From NCBI GenBank assembly GCA_030065275.1, contig JASJCV010000006.1:1-44092 (forward strand): a stretch of 44,092 nucleotides of DNA. The letters run 5' to 3'. The translations under genes were made by a program, and so were the position numbers. Positions 1 through 44,092 of the stretch are shown piece after piece. How positions within the stretch are numbered: the first letter of the stretch is position 1; each line of letters starts with the position of its first letter. This DNA is from Desulfobacterales bacterium. Lineage in GTDB: Bacteria > Desulfobacterota > Desulfobacteria > Desulfobacterales > UBA5852. Below the pieces are notes generated by a model. The model was not told the origin of the DNA. It made no database searches and worked only from the letters and a program-made list of their open reading frames with translations.

Positions 1-192
1 CTCGCCCTCGGAGCGGTCCTTTCCGTGTCGCCACGCGAGGATTACGGCCTTGTGCCCTTGGAATATCTGCCAGCAACCATTCATGGGGCCGTGCGCCAAG
101 ATGACGGTTGACGACCGGGCGATAATCGCCTACCGTTTTTTTAGATATGACGGCATCTTATTCTCACCGCGGCAACCAAAGGAAGGAAGACC

Positions 193-582
193 ATGGCCCG
201 TATCGTGCAGATGCTGGACGGCGTCGCCACCACCCAGTTTGAAATCGATAAACCCGAAATACGGATCGGTCGTTCTCCGGAGTGCGACGTTTTTATTGAC
301 GACACATCGGTCAGCAACCTCCATTGCGTCATCGAAACCGTTGCGGCGACCGACGAAAACCAGCCTCCCGAATACCATATCCGCGACCTGGACAGCACCA
401 ACGGCACCTACGTCAATATCGACCGAGTCCAAAAGGCCCGGCTGGTGCATGAAGATGTCATCCGCGTGGGGTTGAAAAATTTCAAGTTCGTTGACGAGCA
501 AAGCGCTTCGGAGGTCAAGACGGCCAGGATTAAGAAAAGCTGGATTCCGGGGGTGTACTACACCAAGGATAACAAGCCGTGA
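193..582 (+). CDS. FHA domain-containing protein
   Basis: 129-aa ORF with an ATG preceded by GGAAGGA. FHA signature IGRSPECDVFIDDTSVSNLHCVI...YHIRDLDSTNGTYVN (G-R, S..H, NGT.VN pattern). Confidence 0.75.
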   Translation: MARIVQMLDGVATTQFEIDKPEIRIGRSPECDVFIDDTSVSNLHCVIETVAATDENQPPEYHIRDLDSTNGTYVNIDRVQKARLVHEDVIRVGLKNFKFVDEQSASEVKTARIKKSWIPGVYYTKDNKP

Positions 583-659
583 CCGTCCGGGAGGGGCATC
601 TTCCGGCCCCGCACGGCGTTCTCGCCTCCTCTCCTTCCTCGACGCAGCCGCCAGACGGC

Positions 660-842
660 CGGGAAGCGGCGCCTGAGGCCGCCATGCGGCGTTGCTGCGC
701 TCGCGGGCGTGCTCACAACCGGTCGGTTGCTGCGCGTCCCGCTTTACGCCGCGCCTTGTCTGGCGACCTGATGCTTGCTTCTCGGCCGCCTGTATGTTCG
801 CCTGCGGCGTTGAGATCGGCTGCGGCCTTGTGCGGAAACGGA
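660..842 (+). repeat. Structured intergenic repeat, module C copy 1 (second copy at about 23895-24052)
   Basis: Blocks gcggcgcct.a.gccgccatgcggcgttgc, gctcacaa-hairpin-ttgctgcgcg, gcgccttg.ctg.c.a..tgatgcttgc and cttg.gcggaaac are shared with 23903-24050. Not coding: the ORFs here are Arg/Cys/Ala-rich junk. Confidence 0.6.
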
Positions 843-968
843 ATTTGGCCCTCCCGGTTGGTCACACCGCCGGTATTGTTGCTGGGAATTGGTCCCGCGG
901 CGTGAGGATTTGATATTCATAGCCAGCCAAGGCAGTGATCCGCTGGTTTATTTCGTGGGGTTGGGAAT

Positions 969-1733
969 ATGCAATCAATCAATGGTTTCGTCCGGTGTTT
1001 TGTCCGGGTGCTGCTTGCGGGGCTGCTGGTGTCGGCGGGTCTGGCGCTCGCGGGGTGCGCCGTTTCGCCGTCTGTTGGCCCGCCACCGCCGCCAACGCAA
1101 GCCGTCACGCCGGCACCCGATGACGAATTGAGCTGGTGGGTCTGTCGCTTTCGGATTCATTGGCCCGAGGGGGCGTCGCCCGATTGGGCCGTCGATCTGC
1201 TGCTGGCGCATGCCGTGGTGAAGCCCAGCCTGGAAATCTATGCGGAGCGCCTGCCGTACTGGCGTTTCCATCGCCGGGCCGTCCGCGATACAACCGGCCA
1301 CCAGTTCAGTTTCCTTTTTTATACCGACCCGGCAACCGCACGGGCCGTCTACGCATCGCTGGAAGCCAGCCCGCTGCTCGGGCAGTTGAAGGCCCAGGGT
1401 CCGATCACCCGAGTCGTCAAGGACGATCCGGAGCACCCGGTGCGGCCGAACATCGAAGACACCAGCGATACCAAGTGGTCACCGACCCTGCAGCGCCACT
1501 GGCCGGCCTACATCATGGGAGTCAGTCAACTGTGGCTGGGTCTGATCGACGATGCCGTGGTGGAGGCGCCGGCCGAGACGTCTGCGGAAGATAATTCGAT
1601 GGCCATCTACAAGGCCGCTGAAAAACGTGTGTCACAGATCTGGTTCAGAGAGGGCCAGCATGCCTTTCTGCATCATCTGAGCGCCGTTTTCGGCTACCGG
1701 GAGTTGCTGATTGTCAAACCGGTGCGGTTCTGA
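969..1733 (+). CDS. Putative lipoprotein, unknown function
   Basis: 254-aa ORF with an ATG start. Signal peptide with lipobox LALAGC followed by a Pro-rich linker. Protein-like composition. No family recognised. Confidence 0.6.
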   Translation: MQSINGFVRCFVRVLLAGLLVSAGLALAGCAVSPSVGPPPPPTQAVTPAPDDELSWWVCRFRIHWPEGASPDWAVDLLLAHAVVKPSLEIYAERLPYWRFHRRAVRDTTGHQFSFLFYTDPATARAVYASLEASPLLGQLKAQGPITRVVKDDPEHPVRPNIEDTSDTKWSPTLQRHWPAYIMGVSQLWLGLIDDAVVEAPAETSAEDNSMAIYKAAEKRVSQIWFREGQHAFLHHLSAVFGYRELLIVKPVRF

Positions 1734-1823
1734 GGGTCATCGTGCGAATAGCCCCCGATGTTGAATAAAAAAGATGGCCCCAGGTTAAAAAAATAGTATG
1801 GATGCTGAACCTGCAGCGGCCTG

Positions 1824-2948
1824 TTAAGCCATCCCCTCGTGGGCCTTGACGATGTTCAACATCCGCCGCAGCGGTTCGGCGGCCCCCCAGAGGAGTTGAT
1901 CGCCCACCGTGAAAGCCGTCAGGAAGCCTTCGCCGATGGTCATTTTTCGCAGCCGTCCGACCGGTATGTCCAGGGTGCCGGAGATCCTGGCCGGCGTGAG
2001 TTCCTGCATGCTGATTTCTTTTTCGTTGGGAACGACGCGGACCCAGTCGTTGTGCCCCGCGATCCGGTCTTCGATGTCGTCCAGGGGCAGGTCCTGGCGC
2101 AGCTTGATAGTGAAGGCCTGGCTGTGGCAGCGCATGGCGCCGATGCGGATGCACTGCCCGTCGATCGGGACCGCGTTGCCGTCGCGGCCCAGAATCCTGT
2201 TGGTTTCGGCGTAGCCTTTCCACTCTTCCCTGGTCTGGCCGTTTTCCATGGGCCGGTCGATCCAGGGAATCAGGCTCGCCGCCAGAGGCACGCCCCAGCT
2301 GTCCAGCGGCAGGCGGCTGTCGCGCAGCGAAGTCGTGACCTGGCGGTCGAGTGTCAGGATGGTCGTGGCCGCGTCGTCCAGCAGTTCGGCGGCGTCGTTG
2401 CCGATGCTCTGCATCTGCGCCACGAGTTCGCGCATGTTCTGCGCTCCGGCCCCCGATGCGGCCTGATAGGTCATCGATGTCATCCACTCGATCAGATCGG
2501 CTTCGAACAGGCCGCCGAGGGCCATCAGCATCAGGGAGACCGTGCAGTTGCCGCCAATGAAGTCCCTGCCGCCGCTTTCCAGAGCCCGGTCGATGACCCG
2601 CCGGTTGACGGGGTCGAGCACGATGACGCTGTCCGCTTCCATCCGCAGGGTCGAGGCGGCGTCGATCCAGTATCCTTTCCAGCCGCCGTTTCGCAGCCGC
2701 GGGTAGATCTTCTCGGTATAACTGCCGCCCTGGCAGGAGACGATCACGTCCTGTGCGCACAGAAGTTTTTCGTCGTAGGCATCGGCCACGGGCGGGGTGT
2801 CTTTACCGATGTCCGGCCCCTTCTGGCCCGCCTGCGAGGTCGAAAAAAAGACCGGCTCCAGGGCCTGGAAATCGTTTTCGGCTCGCATGCGTTCCATGAG
2901 TACCGAGCCGACCATTCCGCGCCATCCGACAATACCGACTGTGAACAT
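1824..2948 (-). CDS. asd: Aspartate-semialdehyde dehydrogenase
   Basis: ORF 1824..3137 trimmed to the internal ATG at 2948 (MFTVGIVGWRGMVGSV Rossmann N-terminus). Active-site Cys region GGNCTVSLMLMAL. About 374 aa, typical of long-form Asd. Confidence 0.9.
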   Translation of the reverse strand: MFTVGIVGWRGMVGSVLMERMRAENDFQALEPVFFSTSQAGQKGPDIGKDTPPVADAYDEKLLCAQDVIVSCQGGSYTEKIYPRLRNGGWKGYWIDAASTLRMEADSVIVLDPVNRRVIDRALESGGRDFIGGNCTVSLMLMALGGLFEADLIEWMTSMTYQAASGAGAQNMRELVAQMQSIGNDAAELLDDAATTILTLDRQVTTSLRDSRLPLDSWGVPLAASLIPWIDRPMENGQTREEWKGYAETNRILGRDGNAVPIDGQCIRIGAMRCHSQAFTIKLRQDLPLDDIEDRIAGHNDWVRVVPNEKEISMQELTPARISGTLDIPVGRLRKMTIGEGFLTAFTVGDQLLWGAAEPLRRMLNIVKAHEGMA

Positions 2949-3243
2949 GATTCGTCTCTTGCAAAGGTTAAAGGTTGGGGGGTGTTGCCACTCTTCCATA
3001 AAGGGGTGCGCCGGGGCTGTCAAGGGGAGGGTGCTGATTTGGCCGTGCCGTCCGGAAGCGAAGGGACGGAACCGACGCCCGGCCGATTGCGGCTGGACTT
3101 GGCCGGCGGTGGGCGTTGCCAGGCCGGCAAAGCGCAATCGCGAATGCCGGCCGCCAGATTGAAAAAACCCTTAAGACAATATCTATTCGCCTCCCTTCTT
3201 GGTTCGGCGCTATCGGCGTTCTTGGAACGGCCGGTTGATCACA

Positions 3244-3717
3244 TCAGGCCGCTTTTTCCAATTCCGCGATTTCCTCGGCCGTCATTACGCGGTCGATGTC
3301 CAAAAGGATTTTGACGGCGCCGTCCAGGCTGGTCATGCCCTGGATATAGCGCGTGTCCACCCTGGCGCCGAACTCCGGTGCCGGCTCGATTTCGTTGGAT
3401 TTAACCGGTAGCACCTCGGTAACGGCGTCCACCACGATGCCCATCTGCAGGGTGGTATCCGGCCCTTTGACCTCCACCACGATGATGCAGGTGCGATCCG
3501 TGTAGTCGCTTTCGGGCAGGCCGAAACGCAGCCGCAGGTCGGTGACCGGGATCACCTTGCCGCGCAAGTTGATGACCCCCTTGACGAATACCGGGGTGCG
3601 CGGCACGCTGGTAATGTTCATCATGCCGATGATCTCGCGCACCTTGAGCAGCGAGATGCCATAATCTTCTTTGGCCAGTTTAAAGGTCAGATATTTTCCC
3701 GCCTTGTTTTCTTCCAT
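3244..3717 (-). CDS. cheW: Chemotaxis coupling protein CheW
   Basis: 157 aa. CheW-like domain throughout (YLTFKL..EDYGI....V.EI......T.VP..P.FVKGVINLRGKVIPV.DLR). Confidence 0.9.
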   Translation of the reverse strand: MEENKAGKYLTFKLAKEDYGISLLKVREIIGMMNITSVPRTPVFVKGVINLRGKVIPVTDLRLRFGLPESDYTDRTCIIVVEVKGPDTTLQMGIVVDAVTEVLPVKSNEIEPAPEFGARVDTRYIQGMTSLDGAVKILLDIDRVMTAEEIAELEKAA

Positions 3718-3796
3718 GTCTTATTCCTTTCAGCAATTGGGGGACCGGCGGACCGCACGGTAAGGCTTCGCGATCAGCCGGTCCGTGAAGCAGCGC

Positions 3797-5389
3797 CTAA
3801 AAATCGCCAAATGTCTCTTCGCTGGCCAAGGGCCTGGCTGGGGCCGGTGACACCGTGGCGGCACCGGTCAATGATCCCGAAGTTGAAAGGGGCCCAGGCT
3901 CCTTGGAAGATTCCGAGAGGGTACCGGCCTCCCGCCGCAAACCCACCATGGCCGCCAAATGCTCGACAAAAGCCTTCATCTCTTCGGCCTGGGCGTTCAT
4001 TTCCTCGGAGGCCGAAGCCGATTCTTCCGCCGTGGCGGCATTGTTCTGAACCACCTTGTCCATTTCGGTAATGGCCCTGTTGATCTGCTCGACACCCTGG
4101 GCCTGTTCGTTGGAAGCCGCGGCAATCTCGCCCACCAGATCACTGACCTTGACAGTGGCCGCCGATATCTCGTTGAAGGCCTTGTTGGTGGTTTCGACCA
4201 GGCCGGCTCCGCCCTGAATTCGGCCGGAGGTGTCTTCGATCAAATCGGAGGTGTTTTTGGCGGCCTCCGCGGCCCGAATGGCCAGGTTGCGGACCTCGTC
4301 GGCCACGACCGCGAATCCGGCACCTGCCTCGCCCGCACGGGCGGCTTCCACCGCTGCGTTGAGGGCCAGCAGGTTCGTTTGGAAGGCAATTTCGTCGATG
4401 GTTTTAACGATTTTCTGGGTTTCTTCACTGGCCTTGGAAATGGCGGCCATCGAGGTTGTCAACTCCTTCATTTCCCGGCTGGCATTGCCGACGACATCGT
4501 TGGCATTGCGCATCAGTTGGTTGGCCTGGTCGGCATTGCCGGCGTTCTGGCGGGCCATGGCGGCCGTTTCTTCCAGCGAGGACGACATCTCCTCGATGGC
4601 CGCGGCCTGCTCGGAGGAACCGGACGCCATACTCTGACTTGCGGAAGACACCTGGCCGCTTGCCGAAGCCACCTGCAGCGAGGCTTCGTCCAAGCTTGTA
4701 CTGACATCGGACAGGCTTCGTTTGATATTGCGGCTCAGGAAAAAACCGAATGCGGCGGCGCAAATCACGCTCACGCCGATAATTAGGAGGAGTTGCGTGC
4801 CGGCGGCCGCATTCTGGGCCGTAATATTATTCTTGCGTTCTTCGACCGCCCCAACCCCGTCACCAAGCAACTGGTCGATATCCTTTTCAAAGGCATAGAT
4901 TTTTGCCTTAAAGGGCTTCATCCGCTTGTTGGCTTCCTGGGGGGTTATGTTCGCTTCGCCCAAAACCGTATTGCTGAGGTTTAGAAAGCCATCATGGTAG
5001 CCTTGGTAGTTGGCTTTGGCGGATGCGATTCCGGCCAGGATTGTTTCGCGGTTCGGCGTGCTGGTTTCGACCAGCGCCGACAATTGGGATAATTTCGCCA
5101 ACAGTATCTTGGATGATGATTCGAATTTGGTCAGATATTTCTTCTGCTTGTCGGCTTTGCCGATATTCAGGAAGAAATCTTTTTCATAGCGGCGGTGCAT
5201 CAGCGCCTCAATTTTTAGTTCATGCGTCGCCCTTAAGTAGGGCACATCTTTTTTGAAAAAGGCTCCGGCCCCGGCAGTGCTCTTCGAAAGACCATAATAG
5301 CCTATGCCGCCAACCGCTACGCACAGCACCAACAGTAAACCTATCCCCCCATAAATCTTTTGGATGATCGTCAAGTGTTTGAAATTCAT
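3797..5389 (-). CDS. Methyl-accepting chemotaxis protein
   Basis: 530 aa. TM1 ([21 protein letters not shown]), a helical sensor region of about 170 aa, then TM2. Conserved signalling hairpin [46 protein letters not shown] before the ATG. Confidence 0.9.
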
Positions 5390-5665
5390 GCTCTAGCCTC
5401 CCCATGTTTGCACTTGGTGCTTTTTCGTTTCCCCATCTGCGAAACCCAGACGGCCCCTCATGGGGGCCAGACCGGCTTCCTGTCGATTTTTTCGCTTGCA
5501 GGTCAAATTCCAACGGTGCTGTAGACCCCAAAATACATCCGAAAGGTGTTGCGCCCCGAAAGCAAGTTGGTGCCGTTAGTTTCCGCAACGGGCATAGACG
5601 ATCGATCCCGATTTTCCCCTCCGGTGGATGCGATCAGGGTTCGATTCTTGACACATACGGTATTG

Positions 5666-5692
5666 TTATCGCCGTGAAGCGGCCACACTTTA
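5666..5692 (-). promoter_or_regulatory. Candidate sigma-28 (FliA) promoter for the MCP-cheW unit
   Basis: The minus strand reads TAAAGTGT-N11-GGCGATAA against the consensus TAAAGTTT-N11-GCCGATAA (7/8 and 7/8, exact spacing). It lies about 275 nt upstream of the MCP ATG in a 650-nt intergenic region. Confidence 0.5.
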
Positions 5693-6039
5693 TAAATATT
5701 TGATCGATCTCAGTCAGTTGCGCCCCATTTTCCAGCGTGATTGAATAGCGTCTAGTGGAAATCATTAGGGAAAGCGGTCGCCTTTGAATGGCTTGAATTC
5801 GTTAGCGCCCAGGCGACAAGCCGAGCGCAAACGCGATTTACAAACAGCCCTGAATCTTTAAACCAAGCATCCCTGCCCGGCATCGGGGAATGCGGGACTA
5901 AGTTCGCGTACCTCCTGACGGGGATGTCGCTGGCTTGACGAGGTGGCGCCGTGATTGGTCAAAAACGCTTCCGACGCCGGCCGCTGCCATCCGCGGATGC
6001 GTTTCGGCGACCCATGAACGACCAGGAAGGATCCAAAAG

Positions 6040-6933
6040 ATGATGGCCACCGCCAACGGCGCGCTGATCCTGGAAGGCGGTGGTTTGCGGGGCAACTACA
6101 CCGCCGGCGTGCTGCGGTGTCTTATGGACTGCAACCTCTACTTCACGACCGTGATCGGAGTCTCCATGGGGGCCTGCAACGGCTCCAACTATATTTCCCG
6201 CCAGCCCGAACGCAACCGGATCGTCAATACCCGCTTCGTGAACGATCCGCGTTTCATGAGTTATCGGCGGCTGCTGCGCGCCGGCGAACTCTTCGGGATG
6301 GATTTCATTTTCGACACCCTGCCGAATACCCTGGTGCCATTTGATTTCAGGACCTTTCGCGCCAGCCCTCAGCGCTTTATCGTGACGGCCACCGATTGCG
6401 AAACCGGCCGGGCCGTCTATTACGATACCGCGCGGTTGAGCGATGCCGACCTGCTCGAAGTCCTCAAGGCGGGCTGCAGTCTGCCCTTTTTGCAGAAGCC
6501 CGTTCGCTTCGACGGCCGGGTTCTGATGGATGGCGGCGTTGCCGATGCCGTGCCTCTGGAGAAGAGCATTGCCGACGGCAACCGCCGACATGTTCTGGTG
6601 CTGACGCAGCCGGCCGGATTCCGCAAGACGCCCAGCCGTTGGGCGGCCCTGATTCGGCTGCGCTATCCCCGCTACAAGGGGCTTGTCCGTGCATTCTGCA
6701 CCCGGGCCCGGCGATACAATCGCACGATGGCGCGGATTGCACGGCTGGAAGCGGCGGGGGCCGTGTTCGTGATCCGTCCGGCCGCCGCCCTACGGGTCAA
6801 GCGCACCGAAAGGGACAAGCGCAAACTCGAGGCGATCTATCGGCGCGGTTATCGCGATGCCGCCGAACGGTTCGCGGCATTGCAAGCCTACCTGGCGGGC
6901 GCAACGCCGTCTCGCACGGTCATCGACCCGTAA
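6040..6933 (+). CDS. Patatin-like phospholipase family protein
   Basis: ORF trimmed to the ATG at 6040, with AGGAAGG RBS at 6024-6030. Oxyanion motif GGGLRG, nucleophile elbow GVSMGA (GxSxG) and catalytic Asp in MDGGVAD. Confidence 0.8.
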   Translation: MMATANGALILEGGGLRGNYTAGVLRCLMDCNLYFTTVIGVSMGACNGSNYISRQPERNRIVNTRFVNDPRFMSYRRLLRAGELFGMDFIFDTLPNTLVPFDFRTFRASPQRFIVTATDCETGRAVYYDTARLSDADLLEVLKAGCSLPFLQKPVRFDGRVLMDGGVADAVPLEKSIADGNRRHVLVLTQPAGFRKTPSRWAALIRLRYPRYKGLVRAFCTRARRYNRTMARIARLEAAGAVFVIRPAAALRVKRTERDKRKLEAIYRRGYRDAAERFAALQAYLAGATPSRTVIDP

Positions 6934-7188
6934 AAAGGAGGTTTTCACAGGCCACGGCAACCGGTCAATTGGGGCTGCTGGTCGCCTGGTGCGCGTGGCT
7001 AACGGGGAGCGGCGGGTTCAATCCCACCGTGTTGCTTTGACGATGACAGACCAGCGGCTGGCCCATCGGCAGCAGATCAACCGTGGCGTTATTACTCCCT
7101 GCCGGGCACTCGCCAGCCCGATCCCCTACTTCTTGCGCGGCATGCAGCAGGCTCTCCGCGAAGACGTTGAGGATGTTGATGCGATCTT

Positions 7189-7238
7189 TTAGTTGACTAT
7201 GCAATTAATTATATATATTTAGTTGCGTAATCAACTAA
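7189..7238 (+). promoter_or_regulatory. Candidate promoter plus MarR-type operator upstream of the MarR/Fe-S operon
   Basis: TTGACT at 7193-7198 followed by an AT-rich -10 region (TATATT at 7214-7219, 15-nt spacer; other registers are possible). Inverted repeat TTAGTTG-N6-CAACTAA at 7219-7238, plus a third TTAGTTG half-site at 7189-7195. Confidence 0.35.
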
Positions 7239-7254
7239 ATGCGGGGAATCTTCG

Positions 7255-7692
7255 ATGAAACCCTATGATGATCGCCTCATTTTTCTTATCGGCCAGGCGC
7301 GCCACAGTCTGTTTACCCACCTGGACCGGGTGCTGGTCAAACGGGCCGGTGTCACAACGGCCCAGGCCGGCGTTCTTTTTTATCTGATGGCGGATGATGG
7401 CTGTCTGCTTCTGGCATTGAGCCGGGGAATGCAACTGGATAAATCCGCCATAACGCGAATGACCGCGCGGCTGGAGCGTAAGGGACTCATCGAACGGCGC
7501 CCCTGCCCGCGGGACGGGCGAGCGGTCCGGGTTTTCCTGACCGCGGCCGGTCGCCGCGCCGGTGAAGCCTGCCTGTCCAGGGTCAAAACCACCAACACCG
7601 CCATCAAGGAGAATTTCTGGCCTTCCGAAATCGAAAGCTTCAGTCGGGTTCTGCAGACGATCATTCAGCGTTTTACGGAGGAAGAGCGATGA
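7255..7692 (+). CDS. MarR family transcriptional regulator
   Basis: 145 aa. MarR-type winged helix layout (LT.AQAGVLFYL....C.L..LS..MQLDKSAITRM..RLE.KGLIER.....DGR). Confidence 0.85.
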   Translation: MKPYDDRLIFLIGQARHSLFTHLDRVLVKRAGVTTAQAGVLFYLMADDGCLLLALSRGMQLDKSAITRMTARLERKGLIERRPCPRDGRAVRVFLTAAGRRAGEACLSRVKTTNTAIKENFWPSEIESFSRVLQTIIQRFTEEER

Positions 7693-8756
7693 GCACGAAA
7701 GCCCTTTACGAGCGGCTGGCCGAGCATTTCAATCACTTTATCGTCGGAGCCCCCCGAACGGATACCCTCATCCGGATCCTGCAGATTCTCTTCCCGCCGG
7801 AGGAGGCCGAGGTGGCGCTGCACATGCCGGTCCTTCACAAGATGACCCTTGCGGAATTGCAGACCGCCATGTCCCTGCCAGCTTCACGCCTGCCGGTTTT
7901 ACTCGATCGGATGGCCGCACGCGGGACGCTCCAGGTTCATCGTGAAGACGGCCCGGCGGTGCGATACGCCCTGCTGCCCTCGGCCAAGGGGTGGTACGAT
8001 ACACCCTACTGGGACGCACGGCGCAGGACGGACCGCCGACGCCTGGCGCCGCTATGGCTGCAATACCGCGAGGAGGCCTTCGGGGCCGAACTGGCCCGGG
8101 GGGATATGCCCACCTTCCGTACCGTGCCGGTCGGACGGGCCTTGAAGCACGATACCGCTGTCCTGCCATTCGATCGGCTCGGTCCGCAGATCCAAGACCA
8201 GGCCTTTATCGCGTTGTCACCCTGCCCCTGTCGCCAGATCAAGAATGCCGTCGGCGAAGGCTGTGGTCGCAGCCTGGAGGTGTGCTTCAATTTCGGGTCC
8301 CTGGCACGCCACCTGGTGGATCAGGGGATGGGGCGTGAGGTCAGCGTGGCGCAAACGCTGGAGATCGTCAGGGCTTGCGAGGAAGAAGGGCTGGTGCATT
8401 GCGTTGAGAACATCGACGGCTACCTGGGCACCCTTTGCAACTGTTGCGCCTGCTGCTGCCTTTTCATCGACACCCGCAAACGACTGGGGTATGCCGCCCT
8501 GGCATCGTCCGTCTACAGGGCCGAGGTGAATCCGCAGGCCTGCCGGGGCTGCGGCGAGTGTTTGCCGCGTTGTCCCATGGACGCGATCGTGTTGTCCGCC
8601 TCAGAGGTCGCCGTCATCGATCCGGCGGCCTGCCTGGGATGTGGTCATTGCGCGGCGGTTTGCGAAACGGCGGCGATTAATCTCAGGCGGGGTGCGTTGC
8701 CGGACCGCCCACCGGATCTGGCGGCATTTCTGGCGCGCAAGCTCAAAACGGCTTGA
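7689..8756 (+). CDS. Cys-rich Fe-S protein with a C-terminal 2x[4Fe-4S] ferredoxin-type domain
   Basis: 355 aa. The start overlaps the MarR stop (ATGA). Motifs CRGCGECLPRCP and CLGCGHCAAVCE, plus upstream Cys clusters SPCPCRQ and CNCCACCC. Confidence 0.7.
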   Translation: MSTKALYERLAEHFNHFIVGAPRTDTLIRILQILFPPEEAEVALHMPVLHKMTLAELQTAMSLPASRLPVLLDRMAARGTLQVHREDGPAVRYALLPSAKGWYDTPYWDARRRTDRRRLAPLWLQYREEAFGAELARGDMPTFRTVPVGRALKHDTAVLPFDRLGPQIQDQAFIALSPCPCRQIKNAVGEGCGRSLEVCFNFGSLARHLVDQGMGREVSVAQTLEIVRACEEEGLVHCVENIDGYLGTLCNCCACCCLFIDTRKRLGYAALASSVYRAEVNPQACRGCGECLPRCPMDAIVLSASEVAVIDPAACLGCGHCAAVCETAAINLRRGALPDRPPDLAAFLARKLKTA

Positions 8757-8768
8757 TAGCGGTGGCCG

Positions 8769-10679
8769 TCAGCCTCTCGGCAGACGCAGGGTGATCGTAC
8801 AGCCCGGTCCTTTGTTGTTGGCCGCCGTGACCCTCCCGCCCATGGCCGCGATGAACTTGCGGACCAGGGCCAGGCCGATACCGGTCCCGCCGGTGCTGCG
8901 GGTCAGGGCGTCTTCCACACGGTAGAAATCATCGAAGATCTTCTTGAGGGCCTTGCGCGGGATGCCCGGGCCGGTGTCGGCGACCGTGATCACCACCTCG
9001 TCGGCGGTGGCCGTGGCCTCGACCCGGATCCGGCGGGTATCGGCATGGCGTCCGAACTTGACGCTGTTCTCGACGAGATTGATCAGGACCTGGAGCATGG
9101 CCTCCCGGTCGTAGGCGAAAGCCGGCAGGTCGGCGGCCGCGACCGTCAAATCGAAACCTTCCCGGTCGAGTTTGGCCGCCATGACGCTCTGTAAGGTTTG
9201 GAGAACGTCCTCGAAAGTGCCGGTGGTGAGGGTGAAAGGACGTTGGTTCTTCTCCAGCCGCGACAATTCGAGGACATTGTTGATCAGGCGTGCAAGGCGG
9301 GCGCTCTCCGCGTTCAGGATTTCAAAGTAGTCCTGCTCCCGGTCGGTATCCCGGGCAACACCCTGCTCCAGCATCTCGATGTACATGCGGATATTGGTCA
9401 AGGGGGTTTTCAGTTCGTGCGTGACAGAGGAGACAAAGCGCGCCCGTCTTTCGGCAAGATCGATCAGCGTACGGGCGCTGTAGAAGATCGCGCCGAAACC
9501 CACCAGAAAGACCGTGGCCAGCAGAGCCAGCATGGCATTCAGGACCCGCCGGGAGGCGGAAGACGGCACGACCTCGCTGGCGATGGTCGCGTGTAGAAAA
9601 TCGAAGGGCGCTGGAAAGGTGTGCTGCAGGCGGAAACGTGCCTGGCCGACCGGCGCCCCGCGCTGCACTTCCTGGCCCGGATAGCCCTCGTCGGCGGCGC
9701 GGAGCTGCAGACGGGCAAAAGCGGCCATGGGTTGGCTTTCAAAGTGGGCCGCGGCCAGATGCTGCAGCAGCCCCGCTGTCCGGAGAACAATCCCCTGGCG
9801 GTAAATGCGTTCGTCGATCAAGATGCGGCGAAACATGAAAACCCGATCGTCATCAATGAACACGGATTGCAGCGGGGCGACTTCGACCTGGAACCGGCCG
9901 CCGACAATGGCGGCTGTTTCGGCCTCCGCGGGCCGATCGCCCTGCTCGGCACGCGGACGCGGTGCCGGGGTTCCGGGGCTCGCTTCCTCCCCCGTGGCTT
10001 CAGCGGCCGCGCCGGTCGGCCGGCGCTCGGCCTTCAGGGCCATTCCGGCCGGCCCTTCCCGGCGTGCGAGGTTTTGCGCCTGACCGGCCGTGATTTTCTC
10101 CCGGCGTTGGGTTTTGCGCCCCAGATAGGTCCGCTGACGCCTGGATGCCTCCGGGGTCACGAAACGGTCGGCATAGCCGGGGACGGTTTTCTCTTCGTCT
10201 GCGGCGATTGTGTCCCGGGGCTTGGCCGGGCGGGGGCGCCGCACCACGCCGGTCGTCTTTTTGCGGTTGAAGATGCGGTTGATGCGTTCCAACTGCTGCA
10301 CCCGGTCGTCGAGCGGCGGCGGGGGGTGGCGCGGGTCGGGAGCCAGCGGCGTCTGGAAGCTGCCGTCCGGGTTGTTTTGCAGGTGCCCCAGAATGTAGTT
10401 CTCCTGCGGCGGACGGGACAGGGGCGAGCGGATTTGCGAGCCGGCCGCGCTGCCCGGGGGGGAGAACGTGTAGTTGTAGGCGTCCACGGCACGGTTTTCT
10501 TCCCGGATGACCATCTCGGTCAGTTCGGACTCCATCGTATCGATGATGGCCTGCGCAAAATAGCCCAGGCGGGCGCCCTCCTCCTGAGCCACCCCGCTGT
10601 AAGTCCGCCAGACCACGAGGGACAGCAGTACCGCCAGGGTCAGTGCAACCACCGCGATGACCATCTGCAGATGCTTCAC
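8769..10679 (-). CDS. Sensor histidine kinase
   Basis: 636 aa. GTG start overlapping the upstream RR stop (GTGA); an alternative ATG lies 15 nt downstream. Two TM segments flank an extracytoplasmic region of about 360 aa. H-box SSVTHELKTPLTNI. N/G boxes LINLVENSVKF, DTGPGIP and GTGIGLALV. Confidence 0.85.
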   Translation of the reverse strand: MKHLQMVIAVVALTLAVLLSLVVWRTYSGVAQEEGARLGYFAQAIIDTMESELTEMVIREENRAVDAYNYTFSPPGSAAGSQIRSPLSRPPQENYILGHLQNNPDGSFQTPLAPDPRHPPPPLDDRVQQLERINRIFNRKKTTGVVRRPRPAKPRDTIAADEEKTVPGYADRFVTPEASRRQRTYLGRKTQRREKITAGQAQNLARREGPAGMALKAERRPTGAAAEATGEEASPGTPAPRPRAEQGDRPAEAETAAIVGGRFQVEVAPLQSVFIDDDRVFMFRRILIDERIYRQGIVLRTAGLLQHLAAAHFESQPMAAFARLQLRAADEGYPGQEVQRGAPVGQARFRLQHTFPAPFDFLHATIASEVVPSSASRRVLNAMLALLATVFLVGFGAIFYSARTLIDLAERRARFVSSVTHELKTPLTNIRMYIEMLEQGVARDTDREQDYFEILNAESARLARLINNVLELSRLEKNQRPFTLTTGTFEDVLQTLQSVMAAKLDREGFDLTVAAADLPAFAYDREAMLQVLINLVENSVKFGRHADTRRIRVEATATADEVVITVADTGPGIPRKALKKIFDDFYRVEDALTRSTGGTGIGLALVRKFIAAMGGRVTAANNKGPGCTITLRLPRG

Positions 10680-11374
10680 GGTCGGGACTCCAGCCGATAG
10701 CCCTGGCCGCGAACGGTCTGGATGAAGGGGATGTCGCCGGCGACGGCGGCGATTTTCTTACGCAGTTTGAGCATGTGGATGTCCACCGTGCGGGTTTCGA
10801 TATCGGCGTCCGCGTAGTGCCAGACTTCGGTCAGAAGTTCTTTTTTGGACACAATCCGATCCTGGTGGTGAAAAAGGTAGGCCACGATATCCATTTCCCG
10901 GCGCGTCAGCTCCCCGACCCTCCCGTCGAAGTGCACCTCCAGGGTCTTGCCCCTGAAGACGGCCGCGTTCCAGACGATCTCTTCTTCGCCGGCCAGCTTG
11001 CCGCTGCGGCGCAGGAGGGCTTCGATACGCACCATCAGTTCGCGCAGCGAAAAGGGCTTGCTGACATAATCGTCGGCCCCGGCCTGGAAACCGGTGACGA
11101 TATCTTCCTCGGCCCCCTTGGCCGTGAGCATCAGGATGGGCTGCCGGGGTTTGGCCGCCCGCAGTTCCCGGCACACGGCGAAGCCGTCCATGGAGGGCAG
11201 CATGACATCCAGGATAACCAGGTCGAACGACTTGCGGCGGGCAGCCTCCAGCCCCCGCCGTCCGTCTTCCTCCCCTGTGGCCGCGTAGCCGTTGAAAACC
11301 AGGACGTCCAGTAAGCCGGTGCGAATGGCCGGATCGTCTTCTACCACCAGAATCTTCGCCTTGGGCGCTTCCAT
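10676..11374 (-). CDS. OmpR/PhoB-family response regulator
   Basis: 232 aa. Receiver domain (ILVVEDD, DLVILDVMLPSMDG, LTAKG) plus a winged-helix output domain (LTRREMDIVAYL...VRGQGYRL). Confidence 0.9.
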   Translation of the reverse strand: MEAPKAKILVVEDDPAIRTGLLDVLVFNGYAATGEEDGRRGLEAARRKSFDLVILDVMLPSMDGFAVCRELRAAKPRQPILMLTAKGAEEDIVTGFQAGADDYVSKPFSLRELMVRIEALLRRSGKLAGEEEIVWNAAVFRGKTLEVHFDGRVGELTRREMDIVAYLFHHQDRIVSKKELLTEVWHYADADIETRTVDIHMLKLRKKIAAVAGDIPFIQTVRGQGYRLESRP

Positions 11375-11585
11375 CGGTCGGGCCTTTCTGTGAAAAGATG
11401 GCTACGGGTTGCTAACATCCGTATCCAATCTACTCCTCGGGCGCAAGTCCGGCAACGCAAAAGAAATGTAAAAAGCCCGGGAGCTGATTTTGCGTTGGTT
11501 TGAATTGTCTTCCCGGGGTGGATCGCTAAGATGGCGGCAAGGTCGAAGATCATGATGACATCACTGCCAACCAAGGAGGTTTGCG

Positions 11586-13052
11586 ATGCAGCCCAGAAAA
11601 CGAAACATGCTGATGACGATTGGTGGTCTTATCCTGGCCACCCTGGTAATCATGGGCCTGAGCGGCCGGGCGGACTCGTGGGGGGTCGGCCAGACGGGCG
11701 ACGGGCCGGTCGATGCAGTCGCCGCAGGGGATCAGCTGCGCGTCACCGCCAGCCTGGTTCAGGAGAAGGTTCTGCAGGGTACCGATGGCCACGTCGGGCT
11801 TGCCTTGACCCTGACGGCCCCGCCGTGGGCGCCCCGGCATGAACGCGCTCCGGCCCCTGTCGATCTGGTCGTGGTCATGGACCGCAGCGGCTCGATGAAC
11901 GGGGCGAAGATTCGCCATGCCCGCCGGGCCGTTTTGCACCTCATGGAAAACCTGGCCAACGAAGACCGCTTGGCCCTGGTCAGCTACGCCAACAATGTGG
12001 TGACCCATACCGGCTTGCTGCCCATGACGGACGTCAACCGCCAGGCGCTGCGAGCGACGGTGGGCCAAATGCGGGCCGGGGGCGGGACGAACCTGGGGGC
12101 CGGCTTGAAACGCGGCATCGACCTGGCGGGGGGCGCGGTTAAGTTGGCCAACGCGCGGCAGATCATCCTGATATCGGACGGGCTGGCCAATCAGGGCATC
12201 ACCGATCCACGGACGCTCGGAACGATGGCCGCCGCCGGATCGGAAAATGCAATGGCGATCAGCACGGTCGGTGTCGGACAGGAATTCAATGAGGGTCTCA
12301 TGACGCATCTGGCCGACAATGGCGGTGGAAGCTACTATTATCTCGAAAACCCGGCGGCGTTCGCGACGATTTTTCAGAGGGAGTACATGCATGCCCGCGC
12401 CGCCGCGGCGACTTCCATCCGGGTCGAGCTGTCCCTGCCGGAAGGGGTCCGTCTGGTGGATGCGGGCGGCTATCCCGTCCGGCAAACGGGCCTGAAGGCC
12501 GCCTTCCACCCCGGCAGCCTTCGCTACGGCCAGTCGCGCAAGCTCTATCTGACGCTCAAGCTGCCGACCGACACCGAGCGGCAATTCGAACTGGGCGAGA
12601 TCCGGGTGCGCTACCACCGGGGTGAAGAAGCCCGGACGGCGGTCCCGGCCGGGCGTTTCACGGTGGCCTGCGTCGACGATGCCGACGATGTCCTGGCCTC
12701 GATCCACAAGGAGGCCTGGAGCGATCAGGTGGTGCGCGAGGATTTCGGGCGTCTGAAGGAAGAGGTGGCCGCCGACATCAAAGCCGGGCGGGCGGCTGAA
12801 GCACTGAATCGCATCCAGAGCTACCGGCAGGAGAAAAGGGCCGTCAACGCCGTCGTGGGCTCGGCACGCGTGGCCGACAACCTGGCGCGGGACGTGGACG
12901 CTTTGAAGACCTATGTCCAGGAGACCTTCGCCGGACCGGCGCCGGCCGTGGCCGCCAAGCAGAAAGCGAATGCCAAGGCCCTTCAGTACGACGGCTACCG
13001 CGAGCGACGCGACAAGCAACAGGGCCCGAGCGGCCGTCGTGCGGCCGACTAG
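11586..13052 (+). CDS. Membrane-anchored von Willebrand factor A (VWA) domain protein
   Basis: 488 aa with a GGAGG RBS. N-terminal TM segment. MIDAS motif VVVMDRSGSMNG, then GGTNL and LISDGLAN. Confidence 0.8.
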   Translation: MQPRKRNMLMTIGGLILATLVIMGLSGRADSWGVGQTGDGPVDAVAAGDQLRVTASLVQEKVLQGTDGHVGLALTLTAPPWAPRHERAPAPVDLVVVMDRSGSMNGAKIRHARRAVLHLMENLANEDRLALVSYANNVVTHTGLLPMTDVNRQALRATVGQMRAGGGTNLGAGLKRGIDLAGGAVKLANARQIILISDGLANQGITDPRTLGTMAAAGSENAMAISTVGVGQEFNEGLMTHLADNGGGSYYYLENPAAFATIFQREYMHARAAAATSIRVELSLPEGVRLVDAGGYPVRQTGLKAAFHPGSLRYGQSRKLYLTLKLPTDTERQFELGEIRVRYHRGEEARTAVPAGRFTVACVDDADDVLASIHKEAWSDQVVREDFGRLKEEVAADIKAGRAAEALNRIQSYRQEKRAVNAVVGSARVADNLARDVDALKTYVQETFAGPAPAVAAKQKANAKALQYDGYRERRDKQQGPSGRRAAD

Positions 13053-13097
13053 CCCGGGAAACCCTCGTCCAGGATACACGAACGATTGGAGGTCGAC

Positions 13098-13658
13098 ATG
13101 GGAATCGCTGCACGCCTGCTACGGCTGTGTCGGGCCGATCTTAACGGTCTGCTGGATCGGATGGAAGATCGCGGGCTGCTCCTGAGACAGTATCTGCGGG
13201 AAATGGAGGCGGCCCTGGCCGACACGAGGGCACAGCTCGAAAGACGCAGTGCCCGCAAGGGCCAAATTGCGCGCGAGCTGGCCGTTCAACGCCACAGGGT
13301 CCGGACCATGGAGGATGATATCGTCTTGGCCCTTGCCCGGAAACGAGAGGATATCGCCCGCCAGCTGGTTCGCGCGATCCTGTCCCGGCGGCACAGGGCC
13401 GAAGCGCTAAACGCGCGCCTCAAGGAGCTGTCTGACGAAATCCTGGCGGGGGAGGATGCCTATGCCCGCCAGGCGGCGGCCTACGTGAAGATACGCCGGC
13501 GATCGATGGACTTCCGGGCCGCCCGCAAACAAACCGATGCGGGCGCCGCCGCCGATCGAGGGATGCCGCCCGGTCCTGACAACCGGCCCGGTGATGCGGC
13601 GGTCGAATTGGAATTGATCCGTCATAAGGAAGCCTTCGTGGCCGGGAGGAGGCCATGA
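13098..13658 (+). CDS. PspA/IM30 family protein
   Basis: The track ORF starts at a TTG (13086). The ATG at 13098 has GGAGG 5 nt upstream. The N-terminus MGIAARLLRLCRADLNGLLDRMEDRGLLLRQYLREMEAAL parallels the PspA N-terminus. The rest is predicted coiled coil. Confidence 0.7.
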   Translation: MGIAARLLRLCRADLNGLLDRMEDRGLLLRQYLREMEAALADTRAQLERRSARKGQIARELAVQRHRVRTMEDDIVLALARKREDIARQLVRAILSRRHRAEALNARLKELSDEILAGEDAYARQAAAYVKIRRRSMDFRAARKQTDAGAAADRGMPPGPDNRPGDAAVELELIRHKEAFVAGRRP

Positions 13659-14206
13659 TCGAAGACCACCGCCCGATTCGAACGACGCTTCTGATGGGGA
13701 TCCTGGGGGGGGTGGCCGGGTTTGCAAGCGCCCTGATCCCGGAATGGCACGGGGCGCAGCCCGCCATCCGCTTGGGGATTGTCTGGACCTTGACCGCCGG
13801 TTATGCGCTGCTTCTCGTGCGCTGGGGGCGTCAGCGCCTGTCCGTCGTTTTTTTCCCGCTGATCGTACTGGGGCTGTGGGGCGGACAGCTGCCCTCCGGC
13901 CGGGGCTTCATCGTTATGGCCTTGGCAACCTTGAGCTGGATCCGCAGCGGTGTGTGTTTTCCCGCCCCCCCGCTCCGGGGCCTGCTTCGCGAAGTCGTTC
14001 TCTGCGGCGGCGGCGCCTGGCTGGCCGCAGCCCCGGCCTCCGGGAGCGCCTTGTCATGGGGATTGGGGATCTGGATGTTCTTTCTGGCCCAGACCTTTTT
14101 CTTCGCGGTCGGTGATTCCGGGAGGGGCAGCGTTGGCGTTAATGACCGCAAAGATCGGTTTGAACGGGCGCGCCGGCAGGCGGAACGGATTCTGGCCCGG
14201 TATTGA
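13655..14206 (+). CDS. Integral membrane protein, unknown function
   Basis: 183 aa. ATGA overlap with the PspA-like gene. At least 5 hydrophobic segments. No family recognised. Confidence 0.55.
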   Translation: MIEDHRPIRTTLLMGILGGVAGFASALIPEWHGAQPAIRLGIVWTLTAGYALLLVRWGRQRLSVVFFPLIVLGLWGGQLPSGRGFIVMALATLSWIRSGVCFPAPPLRGLLREVVLCGGGAWLAAAPASGSALSWGLGIWMFFLAQTFFFAVGDSGRGSVGVNDRKDRFERARRQAERILARY

Positions 14207-14232
14207 AGCCTTGGCGGTGGGCCTTGGCCGTT

Positions 14233-15021
14233 TTATCCGCCCCGCTCGTATTCCCGCTGGACTTCGGCCTCGCCGTAGCGCGCCTCCAGCCGACGGATGA
14301 TGAAATGCCCGCGGGCGGTCCGCTGGAACTGGCGGATGAAGAGAAAATTCACGAAACCTCCGCCAACGGCGCCGATCAGCGGGATGGCCTGGGCCACCAC
14401 CTTGTCGGAAACCACCAGGCCGAAGCGGGCGGTGACCTGGGTGATAAAGCGGACCAGCGCCGGGGCGCCCTGCGTGCCAACCGTCTGCCGGGCCATGTGC
14501 CGGGCGGCCTCGGCCACCGAGCGGGCCAGGGCGGCCCGCACCGCGAAGTAGCCGGTCTCCGCAGCGGCTGTTGGGGGTGCCGGTCCCCCCAGAGCGAATA
14601 CCTGGACACACTCGAGGCGGACCCGGGGATCGCGAGGGTCATGTCCCTCGCTGCGGGCGATAGCGGCGATCGAACGCAGCATGACGGTGGTGGACAGCGG
14701 CAGTTCCAGCGCCAGGGCCGGGAGCCCAAAGGCGCCGGACACCGCACCGCCGAGCACCACCGCCAGGGTGTGCCGACCGCTGGCGGCCGGCTGCCGGTGC
14801 CTGGTCCGGAGCGTTTTGGCCGCCGCCGCCAGCGCGCGTTGGACGGCCGCCTGGGTGATTCGGCCCACCAGGCGCAGACAGGGGGCCGGAACGAGGGCCA
14901 GGCCCTTGGCCACGGGAATGCTCATTGCGCCGGTCAGGCGGGCGGCAAGCCCCGGCGTGTCCAGCATTTTTTTAGCCCTGCGAAGCGCGGCTCGATCGCT
15001 GGTCGTCATGGTGGTGGTCAC
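14233..15021 (-). CDS. EcsC-family-like protein
   Basis: 262 aa. GTG start with GGGAG 9 nt upstream; an alternative ATG is at 15009. The overall Ala-rich helical pattern resembles EcsC family proteins, but this comes from memory of the family, not from a search. Confidence 0.5.
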   Translation of the reverse strand: MTTTMTTSDRAALRRAKKMLDTPGLAARLTGAMSIPVAKGLALVPAPCLRLVGRITQAAVQRALAAAAKTLRTRHRQPAASGRHTLAVVLGGAVSGAFGLPALALELPLSTTVMLRSIAAIARSEGHDPRDPRVRLECVQVFALGGPAPPTAAAETGYFAVRAALARSVAEAARHMARQTVGTQGAPALVRFITQVTARFGLVVSDKVVAQAIPLIGAVGGGFVNFLFIRQFQRTARGHFIIRRLEARYGEAEVQREYERGG

Positions 15022-15137
15022 AGATGGTTACTCCCTGGCAGATGCGCGGGCATGTGCACCGCTTGCGACGCCGCTCGCCGGTCGGCTGGTTGACACGTTC
15101 CGTGTTCGAGCCGTGTCGGCATGATCACAGCCGAGAT

Positions 15138-15166
15138 TTGCATATTTTGAGTTAAATCACTATACT
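15138..15166 (+). promoter_or_regulatory. Candidate sigma-70 promoter for the YihY-family gene
   Basis: TTGCAT (15138-15143), a 17-nt spacer, then TATACT (15161-15166), about 100 nt upstream of the ATG at 15267. Confidence 0.4.
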
Positions 15167-15266
15167 GCGGGTATCGATCCGGTCATCGGGGTCGTTTGCC
15201 ACATTCGGCGGACGTTTTGACCCGATGGCTCCCACGCCCCCTAACCTCTGGCGACAAGCGGGCGCA

Positions 15267-16625
15267 ATGGACAAACCCACCAAATCAATCCACGAAGTCA
15301 AAGCCAAAGTCAACGGTCTGGTGCAGTTCGTCGCGGGCGACATCTGGCGCGCGCGCATGCAGGAGATGCCCTTCCTCAAGCGGCTCTGGATGCGGAGCCT
15401 GCGCATTCTGCTGCTGGCCCTGAGGGGTTTTCGCGAAGACGCCTGCATGCTCAGGGCCTCTTCGCTCACGTTCTACACCCTGCTGTCCATCGTTCCTGTG
15501 GTGGCCCTGGCCTTCGGCATCGCCAAGGGGTTCGGCTTCCACGACATGCTCGAAAGGCAGCTCTACCAGAACTTCCCGGGGCAGGAGGAGGTGGTCACCC
15601 GCGTGGTGGTTTTCGCCGACAGTCTCCTGGAAACCGCCCGGGGCGGAGTCATTGCCGGGTTCGGCCTGGTCGTCCTTTTCTATGCGGTATTCAAGGTACT
15701 GGGCAACATCGAGCATTCGTTCAACCAGATTTGGCAGGTCAAGCGCGAAAGGACGTTGGCCCGCAAGCTTGGCGACTATTTGGCCATCATGCTCCTCAGT
15801 CCGATCCTGGTCATCCTGCAGAGCAGCGCCACGGTTTTCGTCACAACGCAGATTGCCAATATTACCCAGAAGATCGCCCTTCTGGGCTATTTCAGCCCGC
15901 TGATCTATCATTCCTACAAACTCATCCCCTATTTCCTCGTGTGGGTGCTGTTCACCCTGATCTATCTTGTCATGCCCAACACGCGGGTTAAATTCCAATC
16001 GGCCCTGGTGGCCGGCATTATCGCCGGCAGCGGCTACCAGATCCTGCAGGGTTTCTATTTCACTTTTCAGATCGGTTTCGCCCGCTACAACGCCATCTAC
16101 GGCAGTTTCGCCGCCCTGCCGCTTCTGCTGGTCTGGCTCCAGGCAAGCTGGCTGATCGTACTGCTGGGCGCCGAGATTGCCTACGCCTCCCAGAACGTCG
16201 GGAAGTACGAATTCGAACAGGACACCACCCATGCCAGCCCGGGACTGCGCAAACTGGTGGCCCTGCGCGTCTGCCTGTACATCGTGCGGCGGTTCAGCCA
16301 GGGAACCACACCGGTGGCGAGCGATCAGATGGCCGATGACCTGGGCCTGCCGCTGCCGCTGACGAACCGCGTGCTGCGTGAACTGACCGACAGCGACATC
16401 CTCAGGGAAGTGCAGCTGGTCGACAGCGACCAGCAGGGTTTCATGCCGGCCCGGGACGCGGAGCATCTGAGCATCAGCTTTATTCTCGAAGCGCTCGAGA
16501 CGCGCGGGGTCAACGGTTTTCCCCTGCCCGAATCCCCGGAATTCGTGGCCTTGTCCGACGCCCTGGAGGACGTGCGCGCGTCGGTCGAGAAATCGCCGGG
16601 CAATAAGCTTCTGAAAGAAATCTGA
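15267..16625 (+). CDS. YihY/BrkB (virulence factor BrkB) family membrane protein with a C-terminal soluble domain
   Basis: ORF 15225..16625; the ATG at 15267 (MDKPTKS) is preferred, and 15225 is possible. Hallmark ASSLTFYTLLSIVP near the N-terminus. Six hydrophobic segments. A C-terminal extension of about 130 aa looks like a winged helix. Confidence 0.8.
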   Translation: MDKPTKSIHEVKAKVNGLVQFVAGDIWRARMQEMPFLKRLWMRSLRILLLALRGFREDACMLRASSLTFYTLLSIVPVVALAFGIAKGFGFHDMLERQLYQNFPGQEEVVTRVVVFADSLLETARGGVIAGFGLVVLFYAVFKVLGNIEHSFNQIWQVKRERTLARKLGDYLAIMLLSPILVILQSSATVFVTTQIANITQKIALLGYFSPLIYHSYKLIPYFLVWVLFTLIYLVMPNTRVKFQSALVAGIIAGSGYQILQGFYFTFQIGFARYNAIYGSFAALPLLLVWLQASWLIVLLGAEIAYASQNVGKYEFEQDTTHASPGLRKLVALRVCLYIVRRFSQGTTPVASDQMADDLGLPLPLTNRVLRELTDSDILREVQLVDSDQQGFMPARDAEHLSISFILEALETRGVNGFPLPESPEFVALSDALEDVRASVEKSPGNKLLKEI

Positions 16626-16737
16626 TGACAAGGGTTGCGGCACGAAAATATCGTGCGTGGCAGCCCTTCACGCCCTGCCTTTCCCGGAAGGGGCCATAGA
16701 CCGGCCGGTTGCGGCCGCCAGCAAGTGAGAAACGGAC

Positions 16738-17652
16738 ATGGATTACATGTTGTCGACCAAGGAGGTCGCCCGTTTTATCGGCGTCAACGAAAAGATGGTC
16801 TACACCCTTGTGGCCGAAAAAGGGCTGCCGGCCACCAAGATCACCGGTAAATGGCTGTTCCCGCGCCACCTGGTCGAGCAGTGGATCGAAGCCAACACGA
16901 TCAACTACCCCGAACCGCGCAAGGACCTGCCGCCCTACGAGGGCATTCTGATCGTGGCCGGCAGCAACGATCCCCTGCTGGAGAAGGCCATCAATCTCTT
17001 CAACCGGACGCATCCCGAGCATGTCGCCGTCTTCGGGAATCTGGGCAGCCTGGGGGGGCTGCGGGCCCTGCGCCGGCACATGTGCCACATGGCCAGCAGT
17101 CACCTGCTTCAGGAGGGGGACGGTGAATACAATTTCGACTTCGCCGCCCGGGAACTCGAGCACGCCCCGGCCGTCATCAATTTCTGCCGTCGGGAACAGG
17201 GTATTCTCGTGGCGGCGGGCAATCCCCACGGGATTGCTTCGGTGGTCGACCTCGCCACCCCGGGGCTGCGTATCGTCAACCGGCCCAACACGACGGGGAC
17301 GCGTCTGCTGCTCGACCGCGAGCTCGAAAAGGCGGGCGTCGACGGGCCCTCCCTGGCGGGCTACCATCGCGAGGTCGCCCGCCACCTGGACGTGGGGCTG
17401 GAGGTTGCGGCCGGGCGGGCCGATGCCGGGCCCGGCATCCGGGCCGTGGCCGGCATGCTGGGGCTCGACTTCATCCCTTTGCGCTGGGAGCGCTACGACC
17501 TGTTGGTGACCAAGGAGCGCTTTTTCGACCCGGGTGTCCAGCTCTTTCTGGGATTGCTCACGGAGAAGACGTTTCGCGAGCTGGCCGATACGCTTGAAGG
17601 CTATGATGTCCGCTCAAGCGGGAAGATGGTATTTCCCACCGAAAACGCCTGA
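16738..17652 (+). CDS. Excisionase-type HTH plus PBP-like substrate-binding domain regulator (TunR-like architecture)
   Basis: 304 aa. N-terminus LSTKEVARFIGVNEKMVYTLVAEKGLPATKITGKWLFPRHLVEQWI is an excisionase/MerR-like HTH. The remainder has the periplasmic-binding-protein-like fold pattern seen fused to this HTH. Confidence 0.65.
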   Translation: MDYMLSTKEVARFIGVNEKMVYTLVAEKGLPATKITGKWLFPRHLVEQWIEANTINYPEPRKDLPPYEGILIVAGSNDPLLEKAINLFNRTHPEHVAVFGNLGSLGGLRALRRHMCHMASSHLLQEGDGEYNFDFAARELEHAPAVINFCRREQGILVAAGNPHGIASVVDLATPGLRIVNRPNTTGTRLLLDRELEKAGVDGPSLAGYHREVARHLDVGLEVAAGRADAGPGIRAVAGMLGLDFIPLRWERYDLLVTKERFFDPGVQLFLGLLTEKTFRELADTLEGYDVRSSGKMVFPTENA

Positions 17653-17702
17653 CACCGGCCCTCGCGTTCCTCCCGCGGCCGGGGCGATTCCGCTCATGGC
17701 CT

Positions 17703-18863
17703 TCAGGAACCTTCCCCGATATAGCGGCGCGGCACGCGTGCGAAATTGGTAAAGACGATTTCGTAGTTGATGGTCTCCAGCAGGTCGGCCACGGTGTCGG
17801 CGCTGATTTCGGCATCGCCCTGGCGGCCAATGATCACCACCTCGTCCCCCGGGGCCACGCCTTCGACGCCGCCCACATCCAGCATGATCAGATCCATGCA
17901 CACCCGTCCCACGATGGGCACCATCACCCCGTGAACCAGCATGTGGCCGCGGTTGGAAAGCCGCCGTTGAATGCCGTCCGCATAGCCGGTGGCCACGGTG
18001 GCGATCCGGGTGGCGTGCGGTGCCGTCCAGGTCATGCCGTAGCTGACCGGAAAACCGGCCGGCACCTCCTTGACCTGCAAAACGCGGGATTTGAGTGCAA
18101 GGGCCGGCCGCAGATCGACGCGCCGGCGATCGACTGCGCGCGAGGGGTAGAGGCCGTAGATGGCGATCCCGGGCCGCACGGCGTCGAAATGGGATTCCGG
18201 CAGATCGATGATCCCGGCGCTGTTGGCGGCATGGCGCATGCCGGTGTCGATGCCCGCGCGGGAGAGCCGGTCGAGGAAGGTGCTGAAGATCTCGAGCTGC
18301 AGTTCGGCAAAGGACTTGTCGGCCTCGTCGGCGGCGGCGAAATGGGTGAAGACCCCCTCGAGGCGCACGCCGCTCAGTGCTTTGAGCGCGCGGACCTCCG
18401 CAACCGGCGGCCGGGCGGGTTCGATTCCGGGGCCACCGCAGTCCGGTACGAGACCGAGGCGTCCCATGCCCGAATCGACCTTGAGGTGGACGGGGATCAC
18501 GCGCTTCATGCGGGCCGCGCGGGCGGCCAGACCGCGCGCATCCTTCAGACCGGTGACGCCCTGAATGAGATCGTTTGCGATGATGCGCTCGGCAAAGGCG
18601 GGAAAGGTCGGCCCCATGACCAGGATGGGTGCTTCCAGACCGGCGCGGCGAAGTTGGACGCCCTCGTCGATGCGGGCCACGGCCAGCATATCGGCACCGT
18701 TGGCCAGGGCGGTGCAGGCCACGGCGTCCGCGCCGTGCCCGTAGCCGTCGGCCTTGACCACGGCCATCAGGCGGGCCTGCGGTCGGGTGATGCGCCGCAG
18801 TTCCCTGATGTTGTGGGCGATGGCGTCGAGATCGATTTCGGCCCAGATATTGGGAAGATCCAT
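17703..18863 (-). CDS. alr: Alanine racemase
   Basis: 386 aa. PLP-lysine motif AVVKADGYGHGA. A conserved C-terminal beta domain (VSYG...ATV..GYADG). Confidence 0.9.
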   Translation of the reverse strand: MDLPNIWAEIDLDAIAHNIRELRRITRPQARLMAVVKADGYGHGADAVACTALANGADMLAVARIDEGVQLRRAGLEAPILVMGPTFPAFAERIIANDLIQGVTGLKDARGLAARAARMKRVIPVHLKVDSGMGRLGLVPDCGGPGIEPARPPVAEVRALKALSGVRLEGVFTHFAAADEADKSFAELQLEIFSTFLDRLSRAGIDTGMRHAANSAGIIDLPESHFDAVRPGIAIYGLYPSRAVDRRRVDLRPALALKSRVLQVKEVPAGFPVSYGMTWTAPHATRIATVATGYADGIQRRLSNRGHMLVHGVMVPIVGRVCMDLIMLDVGGVEGVAPGDEVVIIGRQGDAEISADTVADLLETINYEIVFTNFARVPRRYIGEGS

Positions 18864-18983
18864 GGGTTCGCTCTCCGCAGCAGGCGTATCGTGACCGGGC
18901 CGCCGGAAATGAATTGTCTCATAGCCGAGTTGCCGGATTTTGGCAATGGAGGGCGTTCAACGCAGGCAGGTTGCATCCGGCCG

Positions 18984-20831
18984 TCAGGCGCCGAAGGTTC
19001 TTTCGGCCGTTTCCATGATGGCGGTGGCGTCTGCCTGCATGATGCTTTTGATCTTGCCGATGGTGACGGGCAGGGTCGTGGATATAAAATAGGCGGCCGT
19101 TTTGATCTGTCCGTCCAGAAAGGCCGCTTCACCATTGGCAGCGATGATCCGGGCCGCATCGGGCGCCTGCTTTGTCAGCGCCTGCAGGCGGGGGTGGGCG
19201 CAGGCGGCCCTCTCGAGCAGCATCCAGGCCAAGATGATATCACCCGTGACATCGAGAAAGGGGTGGGCCTGGGTAAAGGCCAGCTTGACATCGGCTCCCC
19301 GGGAGCGTTTACTGAGGTAAACCGCGACCTCACCGTAGCGGTTCAGGGCGGCTTCGAGCTTTTCGCCCAGCGCCCGCAGGTCCTCGATCTTTTCGGTCTT
19401 CTCGATACCGGCGCGTACGGTCTGCATAAAGAACATGAAGATTTCGCCCTTGCGCAAACCGATTTTGCGGCCCAGCAGATCCATGGCCTGGATGCCGTTG
19501 GTACCTTCGTAGATGGTGGTGATCTTGCAGTCGCGCACGAGCTGTTCGATGGGGTACGCCTTGGTATACCCGTAACCGCCGAAGACATTCATCGCCAGAT
19601 CGCATACTTCCATGCCGCGTTCGGAACAATAGGCTTTCACCACGGGTGTCAAAAACGCTATCAGGCCGCCGTAACGGTCGCGCTCCTCGGTGTCGGTCGC
19701 GGTGGCTTCCAGATCGAAAAGGTGGGCCACATAGAAGGTAAAGCTGCGCATGCCGTCCACGAGGGATTTCATGCGCATGAGCATTCGCCGGACGTCCGGG
19801 TGGCGAATGATGGGAACCGGGTCATCTGCCGGGTTGCCGGGCGCGAGGTCCTGTCCCTGGAGGCGGGACCGGGCGTATTCGGCCGCGTACAGATAGGCCG
19901 CCGAGCCCTGCAGGAACCCCTGTTGGCCGACTTCCAGCCGGGCCGCGTTCATCATTTGGAACATGATGGGCATGCCCTGGTTCTCGGCCCCCAGCAGCAG
20001 GCCGCGGCAGGGGCCGCCGGCCCCCAGGGACATGCTGCAGGTCGGACTGGCGTGCAGCCCCATTTTTTCTTCGATACCGGTGCAGGCGATATGGTTGGGT
20101 TCTCCCAGGGTCCCGTCGGGGTTGACCCAGATTTTGGGCACCAGGAAGATCGAGATGCCTTTGCTGCCCTCAGGTGCGCCCTCGACCCGTGCCAGGACCG
20201 GATGGATGATATTGGGGGTGAGGTCGTGGTCGCCGCAGGTGATGAAAATTTTATTTCCCTCGAGGTTGTAGGTGCCATCCGCGTTTCTGACCGCCGTGGT
20301 CGTGAGGGCCCCCACATCGGATCCGGCCCCGGGTTCCGTCAGCAGCATGCTGCCGGCCCACTCGCCCGAGTAGAGCTTGGTCAGAAAAAGCGTTTTCTGC
20401 CGCTCGCTGCCGAAGCGTTCGATCAGCTTGCCGGTGCCGTGCCCCAGGATGCCGAAAGCGGCGAAGCTGAAGTTGGCCCCGGTGAGGTAATCCCGCGCCG
20501 CCTGGGAAACGACCTGCGGCAGCCCCTGGCCGCCGAGTTCCACGGCTTCCGCCATGGCCAGCCAGTCGCCTTCGCGGTAGTGGCGGTAGGCCCGGTGAAA
20601 GCAAGCCGGAACCCGCACCTGGCCGTTCTCGTAGCGGACGCCTTCACGATCGCCGGCGGCGTGGGTGGGCAGGATTTCCTTTATGCTGAACTGGCGTGCC
20701 GCGTCGATAACCATGTCGGCCAGCGGCCTGCTGATCTCTCGATAGCGCTCGGTCTTGAAAAGGCTGTCGATGCCGAGCTGATCGTAGAGAACGAAGTCGA
20801 TATCGCGACGATCGGCGATCAGTTGTGCCAT
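18984..20831 (-). CDS. Long-form acyl-CoA dehydrogenase (about 615 aa, with a C-terminal extension domain)
   Basis: ORF trimmed to the ATG at 20831 (MAQLIADRRDIDF). ACAD core with LTEPGAGSD and a C-terminal catalytic-Glu motif IYEGTNGIQ, followed by an extra helical domain of about 170 aa. Confidence 0.85.
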   Translation of the reverse strand: MAQLIADRRDIDFVLYDQLGIDSLFKTERYREISRPLADMVIDAARQFSIKEILPTHAAGDREGVRYENGQVRVPACFHRAYRHYREGDWLAMAEAVELGGQGLPQVVSQAARDYLTGANFSFAAFGILGHGTGKLIERFGSERQKTLFLTKLYSGEWAGSMLLTEPGAGSDVGALTTTAVRNADGTYNLEGNKIFITCGDHDLTPNIIHPVLARVEGAPEGSKGISIFLVPKIWVNPDGTLGEPNHIACTGIEEKMGLHASPTCSMSLGAGGPCRGLLLGAENQGMPIMFQMMNAARLEVGQQGFLQGSAAYLYAAEYARSRLQGQDLAPGNPADDPVPIIRHPDVRRMLMRMKSLVDGMRSFTFYVAHLFDLEATATDTEERDRYGGLIAFLTPVVKAYCSERGMEVCDLAMNVFGGYGYTKAYPIEQLVRDCKITTIYEGTNGIQAMDLLGRKIGLRKGEIFMFFMQTVRAGIEKTEKIEDLRALGEKLEAALNRYGEVAVYLSKRSRGADVKLAFTQAHPFLDVTGDIILAWMLLERAACAHPRLQALTKQAPDAARIIAANGEAAFLDGQIKTAAYFISTTLPVTIGKIKSIMQADATAIMETAERTFGA

Positions 20832-21169
20832 GCGCGGGGCCCTTTGCGGTTTCCTGTCTGCTGACGCGACGGCCGTCACCTTTTGAAGGGGCGGTGGTCG
20901 TTGATTTTCATGATGGGGGGTGCCGGTGATGTCCGGAACCAGCATTCCACAGGCGACAAAGGCAGGTATTCATAATTAAATCTATGTGATTGTTTAGAAA
21001 ATCGACAGCAGCTTGTCAAGGTTTCCCCGGGACGCCAATCGGAAGGGCCGGCCCGGGCGTCGTTTTGCCGGAAAACCCGGCTTCCATCGGGTCCCGGACA
21101 CAGGAACGAGGGCACGTCGGACGTTCTTGTTGAGTTCAATTCAACGCTATAAACCGATCTGATTTTTGG

Positions 21170-21228
21170 TTGACTTGGGGCCCTGGGGCCGATATGTAAA
21201 CTACATTCGCAATTTGAATCATATTCAA
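21170..21228 (+). promoter_or_regulatory. Candidate promoter and palindromic operator upstream of the tandem ACAD genes
   Basis: TTGACT (21170-21175), a 17-nt spacer, then TATGTA (21193-21198; weak -10). Palindrome TTGAAT-CAT-ATTCAA at 21214-21228. Confidence 0.3.
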
Positions 21229-21270
21229 AATACGAATCACTTATAGGTCGGCATGTTTCGAGGAAGGGTC

Positions 21271-22413
21271 ATGGACTTCGCCTTTACCCGCGAGCAGCTG
21301 ATGTTCAAGCAGGAAGTGATCCGTTTTGCGCGCAAGGAGATCGTTCCCCGCGTGCAGGATCACGACCTCCGGAGCGCCTTCGATTTCGAATCCTTCCGTA
21401 AACTGGGCTCGTTCGGCATTCTGGGGATGCACTTGCCCGAGGCGCTGGGCGGCGGCGGGGCCGACGTGGTCACCACGGTGCTGGCCGGCGAGGCCCTGGG
21501 CGAGGCCGGTGTCGACGGCGGACTGACGCTGGCCTACGGCGCCCACTCGTTCCTGTGTGCGGACACGATTTTTCGGCACGGCCGTGAAGACCAGCAGCGA
21601 CATTACATCCCCCGGCTGGCCAGCGGTGAATGGATCGGCTGCATGGGACTCTCCGAGCCCGAGGCCGGGTCGGACGTGGCTTCCATGACGACGAGCGCCG
21701 TGCGCCGCGGCGACCGATACATCCTCAACGGCACCAAGATGTGGATCACCAACGGCCCGATCGCCGACGTGGCGGTGGTTTACGCCAAGACCGACCCCGA
21801 CCAGCAGCATGCGGGCATTTCGGCTTTCATCGTCGAAAAGGACACCCCCGGGTTCACGGCCGGGCGCCCGCTGATCAAGATGGGGGTGCGCACTTCCAAG
21901 ACCTCGGAGCTGGTTTTCAAGGACTGCGCCATCCCCACCGCCAACCGCCTGGGAAGCGAGGGCGAGGGTTTTCTCATGGCCATGCAGACGGTGGAATGGG
22001 ACCGCAGCGCGCTTCTGGCCCCTTTCGTGGGCTCGATCACCTACCTGCTCAAAAAATGTGCGGCTTACGCCCGGGGCCGGCGGCAGTTCGGCCGCCCGAT
22101 CGGTCATTTCCAGGCCATCAAGCACAAGCTGGCCGACATCCGTATTTTTGGCGAGGCCGCGCGCGCCCTGGTCTACCGGATTGCCTGGTGCAAGGACCAG
22201 GGACGACCCCTGAACCACCTGGAGGCGGCGGTGGCCAAACTGTTTATCGGCGACTGGAGTCTGCCGGTCACCAACGACGCCGTGACCTTGCATGGGGGGT
22301 ATGGCTACACGCATGAATTCGATGTCGAGCGTATCTTCCGGGACACGCGCCTGGCACCGATCGGCGGCGGCACCTCCGAGATCCAGAAGATGATCATTTC
22401 ACGCCTGATTTAG
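21271..22413 (+). CDS. Acyl-CoA dehydrogenase
   Basis: ATG at 21271 follows AGGAAGG; an alternative ATG is at 21253. Motifs GLSEPEAGSD, WITNG and a C-terminal IGGGTSEIQ. Confidence 0.85.
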   Translation: MDFAFTREQLMFKQEVIRFARKEIVPRVQDHDLRSAFDFESFRKLGSFGILGMHLPEALGGGGADVVTTVLAGEALGEAGVDGGLTLAYGAHSFLCADTIFRHGREDQQRHYIPRLASGEWIGCMGLSEPEAGSDVASMTTSAVRRGDRYILNGTKMWITNGPIADVAVVYAKTDPDQQHAGISAFIVEKDTPGFTAGRPLIKMGVRTSKTSELVFKDCAIPTANRLGSEGEGFLMAMQTVEWDRSALLAPFVGSITYLLKKCAAYARGRRQFGRPIGHFQAIKHKLADIRIFGEAARALVYRIAWCKDQGRPLNHLEAAVAKLFIGDWSLPVTNDAVTLHGGYGYTHEFDVERIFRDTRLAPIGGGTSEIQKMIISRLI

Positions 22414-22459
22414 CATCGGCATCGCGACTGCAAGAAGCTCATGAACATGGTAAGCCAAG

Positions 22460-23587
22460 ATGAATTTTGATTTCACTCCCGAGGATCAGACCCTGCTCGA
22501 CAAGCTGGCCGTCCTGGCCGCCGACCTGCCTGGTGAAGACCAGTTGGCCGCGGACGATATCCTCGAAGCCCGGGCTGGCGCCCTTGGCGTATTGGAACGC
22601 CTGGCCGCGGCGGACTATCTGGCGCTGGGCGTCCGTCCGGCGGATGCCGACAAGGCCGTCGTCTCACTGGCCGCCACAGAGACTCTGGCGGCCGGTGCCC
22701 GCAGCGCCATGCTGATGGCGGCCGTGAGCACCCGGATGCTGGGTCGGGCCGTTGCGGCCTGGGGTGACGAAGGGCAGCAGACCCAGTGGCTGCACCCCCT
22801 GGTGGCGGGGCGTCGGCTGGGAGCGCTGGCACTTTCCGAGACCGGCCTGAATATCGACAACGATCCGCTGAAGACGGCGGCCCGGCGCGAGGGCGATGAC
22901 TTTCGCCTGGGCGGGAAGAAATCCTTCGTGATCAATGCGCCCCTGGCCGATGTCATCGGGGTGGTCGGATTGTTCGAAAAACGCCCGGCCCTCTTTCTGG
23001 TGTCGGGTAAGGCCGAGGGCCTGCGCGTTGGTGCACGGACCCCGACCATGGGGCACGACGCGCTCTGGCTTGCAGACCTTCAGCTTGCAGACACGCGCCT
23101 AGACGCCGCGTCGGTGATCCAATTGCCCGCGGACGTCGATCTCCTGGACCGTCTGCGCCTGTGGGAGAATGAAATCCTGACCGCCCAGGCCCTGGGGCTG
23201 ATGCGGTCGACTTATGAAACCGCGCGGGATTACGCCAAGTCCCATCGCACCGGTGGGAAGCCGATCATTGCCTTTCAGGAAGTCGGGTTTAAACTCGCCG
23301 AGATGCTGACCCTTTACCAGACGGCTCAGCTCCTGGCCTACCGGACCGTGTGGACCGCGGCGGTCGATCCCAAGGCCGCCCGGTCACTGAACTGGTGCGC
23401 CAAGGTCTTCGCCACCGAGGCGGCCGAGGAGGTGGCCGGACACGCCCTGCGCATCCTGGGAAAAGAGGGCGGCCACGCGGGCAGCCAGGCCGCGGCAGCC
23501 TACCGTGCCGTCAAGCTGACCCAGATCGCGGGGACCTCGACCGAGATTGCCCGGGTCAAGATCGGCGATGCGGCGCTGGGGTACTAA
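22460..23587 (+). CDS. Divergent acyl-CoA dehydrogenase family protein
   Basis: 375 aa. ACAD fold is recognisable (ALSETG, FVINA, C-terminal IAGTSTEIA) but weaker than its neighbour. It starts 47 nt after the upstream ACAD. Confidence 0.7.
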   Translation: MNFDFTPEDQTLLDKLAVLAADLPGEDQLAADDILEARAGALGVLERLAAADYLALGVRPADADKAVVSLAATETLAAGARSAMLMAAVSTRMLGRAVAAWGDEGQQTQWLHPLVAGRRLGALALSETGLNIDNDPLKTAARREGDDFRLGGKKSFVINAPLADVIGVVGLFEKRPALFLVSGKAEGLRVGARTPTMGHDALWLADLQLADTRLDAASVIQLPADVDLLDRLRLWENEILTAQALGLMRSTYETARDYAKSHRTGGKPIIAFQEVGFKLAEMLTLYQTAQLLAYRTVWTAAVDPKAARSLNWCAKVFATEAAEEVAGHALRILGKEGGHAGSQAAAAYRAVKLTQIAGTSTEIARVKIGDAALGY

Positions 23588-23656
23588 AGCCGCGTATGTC
23601 TTCCATCATTGGCGGACGTCATGAGCCCGACGATCAATTAGGGTAACACTCCGACG

Positions 23657-24126
23657 TTACTTTTCTTATACGCATAAGGAAAGATGCGTTTGTAGAAAGT
23701 CTTTTGCCGGACGGTTTCGTAAAAGGTTCGAGATCAAGGCTTGCGAATTCCGAGAAATGAGGCGTACTTGCGGTACGCCGCAATGACGAGGGATGAAGCG
23801 CAACGCTGATATCGGACTTTTTACGAGACCGTCGGAAAAGTAACCAAAAGAAGGCGCCAAAGCCCCGCTTAACCCTGCGCGTCGCCAAACCCGGATGATG
23901 AGGCGGCGCCTCATGCCGCCATGCGGCGTTGCAAGGCTTGTTCGGGTGCTCACAATCTTAAGATTGCTGCGCGCCTCACTTCGTGTTGCGCCTTGCCTGA
24001 CAGCATGATGCTTGCCGCATCGTCCGGTTTGTACGAGCGGGTCTTGCGGAAACTCGCTTCGCTCAAACAAGCCGACACGCTTTCATCCGAATCTGCCGCC
24101 GATGCTCGGCGCGGGGCAAAGGGAAC
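23657..24126 (+). repeat. Composite intergenic repeat: hairpin module H + module B + module A, with module C nested inside A
   Basis: 23657-23688 is an H-type hairpin. 23689-23845 matches 28218-28335 and, inverted, 28863-28962. 23836-23886 and 24048-24126 match the two halves of the 29150-29309 and 32292-32460 copies. 23895-24052 matches 660-842. Confidence 0.7.
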
Positions 24127-24179
24127 TTAAAACCGAACATTAAATTCGTTAATGAGTCCTGGGGGGACGGTGCATCGGT

Positions 24180-24935
24180 ATGGCAAAGTCGGTCCAAGAC
24201 GGGATTACACGCATGAGCGTTAATCAAGCCAGAAAACGACGGTCGCCGAAGGGCAAGCCTGAGGCCCCGCTGACCCGCAGCGCCCGACGGCGCCTGCGGG
24301 AGCGGGAACATCGCCTGGAGACGATTCTCGGGGCGGCCGGGTCCCTGTTTGCGGAAGAAGGCTATCACCGCACCGGGATGGAGCGCATTGCCGACGAGGC
24401 CGAGGTTTCGGTGGGGACCGTTTACTTCTACTTCAAGAACAAGGAAGATCTGCTGGTCCAGCTCCTGGATCGCACGGGCTACGAGCTGCGCAGCCTTTTA
24501 GGGGACGCCTTTCGTCATGCGGACGGGACCCTGGAGGGGTTCCGCAACGCGGGCAAGGTTTTCTTCGAAGAGTTCTGCCCGCGGAATCCGGAAAAAATCG
24601 CCCTGATCTTTCGGGAGTCGGCCGGCCAGAGCGCGGTGGTCGAAGCGCACCGCAAGCGGATTTTCGCCAAGCTGATCGACGATCTCAAGGCCGCGCTCAC
24701 CAGCGTGGAGGCCAATCTGGGCGCCTTCCGCAGCGATCTGGCCATCGACGTCATGGCGGCCAGCATCCTGGGGATGTTCGAACGCCTGGCCTACCATTAC
24801 CTGATCTGGCAGGATCGCCGCGGCGATCTCTCTGCGGTCGGCGATGACGCCGTCGACTTCATCGCGGGCGGTATCCGCAACCTGCTGCAGGCGGACCCTG
24901 CCGACGAGGAGAACCTATCCCATGGGCGTGATTGA
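24180..24935 (+). CDS. TetR/AcrR family transcriptional regulator (AtuR/LiuR-like position)
   Basis: 251 aa. HTH region ILGAAGSLFAEEGYHRTGMERIADEAEVSVGTVYFYFKNKEDLL. Its 3' end overlaps the carboxyltransferase start. Confidence 0.85.
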   Translation: MAKSVQDGITRMSVNQARKRRSPKGKPEAPLTRSARRRLREREHRLETILGAAGSLFAEEGYHRTGMERIADEAEVSVGTVYFYFKNKEDLLVQLLDRTGYELRSLLGDAFRHADGTLEGFRNAGKVFFEEFCPRNPEKIALIFRESAGQSAVVEAHRKRIFAKLIDDLKAALTSVEANLGAFRSDLAIDVMAASILGMFERLAYHYLIWQDRRGDLSAVGDDAVDFIAGGIRNLLQADPADEENLSHGRD

Positions 24936-26538
24936 GTCCCGCATCGATATCGGTTCGGAGGATTACCGCAAGAATTTCGAGACCATGGCGGCGAAGGTCG
25001 CGGACCTGCGGGCCGCCCTCAAGCAGGCCCGGGAGGAGCGCTCCGACAAGGCCCGGCAGCGCGTGGCCGAGGTGGGTAAACTGCCGGTGCGCGAGCGGCT
25101 GGACCGGCTGCTCGACCGCAACACGCCGTTCCTGGAGATCGGGGCCCTGGCGGCCAAGGACCTGTACGACGGCAAGGTGCACGGCGCCGGCAGCGTGATC
25201 GGCATCGGCGTGGTGGAGGGCCGTGAGGTCATCGTGAACGCCAACGACCCCATGATCAAGGGCGGCACCATCTATCCCCTGGGGGTCAAGAAGTCCCTGC
25301 GGGCCCAGAAGATCGCCATGGAGAACCGCCTGCCCACCATCTACCTGATCGACTCGGGGGGCGCTTTCCTGCCCATGCAGAGCGAAATCTTCCCGGACGA
25401 GGACGACGGCGGACGCATCTTCTACAACCAGGCCATGATGTCCAAGATGGGCATCCCCCAGATCGCGGCCGTCATGGGCCTGTGCACGGCCGGCGGGGCC
25501 TATATCCCGGCCATGTCCGACGAAGTCGTCCACGTGCGGGGCACGGGCGCCATCTTCCTGGGCGGCCCGCCGCTGGTCCTGGCGGCCACCGGCGAGGAAG
25601 TCACGGCAGATGAACTGGGCGGGGCCGACGTGCACTGCCGGGAGTCGGGTGTGTCGGACTATTACGCCGACAACGACGCCCATGCCATTGCCATCGTGCG
25701 CGAACTGGTGCGCAACCTGCCGGCCGCCGAAAAAACCCGCCTGAGCATGCGTGACCCGGTGCCACCGGTTTACGACCCGCAGGAGATCTACGGTGTTGTC
25801 AGCCGCGACCTCAAAACGGCTTACGACGTCCGGGAAATTATTGCCCGTGTCGTCGACGCCAGCGAATTCACCGAGTTCAAAGCCCTCTACGGGACGACCC
25901 TTGTGTGCGGCTTCGCCCACATCCACGGCTACCCCGTAGGCATTCTCGGCAACAATGGCATCCTGTTTTCCGAGAGCGCACTCAAGGCCACCCAGTTCAT
26001 CCAGATCTGCGACCGGCGGCGCATCCCGCTGGTTTTTCTGCAGAACATCAACGGCTACATCATCGGGCGCGCGTACGAGCGGCGCGGCATCACCAAGGAC
26101 GGCCACAAGATGGTCAACGCCGTGGCCACGGCCAGCGTGCCCAAGTTTACGGTCATGACCGGCGCCTCCTTCGGCGCGGGCAACTACGGCATGTGCGGCC
26201 GGGCTTACAGCCCGCGCTTCCTGTGGACCTGGCCCAACGCCGAAATCGGCGTCATGGGCGGCGAGCAGGCCGCCGACGTCCTGGTGACGGTCAAGAACGA
26301 CCAACTGGCCCGCGCCGGCAGCCCGCCCATGGGAGCCGAAGCGGTCGAAGCCATCAAGGGACCCATTGTGGAGGCGGCCCGCAAGGAGAGCAACGCCTAC
26401 TACAGCACCGCCAATCTCTGGGACGACGGGATCATCGACCCGGCCCAGACCCGCAACTTTCTGGGACTCTCGATTTCAGCCGCCCTGAACGCCCCTATCC
26501 GGGATGACGTTGCCGGATTCGGGATTTTCCGGATGTAA
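24922..26538 (+). CDS. Acyl-CoA carboxylase carboxyltransferase (beta) subunit, methylcrotonyl-/geranyl-CoA carboxylase type
   Basis: ORF trimmed to the ATG at 24922, after GAGGAG. 538 aa. N-terminus KLPVRERLDRLLDRNTPFLEIGALAAKDLY and overall length are typical of MCCase/GCCase beta subunits. Confidence 0.88.
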   Translation: MGVIESRIDIGSEDYRKNFETMAAKVADLRAALKQAREERSDKARQRVAEVGKLPVRERLDRLLDRNTPFLEIGALAAKDLYDGKVHGAGSVIGIGVVEGREVIVNANDPMIKGGTIYPLGVKKSLRAQKIAMENRLPTIYLIDSGGAFLPMQSEIFPDEDDGGRIFYNQAMMSKMGIPQIAAVMGLCTAGGAYIPAMSDEVVHVRGTGAIFLGGPPLVLAATGEEVTADELGGADVHCRESGVSDYYADNDAHAIAIVRELVRNLPAAEKTRLSMRDPVPPVYDPQEIYGVVSRDLKTAYDVREIIARVVDASEFTEFKALYGTTLVCGFAHIHGYPVGILGNNGILFSESALKATQFIQICDRRRIPLVFLQNINGYIIGRAYERRGITKDGHKMVNAVATASVPKFTVMTGASFGAGNYGMCGRAYSPRFLWTWPNAEIGVMGGEQAADVLVTVKNDQLARAGSPPMGAEAVEAIKGPIVEAARKESNAYYSTANLWDDGIIDPAQTRNFLGLSISAALNAPIRDDVAGFGIFRM

Positions 26539-26610
26539 GTGCAATGAGGGCAACCTGGTTTGGGACCGGGCCCCTTCGATCGAAATCCCCTGCAGAGGAA
26601 AGCTGAGCCC

Positions 26611-28101
26611 ATGTTCAAACGCATTCTGATTGCCAATCGAGGCGAAATTGCCTGCCGGATCATGGCGACCTGCCGGGAAATGGGGATCGAAACCGTGGCC
26701 GTGTACTCTACCGTCGACGCGACCGCCGCCCATGTCCTTGCGGCTGACCGGGCGGTCCCGCTGGGAGCGGATGAGCCCGCCGCCAGTTATCTCAATCAGG
26801 ATCGGATCATGGCCGCCGCCCGCGAAACGCAAGCCGAGGCCATCCATCCCGGCTACGGTTTCCTGGCCGAAAACCATGTCTTCGCCGCGCGCTGTGAAGA
26901 CGAAGACGTGACCTTCATCGGGCCGCCGGCCGCCGCCATCCGCGATCTGGGTGACAAGACCGTGGCCCGGCAAATGATGATGGACAGCGGTGTGCCGGTC
27001 ATTCCCGGTCTGCAGCACGCCGAAACCGATCCCCGCAAACTGGCGGACGAAGCGGCGCGCATCGGCTACCCGGTGCTGATCAAGGCCGCCGCCGGTGGGG
27101 GCGGCAAGGGCATGCGCGTGGTGGCTTCCGCCGAGGCGCTTGGTGAAGCGGCCGAGGCCGCCGGCCGGGAGGCGGCCGCCGCGTTTGGCAGTGGTGCCAT
27201 CTATATCGAAAAATACCTTGCCCGGGCCCGGCACGTCGAGTTCCAGATCATGGCCGATACACATGGGGAATGCATCCACCTGCTCGAGCGGGAGTGCTCC
27301 ATCCAGCGGCGCCACCAGAAAATCATCGAGGAGACGCCCTCGACGGCGCTCACTCCGACCCTGCGGGCGGAAATGGGCGCAGCCGCCGTGCGGGCCGCCC
27401 GGGCCGCCGGCTATGTCAATGCGGGCACGGTTGAATTCCTGCTGGATCCGGATGGGCGCTTTTACTTCCTGGAGGTCAACACCCGCCTGCAGGTCGAACA
27501 TCCGATCACGGAAATGGTGACCGGCATCGACATGGTGCGCGAGCAGATCAGGATTGCCGCCGGGCTGCCGCTGGCCTATGCCCAGGCCGACATCGCCGGG
27601 CGGGGCCACGCCATCGAGTGCCGGATCTACGCCGAGGACCCCCATAACGATTTTCTTCCCGCTCCCGGGCCGATCGACTATCTAAGAACCCCCGAGGGCC
27701 CGGGGATCCGGGTCGATTCTGGAATTTATGCCGGGGGGCAGGTGCCGATGGAATACGATCCGATTCTGGCCAAGCTCATCGTCCAGGCCGAAGACCGGGC
27801 GGCGGCCATCGCCCGCATGCGCCGGGCATTGACCGCGTATGTGATCCTGGGGGTCAAGACCCCCATCGCCTATCTTCGCGATGTCCTGGACCACGAAGCC
27901 TTTCGTGCCGGCGCGACCTTCACTGACTTCATTCCCCGGCACATGGCGGGGTGGTCCCCCGCGGACCATGCTCCCGAAATGGCGGCCCTGGCCTACATCG
28001 CCGACGACCTCGCCGGTGGCGTCGGCCGGGTGGACCGCCAGTCCACTGAGCCCGCGGGGGGGGGCACGCCCTGGCAGACCTTGGGGGCCTGGCGGCCGTG
28101 A
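26611..28101 (+). CDS. Biotin carboxylase (alpha subunit N-terminal part: BC domain plus the start of the linker; no BCCP domain)
   Basis: ORF trimmed to the ATG at 26611 (MFKRILIANRGEIACRI). Motifs GGGGKGMRVV and LEVNTRLQVEHPITE. It ends ...TPWQTLGAWRP-stop, about 50 aa past the BC domain. Confidence 0.9.
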   Translation: MFKRILIANRGEIACRIMATCREMGIETVAVYSTVDATAAHVLAADRAVPLGADEPAASYLNQDRIMAAARETQAEAIHPGYGFLAENHVFAARCEDEDVTFIGPPAAAIRDLGDKTVARQMMMDSGVPVIPGLQHAETDPRKLADEAARIGYPVLIKAAAGGGGKGMRVVASAEALGEAAEAAGREAAAAFGSGAIYIEKYLARARHVEFQIMADTHGECIHLLERECSIQRRHQKIIEETPSTALTPTLRAEMGAAAVRAARAAGYVNAGTVEFLLDPDGRFYFLEVNTRLQVEHPITEMVTGIDMVREQIRIAAGLPLAYAQADIAGRGHAIECRIYAEDPHNDFLPAPGPIDYLRTPEGPGIRVDSGIYAGGQVPMEYDPILAKLIVQAEDRAAAIARMRRALTAYVILGVKTPIAYLRDVLDHEAFRAGATFTDFIPRHMAGWSPADHAPEMAALAYIADDLAGGVGRVDRQSTEPAGGGTPWQTLGAWRP

Positions 28102-28184
28102 TTTAGATCGAAACCCTCCGCTACGGTTGGAGGCGCCGGAACGTTACGGTCAATTCTAGTGATCGTCATGTCTTTACCGATTGG

Positions 28185-28335
28185 TTCATTTTCTTCCGCG
28201 TGGAAGAAAAGATAAAGTTGTAAAAAGTCCGCTTTGGGACGGTTTTGTAAAAAGTTCGAGATACGGCTTGCGCCTTCCGAGGAATGAACCCTAACGTCGC
28301 TATCGGACGTTTGGCGAGACCGTCAAGGGAACAGG
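28185..28335 (+). repeat. Repeat copy (H hairpin + module B with a central deletion) lying between the BC and BCCP genes
   Basis: Perfect 9-bp hairpin TTTTCTTCC-gcgt-GGAAGAAAA at 28189-28210. 28218-28335 aligns with 23689-23845 but lacks the GGCGTAC hairpin core. Confidence 0.65.
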
Positions 28336-28345
28336 AGTTAAAGCC

Positions 28346-28864
28346 ATGAAGTACAACCTGGAGGTCAACGGTCAGACCATGGTTTTCAAGGTTACCGCCC
28401 ACGAGGACCACCGCATGGCTGTGGCCACAGACGACCGCGAGCACCAGGTGGCCTTCCACCGTATCGACGAGCGCCGTCTGGCCCTCGTGGTGGACGGGGT
28501 GCGGGTCGACGCCTTTGTCACCGGCCAGGGCGGCGCCAGGGAAATCCTGATCGACGGTGTCGTCTATCAGGTGTGCGATGCGGATCTTCGGGATCTGGCG
28601 GCGGCCGCGGGCGGCGGGGGCGACGAACGCCCTCGCGAGGTCACACCTCCCATGCCATCGGTGGTGGTGAAGGTGCTTGTCGAAGAGGGGCAGCATGTCA
28701 CCCGGGGCGACAGCCTGGTGGTGGTTTCGGCCATGAAGATGGAGACGACCCTGACGGCGCCCTTTGAGGGCCGGATCAGGCGGATCAACGTGGCGACGGG
28801 GGATAAGGTGAAACCGGGAGACATCCTCGTCGATCTCGAGAAGGTTCCGGAAAAAGCCCGATAG
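28346..28864 (+). CDS. Biotin carboxyl carrier (biotinyl/lipoyl-domain) protein; C-terminal part of a carboxylase alpha subunit
   Basis: 172 aa. AGGAG RBS at 28333-28337. Biotinylation motif VVSAMKMET in a C-terminal domain of about 70 aa. The N-terminal ~95 aa resemble the beta-strand portion that precedes BCCP in fused MCC/PCC alpha subunits. Confidence 0.85.
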   Translation: MKYNLEVNGQTMVFKVTAHEDHRMAVATDDREHQVAFHRIDERRLALVVDGVRVDAFVTGQGGAREILIDGVVYQVCDADLRDLAAAAGGGGDERPREVTPPMPSVVVKVLVEEGQHVTRGDSLVVVSAMKMETTLTAPFEGRIRRINVATGDKVKPGDILVDLEKVPEKAR

Positions 28865-28962
28865 CGGCGTTACGCTTCGGTCCTCGTCATTGCGGCGTAC
28901 TTAAGTACGCCTCACTTCTCGGCCCTCGCAAGCCTTGCTATCGAACTCTTTACGAAACCGGC
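28863..28962 (-). repeat. Module B repeat copy, inverted orientation
   Basis: Reverse complement of 23705-23812 at high identity. Contains the perfect 18-nt palindrome GGCGTACTTAAGTACGCC at 28894-28911. It begins at the BCCP stop codon. Confidence 0.7.
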
Positions 28963-29035
28963 TAAGATTAGGTTCGCTTTTTGCCTAAAAAAAGATCTTA
29001 CAATGAAGCGCTCGATCCACCTAAGGCTGATAAAT

Positions 29036-29068
29036 AGTGGCGTTACGCTTCGGCTCTCGTCATTAGGG
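29036..29068 (-). repeat. Truncated module B fragment
   Basis: ggcgttacgcttcggctctcgtcatt repeats 28866-28891 (ggcgttacgcttcggtcctcgtcatt) and then diverges. Confidence 0.5.
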
Positions 29069-29149
29069 CCGGCATTCCCAATCGATCTTAATTCGCCAAT
29101 ACAGGCGGATTGCGCTTATCGCTTTTTACAGCCAAGCCTTCTTTGTTCG

Positions 29150-29309
29150 TTACTTTTCTTTCACGTGAAAAGAAAAGTAACCAAAAGAAAACGCCCGTGT
29201 CCCGCTCGCTCCTGCGCGTCGGCGACCCGGACGGCGCGCGTCGGAACTCGCTTCGCTCAAACAGGCCGACGCGCTTATTCCGTCCGCATCGCCGATGCTC
29301 GGCGCGGAA
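29150..29309 (+). repeat. Module A repeat copy (H hairpin + conserved tail)
   Basis: Near-perfect 15-bp palindrome TTACTTTTCTTTCAC/GTGAAAAGAAAAGTAA, then aaccaaaagaaaacgcccgtg...ctcctgcgcgtcg...ggaactcgcttcgctcaaacaggccgac...gatgctcggcgcgg. Aligns with 32292-32460. Confidence 0.75.
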
Positions 29310-29437
29310 CAATGGGAATATGTCCTAAAACCAAATGTCTGATTGAGATACCTCTCCAAGTGTTCTCCAAAGATTTCCAATTCGAGGGAGGCATCAAATT
29401 ATCGGTCGGGCATTGACCATTTCAAGGCAGGTGGCGC

Positions 29438-30211
29438 ATGACGGAAATATTGCCGTTGATTTACGGGGTCGAAGATCAGGTCGGCTGGATCACCTTCAAC
29501 CGCGAAGCCCAGCGCAATGCCATCAATCCGGAGGCGCTTGAATTGTTTCACAAGGCCCTGGATGCGGCCGAGGCCGATCCGTCGGTGCGCGTCGTCGGAC
29601 TGACCGGGGCCGGCGACCGGGCTTTCTGCGCCGGGGCCGACCTGGGCGGCGGGATGGATGCGGACAGCCAGGCCGTTTTCAAACGCTATGCCGCATTGCT
29701 CAAGCGCCTGGCCGGATATTCCAAGCCTACGGTGGCGCGGGTCAACGGCTACTGTCTGGCCGGAGGCATGGGGATTATGCTGGCCTGCGATATCGTCATC
29801 GCCTCGGAAGAGGCCAGATTCGGAACCCCGGAAGTCAATGTGGGGCTTTTCCCGATGATGATCGGGGCGTTGATCTACCGCAACGTGCTGCGCAAGAAGG
29901 CCATGGAAATGGTGCTGACTGGCAGCCGGCTCAAGGCGTCCGAGGCCCTGGGCATGGGGCTGGTGACGCGCGTGGTCGCACGAAGCGAGCTGGATACGGC
30001 GGTGGCGGGCCTCCTCGGGGAGCTGGTCGCCAAGAGCCCCATCGGGATGAAGATCGGCAAGCAGGCCTTTTACGCCATGGCGGACATGCCCTTTGAAAAG
30101 GCGGTGGACTACCTGTCCGACCAACTGGCCGAGGTGGCGGCCACCGAGGATGCGCGCGAAGGCATCCTGGCCTTTATTGAAAAGCGGCCGCCCAACTTCA
30201 AGGGCCGTTGA
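29438..30211 (+). CDS. Enoyl-CoA hydratase/isomerase (crotonase) family protein, AtuE/LiuC-like position
   Basis: 257 aa. Crotonase motifs FCAGADL and VNGYCLAGGMGIMLACD, with FGTPEVNVGLFP. Confidence 0.85.
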   Translation: MTEILPLIYGVEDQVGWITFNREAQRNAINPEALELFHKALDAAEADPSVRVVGLTGAGDRAFCAGADLGGGMDADSQAVFKRYAALLKRLAGYSKPTVARVNGYCLAGGMGIMLACDIVIASEEARFGTPEVNVGLFPMMIGALIYRNVLRKKAMEMVLTGSRLKASEALGMGLVTRVVARSELDTAVAGLLGELVAKSPIGMKIGKQAFYAMADMPFEKAVDYLSDQLAEVAATEDAREGILAFIEKRPPNFKGR

Positions 30212-30298
30212 CAGCGGCGGCGGGCCTCACACCATTTAGGGGTCGTTGGAATCGTCCCCGTCGCAACTGGAAACCACCCACTGCTGAAGGGAAGACCC

Positions 30299-32089
30299 AT
30301 GGGCACAGCCCCGAAGCGAGAAAAACTGATCATCGCCAACTGCAGCGGCTTTTTGGGCGACCGTTTCGATGCGGCCATGGAGATGGTGACAGGCGGCCCG
30401 ATCGACGTGCTGACCGGAGATTACCTGGCCGAACTGACCATGGCGATTCTATTCCGCCAGAAACTCAAGGACGCTTCCCGGGGCTATGCCGGCACCTTTT
30501 TGCGGCAGATGGAGGCGGTCATGGGACTCTGTCTGGAGCGCGGCATTCGGGTGGTCAGCAACGCGGGCGGCCTCAACCCCAAGGGCCTGGCCGCGGCGCT
30601 CCAGGCCCTGGCCGACAAGCTGGGGCTCAAACCCTTGATCGCCTACGTCGAAGGCGATGATCTTCTGCCTCGTCTGGACGAACTCCAGGGGCAGGGCGAA
30701 ACCTTCAGCCACTTGGACAAGGGGATCACGCTCAAGGAGGCCGCTGCCCAGCCCATCACCGCCAACGCCTACATCGGGGGTTGGGGGGTCACCCAGGCCC
30801 TGACCCGCGGGGCGGATATCGTCGTGGCCGGCCGCCTGGCCGACGCGGCTCTGGTCACCGGCCCGGCGGCCTGGCATTTCGGCTGGGACCGGGACGACTG
30901 GGACCGAATGGCCGGCGCCGCCGTGGCCGGCCATATCATCGAGTGCGGCGGGCAGGCCACGGGCGGGAATTACCCCTTTATCGAAGAAGTCGCCTCCTAC
31001 CGGCAGTTGGGCTTCCCGATCGCCGAAATCCACGCGGACGGATCCGCCGTCATCACCAAGCACCCGGGCACCGGCGGCCTCGTGTCGGTGGGCACGGTCA
31101 CCGCCCAATTGCTCTACGAAATCCAGGGGCCGGACTACCTGACGCCGGATGTGACCGCGCGGTTCGACACCATCCGCCTGGCTCCGGACGGCCCCGACCG
31201 GGTCCGGGTCACCGAAGTTACCGGCGCGCCGCCGCCGACCACCACCAAGGTCTGCCTGAACAATTTCTGGGGCTATCGCAATGCCATGACCCTGGTGATC
31301 ACCGGCCTGGATATCGACGCCAAGGCCCGCGTTCTGGAGGAGACCGTGACGGCCAGCCTGGGCGGGCGCGATCGGTTTGCGGTCTTCGAATCCCAGTTGG
31401 TGCGCTCGGACCGGTCGGAGCCTACCACCAACGACGAGGCGTTTGCCTATTTGCGACTGGGGGTGATCGATCCGGATCCAGCCAAGGTCGCCCGTTTCTC
31501 GGCCGCCATCGTGGAACTGGCGCTGGTGAGCATTCCCGGGTTTACCGCCACGGCGCCGCCGTCCAAGGGCACGCCGGCCATCCAGCACTGGCCGGCCCTG
31601 GTGGCCAATCACCGTTTACGTCCGCAGGTGGTGATCGGGGATGAGACGATCGCGATCGAACCGCTTACGGGAGCCGACATGCCTCCCCGGCCGAGGGCGC
31701 CGGCGGCAGCGGACGAAGACGATGGGTACCGTGACGGTAAGGCGCTGCCCTTGGGTCGGCTCTTCGGGACCCGTTCGGGCGACAAGGGCGGCAACGCCAA
31801 CCTGGGGGTCTGGGCCCGCAGCGAAGCCGGCTTCGCTTTCCTGCGGCGTTATCTCACCGTGGAGCGCCTGAAAACCCTGCTGCCCGATACGGCGTCTTAT
31901 GACATCGAGCGCTATGAACTGCCCAATCTTGGGGCCGTTAATTTTTACATCCGGGGGATTCTGGGGGAGGGTGTGGCCGCCTCGCTTAAAAGCGATCCCC
32001 AAGCCAAGACCCTGGGGGAATACCTGCGGGTCAAAACCATCCGGATACCCCCGGATCTCATGGATGAGGCGGGGCCCGCGCCGCGCTGA
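30299..32089 (+). CDS. AtuA-like (DUF1446, acyclic terpene utilisation) family protein
   Basis: 596 aa. The N-terminus LIIANCSGFLGDRFDAAMEMVTGGPIDVLTGDYLAELTM and GHIIECGGQATGGN match my recollection of the AtuA/DUF1446 family. A Pro/Ala-rich linker precedes a C-terminal domain of about 110 aa. Confidence 0.75.
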   Translation: MGTAPKREKLIIANCSGFLGDRFDAAMEMVTGGPIDVLTGDYLAELTMAILFRQKLKDASRGYAGTFLRQMEAVMGLCLERGIRVVSNAGGLNPKGLAAALQALADKLGLKPLIAYVEGDDLLPRLDELQGQGETFSHLDKGITLKEAAAQPITANAYIGGWGVTQALTRGADIVVAGRLADAALVTGPAAWHFGWDRDDWDRMAGAAVAGHIIECGGQATGGNYPFIEEVASYRQLGFPIAEIHADGSAVITKHPGTGGLVSVGTVTAQLLYEIQGPDYLTPDVTARFDTIRLAPDGPDRVRVTEVTGAPPPTTTKVCLNNFWGYRNAMTLVITGLDIDAKARVLEETVTASLGGRDRFAVFESQLVRSDRSEPTTNDEAFAYLRLGVIDPDPAKVARFSAAIVELALVSIPGFTATAPPSKGTPAIQHWPALVANHRLRPQVVIGDETIAIEPLTGADMPPRPRAPAAADEDDGYRDGKALPLGRLFGTRSGDKGGNANLGVWARSEAGFAFLRRYLTVERLKTLLPDTASYDIERYELPNLGAVNFYIRGILGEGVAASLKSDPQAKTLGEYLRVKTIRIPPDLMDEAGPAPR

Positions 32090-32291
32090 AAAAAAGATGA
32101 AACGGATTCCCAGGGCACCGACCCACTTCCGGGATACGATCACCGTTCGGATCGAAATCAATGAGAACTCGAAGAAAAGCCCCGGGCGCAACTGACCTTG
32201 CCCTGAACCAACCAGGAGGGGAAACGGTGGCTAAAACTTCCATCATACCGCCTCCTGGGTTGTATCCTACGGAAACAGTCTTCTCGATACT

Positions 32292-32460
32292 TACTTTTCT
32301 TTCGCGTGAAAGAAAAGTAAGCAAAAGAAACCGCCCGTGCCCCGCTTTCTCCTGCGCGTCGCCACGGCGGACGGAGCACGCGGAAACTCGCTTCGCTCAA
32401 ACAGTCCGCGCGCTTTTCCCGCCCGCCGCATCGATGCTCGGCGCGGGGCGAAGGGACATA
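32292..32460 (+). repeat. Module A repeat copy
   Basis: Perfect 13-bp hairpin TTACTTTTCTTTC-gcgt-GAAAGAAAAGTAA at 32292-32321, followed by the same tail as 29181-29309. Confidence 0.75.
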
Positions 32461-32603
32461 CCGCCAGAGCGACAAACAGCTTAGTCAAGGAGTAGGCAAA
32501 TGTTTGGCTGCCTCGTAAAGCCATCTCGTGCCGATGGTCGACCGACAATTGCCGGATAATCTCCACGGCACTTAATCGTTGCTGAACGAAAAACGGGGGC
32601 GAC

Positions 32604-33767
32604 ATGACAATGTCATTCAACACCACGTCCGGGTGTCAGGCGTATTTTTCCAAGGCGCATGACATGGTGCGGCGGTCGGTGCGGGAGTTTGTGAACCAGG
32701 CCATACGCCCCCATGTCGACGACTGGGAGGAAGCCGGAAGCTTTCCCAAGGAACTATACCGCCAGGCCGGAGAGGTTGGCATCCTGGGGATCGGCTACCC
32801 CGAGGCGTTGGGCGGTACGCCCGGGGACATCTTCTTCAAGATCGCGGCCAGCGAAGAGCTGATGCGCTGCGGGTCGGGCGGGCTGGTGGCGGGGTTGGGG
32901 TCGCTGGACATCGCCATCCCGCCCATCGTGCGCCACGGTACGGCCGACCAGCACGCCCGTTTCGTGCGGCCGGTTCTGACCGGTGAGAAGATTGCCGCCC
33001 TGGGCGTCACCGAGCCCGGCGGGGGCTCGGACGTGGCTGCGATCCAGACCACGGCCGAGCGGCAAGGCGACGTCTACGTGGTCAACGGCGGCAAAACCTT
33101 TATCACCAGCGGCTGCCGGGCGGATCTGGTGGCTTGCGCGGTGCGCACCGGGGGCGAAGGGGCCCACGGGATCAGCCTCCTGGTGATCGAGAAGGATTTT
33201 CCCGGGTTCGCCGTTTCAAGGCCCTTGAATAAGATGGGCTGGTGGGCGTCGGACACGGCCGAGCTTTTCTTCGACAACTGCCGCGTGCCCGTGGCCAACC
33301 GCATCGGGGCGGAGGACCAGGGGTTCTATCTGATCATGGAGAATTTCCAGAAGGAGCGCCTGGCTTTGGCGGTGATGGCCAACATGACCGCCCAACTGGC
33401 GCTGGACGAAGCGCTGGCTTATGCCCGGGAGCGCCGGGCTTTTGGAACAACCCTTACAGGTTTTCAGGTGACACGCCACAAACTGGTTGAAATGGCCAGC
33501 CTGGTGGAGATCAGCCGGGAGTTCACTTACCGGGTGGCGGCGCGAATGGACGCCGGCCAGGACCAGGTCAAGGAGGTCGCGATGGCCAAGAATTTCGCCT
33601 GCCGCGTCAGCCAGCAGGTGACCCATGACGCCGTGCAGATCTTCGGCGGCTACGGCTTCATGCGCGGGTACCTGGTGGAGCGACTCTACCGGGACAGCCG
33701 GCTGTTGTCCATCGGCGGCGGCACCACCGAGATTATGAACGAGGTTATCGCCAAACTGATTTTGTAG
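32604..33767 (+). CDS. Acyl-CoA dehydrogenase (isovaleryl-/citronellyl-CoA dehydrogenase-like position)
   Basis: 387 aa. Motifs GVTEPGGGSD, FITSG, FQKERLALA and a C-terminal IGGGTTEIM. Confidence 0.85.
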   Translation: MTMSFNTTSGCQAYFSKAHDMVRRSVREFVNQAIRPHVDDWEEAGSFPKELYRQAGEVGILGIGYPEALGGTPGDIFFKIAASEELMRCGSGGLVAGLGSLDIAIPPIVRHGTADQHARFVRPVLTGEKIAALGVTEPGGGSDVAAIQTTAERQGDVYVVNGGKTFITSGCRADLVACAVRTGGEGAHGISLLVIEKDFPGFAVSRPLNKMGWWASDTAELFFDNCRVPVANRIGAEDQGFYLIMENFQKERLALAVMANMTAQLALDEALAYARERRAFGTTLTGFQVTRHKLVEMASLVEISREFTYRVAARMDAGQDQVKEVAMAKNFACRVSQQVTHDAVQIFGGYGFMRGYLVERLYRDSRLLSIGGGTTEIMNEVIAKLIL

Positions 33768-33838
33768 TCCGTACATCCCTTGCGGGCCGGACACCGAAGG
33801 ATTGGTTGACCTTGCTGGCAAGGGGTCCGCTATGACGA

Positions 33839-35191
33839 TCAGAGCCGGAACAGCCAACGGGCTAGGTAGAAATAGAACGAAATGCTGAGAATGTCGATCG
33901 AGGTGGTCACGAACGGCCCGGTGGCCACGGCCGGGTCGATGTTGAAGCGGGCAAAGGTCATGGGCAGAAGAGCCCCCACCACGGCGGCCATGGTCATGGT
34001 GAACACCACCGCCAGGGCCACGAGCAGCCCGAGTTGCCAGATCTGATAGCCGAACTGGGCCAGCACCCCCAGCAGCACGCCGTAGACGAAACCGAGCATG
34101 AACCCCACAGCGGTCTCCTTTAAAACGACGTTTCCCAGGCGATGGACCTGGATACTTTCTGTGGCCAGGCCGCGAACCACGATGGTGGCCGACTGGGTGC
34201 CGATGTTGCCGCCCATACCCATGATCACAGGGATGAACGCGGCCAGGTAGACCATCTGCTCCAGCGTCGATTCGAAATGCCCGATAATCATGGTGGCGGC
34301 GATGCCGCCGCCGCAGGTGGCCAGCAGCCAGGGCAGGCGGATGCGGATGCTGGACATCACCGATTTGGTTTCGATGAAATCCTCGCCGGCCCCGGCCATT
34401 TTCAGGATGTCCTCGGTGGCTTCGTCGCGGATGATGTCGATGACATCATCCACCGTAACGATGCCAACCATCCGCTGGTCGGCGTCCACCACCGGCACGG
34501 CCAGCAGGTTATAGCGGCTGACGACGCGGGCGACCTCTTCCTGGTCGGTATCCGTGGATACCGAAAAGGTTTCGCGTGTCATCAACGCGCTCAATGCCGT
34601 ATCCGGCTTGGCGGTGACAAGGGCTCGCAAGGAACACACCCCGCTGAGCCGCTGGTCTGCTCCGACGACATAGAGATAGAAGGCCGTTTCAACGTTGCGG
34701 TGCTCTTTTTGAATCCGGGCGATCGCCTCGCGAACCGTGGTGGTTTCCGCCAGGGCGAAAAATTCCGTGGCCATGATGCCGCCGGCCGTTTTGCGGTCGT
34801 ATTGCAGAAGATCCCCCACCCCCTCGGAGTATTCACGCTGCAACCCTTCCAGGACCTGGCGGCCGATCTCGGGCGGCAGGTTTTCCACGAGATCCGCCAG
34901 GTCGTCGGCGGCGAGGTGTTCGCTGGCCACGACAAGATCCCCTATCGGGATGGCGGCCGCAAAGGGGTGCAGGTCGTCGATATCCAGTTTGGCGAGGAGG
35001 ACGCCGCGTCCGGCGGGATCATCGATCAGGTCATAGAGTTTCAGCTGTTCGTTCAGGCTCAGGACCGAGAAGGAGCGGGCCAGGTCGACCGGGTGGGCGC
35101 GACGGACGATCTTGCGCAGATGGGAATATGAGCGCCGGCGCAGCAGGCGCTGAATCGTTTTGGCCAGAATATTGCGCGTGTCCACTGTCAT
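33839..35191 (-). CDS. mgtE: Magnesium transporter MgtE
   Basis: 450 aa. MgtE N-domain, a CBS pair (GGIMATEF...; LLAVPVVD), and a C-terminal 5-TM domain with GMGGNIGTQS and the ATGPFVTT..D motif. Confidence 0.9.
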   Translation of the reverse strand: MTVDTRNILAKTIQRLLRRRSYSHLRKIVRRAHPVDLARSFSVLSLNEQLKLYDLIDDPAGRGVLLAKLDIDDLHPFAAAIPIGDLVVASEHLAADDLADLVENLPPEIGRQVLEGLQREYSEGVGDLLQYDRKTAGGIMATEFFALAETTTVREAIARIQKEHRNVETAFYLYVVGADQRLSGVCSLRALVTAKPDTALSALMTRETFSVSTDTDQEEVARVVSRYNLLAVPVVDADQRMVGIVTVDDVIDIIRDEATEDILKMAGAGEDFIETKSVMSSIRIRLPWLLATCGGGIAATMIIGHFESTLEQMVYLAAFIPVIMGMGGNIGTQSATIVVRGLATESIQVHRLGNVVLKETAVGFMLGFVYGVLLGVLAQFGYQIWQLGLLVALAVVFTMTMAAVVGALLPMTFARFNIDPAVATGPFVTTSIDILSISFYFYLARWLFRL

Positions 35192-35292
35192 GGCGATCGC
35201 ACGCCGACGTTGAGATTATCCGTGGCCATCACCATATCCGGTCGATACTGCAGCGGTCCCGGCAATCAGCATCTGCAGATGGCGCTGCGGGT

Positions 35293-35865
35293 TTATTTGT
35301 AGGCTTTGTGACAGTCTTTTTTCAGCTGCTCCAGCCGGGCGTAGCCATCCTTGAAGGCTGTCCAGTTTCGGGCCTCATAGGCATCGGCCAGTTGGCGGCA
35401 GGCTTCCCGGTAGGCCGGATAGTCGGGTTCGCCGTATTTTTTGCCCGCAAAGGCCATCATCCGTTCGGAGTCGGAGAGGAAACCATTCAGAATTTCAGGT
35501 TCCGGAAGCTTTTGCTGTTCCAGCGCTTCACCGATTTCCTTAAAAGACGATTTCATTCGCTTCTTCAGCGGTTTATATTTGATTGACGGCTTAACCGGGG
35601 CTGGGCCCGACGACGGCTCGTCCGCCCCGGCTTCGGGCGCTGTTGGCTCGGCGGGGGGATCGGCCTTGATTTTTATTTTCAGTGTCCACCCGCCGCCGGC
35701 GGCTTTGCCTTTGAGCTCCAGCCTGCCGATCGGTTCGGGAAGATCGGACAATTCCGGTGGCAGATTGTTGTCTTTCTTTTCTAAAGCATCCGCCAGCCGG
35801 CGCAGGCAGGCAGGTATTTCTTCAAACGGTACATCCTGTTTGAACTTACGTTCCGAGGCCTTCAT
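35293..35865 (-). CDS. GAK-system amphi-Trp + XXXCH domain protein
   Basis: 190 aa with an AGGAAG RBS. The N-terminal ~70 aa is amphi-Trp-like (IPACLRRLADALE...LELKGKAAGGGWTLKIKIKAD). A Pro/Ala linker follows. The C-terminal domain ends in the LKKDCHKAYK motif (the CH of XXXCH). Divergent from the operon at 36195. Confidence 0.7.
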   Translation of the reverse strand: MKASERKFKQDVPFEEIPACLRRLADALEKKDNNLPPELSDLPEPIGRLELKGKAAGGGWTLKIKIKADPPAEPTAPEAGADEPSSGPAPVKPSIKYKPLKKRMKSSFKEIGEALEQQKLPEPEILNGFLSDSERMMAFAGKKYGEPDYPAYREACRQLADAYEARNWTAFKDGYARLEQLKKDCHKAYK

Positions 35866-36194
35866 GGTGGCTTCCTTTCTTGCGCGGTCATTTCGTGATG
35901 ATCGGGGTACCTCGATGGGCTGAAGCCAATTTGCTGACCGTTGGTTAGATTATGATTAGGCGCTGCCGGGGGTTTACGGCGGTGAGCACAGTGCGTAATA
36001 AACATCCTTAGGCATCCGATCCAATAGGATAGATTAGTTCCTTGCCTGGATTTGGCAAGGATCGGGCGAACCAATTAATCGACCGATCCTAACACGTAAC
36101 TAACATCGCGAGATGAATATGACGGCTTTGATAGGTGCAGCCATAGACGATGCACCTCTGGCCGGATTTGCGAATCGATCGGGATAATCGAGAT

Positions 36195-37358
36195 ATGAAA
36201 TCAAGCCAACCCCAGAAAAGGACCGAATGGTTTTCGGTCATTCCGGACAAAATTCCCGAGGACGTCACCGCGGCAGACGAAGCCCTTTTCGATGCCATCA
36301 CCGCCACCCGGCTCTCCGAAGATCAGCAGCAGCGCGTGGCGGTCCCCGAGCGGGTCGTCCATCGGCAGGAGAGTGTCCTGGCTATTCACTGGCATCCGGA
36401 ATATGTTCCCATGCCGTTGATCGCTCGCCGGATCGAGGCCATGTACCCGGACAAGCGCCGATCCCTGATCATCCCGACCCAGCACAATGTGCTCACCGCC
36501 TGCGGTGATTATGCGGGTGTCGAGATCGACTGCTATTCGCGCGGATTCAACCAGAAGGTCCAACTCCTGCTGCATTTTGTCCGTTCACGCATCGAAGATG
36601 CGGATTTGCTCAAGTCCATCCTGGCCCATACCTTCAAATACCGATCGTCCCAGTTGTTTGAATTCATGCACACCCTGACCAAACCGGTGGAGGCGCGCAT
36701 CGCATCGGCGGCCCGGGAAACCGGGGCCAATGAGGCCCTGATCGATTTCACCCGGGTTTACATCAAAAAGATCAGCCGTCTGCTGGAGGCCAAGGGGGGG
36801 GATTTGCCGCCCGAGATGATCAAAAACAAGATTCTCCGCAATTTTTTCGACGGGTTGCGGGAGCAGCACGGCGACACCCTGATCGATCGTGTGCAGACAT
36901 TTCTCAAAGCGGTCAAAACACGGGTCAAGGCCGAGTTCCCCCTGCATTATTTCTACCGGACGTCGGAGGTGATCGAGGAGGCACGCGCGCTGGGGGCGGG
37001 TATCGTCATACCGCACCCCGAACAATTCTGGCCGATCCTTCTGGCGGACTACGATGTCGACGGGATTGAAGTCTGGAACCCGCAGTCGCGCAAATACACG
37101 GAGTTTTTGATCGCGGTCATCAATCAGAAAAACCGCTGCGGCGGCCTGTCCAAACGCAATCTTTTAATTTTCATGGGGGACGATACCCATATGGCGGAGA
37201 AAACCCGCGCCCCTGAGGTTCAGGACCAGGAAAAAGCCGCCCGCGAAATCGGCTACCAGCCGGCCTGGGACGATTTTAGCATCCGCAAAGCGCTCATCCG
37301 CGCCGGTGCCAATCGACGCAATGTCATTCAGGAGTATGAAGCGCGTTTGGGGCAGTAA
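36195..37358 (+). CDS. Hypothetical protein with a PHP-like metal-phosphoesterase motif set; first gene of the GAK operon
   Basis: ATG at 36195 is preferred over the ATG at 36150. The ordered motifs IHWHPE, IIPTQHN, GVEIDC, VIPHPEQF, GIEVWN and MGDDTHM resemble PHP motifs (HxH, H, E, HP, E..N, DxH). A helical insert of about 120 aa lies between them. Coding confidence is about 0.7 and function confidence about 0.35. Confidence 0.45.
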   Translation: MKSSQPQKRTEWFSVIPDKIPEDVTAADEALFDAITATRLSEDQQQRVAVPERVVHRQESVLAIHWHPEYVPMPLIARRIEAMYPDKRRSLIIPTQHNVLTACGDYAGVEIDCYSRGFNQKVQLLLHFVRSRIEDADLLKSILAHTFKYRSSQLFEFMHTLTKPVEARIASAARETGANEALIDFTRVYIKKISRLLEAKGGDLPPEMIKNKILRNFFDGLREQHGDTLIDRVQTFLKAVKTRVKAEFPLHYFYRTSEVIEEARALGAGIVIPHPEQFWPILLADYDVDGIEVWNPQSRKYTEFLIAVINQKNRCGGLSKRNLLIFMGDDTHMAEKTRAPEVQDQEKAAREIGYQPAWDDFSIRKALIRAGANRRNVIQEYEARLGQ

Positions 37359-37382
37359 CCTGCAGCAAAGGAATATTCGACC

Positions 37383-37649
37383 ATGGCGGAATACGGCAGT
37401 TTTGAATACGAATCCTACCAGGACCTGGAGACCATCCAGAAGTTTCTGGAGTCGCTCACCCAGGGGTTTGCCAAGGAGCAGATTTTTCTCAGTTCGGGTG
37501 ACGACACCATTGAACTTCAGCCCAAAAATCTGCTCAAATTTTCGGTGAGTGCCAAGAAGAAAGAAGACAAGACCAAATTAAGCATCAAGATTTCTTGGAA
37601 GGAAGGCAAGATCAAGGCCGCCAAGCAGCCTTTGGAAATTGGACCCTGA
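37383..37649 (+). CDS. Amphi-Trp domain protein (stand-alone, 88 aa)
   Basis: AAGGAA RBS. Pattern IQKFLESLTQGF...LQP..LLKFSVSAKKKEDKTKLSIKISWKEG has a single Trp in a Lys-rich amphipathic strand. Paralogous to 42669..42959. Confidence 0.7.
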   Translation: MAEYGSFEYESYQDLETIQKFLESLTQGFAKEQIFLSSGDDTIELQPKNLLKFSVSAKKKEDKTKLSIKISWKEGKIKAAKQPLEIGP

Positions 37650-37652
37650 GCC

Positions 37653-39290
37653 ATGATCACTTTTGAGTCCCTCGAAGAGAATCTCAAATTCCTGGTGCTG
37701 GAGGTCGAAAACCAGCTAACGCTGACCTTCCGGCTGCTCAACGACGCCGACCCCGACCTGCTGGAGAAAGTCTCCGCCAAAGACGACTACGTCGACAACC
37801 TCAAGGCGATCATCGAAAACGAATGTTTCTCCCGTCTGCACGGCGATGCCGGTAAAGGATCGGACGACATCCGGACCATCCGGGCGTCCCACGCCATCGC
37901 CGTCAATCTGGAGCGCATCGCCGACTACTGTGTCAACATCGCGCGCCAGACCGAGTATCTGATCGATTTCAATCATTTGCACCAATCCAATTTCCAGGAG
38001 ATGTTCACCCTGATCCAGTCCAGTATCGAGCAGGTCCTGCCGGCCCTGAAAAAGCAGAATCTGCCCCAGGCCCTCAGAATTTGCCGGTCGGAACAGCAAC
38101 TGGACAAACTCTACAAAGAGAATTTCGACTGGATCATGGCCCGTCTGCGCACCGGCCATTTCGTCGAAGACCTGATCACGACGCTCTTTATTTTTCGTTA
38201 TCTGGAGCGCATCGGTGATTCCCTCTTGAATATCGGCGAAGCGTTGATTTTTGCCGCCACCGGGGAGCGCATCAAGATCGAGCAATTTGACGCCCTCAAA
38301 GAGGTGCTGGCCAGTCCCGGCCTGGAAGAAACCCTCACCGGGGCGGAATTCAAATCCATCTGGGGCTCACGGTCGGGCTGCCGGATCGGACGGGTGGACA
38401 TGGCGGAGGGGGCGCCGGCAGCGGCACAAGGGCTCTACAAAGAAGGGGTCAGGGCCAAGATCCGTAAGGAAAAAGAAAATATCGAACTCTGGGAAAAAAT
38501 CATGCCGGGACTGGCCCCGCGTATCCTGGCCTATCGGGAAAACACCGACAAGGCCACGCTGCTGGTCGAGTTCTTCGAGGGCCGCACACTGGATTCGATC
38601 ATCCTGGGCAACGACGACAGGACGCTGCAGGCGGCCATGGCGGCGCTGGAGAAGACCCTGGGAGAAGTCTGGCAGCGCACCCGGCGCGAGCAGGCGACCC
38701 CGACGGACTACATGGGGCAGCTCAAGGCCCGTCTGGGTACGGTCCGGCGGGTGCATCCCGGGTTCATGCGATCCTGGAAGGCCATCGACCAGTTGGAGAT
38801 TCGATCGTCCGAAGACCTCATCGATCGTTGTGCGGCGATCGAACAGGCGCATCCCGCCCCCTTCGGCATCCAGATTCACGGCGATTTCAACGCCAACAAT
38901 GTGATTTTCAACCCCGATAGCGGGCGGATCAACTACATCGACTTCCACCGCTCGCGTCAAGCCGACTACATCCAGGATGTCTCCGTCTTTCTGGTCTCCA
39001 ATTTCAGAATGCCGGTTTTCGAACCATCCCTGCGCCAACGTCTCAACGATGTCATCAAGCGTTTTTTCGCGTTCAGCGCCGATTTCGCCCGCAACCACGG
39101 CGATGCCGATTTCGAGCTGCGTATGGCGCTGGCGTTGGCCCGGTCGTTTTACACGTCCACCCGTTTCGAGCTCAACCAGGACTTTGCCCGCGACATGTTC
39201 ACGCGCGCGCACTACCTGATGGAAAAAGTACTGACGCATTCGGAGGCGGCGTCCGCCTTTCGGCTGGAACGCCAAGTGCTCTACTACTGA
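37653..39290 (+). CDS. PhoU-domain / protein-kinase-like (APH/ChoK-type) phosphotransferase fusion protein
   Basis: 545 aa. Starts 3 nt after the amphi-Trp stop. The N-terminal ~215 aa has two PhoU-like repeats (DDYVDNL...NLERIADYCVNIA and LDKLY...YLERIGDSLLNIGE). The C-terminal half has the catalytic loop IHGDFNANNVIF and the metal-binding segment INYIDFHRS. Confidence 0.7.
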   Translation: MITFESLEENLKFLVLEVENQLTLTFRLLNDADPDLLEKVSAKDDYVDNLKAIIENECFSRLHGDAGKGSDDIRTIRASHAIAVNLERIADYCVNIARQTEYLIDFNHLHQSNFQEMFTLIQSSIEQVLPALKKQNLPQALRICRSEQQLDKLYKENFDWIMARLRTGHFVEDLITTLFIFRYLERIGDSLLNIGEALIFAATGERIKIEQFDALKEVLASPGLEETLTGAEFKSIWGSRSGCRIGRVDMAEGAPAAAQGLYKEGVRAKIRKEKENIELWEKIMPGLAPRILAYRENTDKATLLVEFFEGRTLDSIILGNDDRTLQAAMAALEKTLGEVWQRTRREQATPTDYMGQLKARLGTVRRVHPGFMRSWKAIDQLEIRSSEDLIDRCAAIEQAHPAPFGIQIHGDFNANNVIFNPDSGRINYIDFHRSRQADYIQDVSVFLVSNFRMPVFEPSLRQRLNDVIKRFFAFSADFARNHGDADFELRMALALARSFYTSTRFELNQDFARDMFTRAHYLMEKVLTHSEAASAFRLERQVLYY

Positions 39291-39374
39291 GGACACCGCC
39301 ATTCACCCGATTTCTGAAAGGGCCTGACGGCGCCCTCTAAAACCCAAACGGATACTGCAAGTAAAAGGCTCCCA

Positions 39375-40265
39375 ATGAACATCAAACTTGGCGTGGTCGG
39401 CACGCCCGGCGGCTGGTCGTCGGAAAAACTGGCCGATACGGTGGCCGCGATGACCGGATATCGGCTGTTGATCGACATGTCACGCCTGGCGCTGGACCTT
39501 TCCGAAGGGCGGGCCTGGTTCGAGGGCACCGATGTCAGCGCCCTGGACGGTCTGATCATCAAAAAAATCGGGGCCTGGTATTCGCCCGATCTGCTGGACC
39601 GCCTCGAAATGCTGCGTTTTTTGCACGCCCGCGGGCTGCCCATTTTTTCTTCGCCTTACAATATCATGCGCGTGCTGGATCGCCTGAGTTGCACGGTCAC
39701 CCTTCAGCTGGCCGGCATCCCCATGCCGCCGACGACGGTCACCGAAGACGTGGATGCGGCCGTCGCGTCGGTGGCCCAATACGGCGAGGCGGTGTTCAAG
39801 CCGCTCTATTCCACCAAGGCCAAGGGCATGCTGCTTTTGTCCGACGGGCCCGGCGCCCGTCAGACGATCGAGGCCTACCACAACGAAAACCCGATCATGT
39901 ACATCCAGAGGAAGATGGATCTGCGGGGCAAGGATCTGGGGATTGCGTTTCTGGGCGGCCAGTATTTGACGACCTACGCGCGGGTGAAAGGGGAGGGCGC
40001 CTGGAACACCACCACCCGTTCCGGGGGGCATTACGAGGCGTTTGAGCCGCCCGAGGAATTGATCACCCTGGCCCATAAAGCCCAGGCGCCGTTCGACCTG
40101 GATTTTACCTGTGTGGACGTGGCCGAGACTCCCGGCGGTCCGATCGTTTTCGAGGTTTCGGCCTTCGGTGGCTTTCGTGGCATCGAGACGGCCAGCGGCA
40201 TCGATGCCGCCCGGCGTTACGTAGAATTCGTACTGGAAAGGATCGGACATGAATCCGCTGCCTGA
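39375..40265 (+). CDS. GAK-system ATP-grasp enzyme (RimK-like ligase)
   Basis: 296 aa. RimK-like order: DRLSCTVTLQLAGIPMPPT, AVFKPLYSTKAKGM, MYIQRKMDLRGKDLGIAFLGG, WNTTTRSGG, VDVAETPGGPIVFEVSAFGGFRG. Confidence 0.75.
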   Translation: MNIKLGVVGTPGGWSSEKLADTVAAMTGYRLLIDMSRLALDLSEGRAWFEGTDVSALDGLIIKKIGAWYSPDLLDRLEMLRFLHARGLPIFSSPYNIMRVLDRLSCTVTLQLAGIPMPPTTVTEDVDAAVASVAQYGEAVFKPLYSTKAKGMLLLSDGPGARQTIEAYHNENPIMYIQRKMDLRGKDLGIAFLGGQYLTTYARVKGEGAWNTTTRSGGHYEAFEPPEELITLAHKAQAPFDLDFTCVDVAETPGGPIVFEVSAFGGFRGIETASGIDAARRYVEFVLERIGHESAA

Positions 40266-41343
40266 AAGCCGTCAGGCGCTGGTTGCCCAAATCAGGGAGG
40301 CCCTGCCGGCAACATCAACGTTTTACCTGCAGCTCGGAAGATGTTTGCTGGCGGTCCACACCGACCGCGAATCGATCGTCGACGCCCTGCGTGAATATTT
40401 TAAGCCTTTTGTGGCCGAAGCCGGGGTTGCCGATATCGAGGTCAGCATCCACGAGGCGCCGGAGTATCGGCTGCCGGTTGATTTCACGGTCAAAGAACCG
40501 GATCCCGGCAAGACCAAAATCAAAGAGGAATTCTATGAGTTGGCCGATGGGCGGATTGTCCGCAAATGCCTGACCGGGATGCTGTTCGTTATCGGCGGGG
40601 GCGATAATGTCGCTGTAGGCCCCTGTCTCGACAATCTCAACCAGGTCGTCAATTTCATCAATAACCGCTACATCGAGTGGATCTTATGCCAGGGCAGCCT
40701 TCTGGGGCATGCCGCCGGTGTGGTTCTCAACGGCCAGGGCCTGGCGCTGGCAGGGTTTTCAGGCGCGGGCAAATCCACCCTGGCCCTGCACCTCATGAAC
40801 GAGGGGGCTACCTTTATCTCCAACGATCGATTGATGATCGAAAAGAGAAAAAACGGACTGGTGATGCACGGTGTTGCGAAGATGCCGCGCATCAATCCGG
40901 GAACAGCGCTCAACAACCCGAAACTGCGCACGGTCATGAGCGCGGAAGAGCAGACGCGTTTTGCTTCCCTGCCCGAAAACGAACTCTGGGAGCTCGAGCA
41001 CAAGTACGATGCATTGATCGATGACTGCTATGGTCCGGACCGCTTTGTGCTGCGGGCGCCGATGCAAGCGCTTGTTCTATTGAACTGGCGGCGCAATGGC
41101 GGACCGACCGAAGTGTCGCCGGTGGATCTGGCCGAGCGACGGGACTTGCTGCCGGCGTTCATCAAAAACGTGGGCCTCTTTTTTGTGCCGCCGGAGCAGT
41201 GTGCCATGCCCGCTCCGGTCGAGGATGCCTATATCGACTTTCTTTCGCGCTGCAGCGTTTTCGAGGTCAGCGGTGGAACCAACTTCGCGGCTGCGGCCCA
41301 GGCCTGCCTGCGATTTGTCCGTCCCGACCCCTCGGCGGCCTGA
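40249..41343 (+). CDS. HprK-related kinase (type B, GAK system)
   Basis: 364 aa. Overlaps the ATP-grasp gene by 17 nt. The P-loop context GLALAGFSGAGKSTLALHLMNEGATFISNDRLMI parallels the HPr kinase GxSGxGKSE.AL.L...GH.L..DD. Confidence 0.75.
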   Translation: MNPLPESRQALVAQIREALPATSTFYLQLGRCLLAVHTDRESIVDALREYFKPFVAEAGVADIEVSIHEAPEYRLPVDFTVKEPDPGKTKIKEEFYELADGRIVRKCLTGMLFVIGGGDNVAVGPCLDNLNQVVNFINNRYIEWILCQGSLLGHAAGVVLNGQGLALAGFSGAGKSTLALHLMNEGATFISNDRLMIEKRKNGLVMHGVAKMPRINPGTALNNPKLRTVMSAEEQTRFASLPENELWELEHKYDALIDDCYGPDRFVLRAPMQALVLLNWRRNGGPTEVSPVDLAERRDLLPAFIKNVGLFFVPPEQCAMPAPVEDAYIDFLSRCSVFEVSGGTNFAAAAQACLRFVRPDPSAA

Positions 41344-41356
41344 GCCGGTTACCCGC

Positions 41357-42562
41357 ATGCAGATCGAGATCACCCACACCATCGACCTTCCCGATCCCCG
41401 CCGGATGGAGCTGCTGCGACGCAACCCGGATCTGGGGCCGCGGATCCTGTTCTTCAGCGGCGGCAGCGCCCTGCGCAAGACCAGTGAAGAACTGGTCTAT
41501 TTCACCCATAACTCGATCCACATCATCACACCGGTGGATTCGGGCGGCAGCTCGGCCGTCCTGCGCAATGCGTTTCAAATGCCGGCCATCGGCGATATAC
41601 GCAACCGCTTGATGGCGCTGGCCGATCGCGGCCTTCGTGGCAACCCCGAGATTTTTCGACTGTTCGCCTACCGTCTCCCTCATGGGGCCGGCCCGGAGGC
41701 GCTGGCCGACGAACTGCTGGAAATGGCCCGGGGAGAACATCCTCTGATCCAACGGGTTCCTGACCCCATGCGCAAGATCGTGCGCAACTACCTGCAGTCC
41801 TTCGTCGACATGCTCGGCAGTAATGAACGGCTCAGGAGTTTTGACCTGCGGGGGGCGAGCATCGGCAATCTCATCCTGACCGCCAGCTATCTTAGCAACC
41901 GGCGGCATTTTGACCCGGCCATATTTATTTTCTCCAAGCTGGTCAACGTGCGCGGCACGGTGCGTCCGGTCGCCAATGCCGACCTGCATCTCGTCGCGGA
42001 GATGGAGGACGGTGAAACCATTGTCGGCCAGCACCTGCTCACCGGCAAGGAGGTGCCCCCAATCGAGAGCCGGGTCAAATCGGTCTACCTGAGCGCGTCA
42101 CGCCAGGCACCCAGGCCGACCACCTTGGGTATCCGGGAAAAAATGAAAACCCTGATCGGTTCAGCTGACCTGATCTGCTATCCCATGGGCAGTTTTTACT
42201 CCAGCCTCCTGTCGAACCTCCTGATCCGTGGGGTATCGGATGCCATCTGGCGCAATCCGCGTCCCAAGGTTTTCATCCCCAGCACAGGCAACGACCCTGA
42301 ACTTTTCGGGCACAGCTTGAGCGATCAGGTCGAAGTCTTGCTGGAGGCCCTCAAACGGGACGACCCCGCGAATATCAAAGACGGTGACGTGCTCAACTAC
42401 ATCCTGCTGGACGAGCGCAACGGAAACTACTCAGGGGCATTGGATCAAGACGCGCTTGCGCGGCGAGGTATTCAAACGATCAGCTGCCGCCTGGTGAGCA
42501 TGCGCAGCCAGCCGTATATCGACGAGAAGATGCTGGTACCGATCCTGCTTTCCCTTTCCTGA
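41357..42562 (+). CDS. GAK-system CofD/YvcK-like protein
   Basis: ORF trimmed to the ATG at 41357. ILFFSGGSALRKTS...HIITPVDSGGSSAVLRNAFQMPAIGDIRNRLMALAD matches the CofD/YvcK N-terminal signature (GGtG...v.DdGGSsG.lR...pa.GDiRn). Confidence 0.75.
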   Translation: MQIEITHTIDLPDPRRMELLRRNPDLGPRILFFSGGSALRKTSEELVYFTHNSIHIITPVDSGGSSAVLRNAFQMPAIGDIRNRLMALADRGLRGNPEIFRLFAYRLPHGAGPEALADELLEMARGEHPLIQRVPDPMRKIVRNYLQSFVDMLGSNERLRSFDLRGASIGNLILTASYLSNRRHFDPAIFIFSKLVNVRGTVRPVANADLHLVAEMEDGETIVGQHLLTGKEVPPIESRVKSVYLSASRQAPRPTTLGIREKMKTLIGSADLICYPMGSFYSSLLSNLLIRGVSDAIWRNPRPKVFIPSTGNDPELFGHSLSDQVEVLLEALKRDDPANIKDGDVLNYILLDERNGNYSGALDQDALARRGIQTISCRLVSMRSQPYIDEKMLVPILLSLS

Positions 42563-42668
42563 GACCCGATCGCTTGGAATGCGCAGGAATCGGTTGGCGT
42601 TTTTTATCGACATCCGCTTGGGTGGCAATATCGCCGCGGATTTCATTTAACCTCGAGGAGAAAAGCAA

Positions 42669-42959
42669 ATGGGCGAGAAATCGATTGGCTTCAAACGCAT
42701 GGTCGACATTCACGAGGCCGTTTCATATTTGGAGGCGTTGGCCAAGGGTTTTCGGGACGGGCGCATCGTCGTGGAGCATGGCGGGAAGACGCTGGATATG
42801 GAGCCGCCTTCGGTGGTTGTTCTGGAAATCGAGGCCAAGCAAAAGAAGGACAAAAATAAATTCGGTTTTGAAATTGCCTGGAAAAACGATGCCGAGCAGG
42901 AAGGTGGCGAACCGTTGAGAATATCATCCGGATCCGGGGAATTGCCCCCGGCGGCGTAA
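42669..42959 (+). CDS. Amphi-Trp domain protein (stand-alone, 96 aa)
   Basis: GAGGAG RBS. AVSYLEALAKGF...MEPP.VVVLEIEAKQKKDKNKFGFEIAWKND aligns position by position with 37383..37649. Confidence 0.7.
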   Translation: MGEKSIGFKRMVDIHEAVSYLEALAKGFRDGRIVVEHGGKTLDMEPPSVVVLEIEAKQKKDKNKFGFEIAWKNDAEQEGGEPLRISSGSGELPPAA

Positions 42960-43059
42960 TCCGCAGCAAGCGTTCCCCGGGGTGTCCAATCAAAATCCGC
43001 TTTGTATTTCACTCGCCGCGGTCGCGCCTGCACCTTCTGGTAAGTGATTGATCGACCGA

Positions 43060-43401
43060 CTATCGGGGTACGAGAATGGTATTATTCTGACATATCGTGT
43101 CGTCATTCTCGGTGCGGGGATCATCCTGGGTTAAATCCATGAATGTCAGGTGGACCCATCCGCTGGTGGCGGTAATCGAAACCACGCCCCCTCGGTTGAG
43201 ATTGCCACTCCAGATGATGCCGCTTTTACGACGGATAGACGGAGCCTTTTGGCTGCCACGCGAGTAGTGCGCTTCCAGATAGACCGGCTTGGTCGCCTTA
43301 ATTTGGCAGGTGGTGTCCTCTTCGGCCCTCATGTCGGTTGGCAGGGCCAGGGCGATGCCCGTAAGGGCCAAAGTGAGCATAACAATCAGGATCCGGTTCA
43401 T
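43060..43401 (-). CDS. Small secreted protein, unknown function (paralogue 1)
   Basis: 113 aa with a GGGGAG RBS and a signal peptide. Two conserved Cys. About 50% identical to 43574..43915, including the identical C-terminus ILVPR. Confidence 0.6.
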   Translation of the reverse strand: MNRILIVMLTLALTGIALALPTDMRAEEDTTCQIKATKPVYLEAHYSRGSQKAPSIRRKSGIIWSGNLNRGGVVSITATSGWVHLTFMDLTQDDPRTENDDTICQNNTILVPR

Positions 43402-43573
43402 ACGCTCCCCTTTCCAGTATCCAAAAACCTTAATCTAATAATGCCTGCTTGGCAATATTTACTGTTTGTCTTTGGATGCGAGGATAGGACGTATCTGGTC
43501 CTGATTGAATCTCCTCAGTTTTTTCCATAGGACGATAATCATCCTACCGGTGACGGTGCATCATCGTGATTCG

Positions 43574-43915
43574 TCACCGCGGTACGAGTATTGTCCTTCC
43601 GTTCTTGCAGATCGTATCGTTGTTTTCGCTTCGCGGGTCTCGATCGGTCAAATCCTGATAAGCCAGATGAATCCAGCCGTTGCGGGTATTAAAGGACTGG
43701 ACCTCCCCGCGGCGCATGTTTCCGCTCCAGATCACGTCGCTTTTATTTCGGATGCTCGGCGATTTCCGGCCGCCATCCGAGTAGTGCGCCTGGAGATTCA
43801 CGTCCTTGATCGCTTTGATCGTACACGTGTTGTTGCGGGCGCCGGCATCGGGCGCCAGTGCGCTGGCCATGAAAAGTAATAACGCGAGGGTTGAGAAAAT
43901 CGGTATCGGTTTCAT
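43574..43915 (-). CDS. Small secreted protein, unknown function (paralogue 2)
   Basis: ORF trimmed to the ATG at 43915, with GGAGG 6 nt upstream. 113 aa with a signal peptide. Shares AHYS.G..K.PSIR.KS..IWSGN..RG.V.S..T..GW.HL...DLT..DPR.EN.DTIC.N..ILVPR with paralogue 1. Confidence 0.6.
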   Translation of the reverse strand: MKPIPIFSTLALLLFMASALAPDAGARNNTCTIKAIKDVNLQAHYSDGGRKSPSIRNKSDVIWSGNMRRGEVQSFNTRNGWIHLAYQDLTDRDPRSENNDTICKNGRTILVPR

Positions 43916-44092
43916 ATAAACCTCCTTCAGGACTAAATAAGATCCTGATGTTATCTTAGTGATCGGGCGATAAAATTTAACAGTGACAAAGCCGAAGTTT
44001 TTCAAGCACGGCCTTCATCGCTTTTGGATACAACAGCAATCTTTATCTCATTGGAAAGCAAACAGCCACACTCAGAATAAGCAATTTAAAAT

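Follow-up and report, generated by a model that had tools for sequence, protein, structure and literature searches.

The GAK cluster and its gene content

The original prediction took eight genes in a 44,092-nucleotide stretch of Desulfobacterales DNA (the window, the whole stretch analysed here) for a complete GAK-type system with no known function, raising the question of whether the locus truly belongs to this system and, if so, what its proteins might do together. All eight predicted open reading frames (ORFs) are present, spanning 35293-42959 of the window:

33839-35191, minus strand: mgtE, Mg2+ channel, probable accessory gene (Pfam MgtE_N, CBS, MgtE)
35293-35865, minus strand: g1, XXXCH-domain protein, 190 aa (TIGR04358 match)
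35866-36194: g1/g2 divergent intergenic region
36150-37358 (ORF; likely start 36195), plus strand: g2, divergent PHP-type metal-dependent phosphoesterase, 387 aa (predicted fold)
37383-37649, plus strand: g3, short amphi-Trp protein, 88 aa (TIGR04354 match)
37653-39290, plus strand: g4, fusion of a PhoU domain and an APH/protein-kinase-like phosphotransferase, 545 aa (Pfam)
39375-40265, plus strand: g5, GAK-system ATP-grasp enzyme of RimK/LysX/MptN type, 296 aa (TIGR04356)
40249-41343, plus strand: g6, HprK-related kinase B, a P-loop kinase, 364 aa (TIGR04355)
41357-42562 (likely; ORF from 41096), plus strand: g7, GAK-system CofD-like protein (TIGR04357)
42669-42959, plus strand: g8, second amphi-Trp protein, 96 aa (TIGR04354; PLRISS motif, short tail)

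The g2 start is placed at 36195 because its homologues are ~387 aa long, and that of g7 at 41357 because the model match starts at residue 114 of the ORF. Gaps between the plus-strand genes are 24 nt (g2-g3), 3 nt (g3-g4), 84 nt (g4-g5), 13 nt (g6-g7) and 106 nt (g7-g8), and g5 and g6 overlap by 17 nt. The plus-strand operon does not include g1, which diverges from g2 and is co-directional with mgtE, located 101 nt downstream of it.

Membership was assessed from NCBIfam profile scores relative to curated cut-offs, with Pfam domains alongside. Every named GAK model, one of the two tests that the original prediction had set, was matched well above its cut-off: g5 scored 452.9 bits with TIGR04356 (grasp_GAK; cut-off 300), g6 528.2 bits with TIGR04355 (HprK_rel_B; 200), g7 522.1 bits with TIGR04357 (CofD_rel_GAK; 340), g1 76.9 bits with TIGR04358 (XXXCH; 40), and g3 and g8 74.8 and 72.4 bits, respectively, with TIGR04354 (amphi-Trp; 31). 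The locus is, with near certainty, a complete and typical GAK-system cluster. All of its products look cytoplasmic. The system, of which this is a typical member, is already catalogued in databases and experimentally uncharacterised. We found no functional study of it, in agreement with the original statement: full-text searches turned up a single passing reference to an amphi-Trp protein, and neither GAK, HprK-related kinase B nor an XXXCH protein domain was mentioned.

Conservation of the cluster and its neighbourhood

The GAK gene order is kept in 80 genomes (80 loci) from several phyla, mostly Desulfobacterota but also SAR324, Nitrospinaceae and Spirochaetia, and the cluster is conserved among sulfate-reducing bacteria. 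At the 53 genomic loci where an HprK-B gene had sufficient flanking sequence, g4 and g5 were each present in 51, g3 in 50, g7 in 49, g2 in 48, g1 in 38 and g8 in 31, always in identical order. Spacing is also retained, with g3 and g4 ≤30 nt apart in 59 of 63 loci and a 4-nt overlap between the g5 stop and g6 start in 39 of 73. The gene set is co-conserved, as anticipated, and its clustering is not due to chance. The conserved unit exceeds what the named models imply, and g2 and the PhoU-kinase fusion g4 equal the named GAK genes in conservation. The six-gene core encodes a PHP-type phosphoesterase, a short amphi-Trp protein, a PhoU-APH kinase, a RimK-like ATP-grasp enzyme, HprK-related kinase B and a YvcK/CofD-like protein; it is often joined by the XXXCH protein and by an amphi-Trp protein with a tail.

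The neighbourhood adds a phosphate and magnesium context that the original prediction did not contain. pstCAB-phoU lies directly upstream and co-directional in ~10 loci spread over three orders (Desulfobacterales, Desulfobulbales and Desulfohalobiaceae). The g1-mgtE arrangement of the window recurs in loci L003 and L013; in L005-L010 and L029, the arrangement is different, with mgtE on the operon strand directly after g7. Both the pst and mgtE adjacencies occur in a minority of loci. Within the divergent intergenic region, we read a palindrome, CCTTGCC-N7-GGCAAGG (36040-36060), and a direct repeat, CTAACAC-GTAA-CTAACAT (36089-36106). The palindrome overlaps a TGGCA...GC element that is sigma-54-like. 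These features show partial conservation in the closest relatives, the direct repeat being found upstream also in L002, L003 and L020 only.

The GAK enzymes

The g2 protein had no sequence match in Pfam, NCBIfam or the PDB, and every one of its >1600 homologues is labelled "hypothetical"; this ~387-aa family without annotation is a new point. Its AF2 model (pLDDT 89), which contains a long helical insertion (residues ~130-265), was best matched by Foldseek to RNase AM (9etk), BAD_1165 (3o0f) and Cv1693 (2yb1), with E values of 3e-5 to 4e-3. Invariant residues H65, H67, H97, E110, H127, H274, D330 and H332 are located at or just past strand ends. The predicted fold matches PHP phosphoesterases and agrees with the earlier "PHP-like" label, the likeness residing in the fold. 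RNase AM and Cv1693, the latter with AMP bound in its solved structure, are cog0613 PHP enzymes that act on nucleotides, and the nearest structural relatives of g2 are hydrolases of nucleotides or RNA, not of phosphoproteins.

For g4, Pfam identified two PhoU repeats (107.7 bits; residues ~5-220) and an APH domain (39.5 bits; APH/protein-kinase-like, residues ~225-460), in line with the predicted fusion. The protein scored 113.9 bits with NCBIfam phoU_full, slightly under the cut-off of 130.25, it matches PhoU structures in the PDB, and its translation shows the catalytic motif HGDFNANN. The g6 family profile aligns with the Walker A and ADDR motifs of HprK/P; the P-loop, GFSGxGKST, is invariant, while g6 carries SNDR in place of ADDR. 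The substrate of HprK/P is HPr, a protein of 88 aa, other members of the HprK-B clade phosphorylate small proteins or peptide termini, and HprK-family kinases are not known to act on substrates other than proteins or peptides. HprK homologues in lasso-peptide clusters target the C-terminal Ser of a precursor peptide for phosphorylation and even polyphosphorylation (PMC9266682).

The solved structures nearest to g5 are RimK and LysX, and its best non-GAK model is MptN (129 bits; cut-off 350). It scored 16.9 bits with the CofF model (cut-off 300), and similarity to ITPK1 or PPIP5K was not detectable. RimK and LysX both act at small-protein C-termini, ligating an amino acid to ribosomal protein S6 and LysW, respectively; MptN is a small-molecule glutamate ligase. 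The g7 protein matched Pfam CofD (133 bits) and the YvcK-type model TIGR01826 (118.7 bits; cut-off 196), and its PDB matches are only YvcK-like structures (e.g., 2ppv, 2o2z and 2hzb). The g7 protein is nearer YvcK/GlmR than CofD. YvcK-type proteins bind UDP-sugars, which points toward metabolites.

The amphi-Trp and XXXCH proteins

F7 and W72 are invariant among g3-type orthologues, which also share a Lys cluster (K58-K69). At S11, where helix 1 begins, 62 of 66 orthologues (94%) have Ser and the other four Ala or Cys, two of these four belonging to complete clusters. Of the 66, 37 terminate in Ser or Thr; the g3 of the window ends in Gly-Pro, not Ser. Unlike S6 and LysW, whose C-termini are acidic, amphi-Trp proteins have non-acidic C-termini, and none of their Ser, Thr or Glu residues is invariant. 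Their best-conserved features, a Lys-rich sheet face and a probably buried Trp, would suit binding or scaffolding no less than service as a substrate. The tails of g8 orthologues are highly variable: Lys/Ala/Pro-rich and histone-H1-like in Desulfovibrionaceae, acidic or absent in many others, including the window. In Pseudodesulfovibrio, a ParA/MinD-like ATPase gene overlaps an additional amphi-Trp gene directly after the cluster, and a similar gene adjoins two amphi-Trp genes in a Desulfobulbaceae locus, a linkage limited to these two clades. The amphi-Trp proteins are small and unfused to enzymes, and one ranks within the top 20 by abundance in the Dissulfuribacter thermophilus proteome (PMC13490349).

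In the g1 protein, a disordered linker (residues 70-92) separates a divergent N-terminal domain (1-68) from a four-helix bundle (97-189) that terminates in DCHKAYK. Cytochromes c' rank top in a Foldseek search with its AF2 model (pLDDT 80), and the cytochrome c' heme motif CKACHDAYK aligns with the XXXCH family profile, kkdCHkayk. The XXXCH domain is thus predicted to be a cytochrome-c'-like four-helix bundle, with its invariant Cys185 and His186 falling on the heme CXXCH motif, a likeness that the original prediction did not contain. Of the amphi-Trp+XXXCH architecture originally assigned to g1, the XXXCH part is firm and the amphi-Trp part weaker. No amphi-Trp HMM matched the N-terminal half, and the profile-profile match was weak (E 5e-4, probability 31%). 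This half is predicted to be beta-alpha-beta-beta with the conserved Trp present, and a relative (P0331) joins a canonical amphi-Trp domain to XXXCH. The g1 protein is only weakly amphi-Trp-like.

A proposed modification cycle and its alternatives

We tentatively propose, at a probability of about 0.35, that GAK runs a cycle of covalent modification, gated by phosphate status, with the small amphi-Trp proteins as its targets or intermediaries. Both kinases, HprK-B and the APH-type enzyme gated by PhoU, would phosphorylate an amphi-Trp protein, the candidate acceptor being the g3 type, whose gene is tightly coupled to that of the PhoU-kinase. The RimK-like ligase, translationally coupled to HprK-B, would ligate an amino acid onto a carboxylate of that protein, and the PHP phosphoesterase would undo the phosphorylation. 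The YvcK-like protein may bind or transfer a nucleotide-linked group, and the XXXCH protein, with its cytochrome-c'-like bundle and amphi-Trp-like handle, may provide heme, redox or metal input. The PhoU domain, pst-phoU neighbourhood and mgtE would couple the output to the phosphate and Mg2+ economy.

Favouring this cycle are the apparent catalytic competence of g6 (P-loop, SNDR), g4 (HGDFNANN) and g2 (a full set of candidate PHP-type His/Asp/Glu residues), the three non-enzymatic amphi-Trp paralogues kept in the operon, the g3-g4 and g5-g6 coupling, the conserved g3 Ser and Ser/Thr ends, the PhoU fusion with pst and mgtE neighbours, and amphi-Trp abundance in D. thermophilus. By analogy, the RimK/LysX relationship of g5 and the HprK precedents would favour protein substrates. 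Against it, we infer every mechanistic step, amphi-Trp proteins have no invariant acceptor residue, g3 ends in Gly-Pro, C-termini are non-acidic, and the Lys-rich face equally fits a scaffold. The nucleotide- or RNA-directed relatives of g2, the MptN match of g5, the UDP-sugars of YvcK and the minority status of pst/mgtE adjacency also count against it.

Nearly as likely is a small-molecule pathway, in which the enzymes would build or recycle a phosphorylated, nucleotide-linked, amino-acid-ligated metabolite. The APH-type kinase would make a sugar or alcohol phosphate, the YvcK/CofD-like protein would make or transfer an NDP-linked or phosphodiester group, the RimK/MptN-like ligase would then cap a carboxylate with glutamate, and the PHP enzyme would clear the nucleotide or phosphate by-product, while amphi-Trp proteins would hold the anionic product non-covalently, as subunits for binding, storage or regulation. 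Hydroxyls of small molecules are common substrates of APH-family enzymes, the CofD/YvcK superfamily, g7 included, handles NDP-linked groups, and the MptN match and g2 fold point the same way, as do amphi-Trp proteins that are small, unfused, abundant in one proteome, and conserved in a Lys-rich surface rather than an acceptor residue. However, neither a nucleotidyltransferase nor any other obvious activating enzyme is encoded in the cluster, no candidate metabolite is known, three conserved non-enzymatic paralogues are atypical of a plain biosynthetic operon, and the protein or peptide substrates of known HprK-family kinases do not fit.

We consider it unlikely that the system serves a phosphate-rich storage body, in which the kinases would make a highly phosphorylated, Mg2+-neutralised compound, the ATP-grasp enzyme working as a kinase like ITPK1/PPIP5K, with amphi-Trp proteins coating or organising the body and the ParA-like ATPase positioning it in some genomes. 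Three kinase-capable folds plus a phosphoesterase, the PhoU fusion, the pst-phoU and mgtE neighbourhoods, Lys-rich amphi-Trp surfaces, histone-H1-like tails and the adjacent ParA/MinD-like ATPases would suit such a body, and Hensgens and colleagues reportedly described, in 1996, Desulfovibrio gigas granules with glucose pentakis(diphosphate) and Mg2+. Yet g5 is clearly nearest amino-acid ligases and not ITPK1/PPIP5K, many tails are acidic or absent, ParA linkage spans two clades only, and our literature search found no link to GAK.

Synthesis of an F420/methanopterin-type cofactor tail, the CofD plus CofF logic of the original prediction, in which the cofactor head group receives a phospho-alcohol that is next glutamylated, is very improbable. 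The Pfam CofD match of g7 and the weak MptN and CofF similarity of g5 speak for it; g7, however, matches the YvcK-type model and YvcK-like structures rather than CofD proper and g5 falls far below the CofF and MptN cut-offs, and the F420 analogy is therefore weak. No CofC, CofE, CofG or CofH partner occurs at any of the 80 loci, and both kinases, PhoU, PHP, amphi-Trp and XXXCH would be left unexplained. Least credible is an anti-phage defence island, mobile cargo or fortuitous adjacency of unrelated genes, which could draw on the many function-unknown genes (kinases and an ATPase-like protein included) and a GC content at 36-38 kb (0.53-0.56) slightly below much of the window, but PADLOC gave no meaningful match, order is conserved in several phyla beside housekeeping genes such as pst, start and stop codons overlap, and the annotated flanking genes include no integrase, transposase or tRNA.

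The GAK system is of interest because it probably moves phosphate groups in connection with the cellular supply of phosphate and magnesium.

The locus encodes every named GAK family

All eight genes that the original prediction had described as a complete GAK-type system at 35293-42959 were recovered in the ORF list, at the positions predicted.

Genes of the GAK cluster in the window (ORF list)
35293-35865, minus strand: g1, XXXCH protein
36150-37358 (ORF), plus strand: g2, PHP-like protein
37383-37649, plus strand: g3, short amphi-Trp protein
37653-39290, plus strand: g4, PhoU-APH kinase fusion
39375-40265, plus strand: g5, GAK ATP-grasp protein
40249-41343, plus strand: g6, HprK-related kinase B (HprK-B)
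41096-42562 (ORF), plus strand: g7, CofD-like protein
42669-42959, plus strand: g8, second (tailed) amphi-Trp protein

Homologues of g2 are ~387 residues long, and the true g2 start is therefore probably the ATG at 36195. Similarly, the CofD-like model matches from residue 114 of the long g7 ORF, which places the probable g7 start at 41357, 13 nt past the end of g6. The junctions from g2 through g8 are, in order, 24, 3, 84, -17, 13 and 106 nt.

The NCBIfam scores (bits/curated cut-off) far exceed the cut-offs of the GAK models. g5 matches grasp_GAK (TIGR04356) over its full length with 452.9/300, g6 matches HprK_rel_B (TIGR04355) with 528.2/200, g7 matches CofD_rel_GAK (TIGR04357) with 522.1/340 and g1 matches XXXCH (TIGR04358) with 76.9/40, while g3 and g8 score 74.8 and 72.4, respectively, on the amphi-Trp model (TIGR04354, cut-off 31). 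Pfam places two PhoU repeats and an APH-type kinase in g4, a RimK domain in g5 and a CofD domain in g7.

Gene content and order are conserved across genomes

We searched one genome per GTDB species with an alignment of HprK-B homologues and found relatives encoded at ≥348 loci, of which the best 80 were kept (numbers such as L002 below denote such loci). These 80 derive mostly from Desulfobacterota, with SAR324, Nitrospinaceae and Spirochaetia represented once each. When the window proteins were mapped on the six-frame ORFs of these best 80 of at least 348 loci, the order g1-g2-g3-g4-g5-g6-g7-g8 was seen nearly everywhere. Gene presence was counted in the 53 loci with sufficient flank.

Presence of each gene family among 53 loci with sufficient flank
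g4, PhoU-APH kinase fusion: 51/53
g5, ATP-grasp: 51/53
g3, short amphi-Trp: 50/53
g7, CofD-like: 49/53
g2, PHP-like: 48/53
g1, XXXCH: 38/53
g8, tailed amphi-Trp: 31/53

The PHP-like g2 and PhoU-APH g4 families are thus as conserved as the named GAK ones, and the XXXCH and tailed amphi-Trp proteins are optional members; an iterated search found XXXCH in 46 of the best 80 of at least 348 loci. In most genomes g1 lies just upstream of g2 on the same strand; the divergent arrangement is confined to the window and the loci most closely related to it (L002, L003 and L013).

The GAK system (TIGR04354-TIGR04358 in NCBIfam/TIGRFAMs) is defined by comparative genomics only, and the window cluster shows no difference in kind from it, as all five families score above cut-off, lie adjacent and follow the usual order. 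Because the models are exceeded and the core genes are co-conserved, each in 48-51 of the 53 loci and in the same order, the earlier classification as a complete GAK system stands. The cluster is a textbook member, showing every GAK feature tested.

The tightest junctions of the cluster are g5-g6, which overlap by 4 nt in 39/73 loci, and g3-g4, separated by ≤30 nt in 59/63 loci. Such junctions suggest coupled translation and possibly two physical pairs, ATP-grasp with HprK-B and amphi-Trp with PhoU-kinase. Two loci (L032 and L039) keep g3-g4-g5-g6 and are devoid of the PHP-like g2 and CofD-like g7, and a Nitrospinaceae locus (L066) retains g2 and is devoid of g7. From these variants, a minimal kinase-grasp-amphi-Trp core may exist.

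The enzymes are relatives of characterised families

Strictly, the cluster lies outside the HprK/P, RimK, LysX, MptN, CofF, CofD, PhoU and cytochrome c' families, because in each case the model or the defining motif fails. g6 aligns with HprK/P only near the Walker A and ADDR motifs (SNDR in g6) and falls below the cut-off of the HPr kinase/phosphorylase model TIGR00679 (28.7/240). Its likeness to HprK/P with HPr/Crh lies in this P-loop and ADDR-type region and in the 88-residue protein, g3, encoded in the same operon. By contrast, the Asp-Asp of HprK/P is replaced by Asn-Asp in g6, the N-terminal 145 residues of g6 form a distinct, highly conserved domain with no match, and the predicted amphi-Trp fold differs from that of HPr. 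For the HprK-like kinases of lasso-peptide clusters, PadeK and ThcoK, the target is a C-terminal Ser, which is also the last residue of many g3 orthologues.

RimK and LysX/ArgX are ATP-grasp ligases that act on small-protein C-termini, whereas MptN and CofF are small-molecule glutamate ligases. All are the closest relatives of g5, itself a RimK-family ATP-grasp protein, with RimK and LysX/ArgX the closest among solved structures. Its best non-GAK model is MptN, with 129.4/350, and this score, like those on rimK_fam (88/143.4), LysX (69.3/275.6) and CofF (16.9/300), is below cut-off. Unlike the C-termini in the RimK-S6 and LysX/ArgX-LysW pairs, the amphi-Trp C-termini are not acidic.

g7 carries a Pfam CofD domain (133 bits) and matches YvcK-like structures at E about 1e-24, which likens it to YvcK/GlmR and CofD. 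However, it is below the cut-off of the YvcK model (118.7/196), matches CofD proper in neither the NCBIfam models nor the PDB structures, and has its own equivalog-type model. The PhoU domain of g4 is clear in Pfam (107.7 vs 23.5) and, unlike stand-alone PhoU, is fused to a kinase; on the phosphate-signalling PhoU model TIGR02135 g4 scores 113.9/130.25, below cut-off.

No Pfam, NCBIfam or PDB sequence match was obtained for g2, even with a 35-sequence profile, and its >1,600 homologues are all labelled "hypothetical"; the g6 kinase likewise has >1,600 relatives. An AlphaFold2 (AF2) model from the family alignment (pLDDT 89, pTM 0.86) returned as its top four Foldseek matches in the PDB only cog0613-type PHP phosphoesterases: RNase AM (9etk), BAD_1165 (3o0f and 3e0f) and Cv1693 (2yb1), with E of 3e-5 to 4e-3 and TM near 0.5 when normalised on the target. 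The invariant residues of the family (H65-x-H67, H97, E110, H127, H274 and D330-x-H332) are located, in the model, at or just after predicted strand ends, like PHP metal ligands. The predicted barrel with His/Asp/Glu at strand ends thus recalls the cog0613 enzymes (RNase AM/YciV, Cv1693 and BAD_1165), from which g2 differs in having no detectable sequence similarity, a TM of only 0.4-0.5 and a family-specific helical insertion of about 135 residues. The earlier label "PHP-like" is therefore borne out by predicted fold and motif and finds no counterpart in the sequence models.

Amphi-Trp proteins are short and variably tailed

The amphi-Trp family comprises about 1,400 representative clusters, and nearly all members are 86-220 residues long, with the domain N-terminal and a low-complexity tail. 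Among 1.8 billion representative proteins essentially only short proteins matched, and no enzyme fusions were found. The single long match, protein P0354, was rejected as an unrelated repeat protein. One proteomics paper (PMC13490349) places an amphi-Trp protein within the top 20 of Dissulfuribacter thermophilus by abundance.

The invariant positions of the g3 type are F7 and W72; the Ser at the start of helix 1 (S11) is kept in 62/66 orthologues (3 have Ala and 1 Cys) and a Lys cluster lies on the β-hairpin. In the amphi-Trp proteins, the alternating pattern L-S-I-K-I-S-W-K suggests that Trp points to the buried face and Lys and Ser to the exposed one. Only 32 of the 66 g3 orthologues end in Ser (37 in Ser or Thr) and the window copy ends in Gly-Pro, and we therefore rejected a C-terminal Ser as a universal, required acceptor.

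The g8 type carries an L-K-I-S-S-x-E-P motif followed by a tail that is acidic (strongly so in L073 and L076), histone-H1-like (Lys/Ala/Pro) or, as in the window, nearly absent. The H1-like tails of Desulfovibrionaceae are long Lys/Ala/Pro repeats, e.g. AKKAAPKKPAAKK, and genes with such tails are found in L019 (12282-12908), L027, L031, L036, L045, L051 and L075.

XXXCH is predicted to resemble class II cytochromes c

The AF2 model of g1 (pLDDT 80) begins with a small β-α-β-β domain (residues 5-68), which a disordered linker (70-92) connects to a four-helix bundle (97-189; helices 97-116, 123-136, 146-164 and 168-189). Foldseek against the PDB ranks highest the Kuenenia Kusta0087/88 cytochrome and cytochromes c' from a range of species (probability 1.0, TM about 0.6 on the target, E 1e-2 to 1e-1), and the predicted bundle recalls class II cytochromes c (cytochrome c', c556) and cytochrome b562. 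As independent support at the sequence level, the g1-family profile matched 28 PDB sequences below threshold (E 0.35-10), 20 of which are class II cytochromes c (E 0.4-1); many of these 20 are mutants of one protein, so that they represent about five independent proteins. In the profile alignment, "kkdCHkayk" of the g1 family falls exactly on the heme motif "CKACHDAYK". The C-terminal CHxxY(K/R) of XXXCH thereby lies on the heme-binding CXXCHxxY(K/R), and its His near the C-terminus aligns with the heme His.

The Cys-His pair is invariant, and 46/46 locus copies end CHxx[Y/H/F][K/D]. However, neither the 30 aligned sequences of the g1 family nor any of the 46 copies in the loci has the first Cys of CXXCH, where Lys or another residue stands in its place. 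The export signal of class II cytochromes c is also missing: the g1 N-terminus, MKASERKFKQDVPFEE, is devoid of a signal peptide, which puts g1 out of reach of the periplasmic heme-attachment machinery. From the predicted bundle fold and the Cys-His alignment, together with the missing first Cys and signal peptide, we interpret XXXCH as a cytoplasmic protein related to class II cytochromes c. A putative heme could be held via His186, with Cys185 perhaps contributing a single thioether. Residues M104, C156 and M136 are also invariant or nearly so. Two divergent XXXCH proteins, P0278 and P0279, lie on contigs whose shortness leaves their gene context uninformative.

The original prediction had called g1 an amphi-Trp+XXXCH protein. 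The XXXCH part holds, whereas no amphi-Trp HMM detects the N-terminal half, which gives only a weak profile-profile match to amphi-Trp (E 5e-4, probability 31%). In a g1 relative, P0331, a canonical amphi-Trp domain is joined to XXXCH.

Phosphate and magnesium genes recur near the cluster

Flanking ORFs of all loci were clustered for recurrent neighbours. Directly upstream and co-directional with the cluster, pstC-pstA-pstB-phoU is present in about 10 loci from three orders (Desulfobacterales L006-L012 and L055, Desulfobulbales L056 and L061, and Desulfohalobiaceae L064). The mgtE gene occurs in two arrangements: behind g1 and on the minus strand (the window, L003 and L013), or directly after g7 on the operon strand in L005-L010 and L029 (including Desulfococcaceae). 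In the window, g1 and mgtE (33839-35865, minus strand) are co-directional with a gap of 101 nt and may thus form a two-gene unit divergent from g2-g8. Combined with the PhoU fusion in g4, these neighbours, found in a minority of loci, point to a tie between the cluster and the phosphate and Mg2+ economy.

Three further genes recur. An ArsC/LMW-phosphatase-like gene with a CxxNSxRS motif neighbours the cluster in 11 loci, where it follows phoU or g8 or directly precedes g2. EAL and GGDEF (c-di-GMP turnover) proteins were seen by eye near the cluster in about 10 loci and recall the EAL protein RimA of the Pseudomonas rimABK operon. In about 11 loci, a PHP-glycosyltransferase fusion of about 817 residues lies no more than 10 kb from the cluster, varying in position and strand; by eye, it seems to carry an N-terminal PHP and a C-terminal group-1 glycosyltransferase domain. 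In Pseudodesulfovibrio, a ParA/MinD-like ATPase gene overlaps a third amphi-Trp gene about 250 nt downstream of g8, with a 59-residue ORF in between, and at a Desulfobulbaceae locus (L052 3190-4859) two amphi-Trp genes upstream of the cluster are followed by a similar ATPase gene. From this pairing, a positioning ATPase may be the partner of some amphi-Trp proteins.

Examples of recurrent neighbours (locus, coordinates)
ArsC/LMW-phosphatase-like genes: L011 3648-4076; L038 5451-5885; L076 12724-13215
EAL-GGDEF genes: L060 13194-15074; L012 3642-5543; L073 3856-5700
PHP-glycosyltransferase genes: L008 16947-19400; L020 870-3350; L068 2134-4644
ParA/MinD-like ATPase with amphi-Trp: L081 13078-14272 (Pseudodesulfovibrio piezophilus); also L027, L034, L036, L045

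The g1/g2 intergenic region of the window contains, within 36040-36106, a palindrome, CCTTGCC-N7-GGCAAGG, overlapping a sigma-54-like TGGCA-N8-GC, followed by a direct repeat, CTAACAC-GTAA-CTAACAT, whose 11-bp periodicity is the usual one for OmpR/PhoB-type sites. Encoded at 8769-11374 (minus strand) are a histidine kinase and a response regulator of the OmpR/PhoB type, possible candidate regulators for this repeat. We searched de novo for Pho boxes, as direct repeats spaced 10-12 bp, upstream of the cluster in 59 loci; the CTAACA repeat recurred only in the near relatives L002 and L003 and in L020, and we therefore do not claim a conserved Pho box. A scan of the window with Rfam identified neither riboswitches nor other RNAs.

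Outside the cluster the window is unremarkable, with acyl-CoA/Atu-like catabolism, a two-component system and a chemoreceptor. An acyl-CoA catabolic cluster at 18984-33767 resembles those for acyclic-terpene/leucine utilisation and encodes four acyl-CoA dehydrogenases, a carboxyltransferase, a biotin carboxylase, an enoyl-CoA hydratase and AtuA. Two paralogous small proteins of 113 and 143 residues (43060-43401 and 43574-44005, both minus strand) have hydrophobic N-terminal leaders and share a C-terminal domain, ...IWSGN...GW(V/I)HL...DTIC(Q/K)N...ILVPR; the 113-residue protein has no Pfam match.

Discussion

What might the GAK enzymes do together? We favour a cycle of covalent modification, gated by phosphate, that would work on or through the amphi-Trp proteins, and we assign it a probability of roughly 0.35. 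HprK relatives in lasso-peptide clusters phosphorylate, and even polyphosphorylate, the C-terminal Ser of a precursor (PMC9266682). This habit of acting on small proteins and peptide termini would provide one precedent, and the action of RimK and LysX on small-protein C-termini another. The three non-enzymatic paralogues retained in the operon and the coupling of g3 to the PhoU-kinase would also fit, and the PHP enzyme, g2, might reverse the phosphorylation. Several points count against such a cycle: no acceptor residue is invariant among the amphi-Trp proteins, enzymes structurally related to g2 use nucleotides as substrates, g5 has MptN as its best non-GAK model and the YvcK family binds UDP-sugars. 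A small-molecule pathway in which amphi-Trp proteins would be binding or regulatory partners is a tentative alternative that we regard as almost as likely as the modification cycle.

A phosphate-rich, Mg-neutralised storage species organised by the amphi-Trp proteins would fit the genomic context, although we consider it unlikely; a literature search found no paper on the D. gigas glucose pentakis(diphosphate) granules. We are similarly doubtful of a further proposal, in which GAK would be a so far unrecognised phosphate/magnesium economy system of anaerobes, with kinases and a ligase that make a storage or buffer species rich in phosphate groups. This species would be bound or coated by the Lys-rich amphi-Trp proteins and, in some genomes, positioned by a ParA-type ATPase, and XXXCH, as a cytoplasmic cytochrome-c'-like hemoprotein with heme attached through a single Cys, would couple the system to redox or gas sensing. 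The species itself, were this proposal true, could be a small molecule or could be built on the amphi-Trp proteins themselves.

The F420-tail logic offered in the original prediction is weakened, because g5 leans toward MptN/RimK, with only 16.9 bits on CofF, and g7 is of the YvcK type, matching YvcK-type models and structures rather than CofD proper; as no CofC or CofE partner was found in the best 80 of at least 348 loci, we view an F420-type pathway as poorly supported and improbable. Defence or chance is likewise poorly supported and improbable. PADLOC gave no meaningful anti-phage signal, its sole match being a chance one to Csm2 at 16.9 bits.

Our literature searches found no functional work on GAK, amphi-Trp, the HprK-related kinase or XXXCH, nor any on HPr kinase, RimK, CofD or PhoU combined with Desulfobacterota. 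GAK genes go unmentioned in a D. alaskensis phosphate-limitation study, the term XXXCH is absent from the main text of a Rhodobium paper listed for it, and a 2026 paper on PhoU clades left fused PhoU proteins out. GAK is catalogued but uncharacterised, and the window cluster is accordingly a typical representative of a known, unexplained kind; it offers nothing beyond that and is no surprise to those who know the databases. Our analysis adds a larger conserved core, the XXXCH-cytochrome c' likeness and the phosphate/magnesium context, and it downgrades the F420 analogy.

GAK is among the larger conserved Desulfobacterota cassettes with no assigned function, a large, widespread and testable orphan system in organisms that drive marine sulfur and carbon cycling. 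If the phosphate/magnesium link is true, GAK would represent either an additional tier of phosphate homeostasis or a novel type of protein modification, and XXXCH, if it binds heme, would be a cytochrome c' relative of a rare, cytoplasmic kind.
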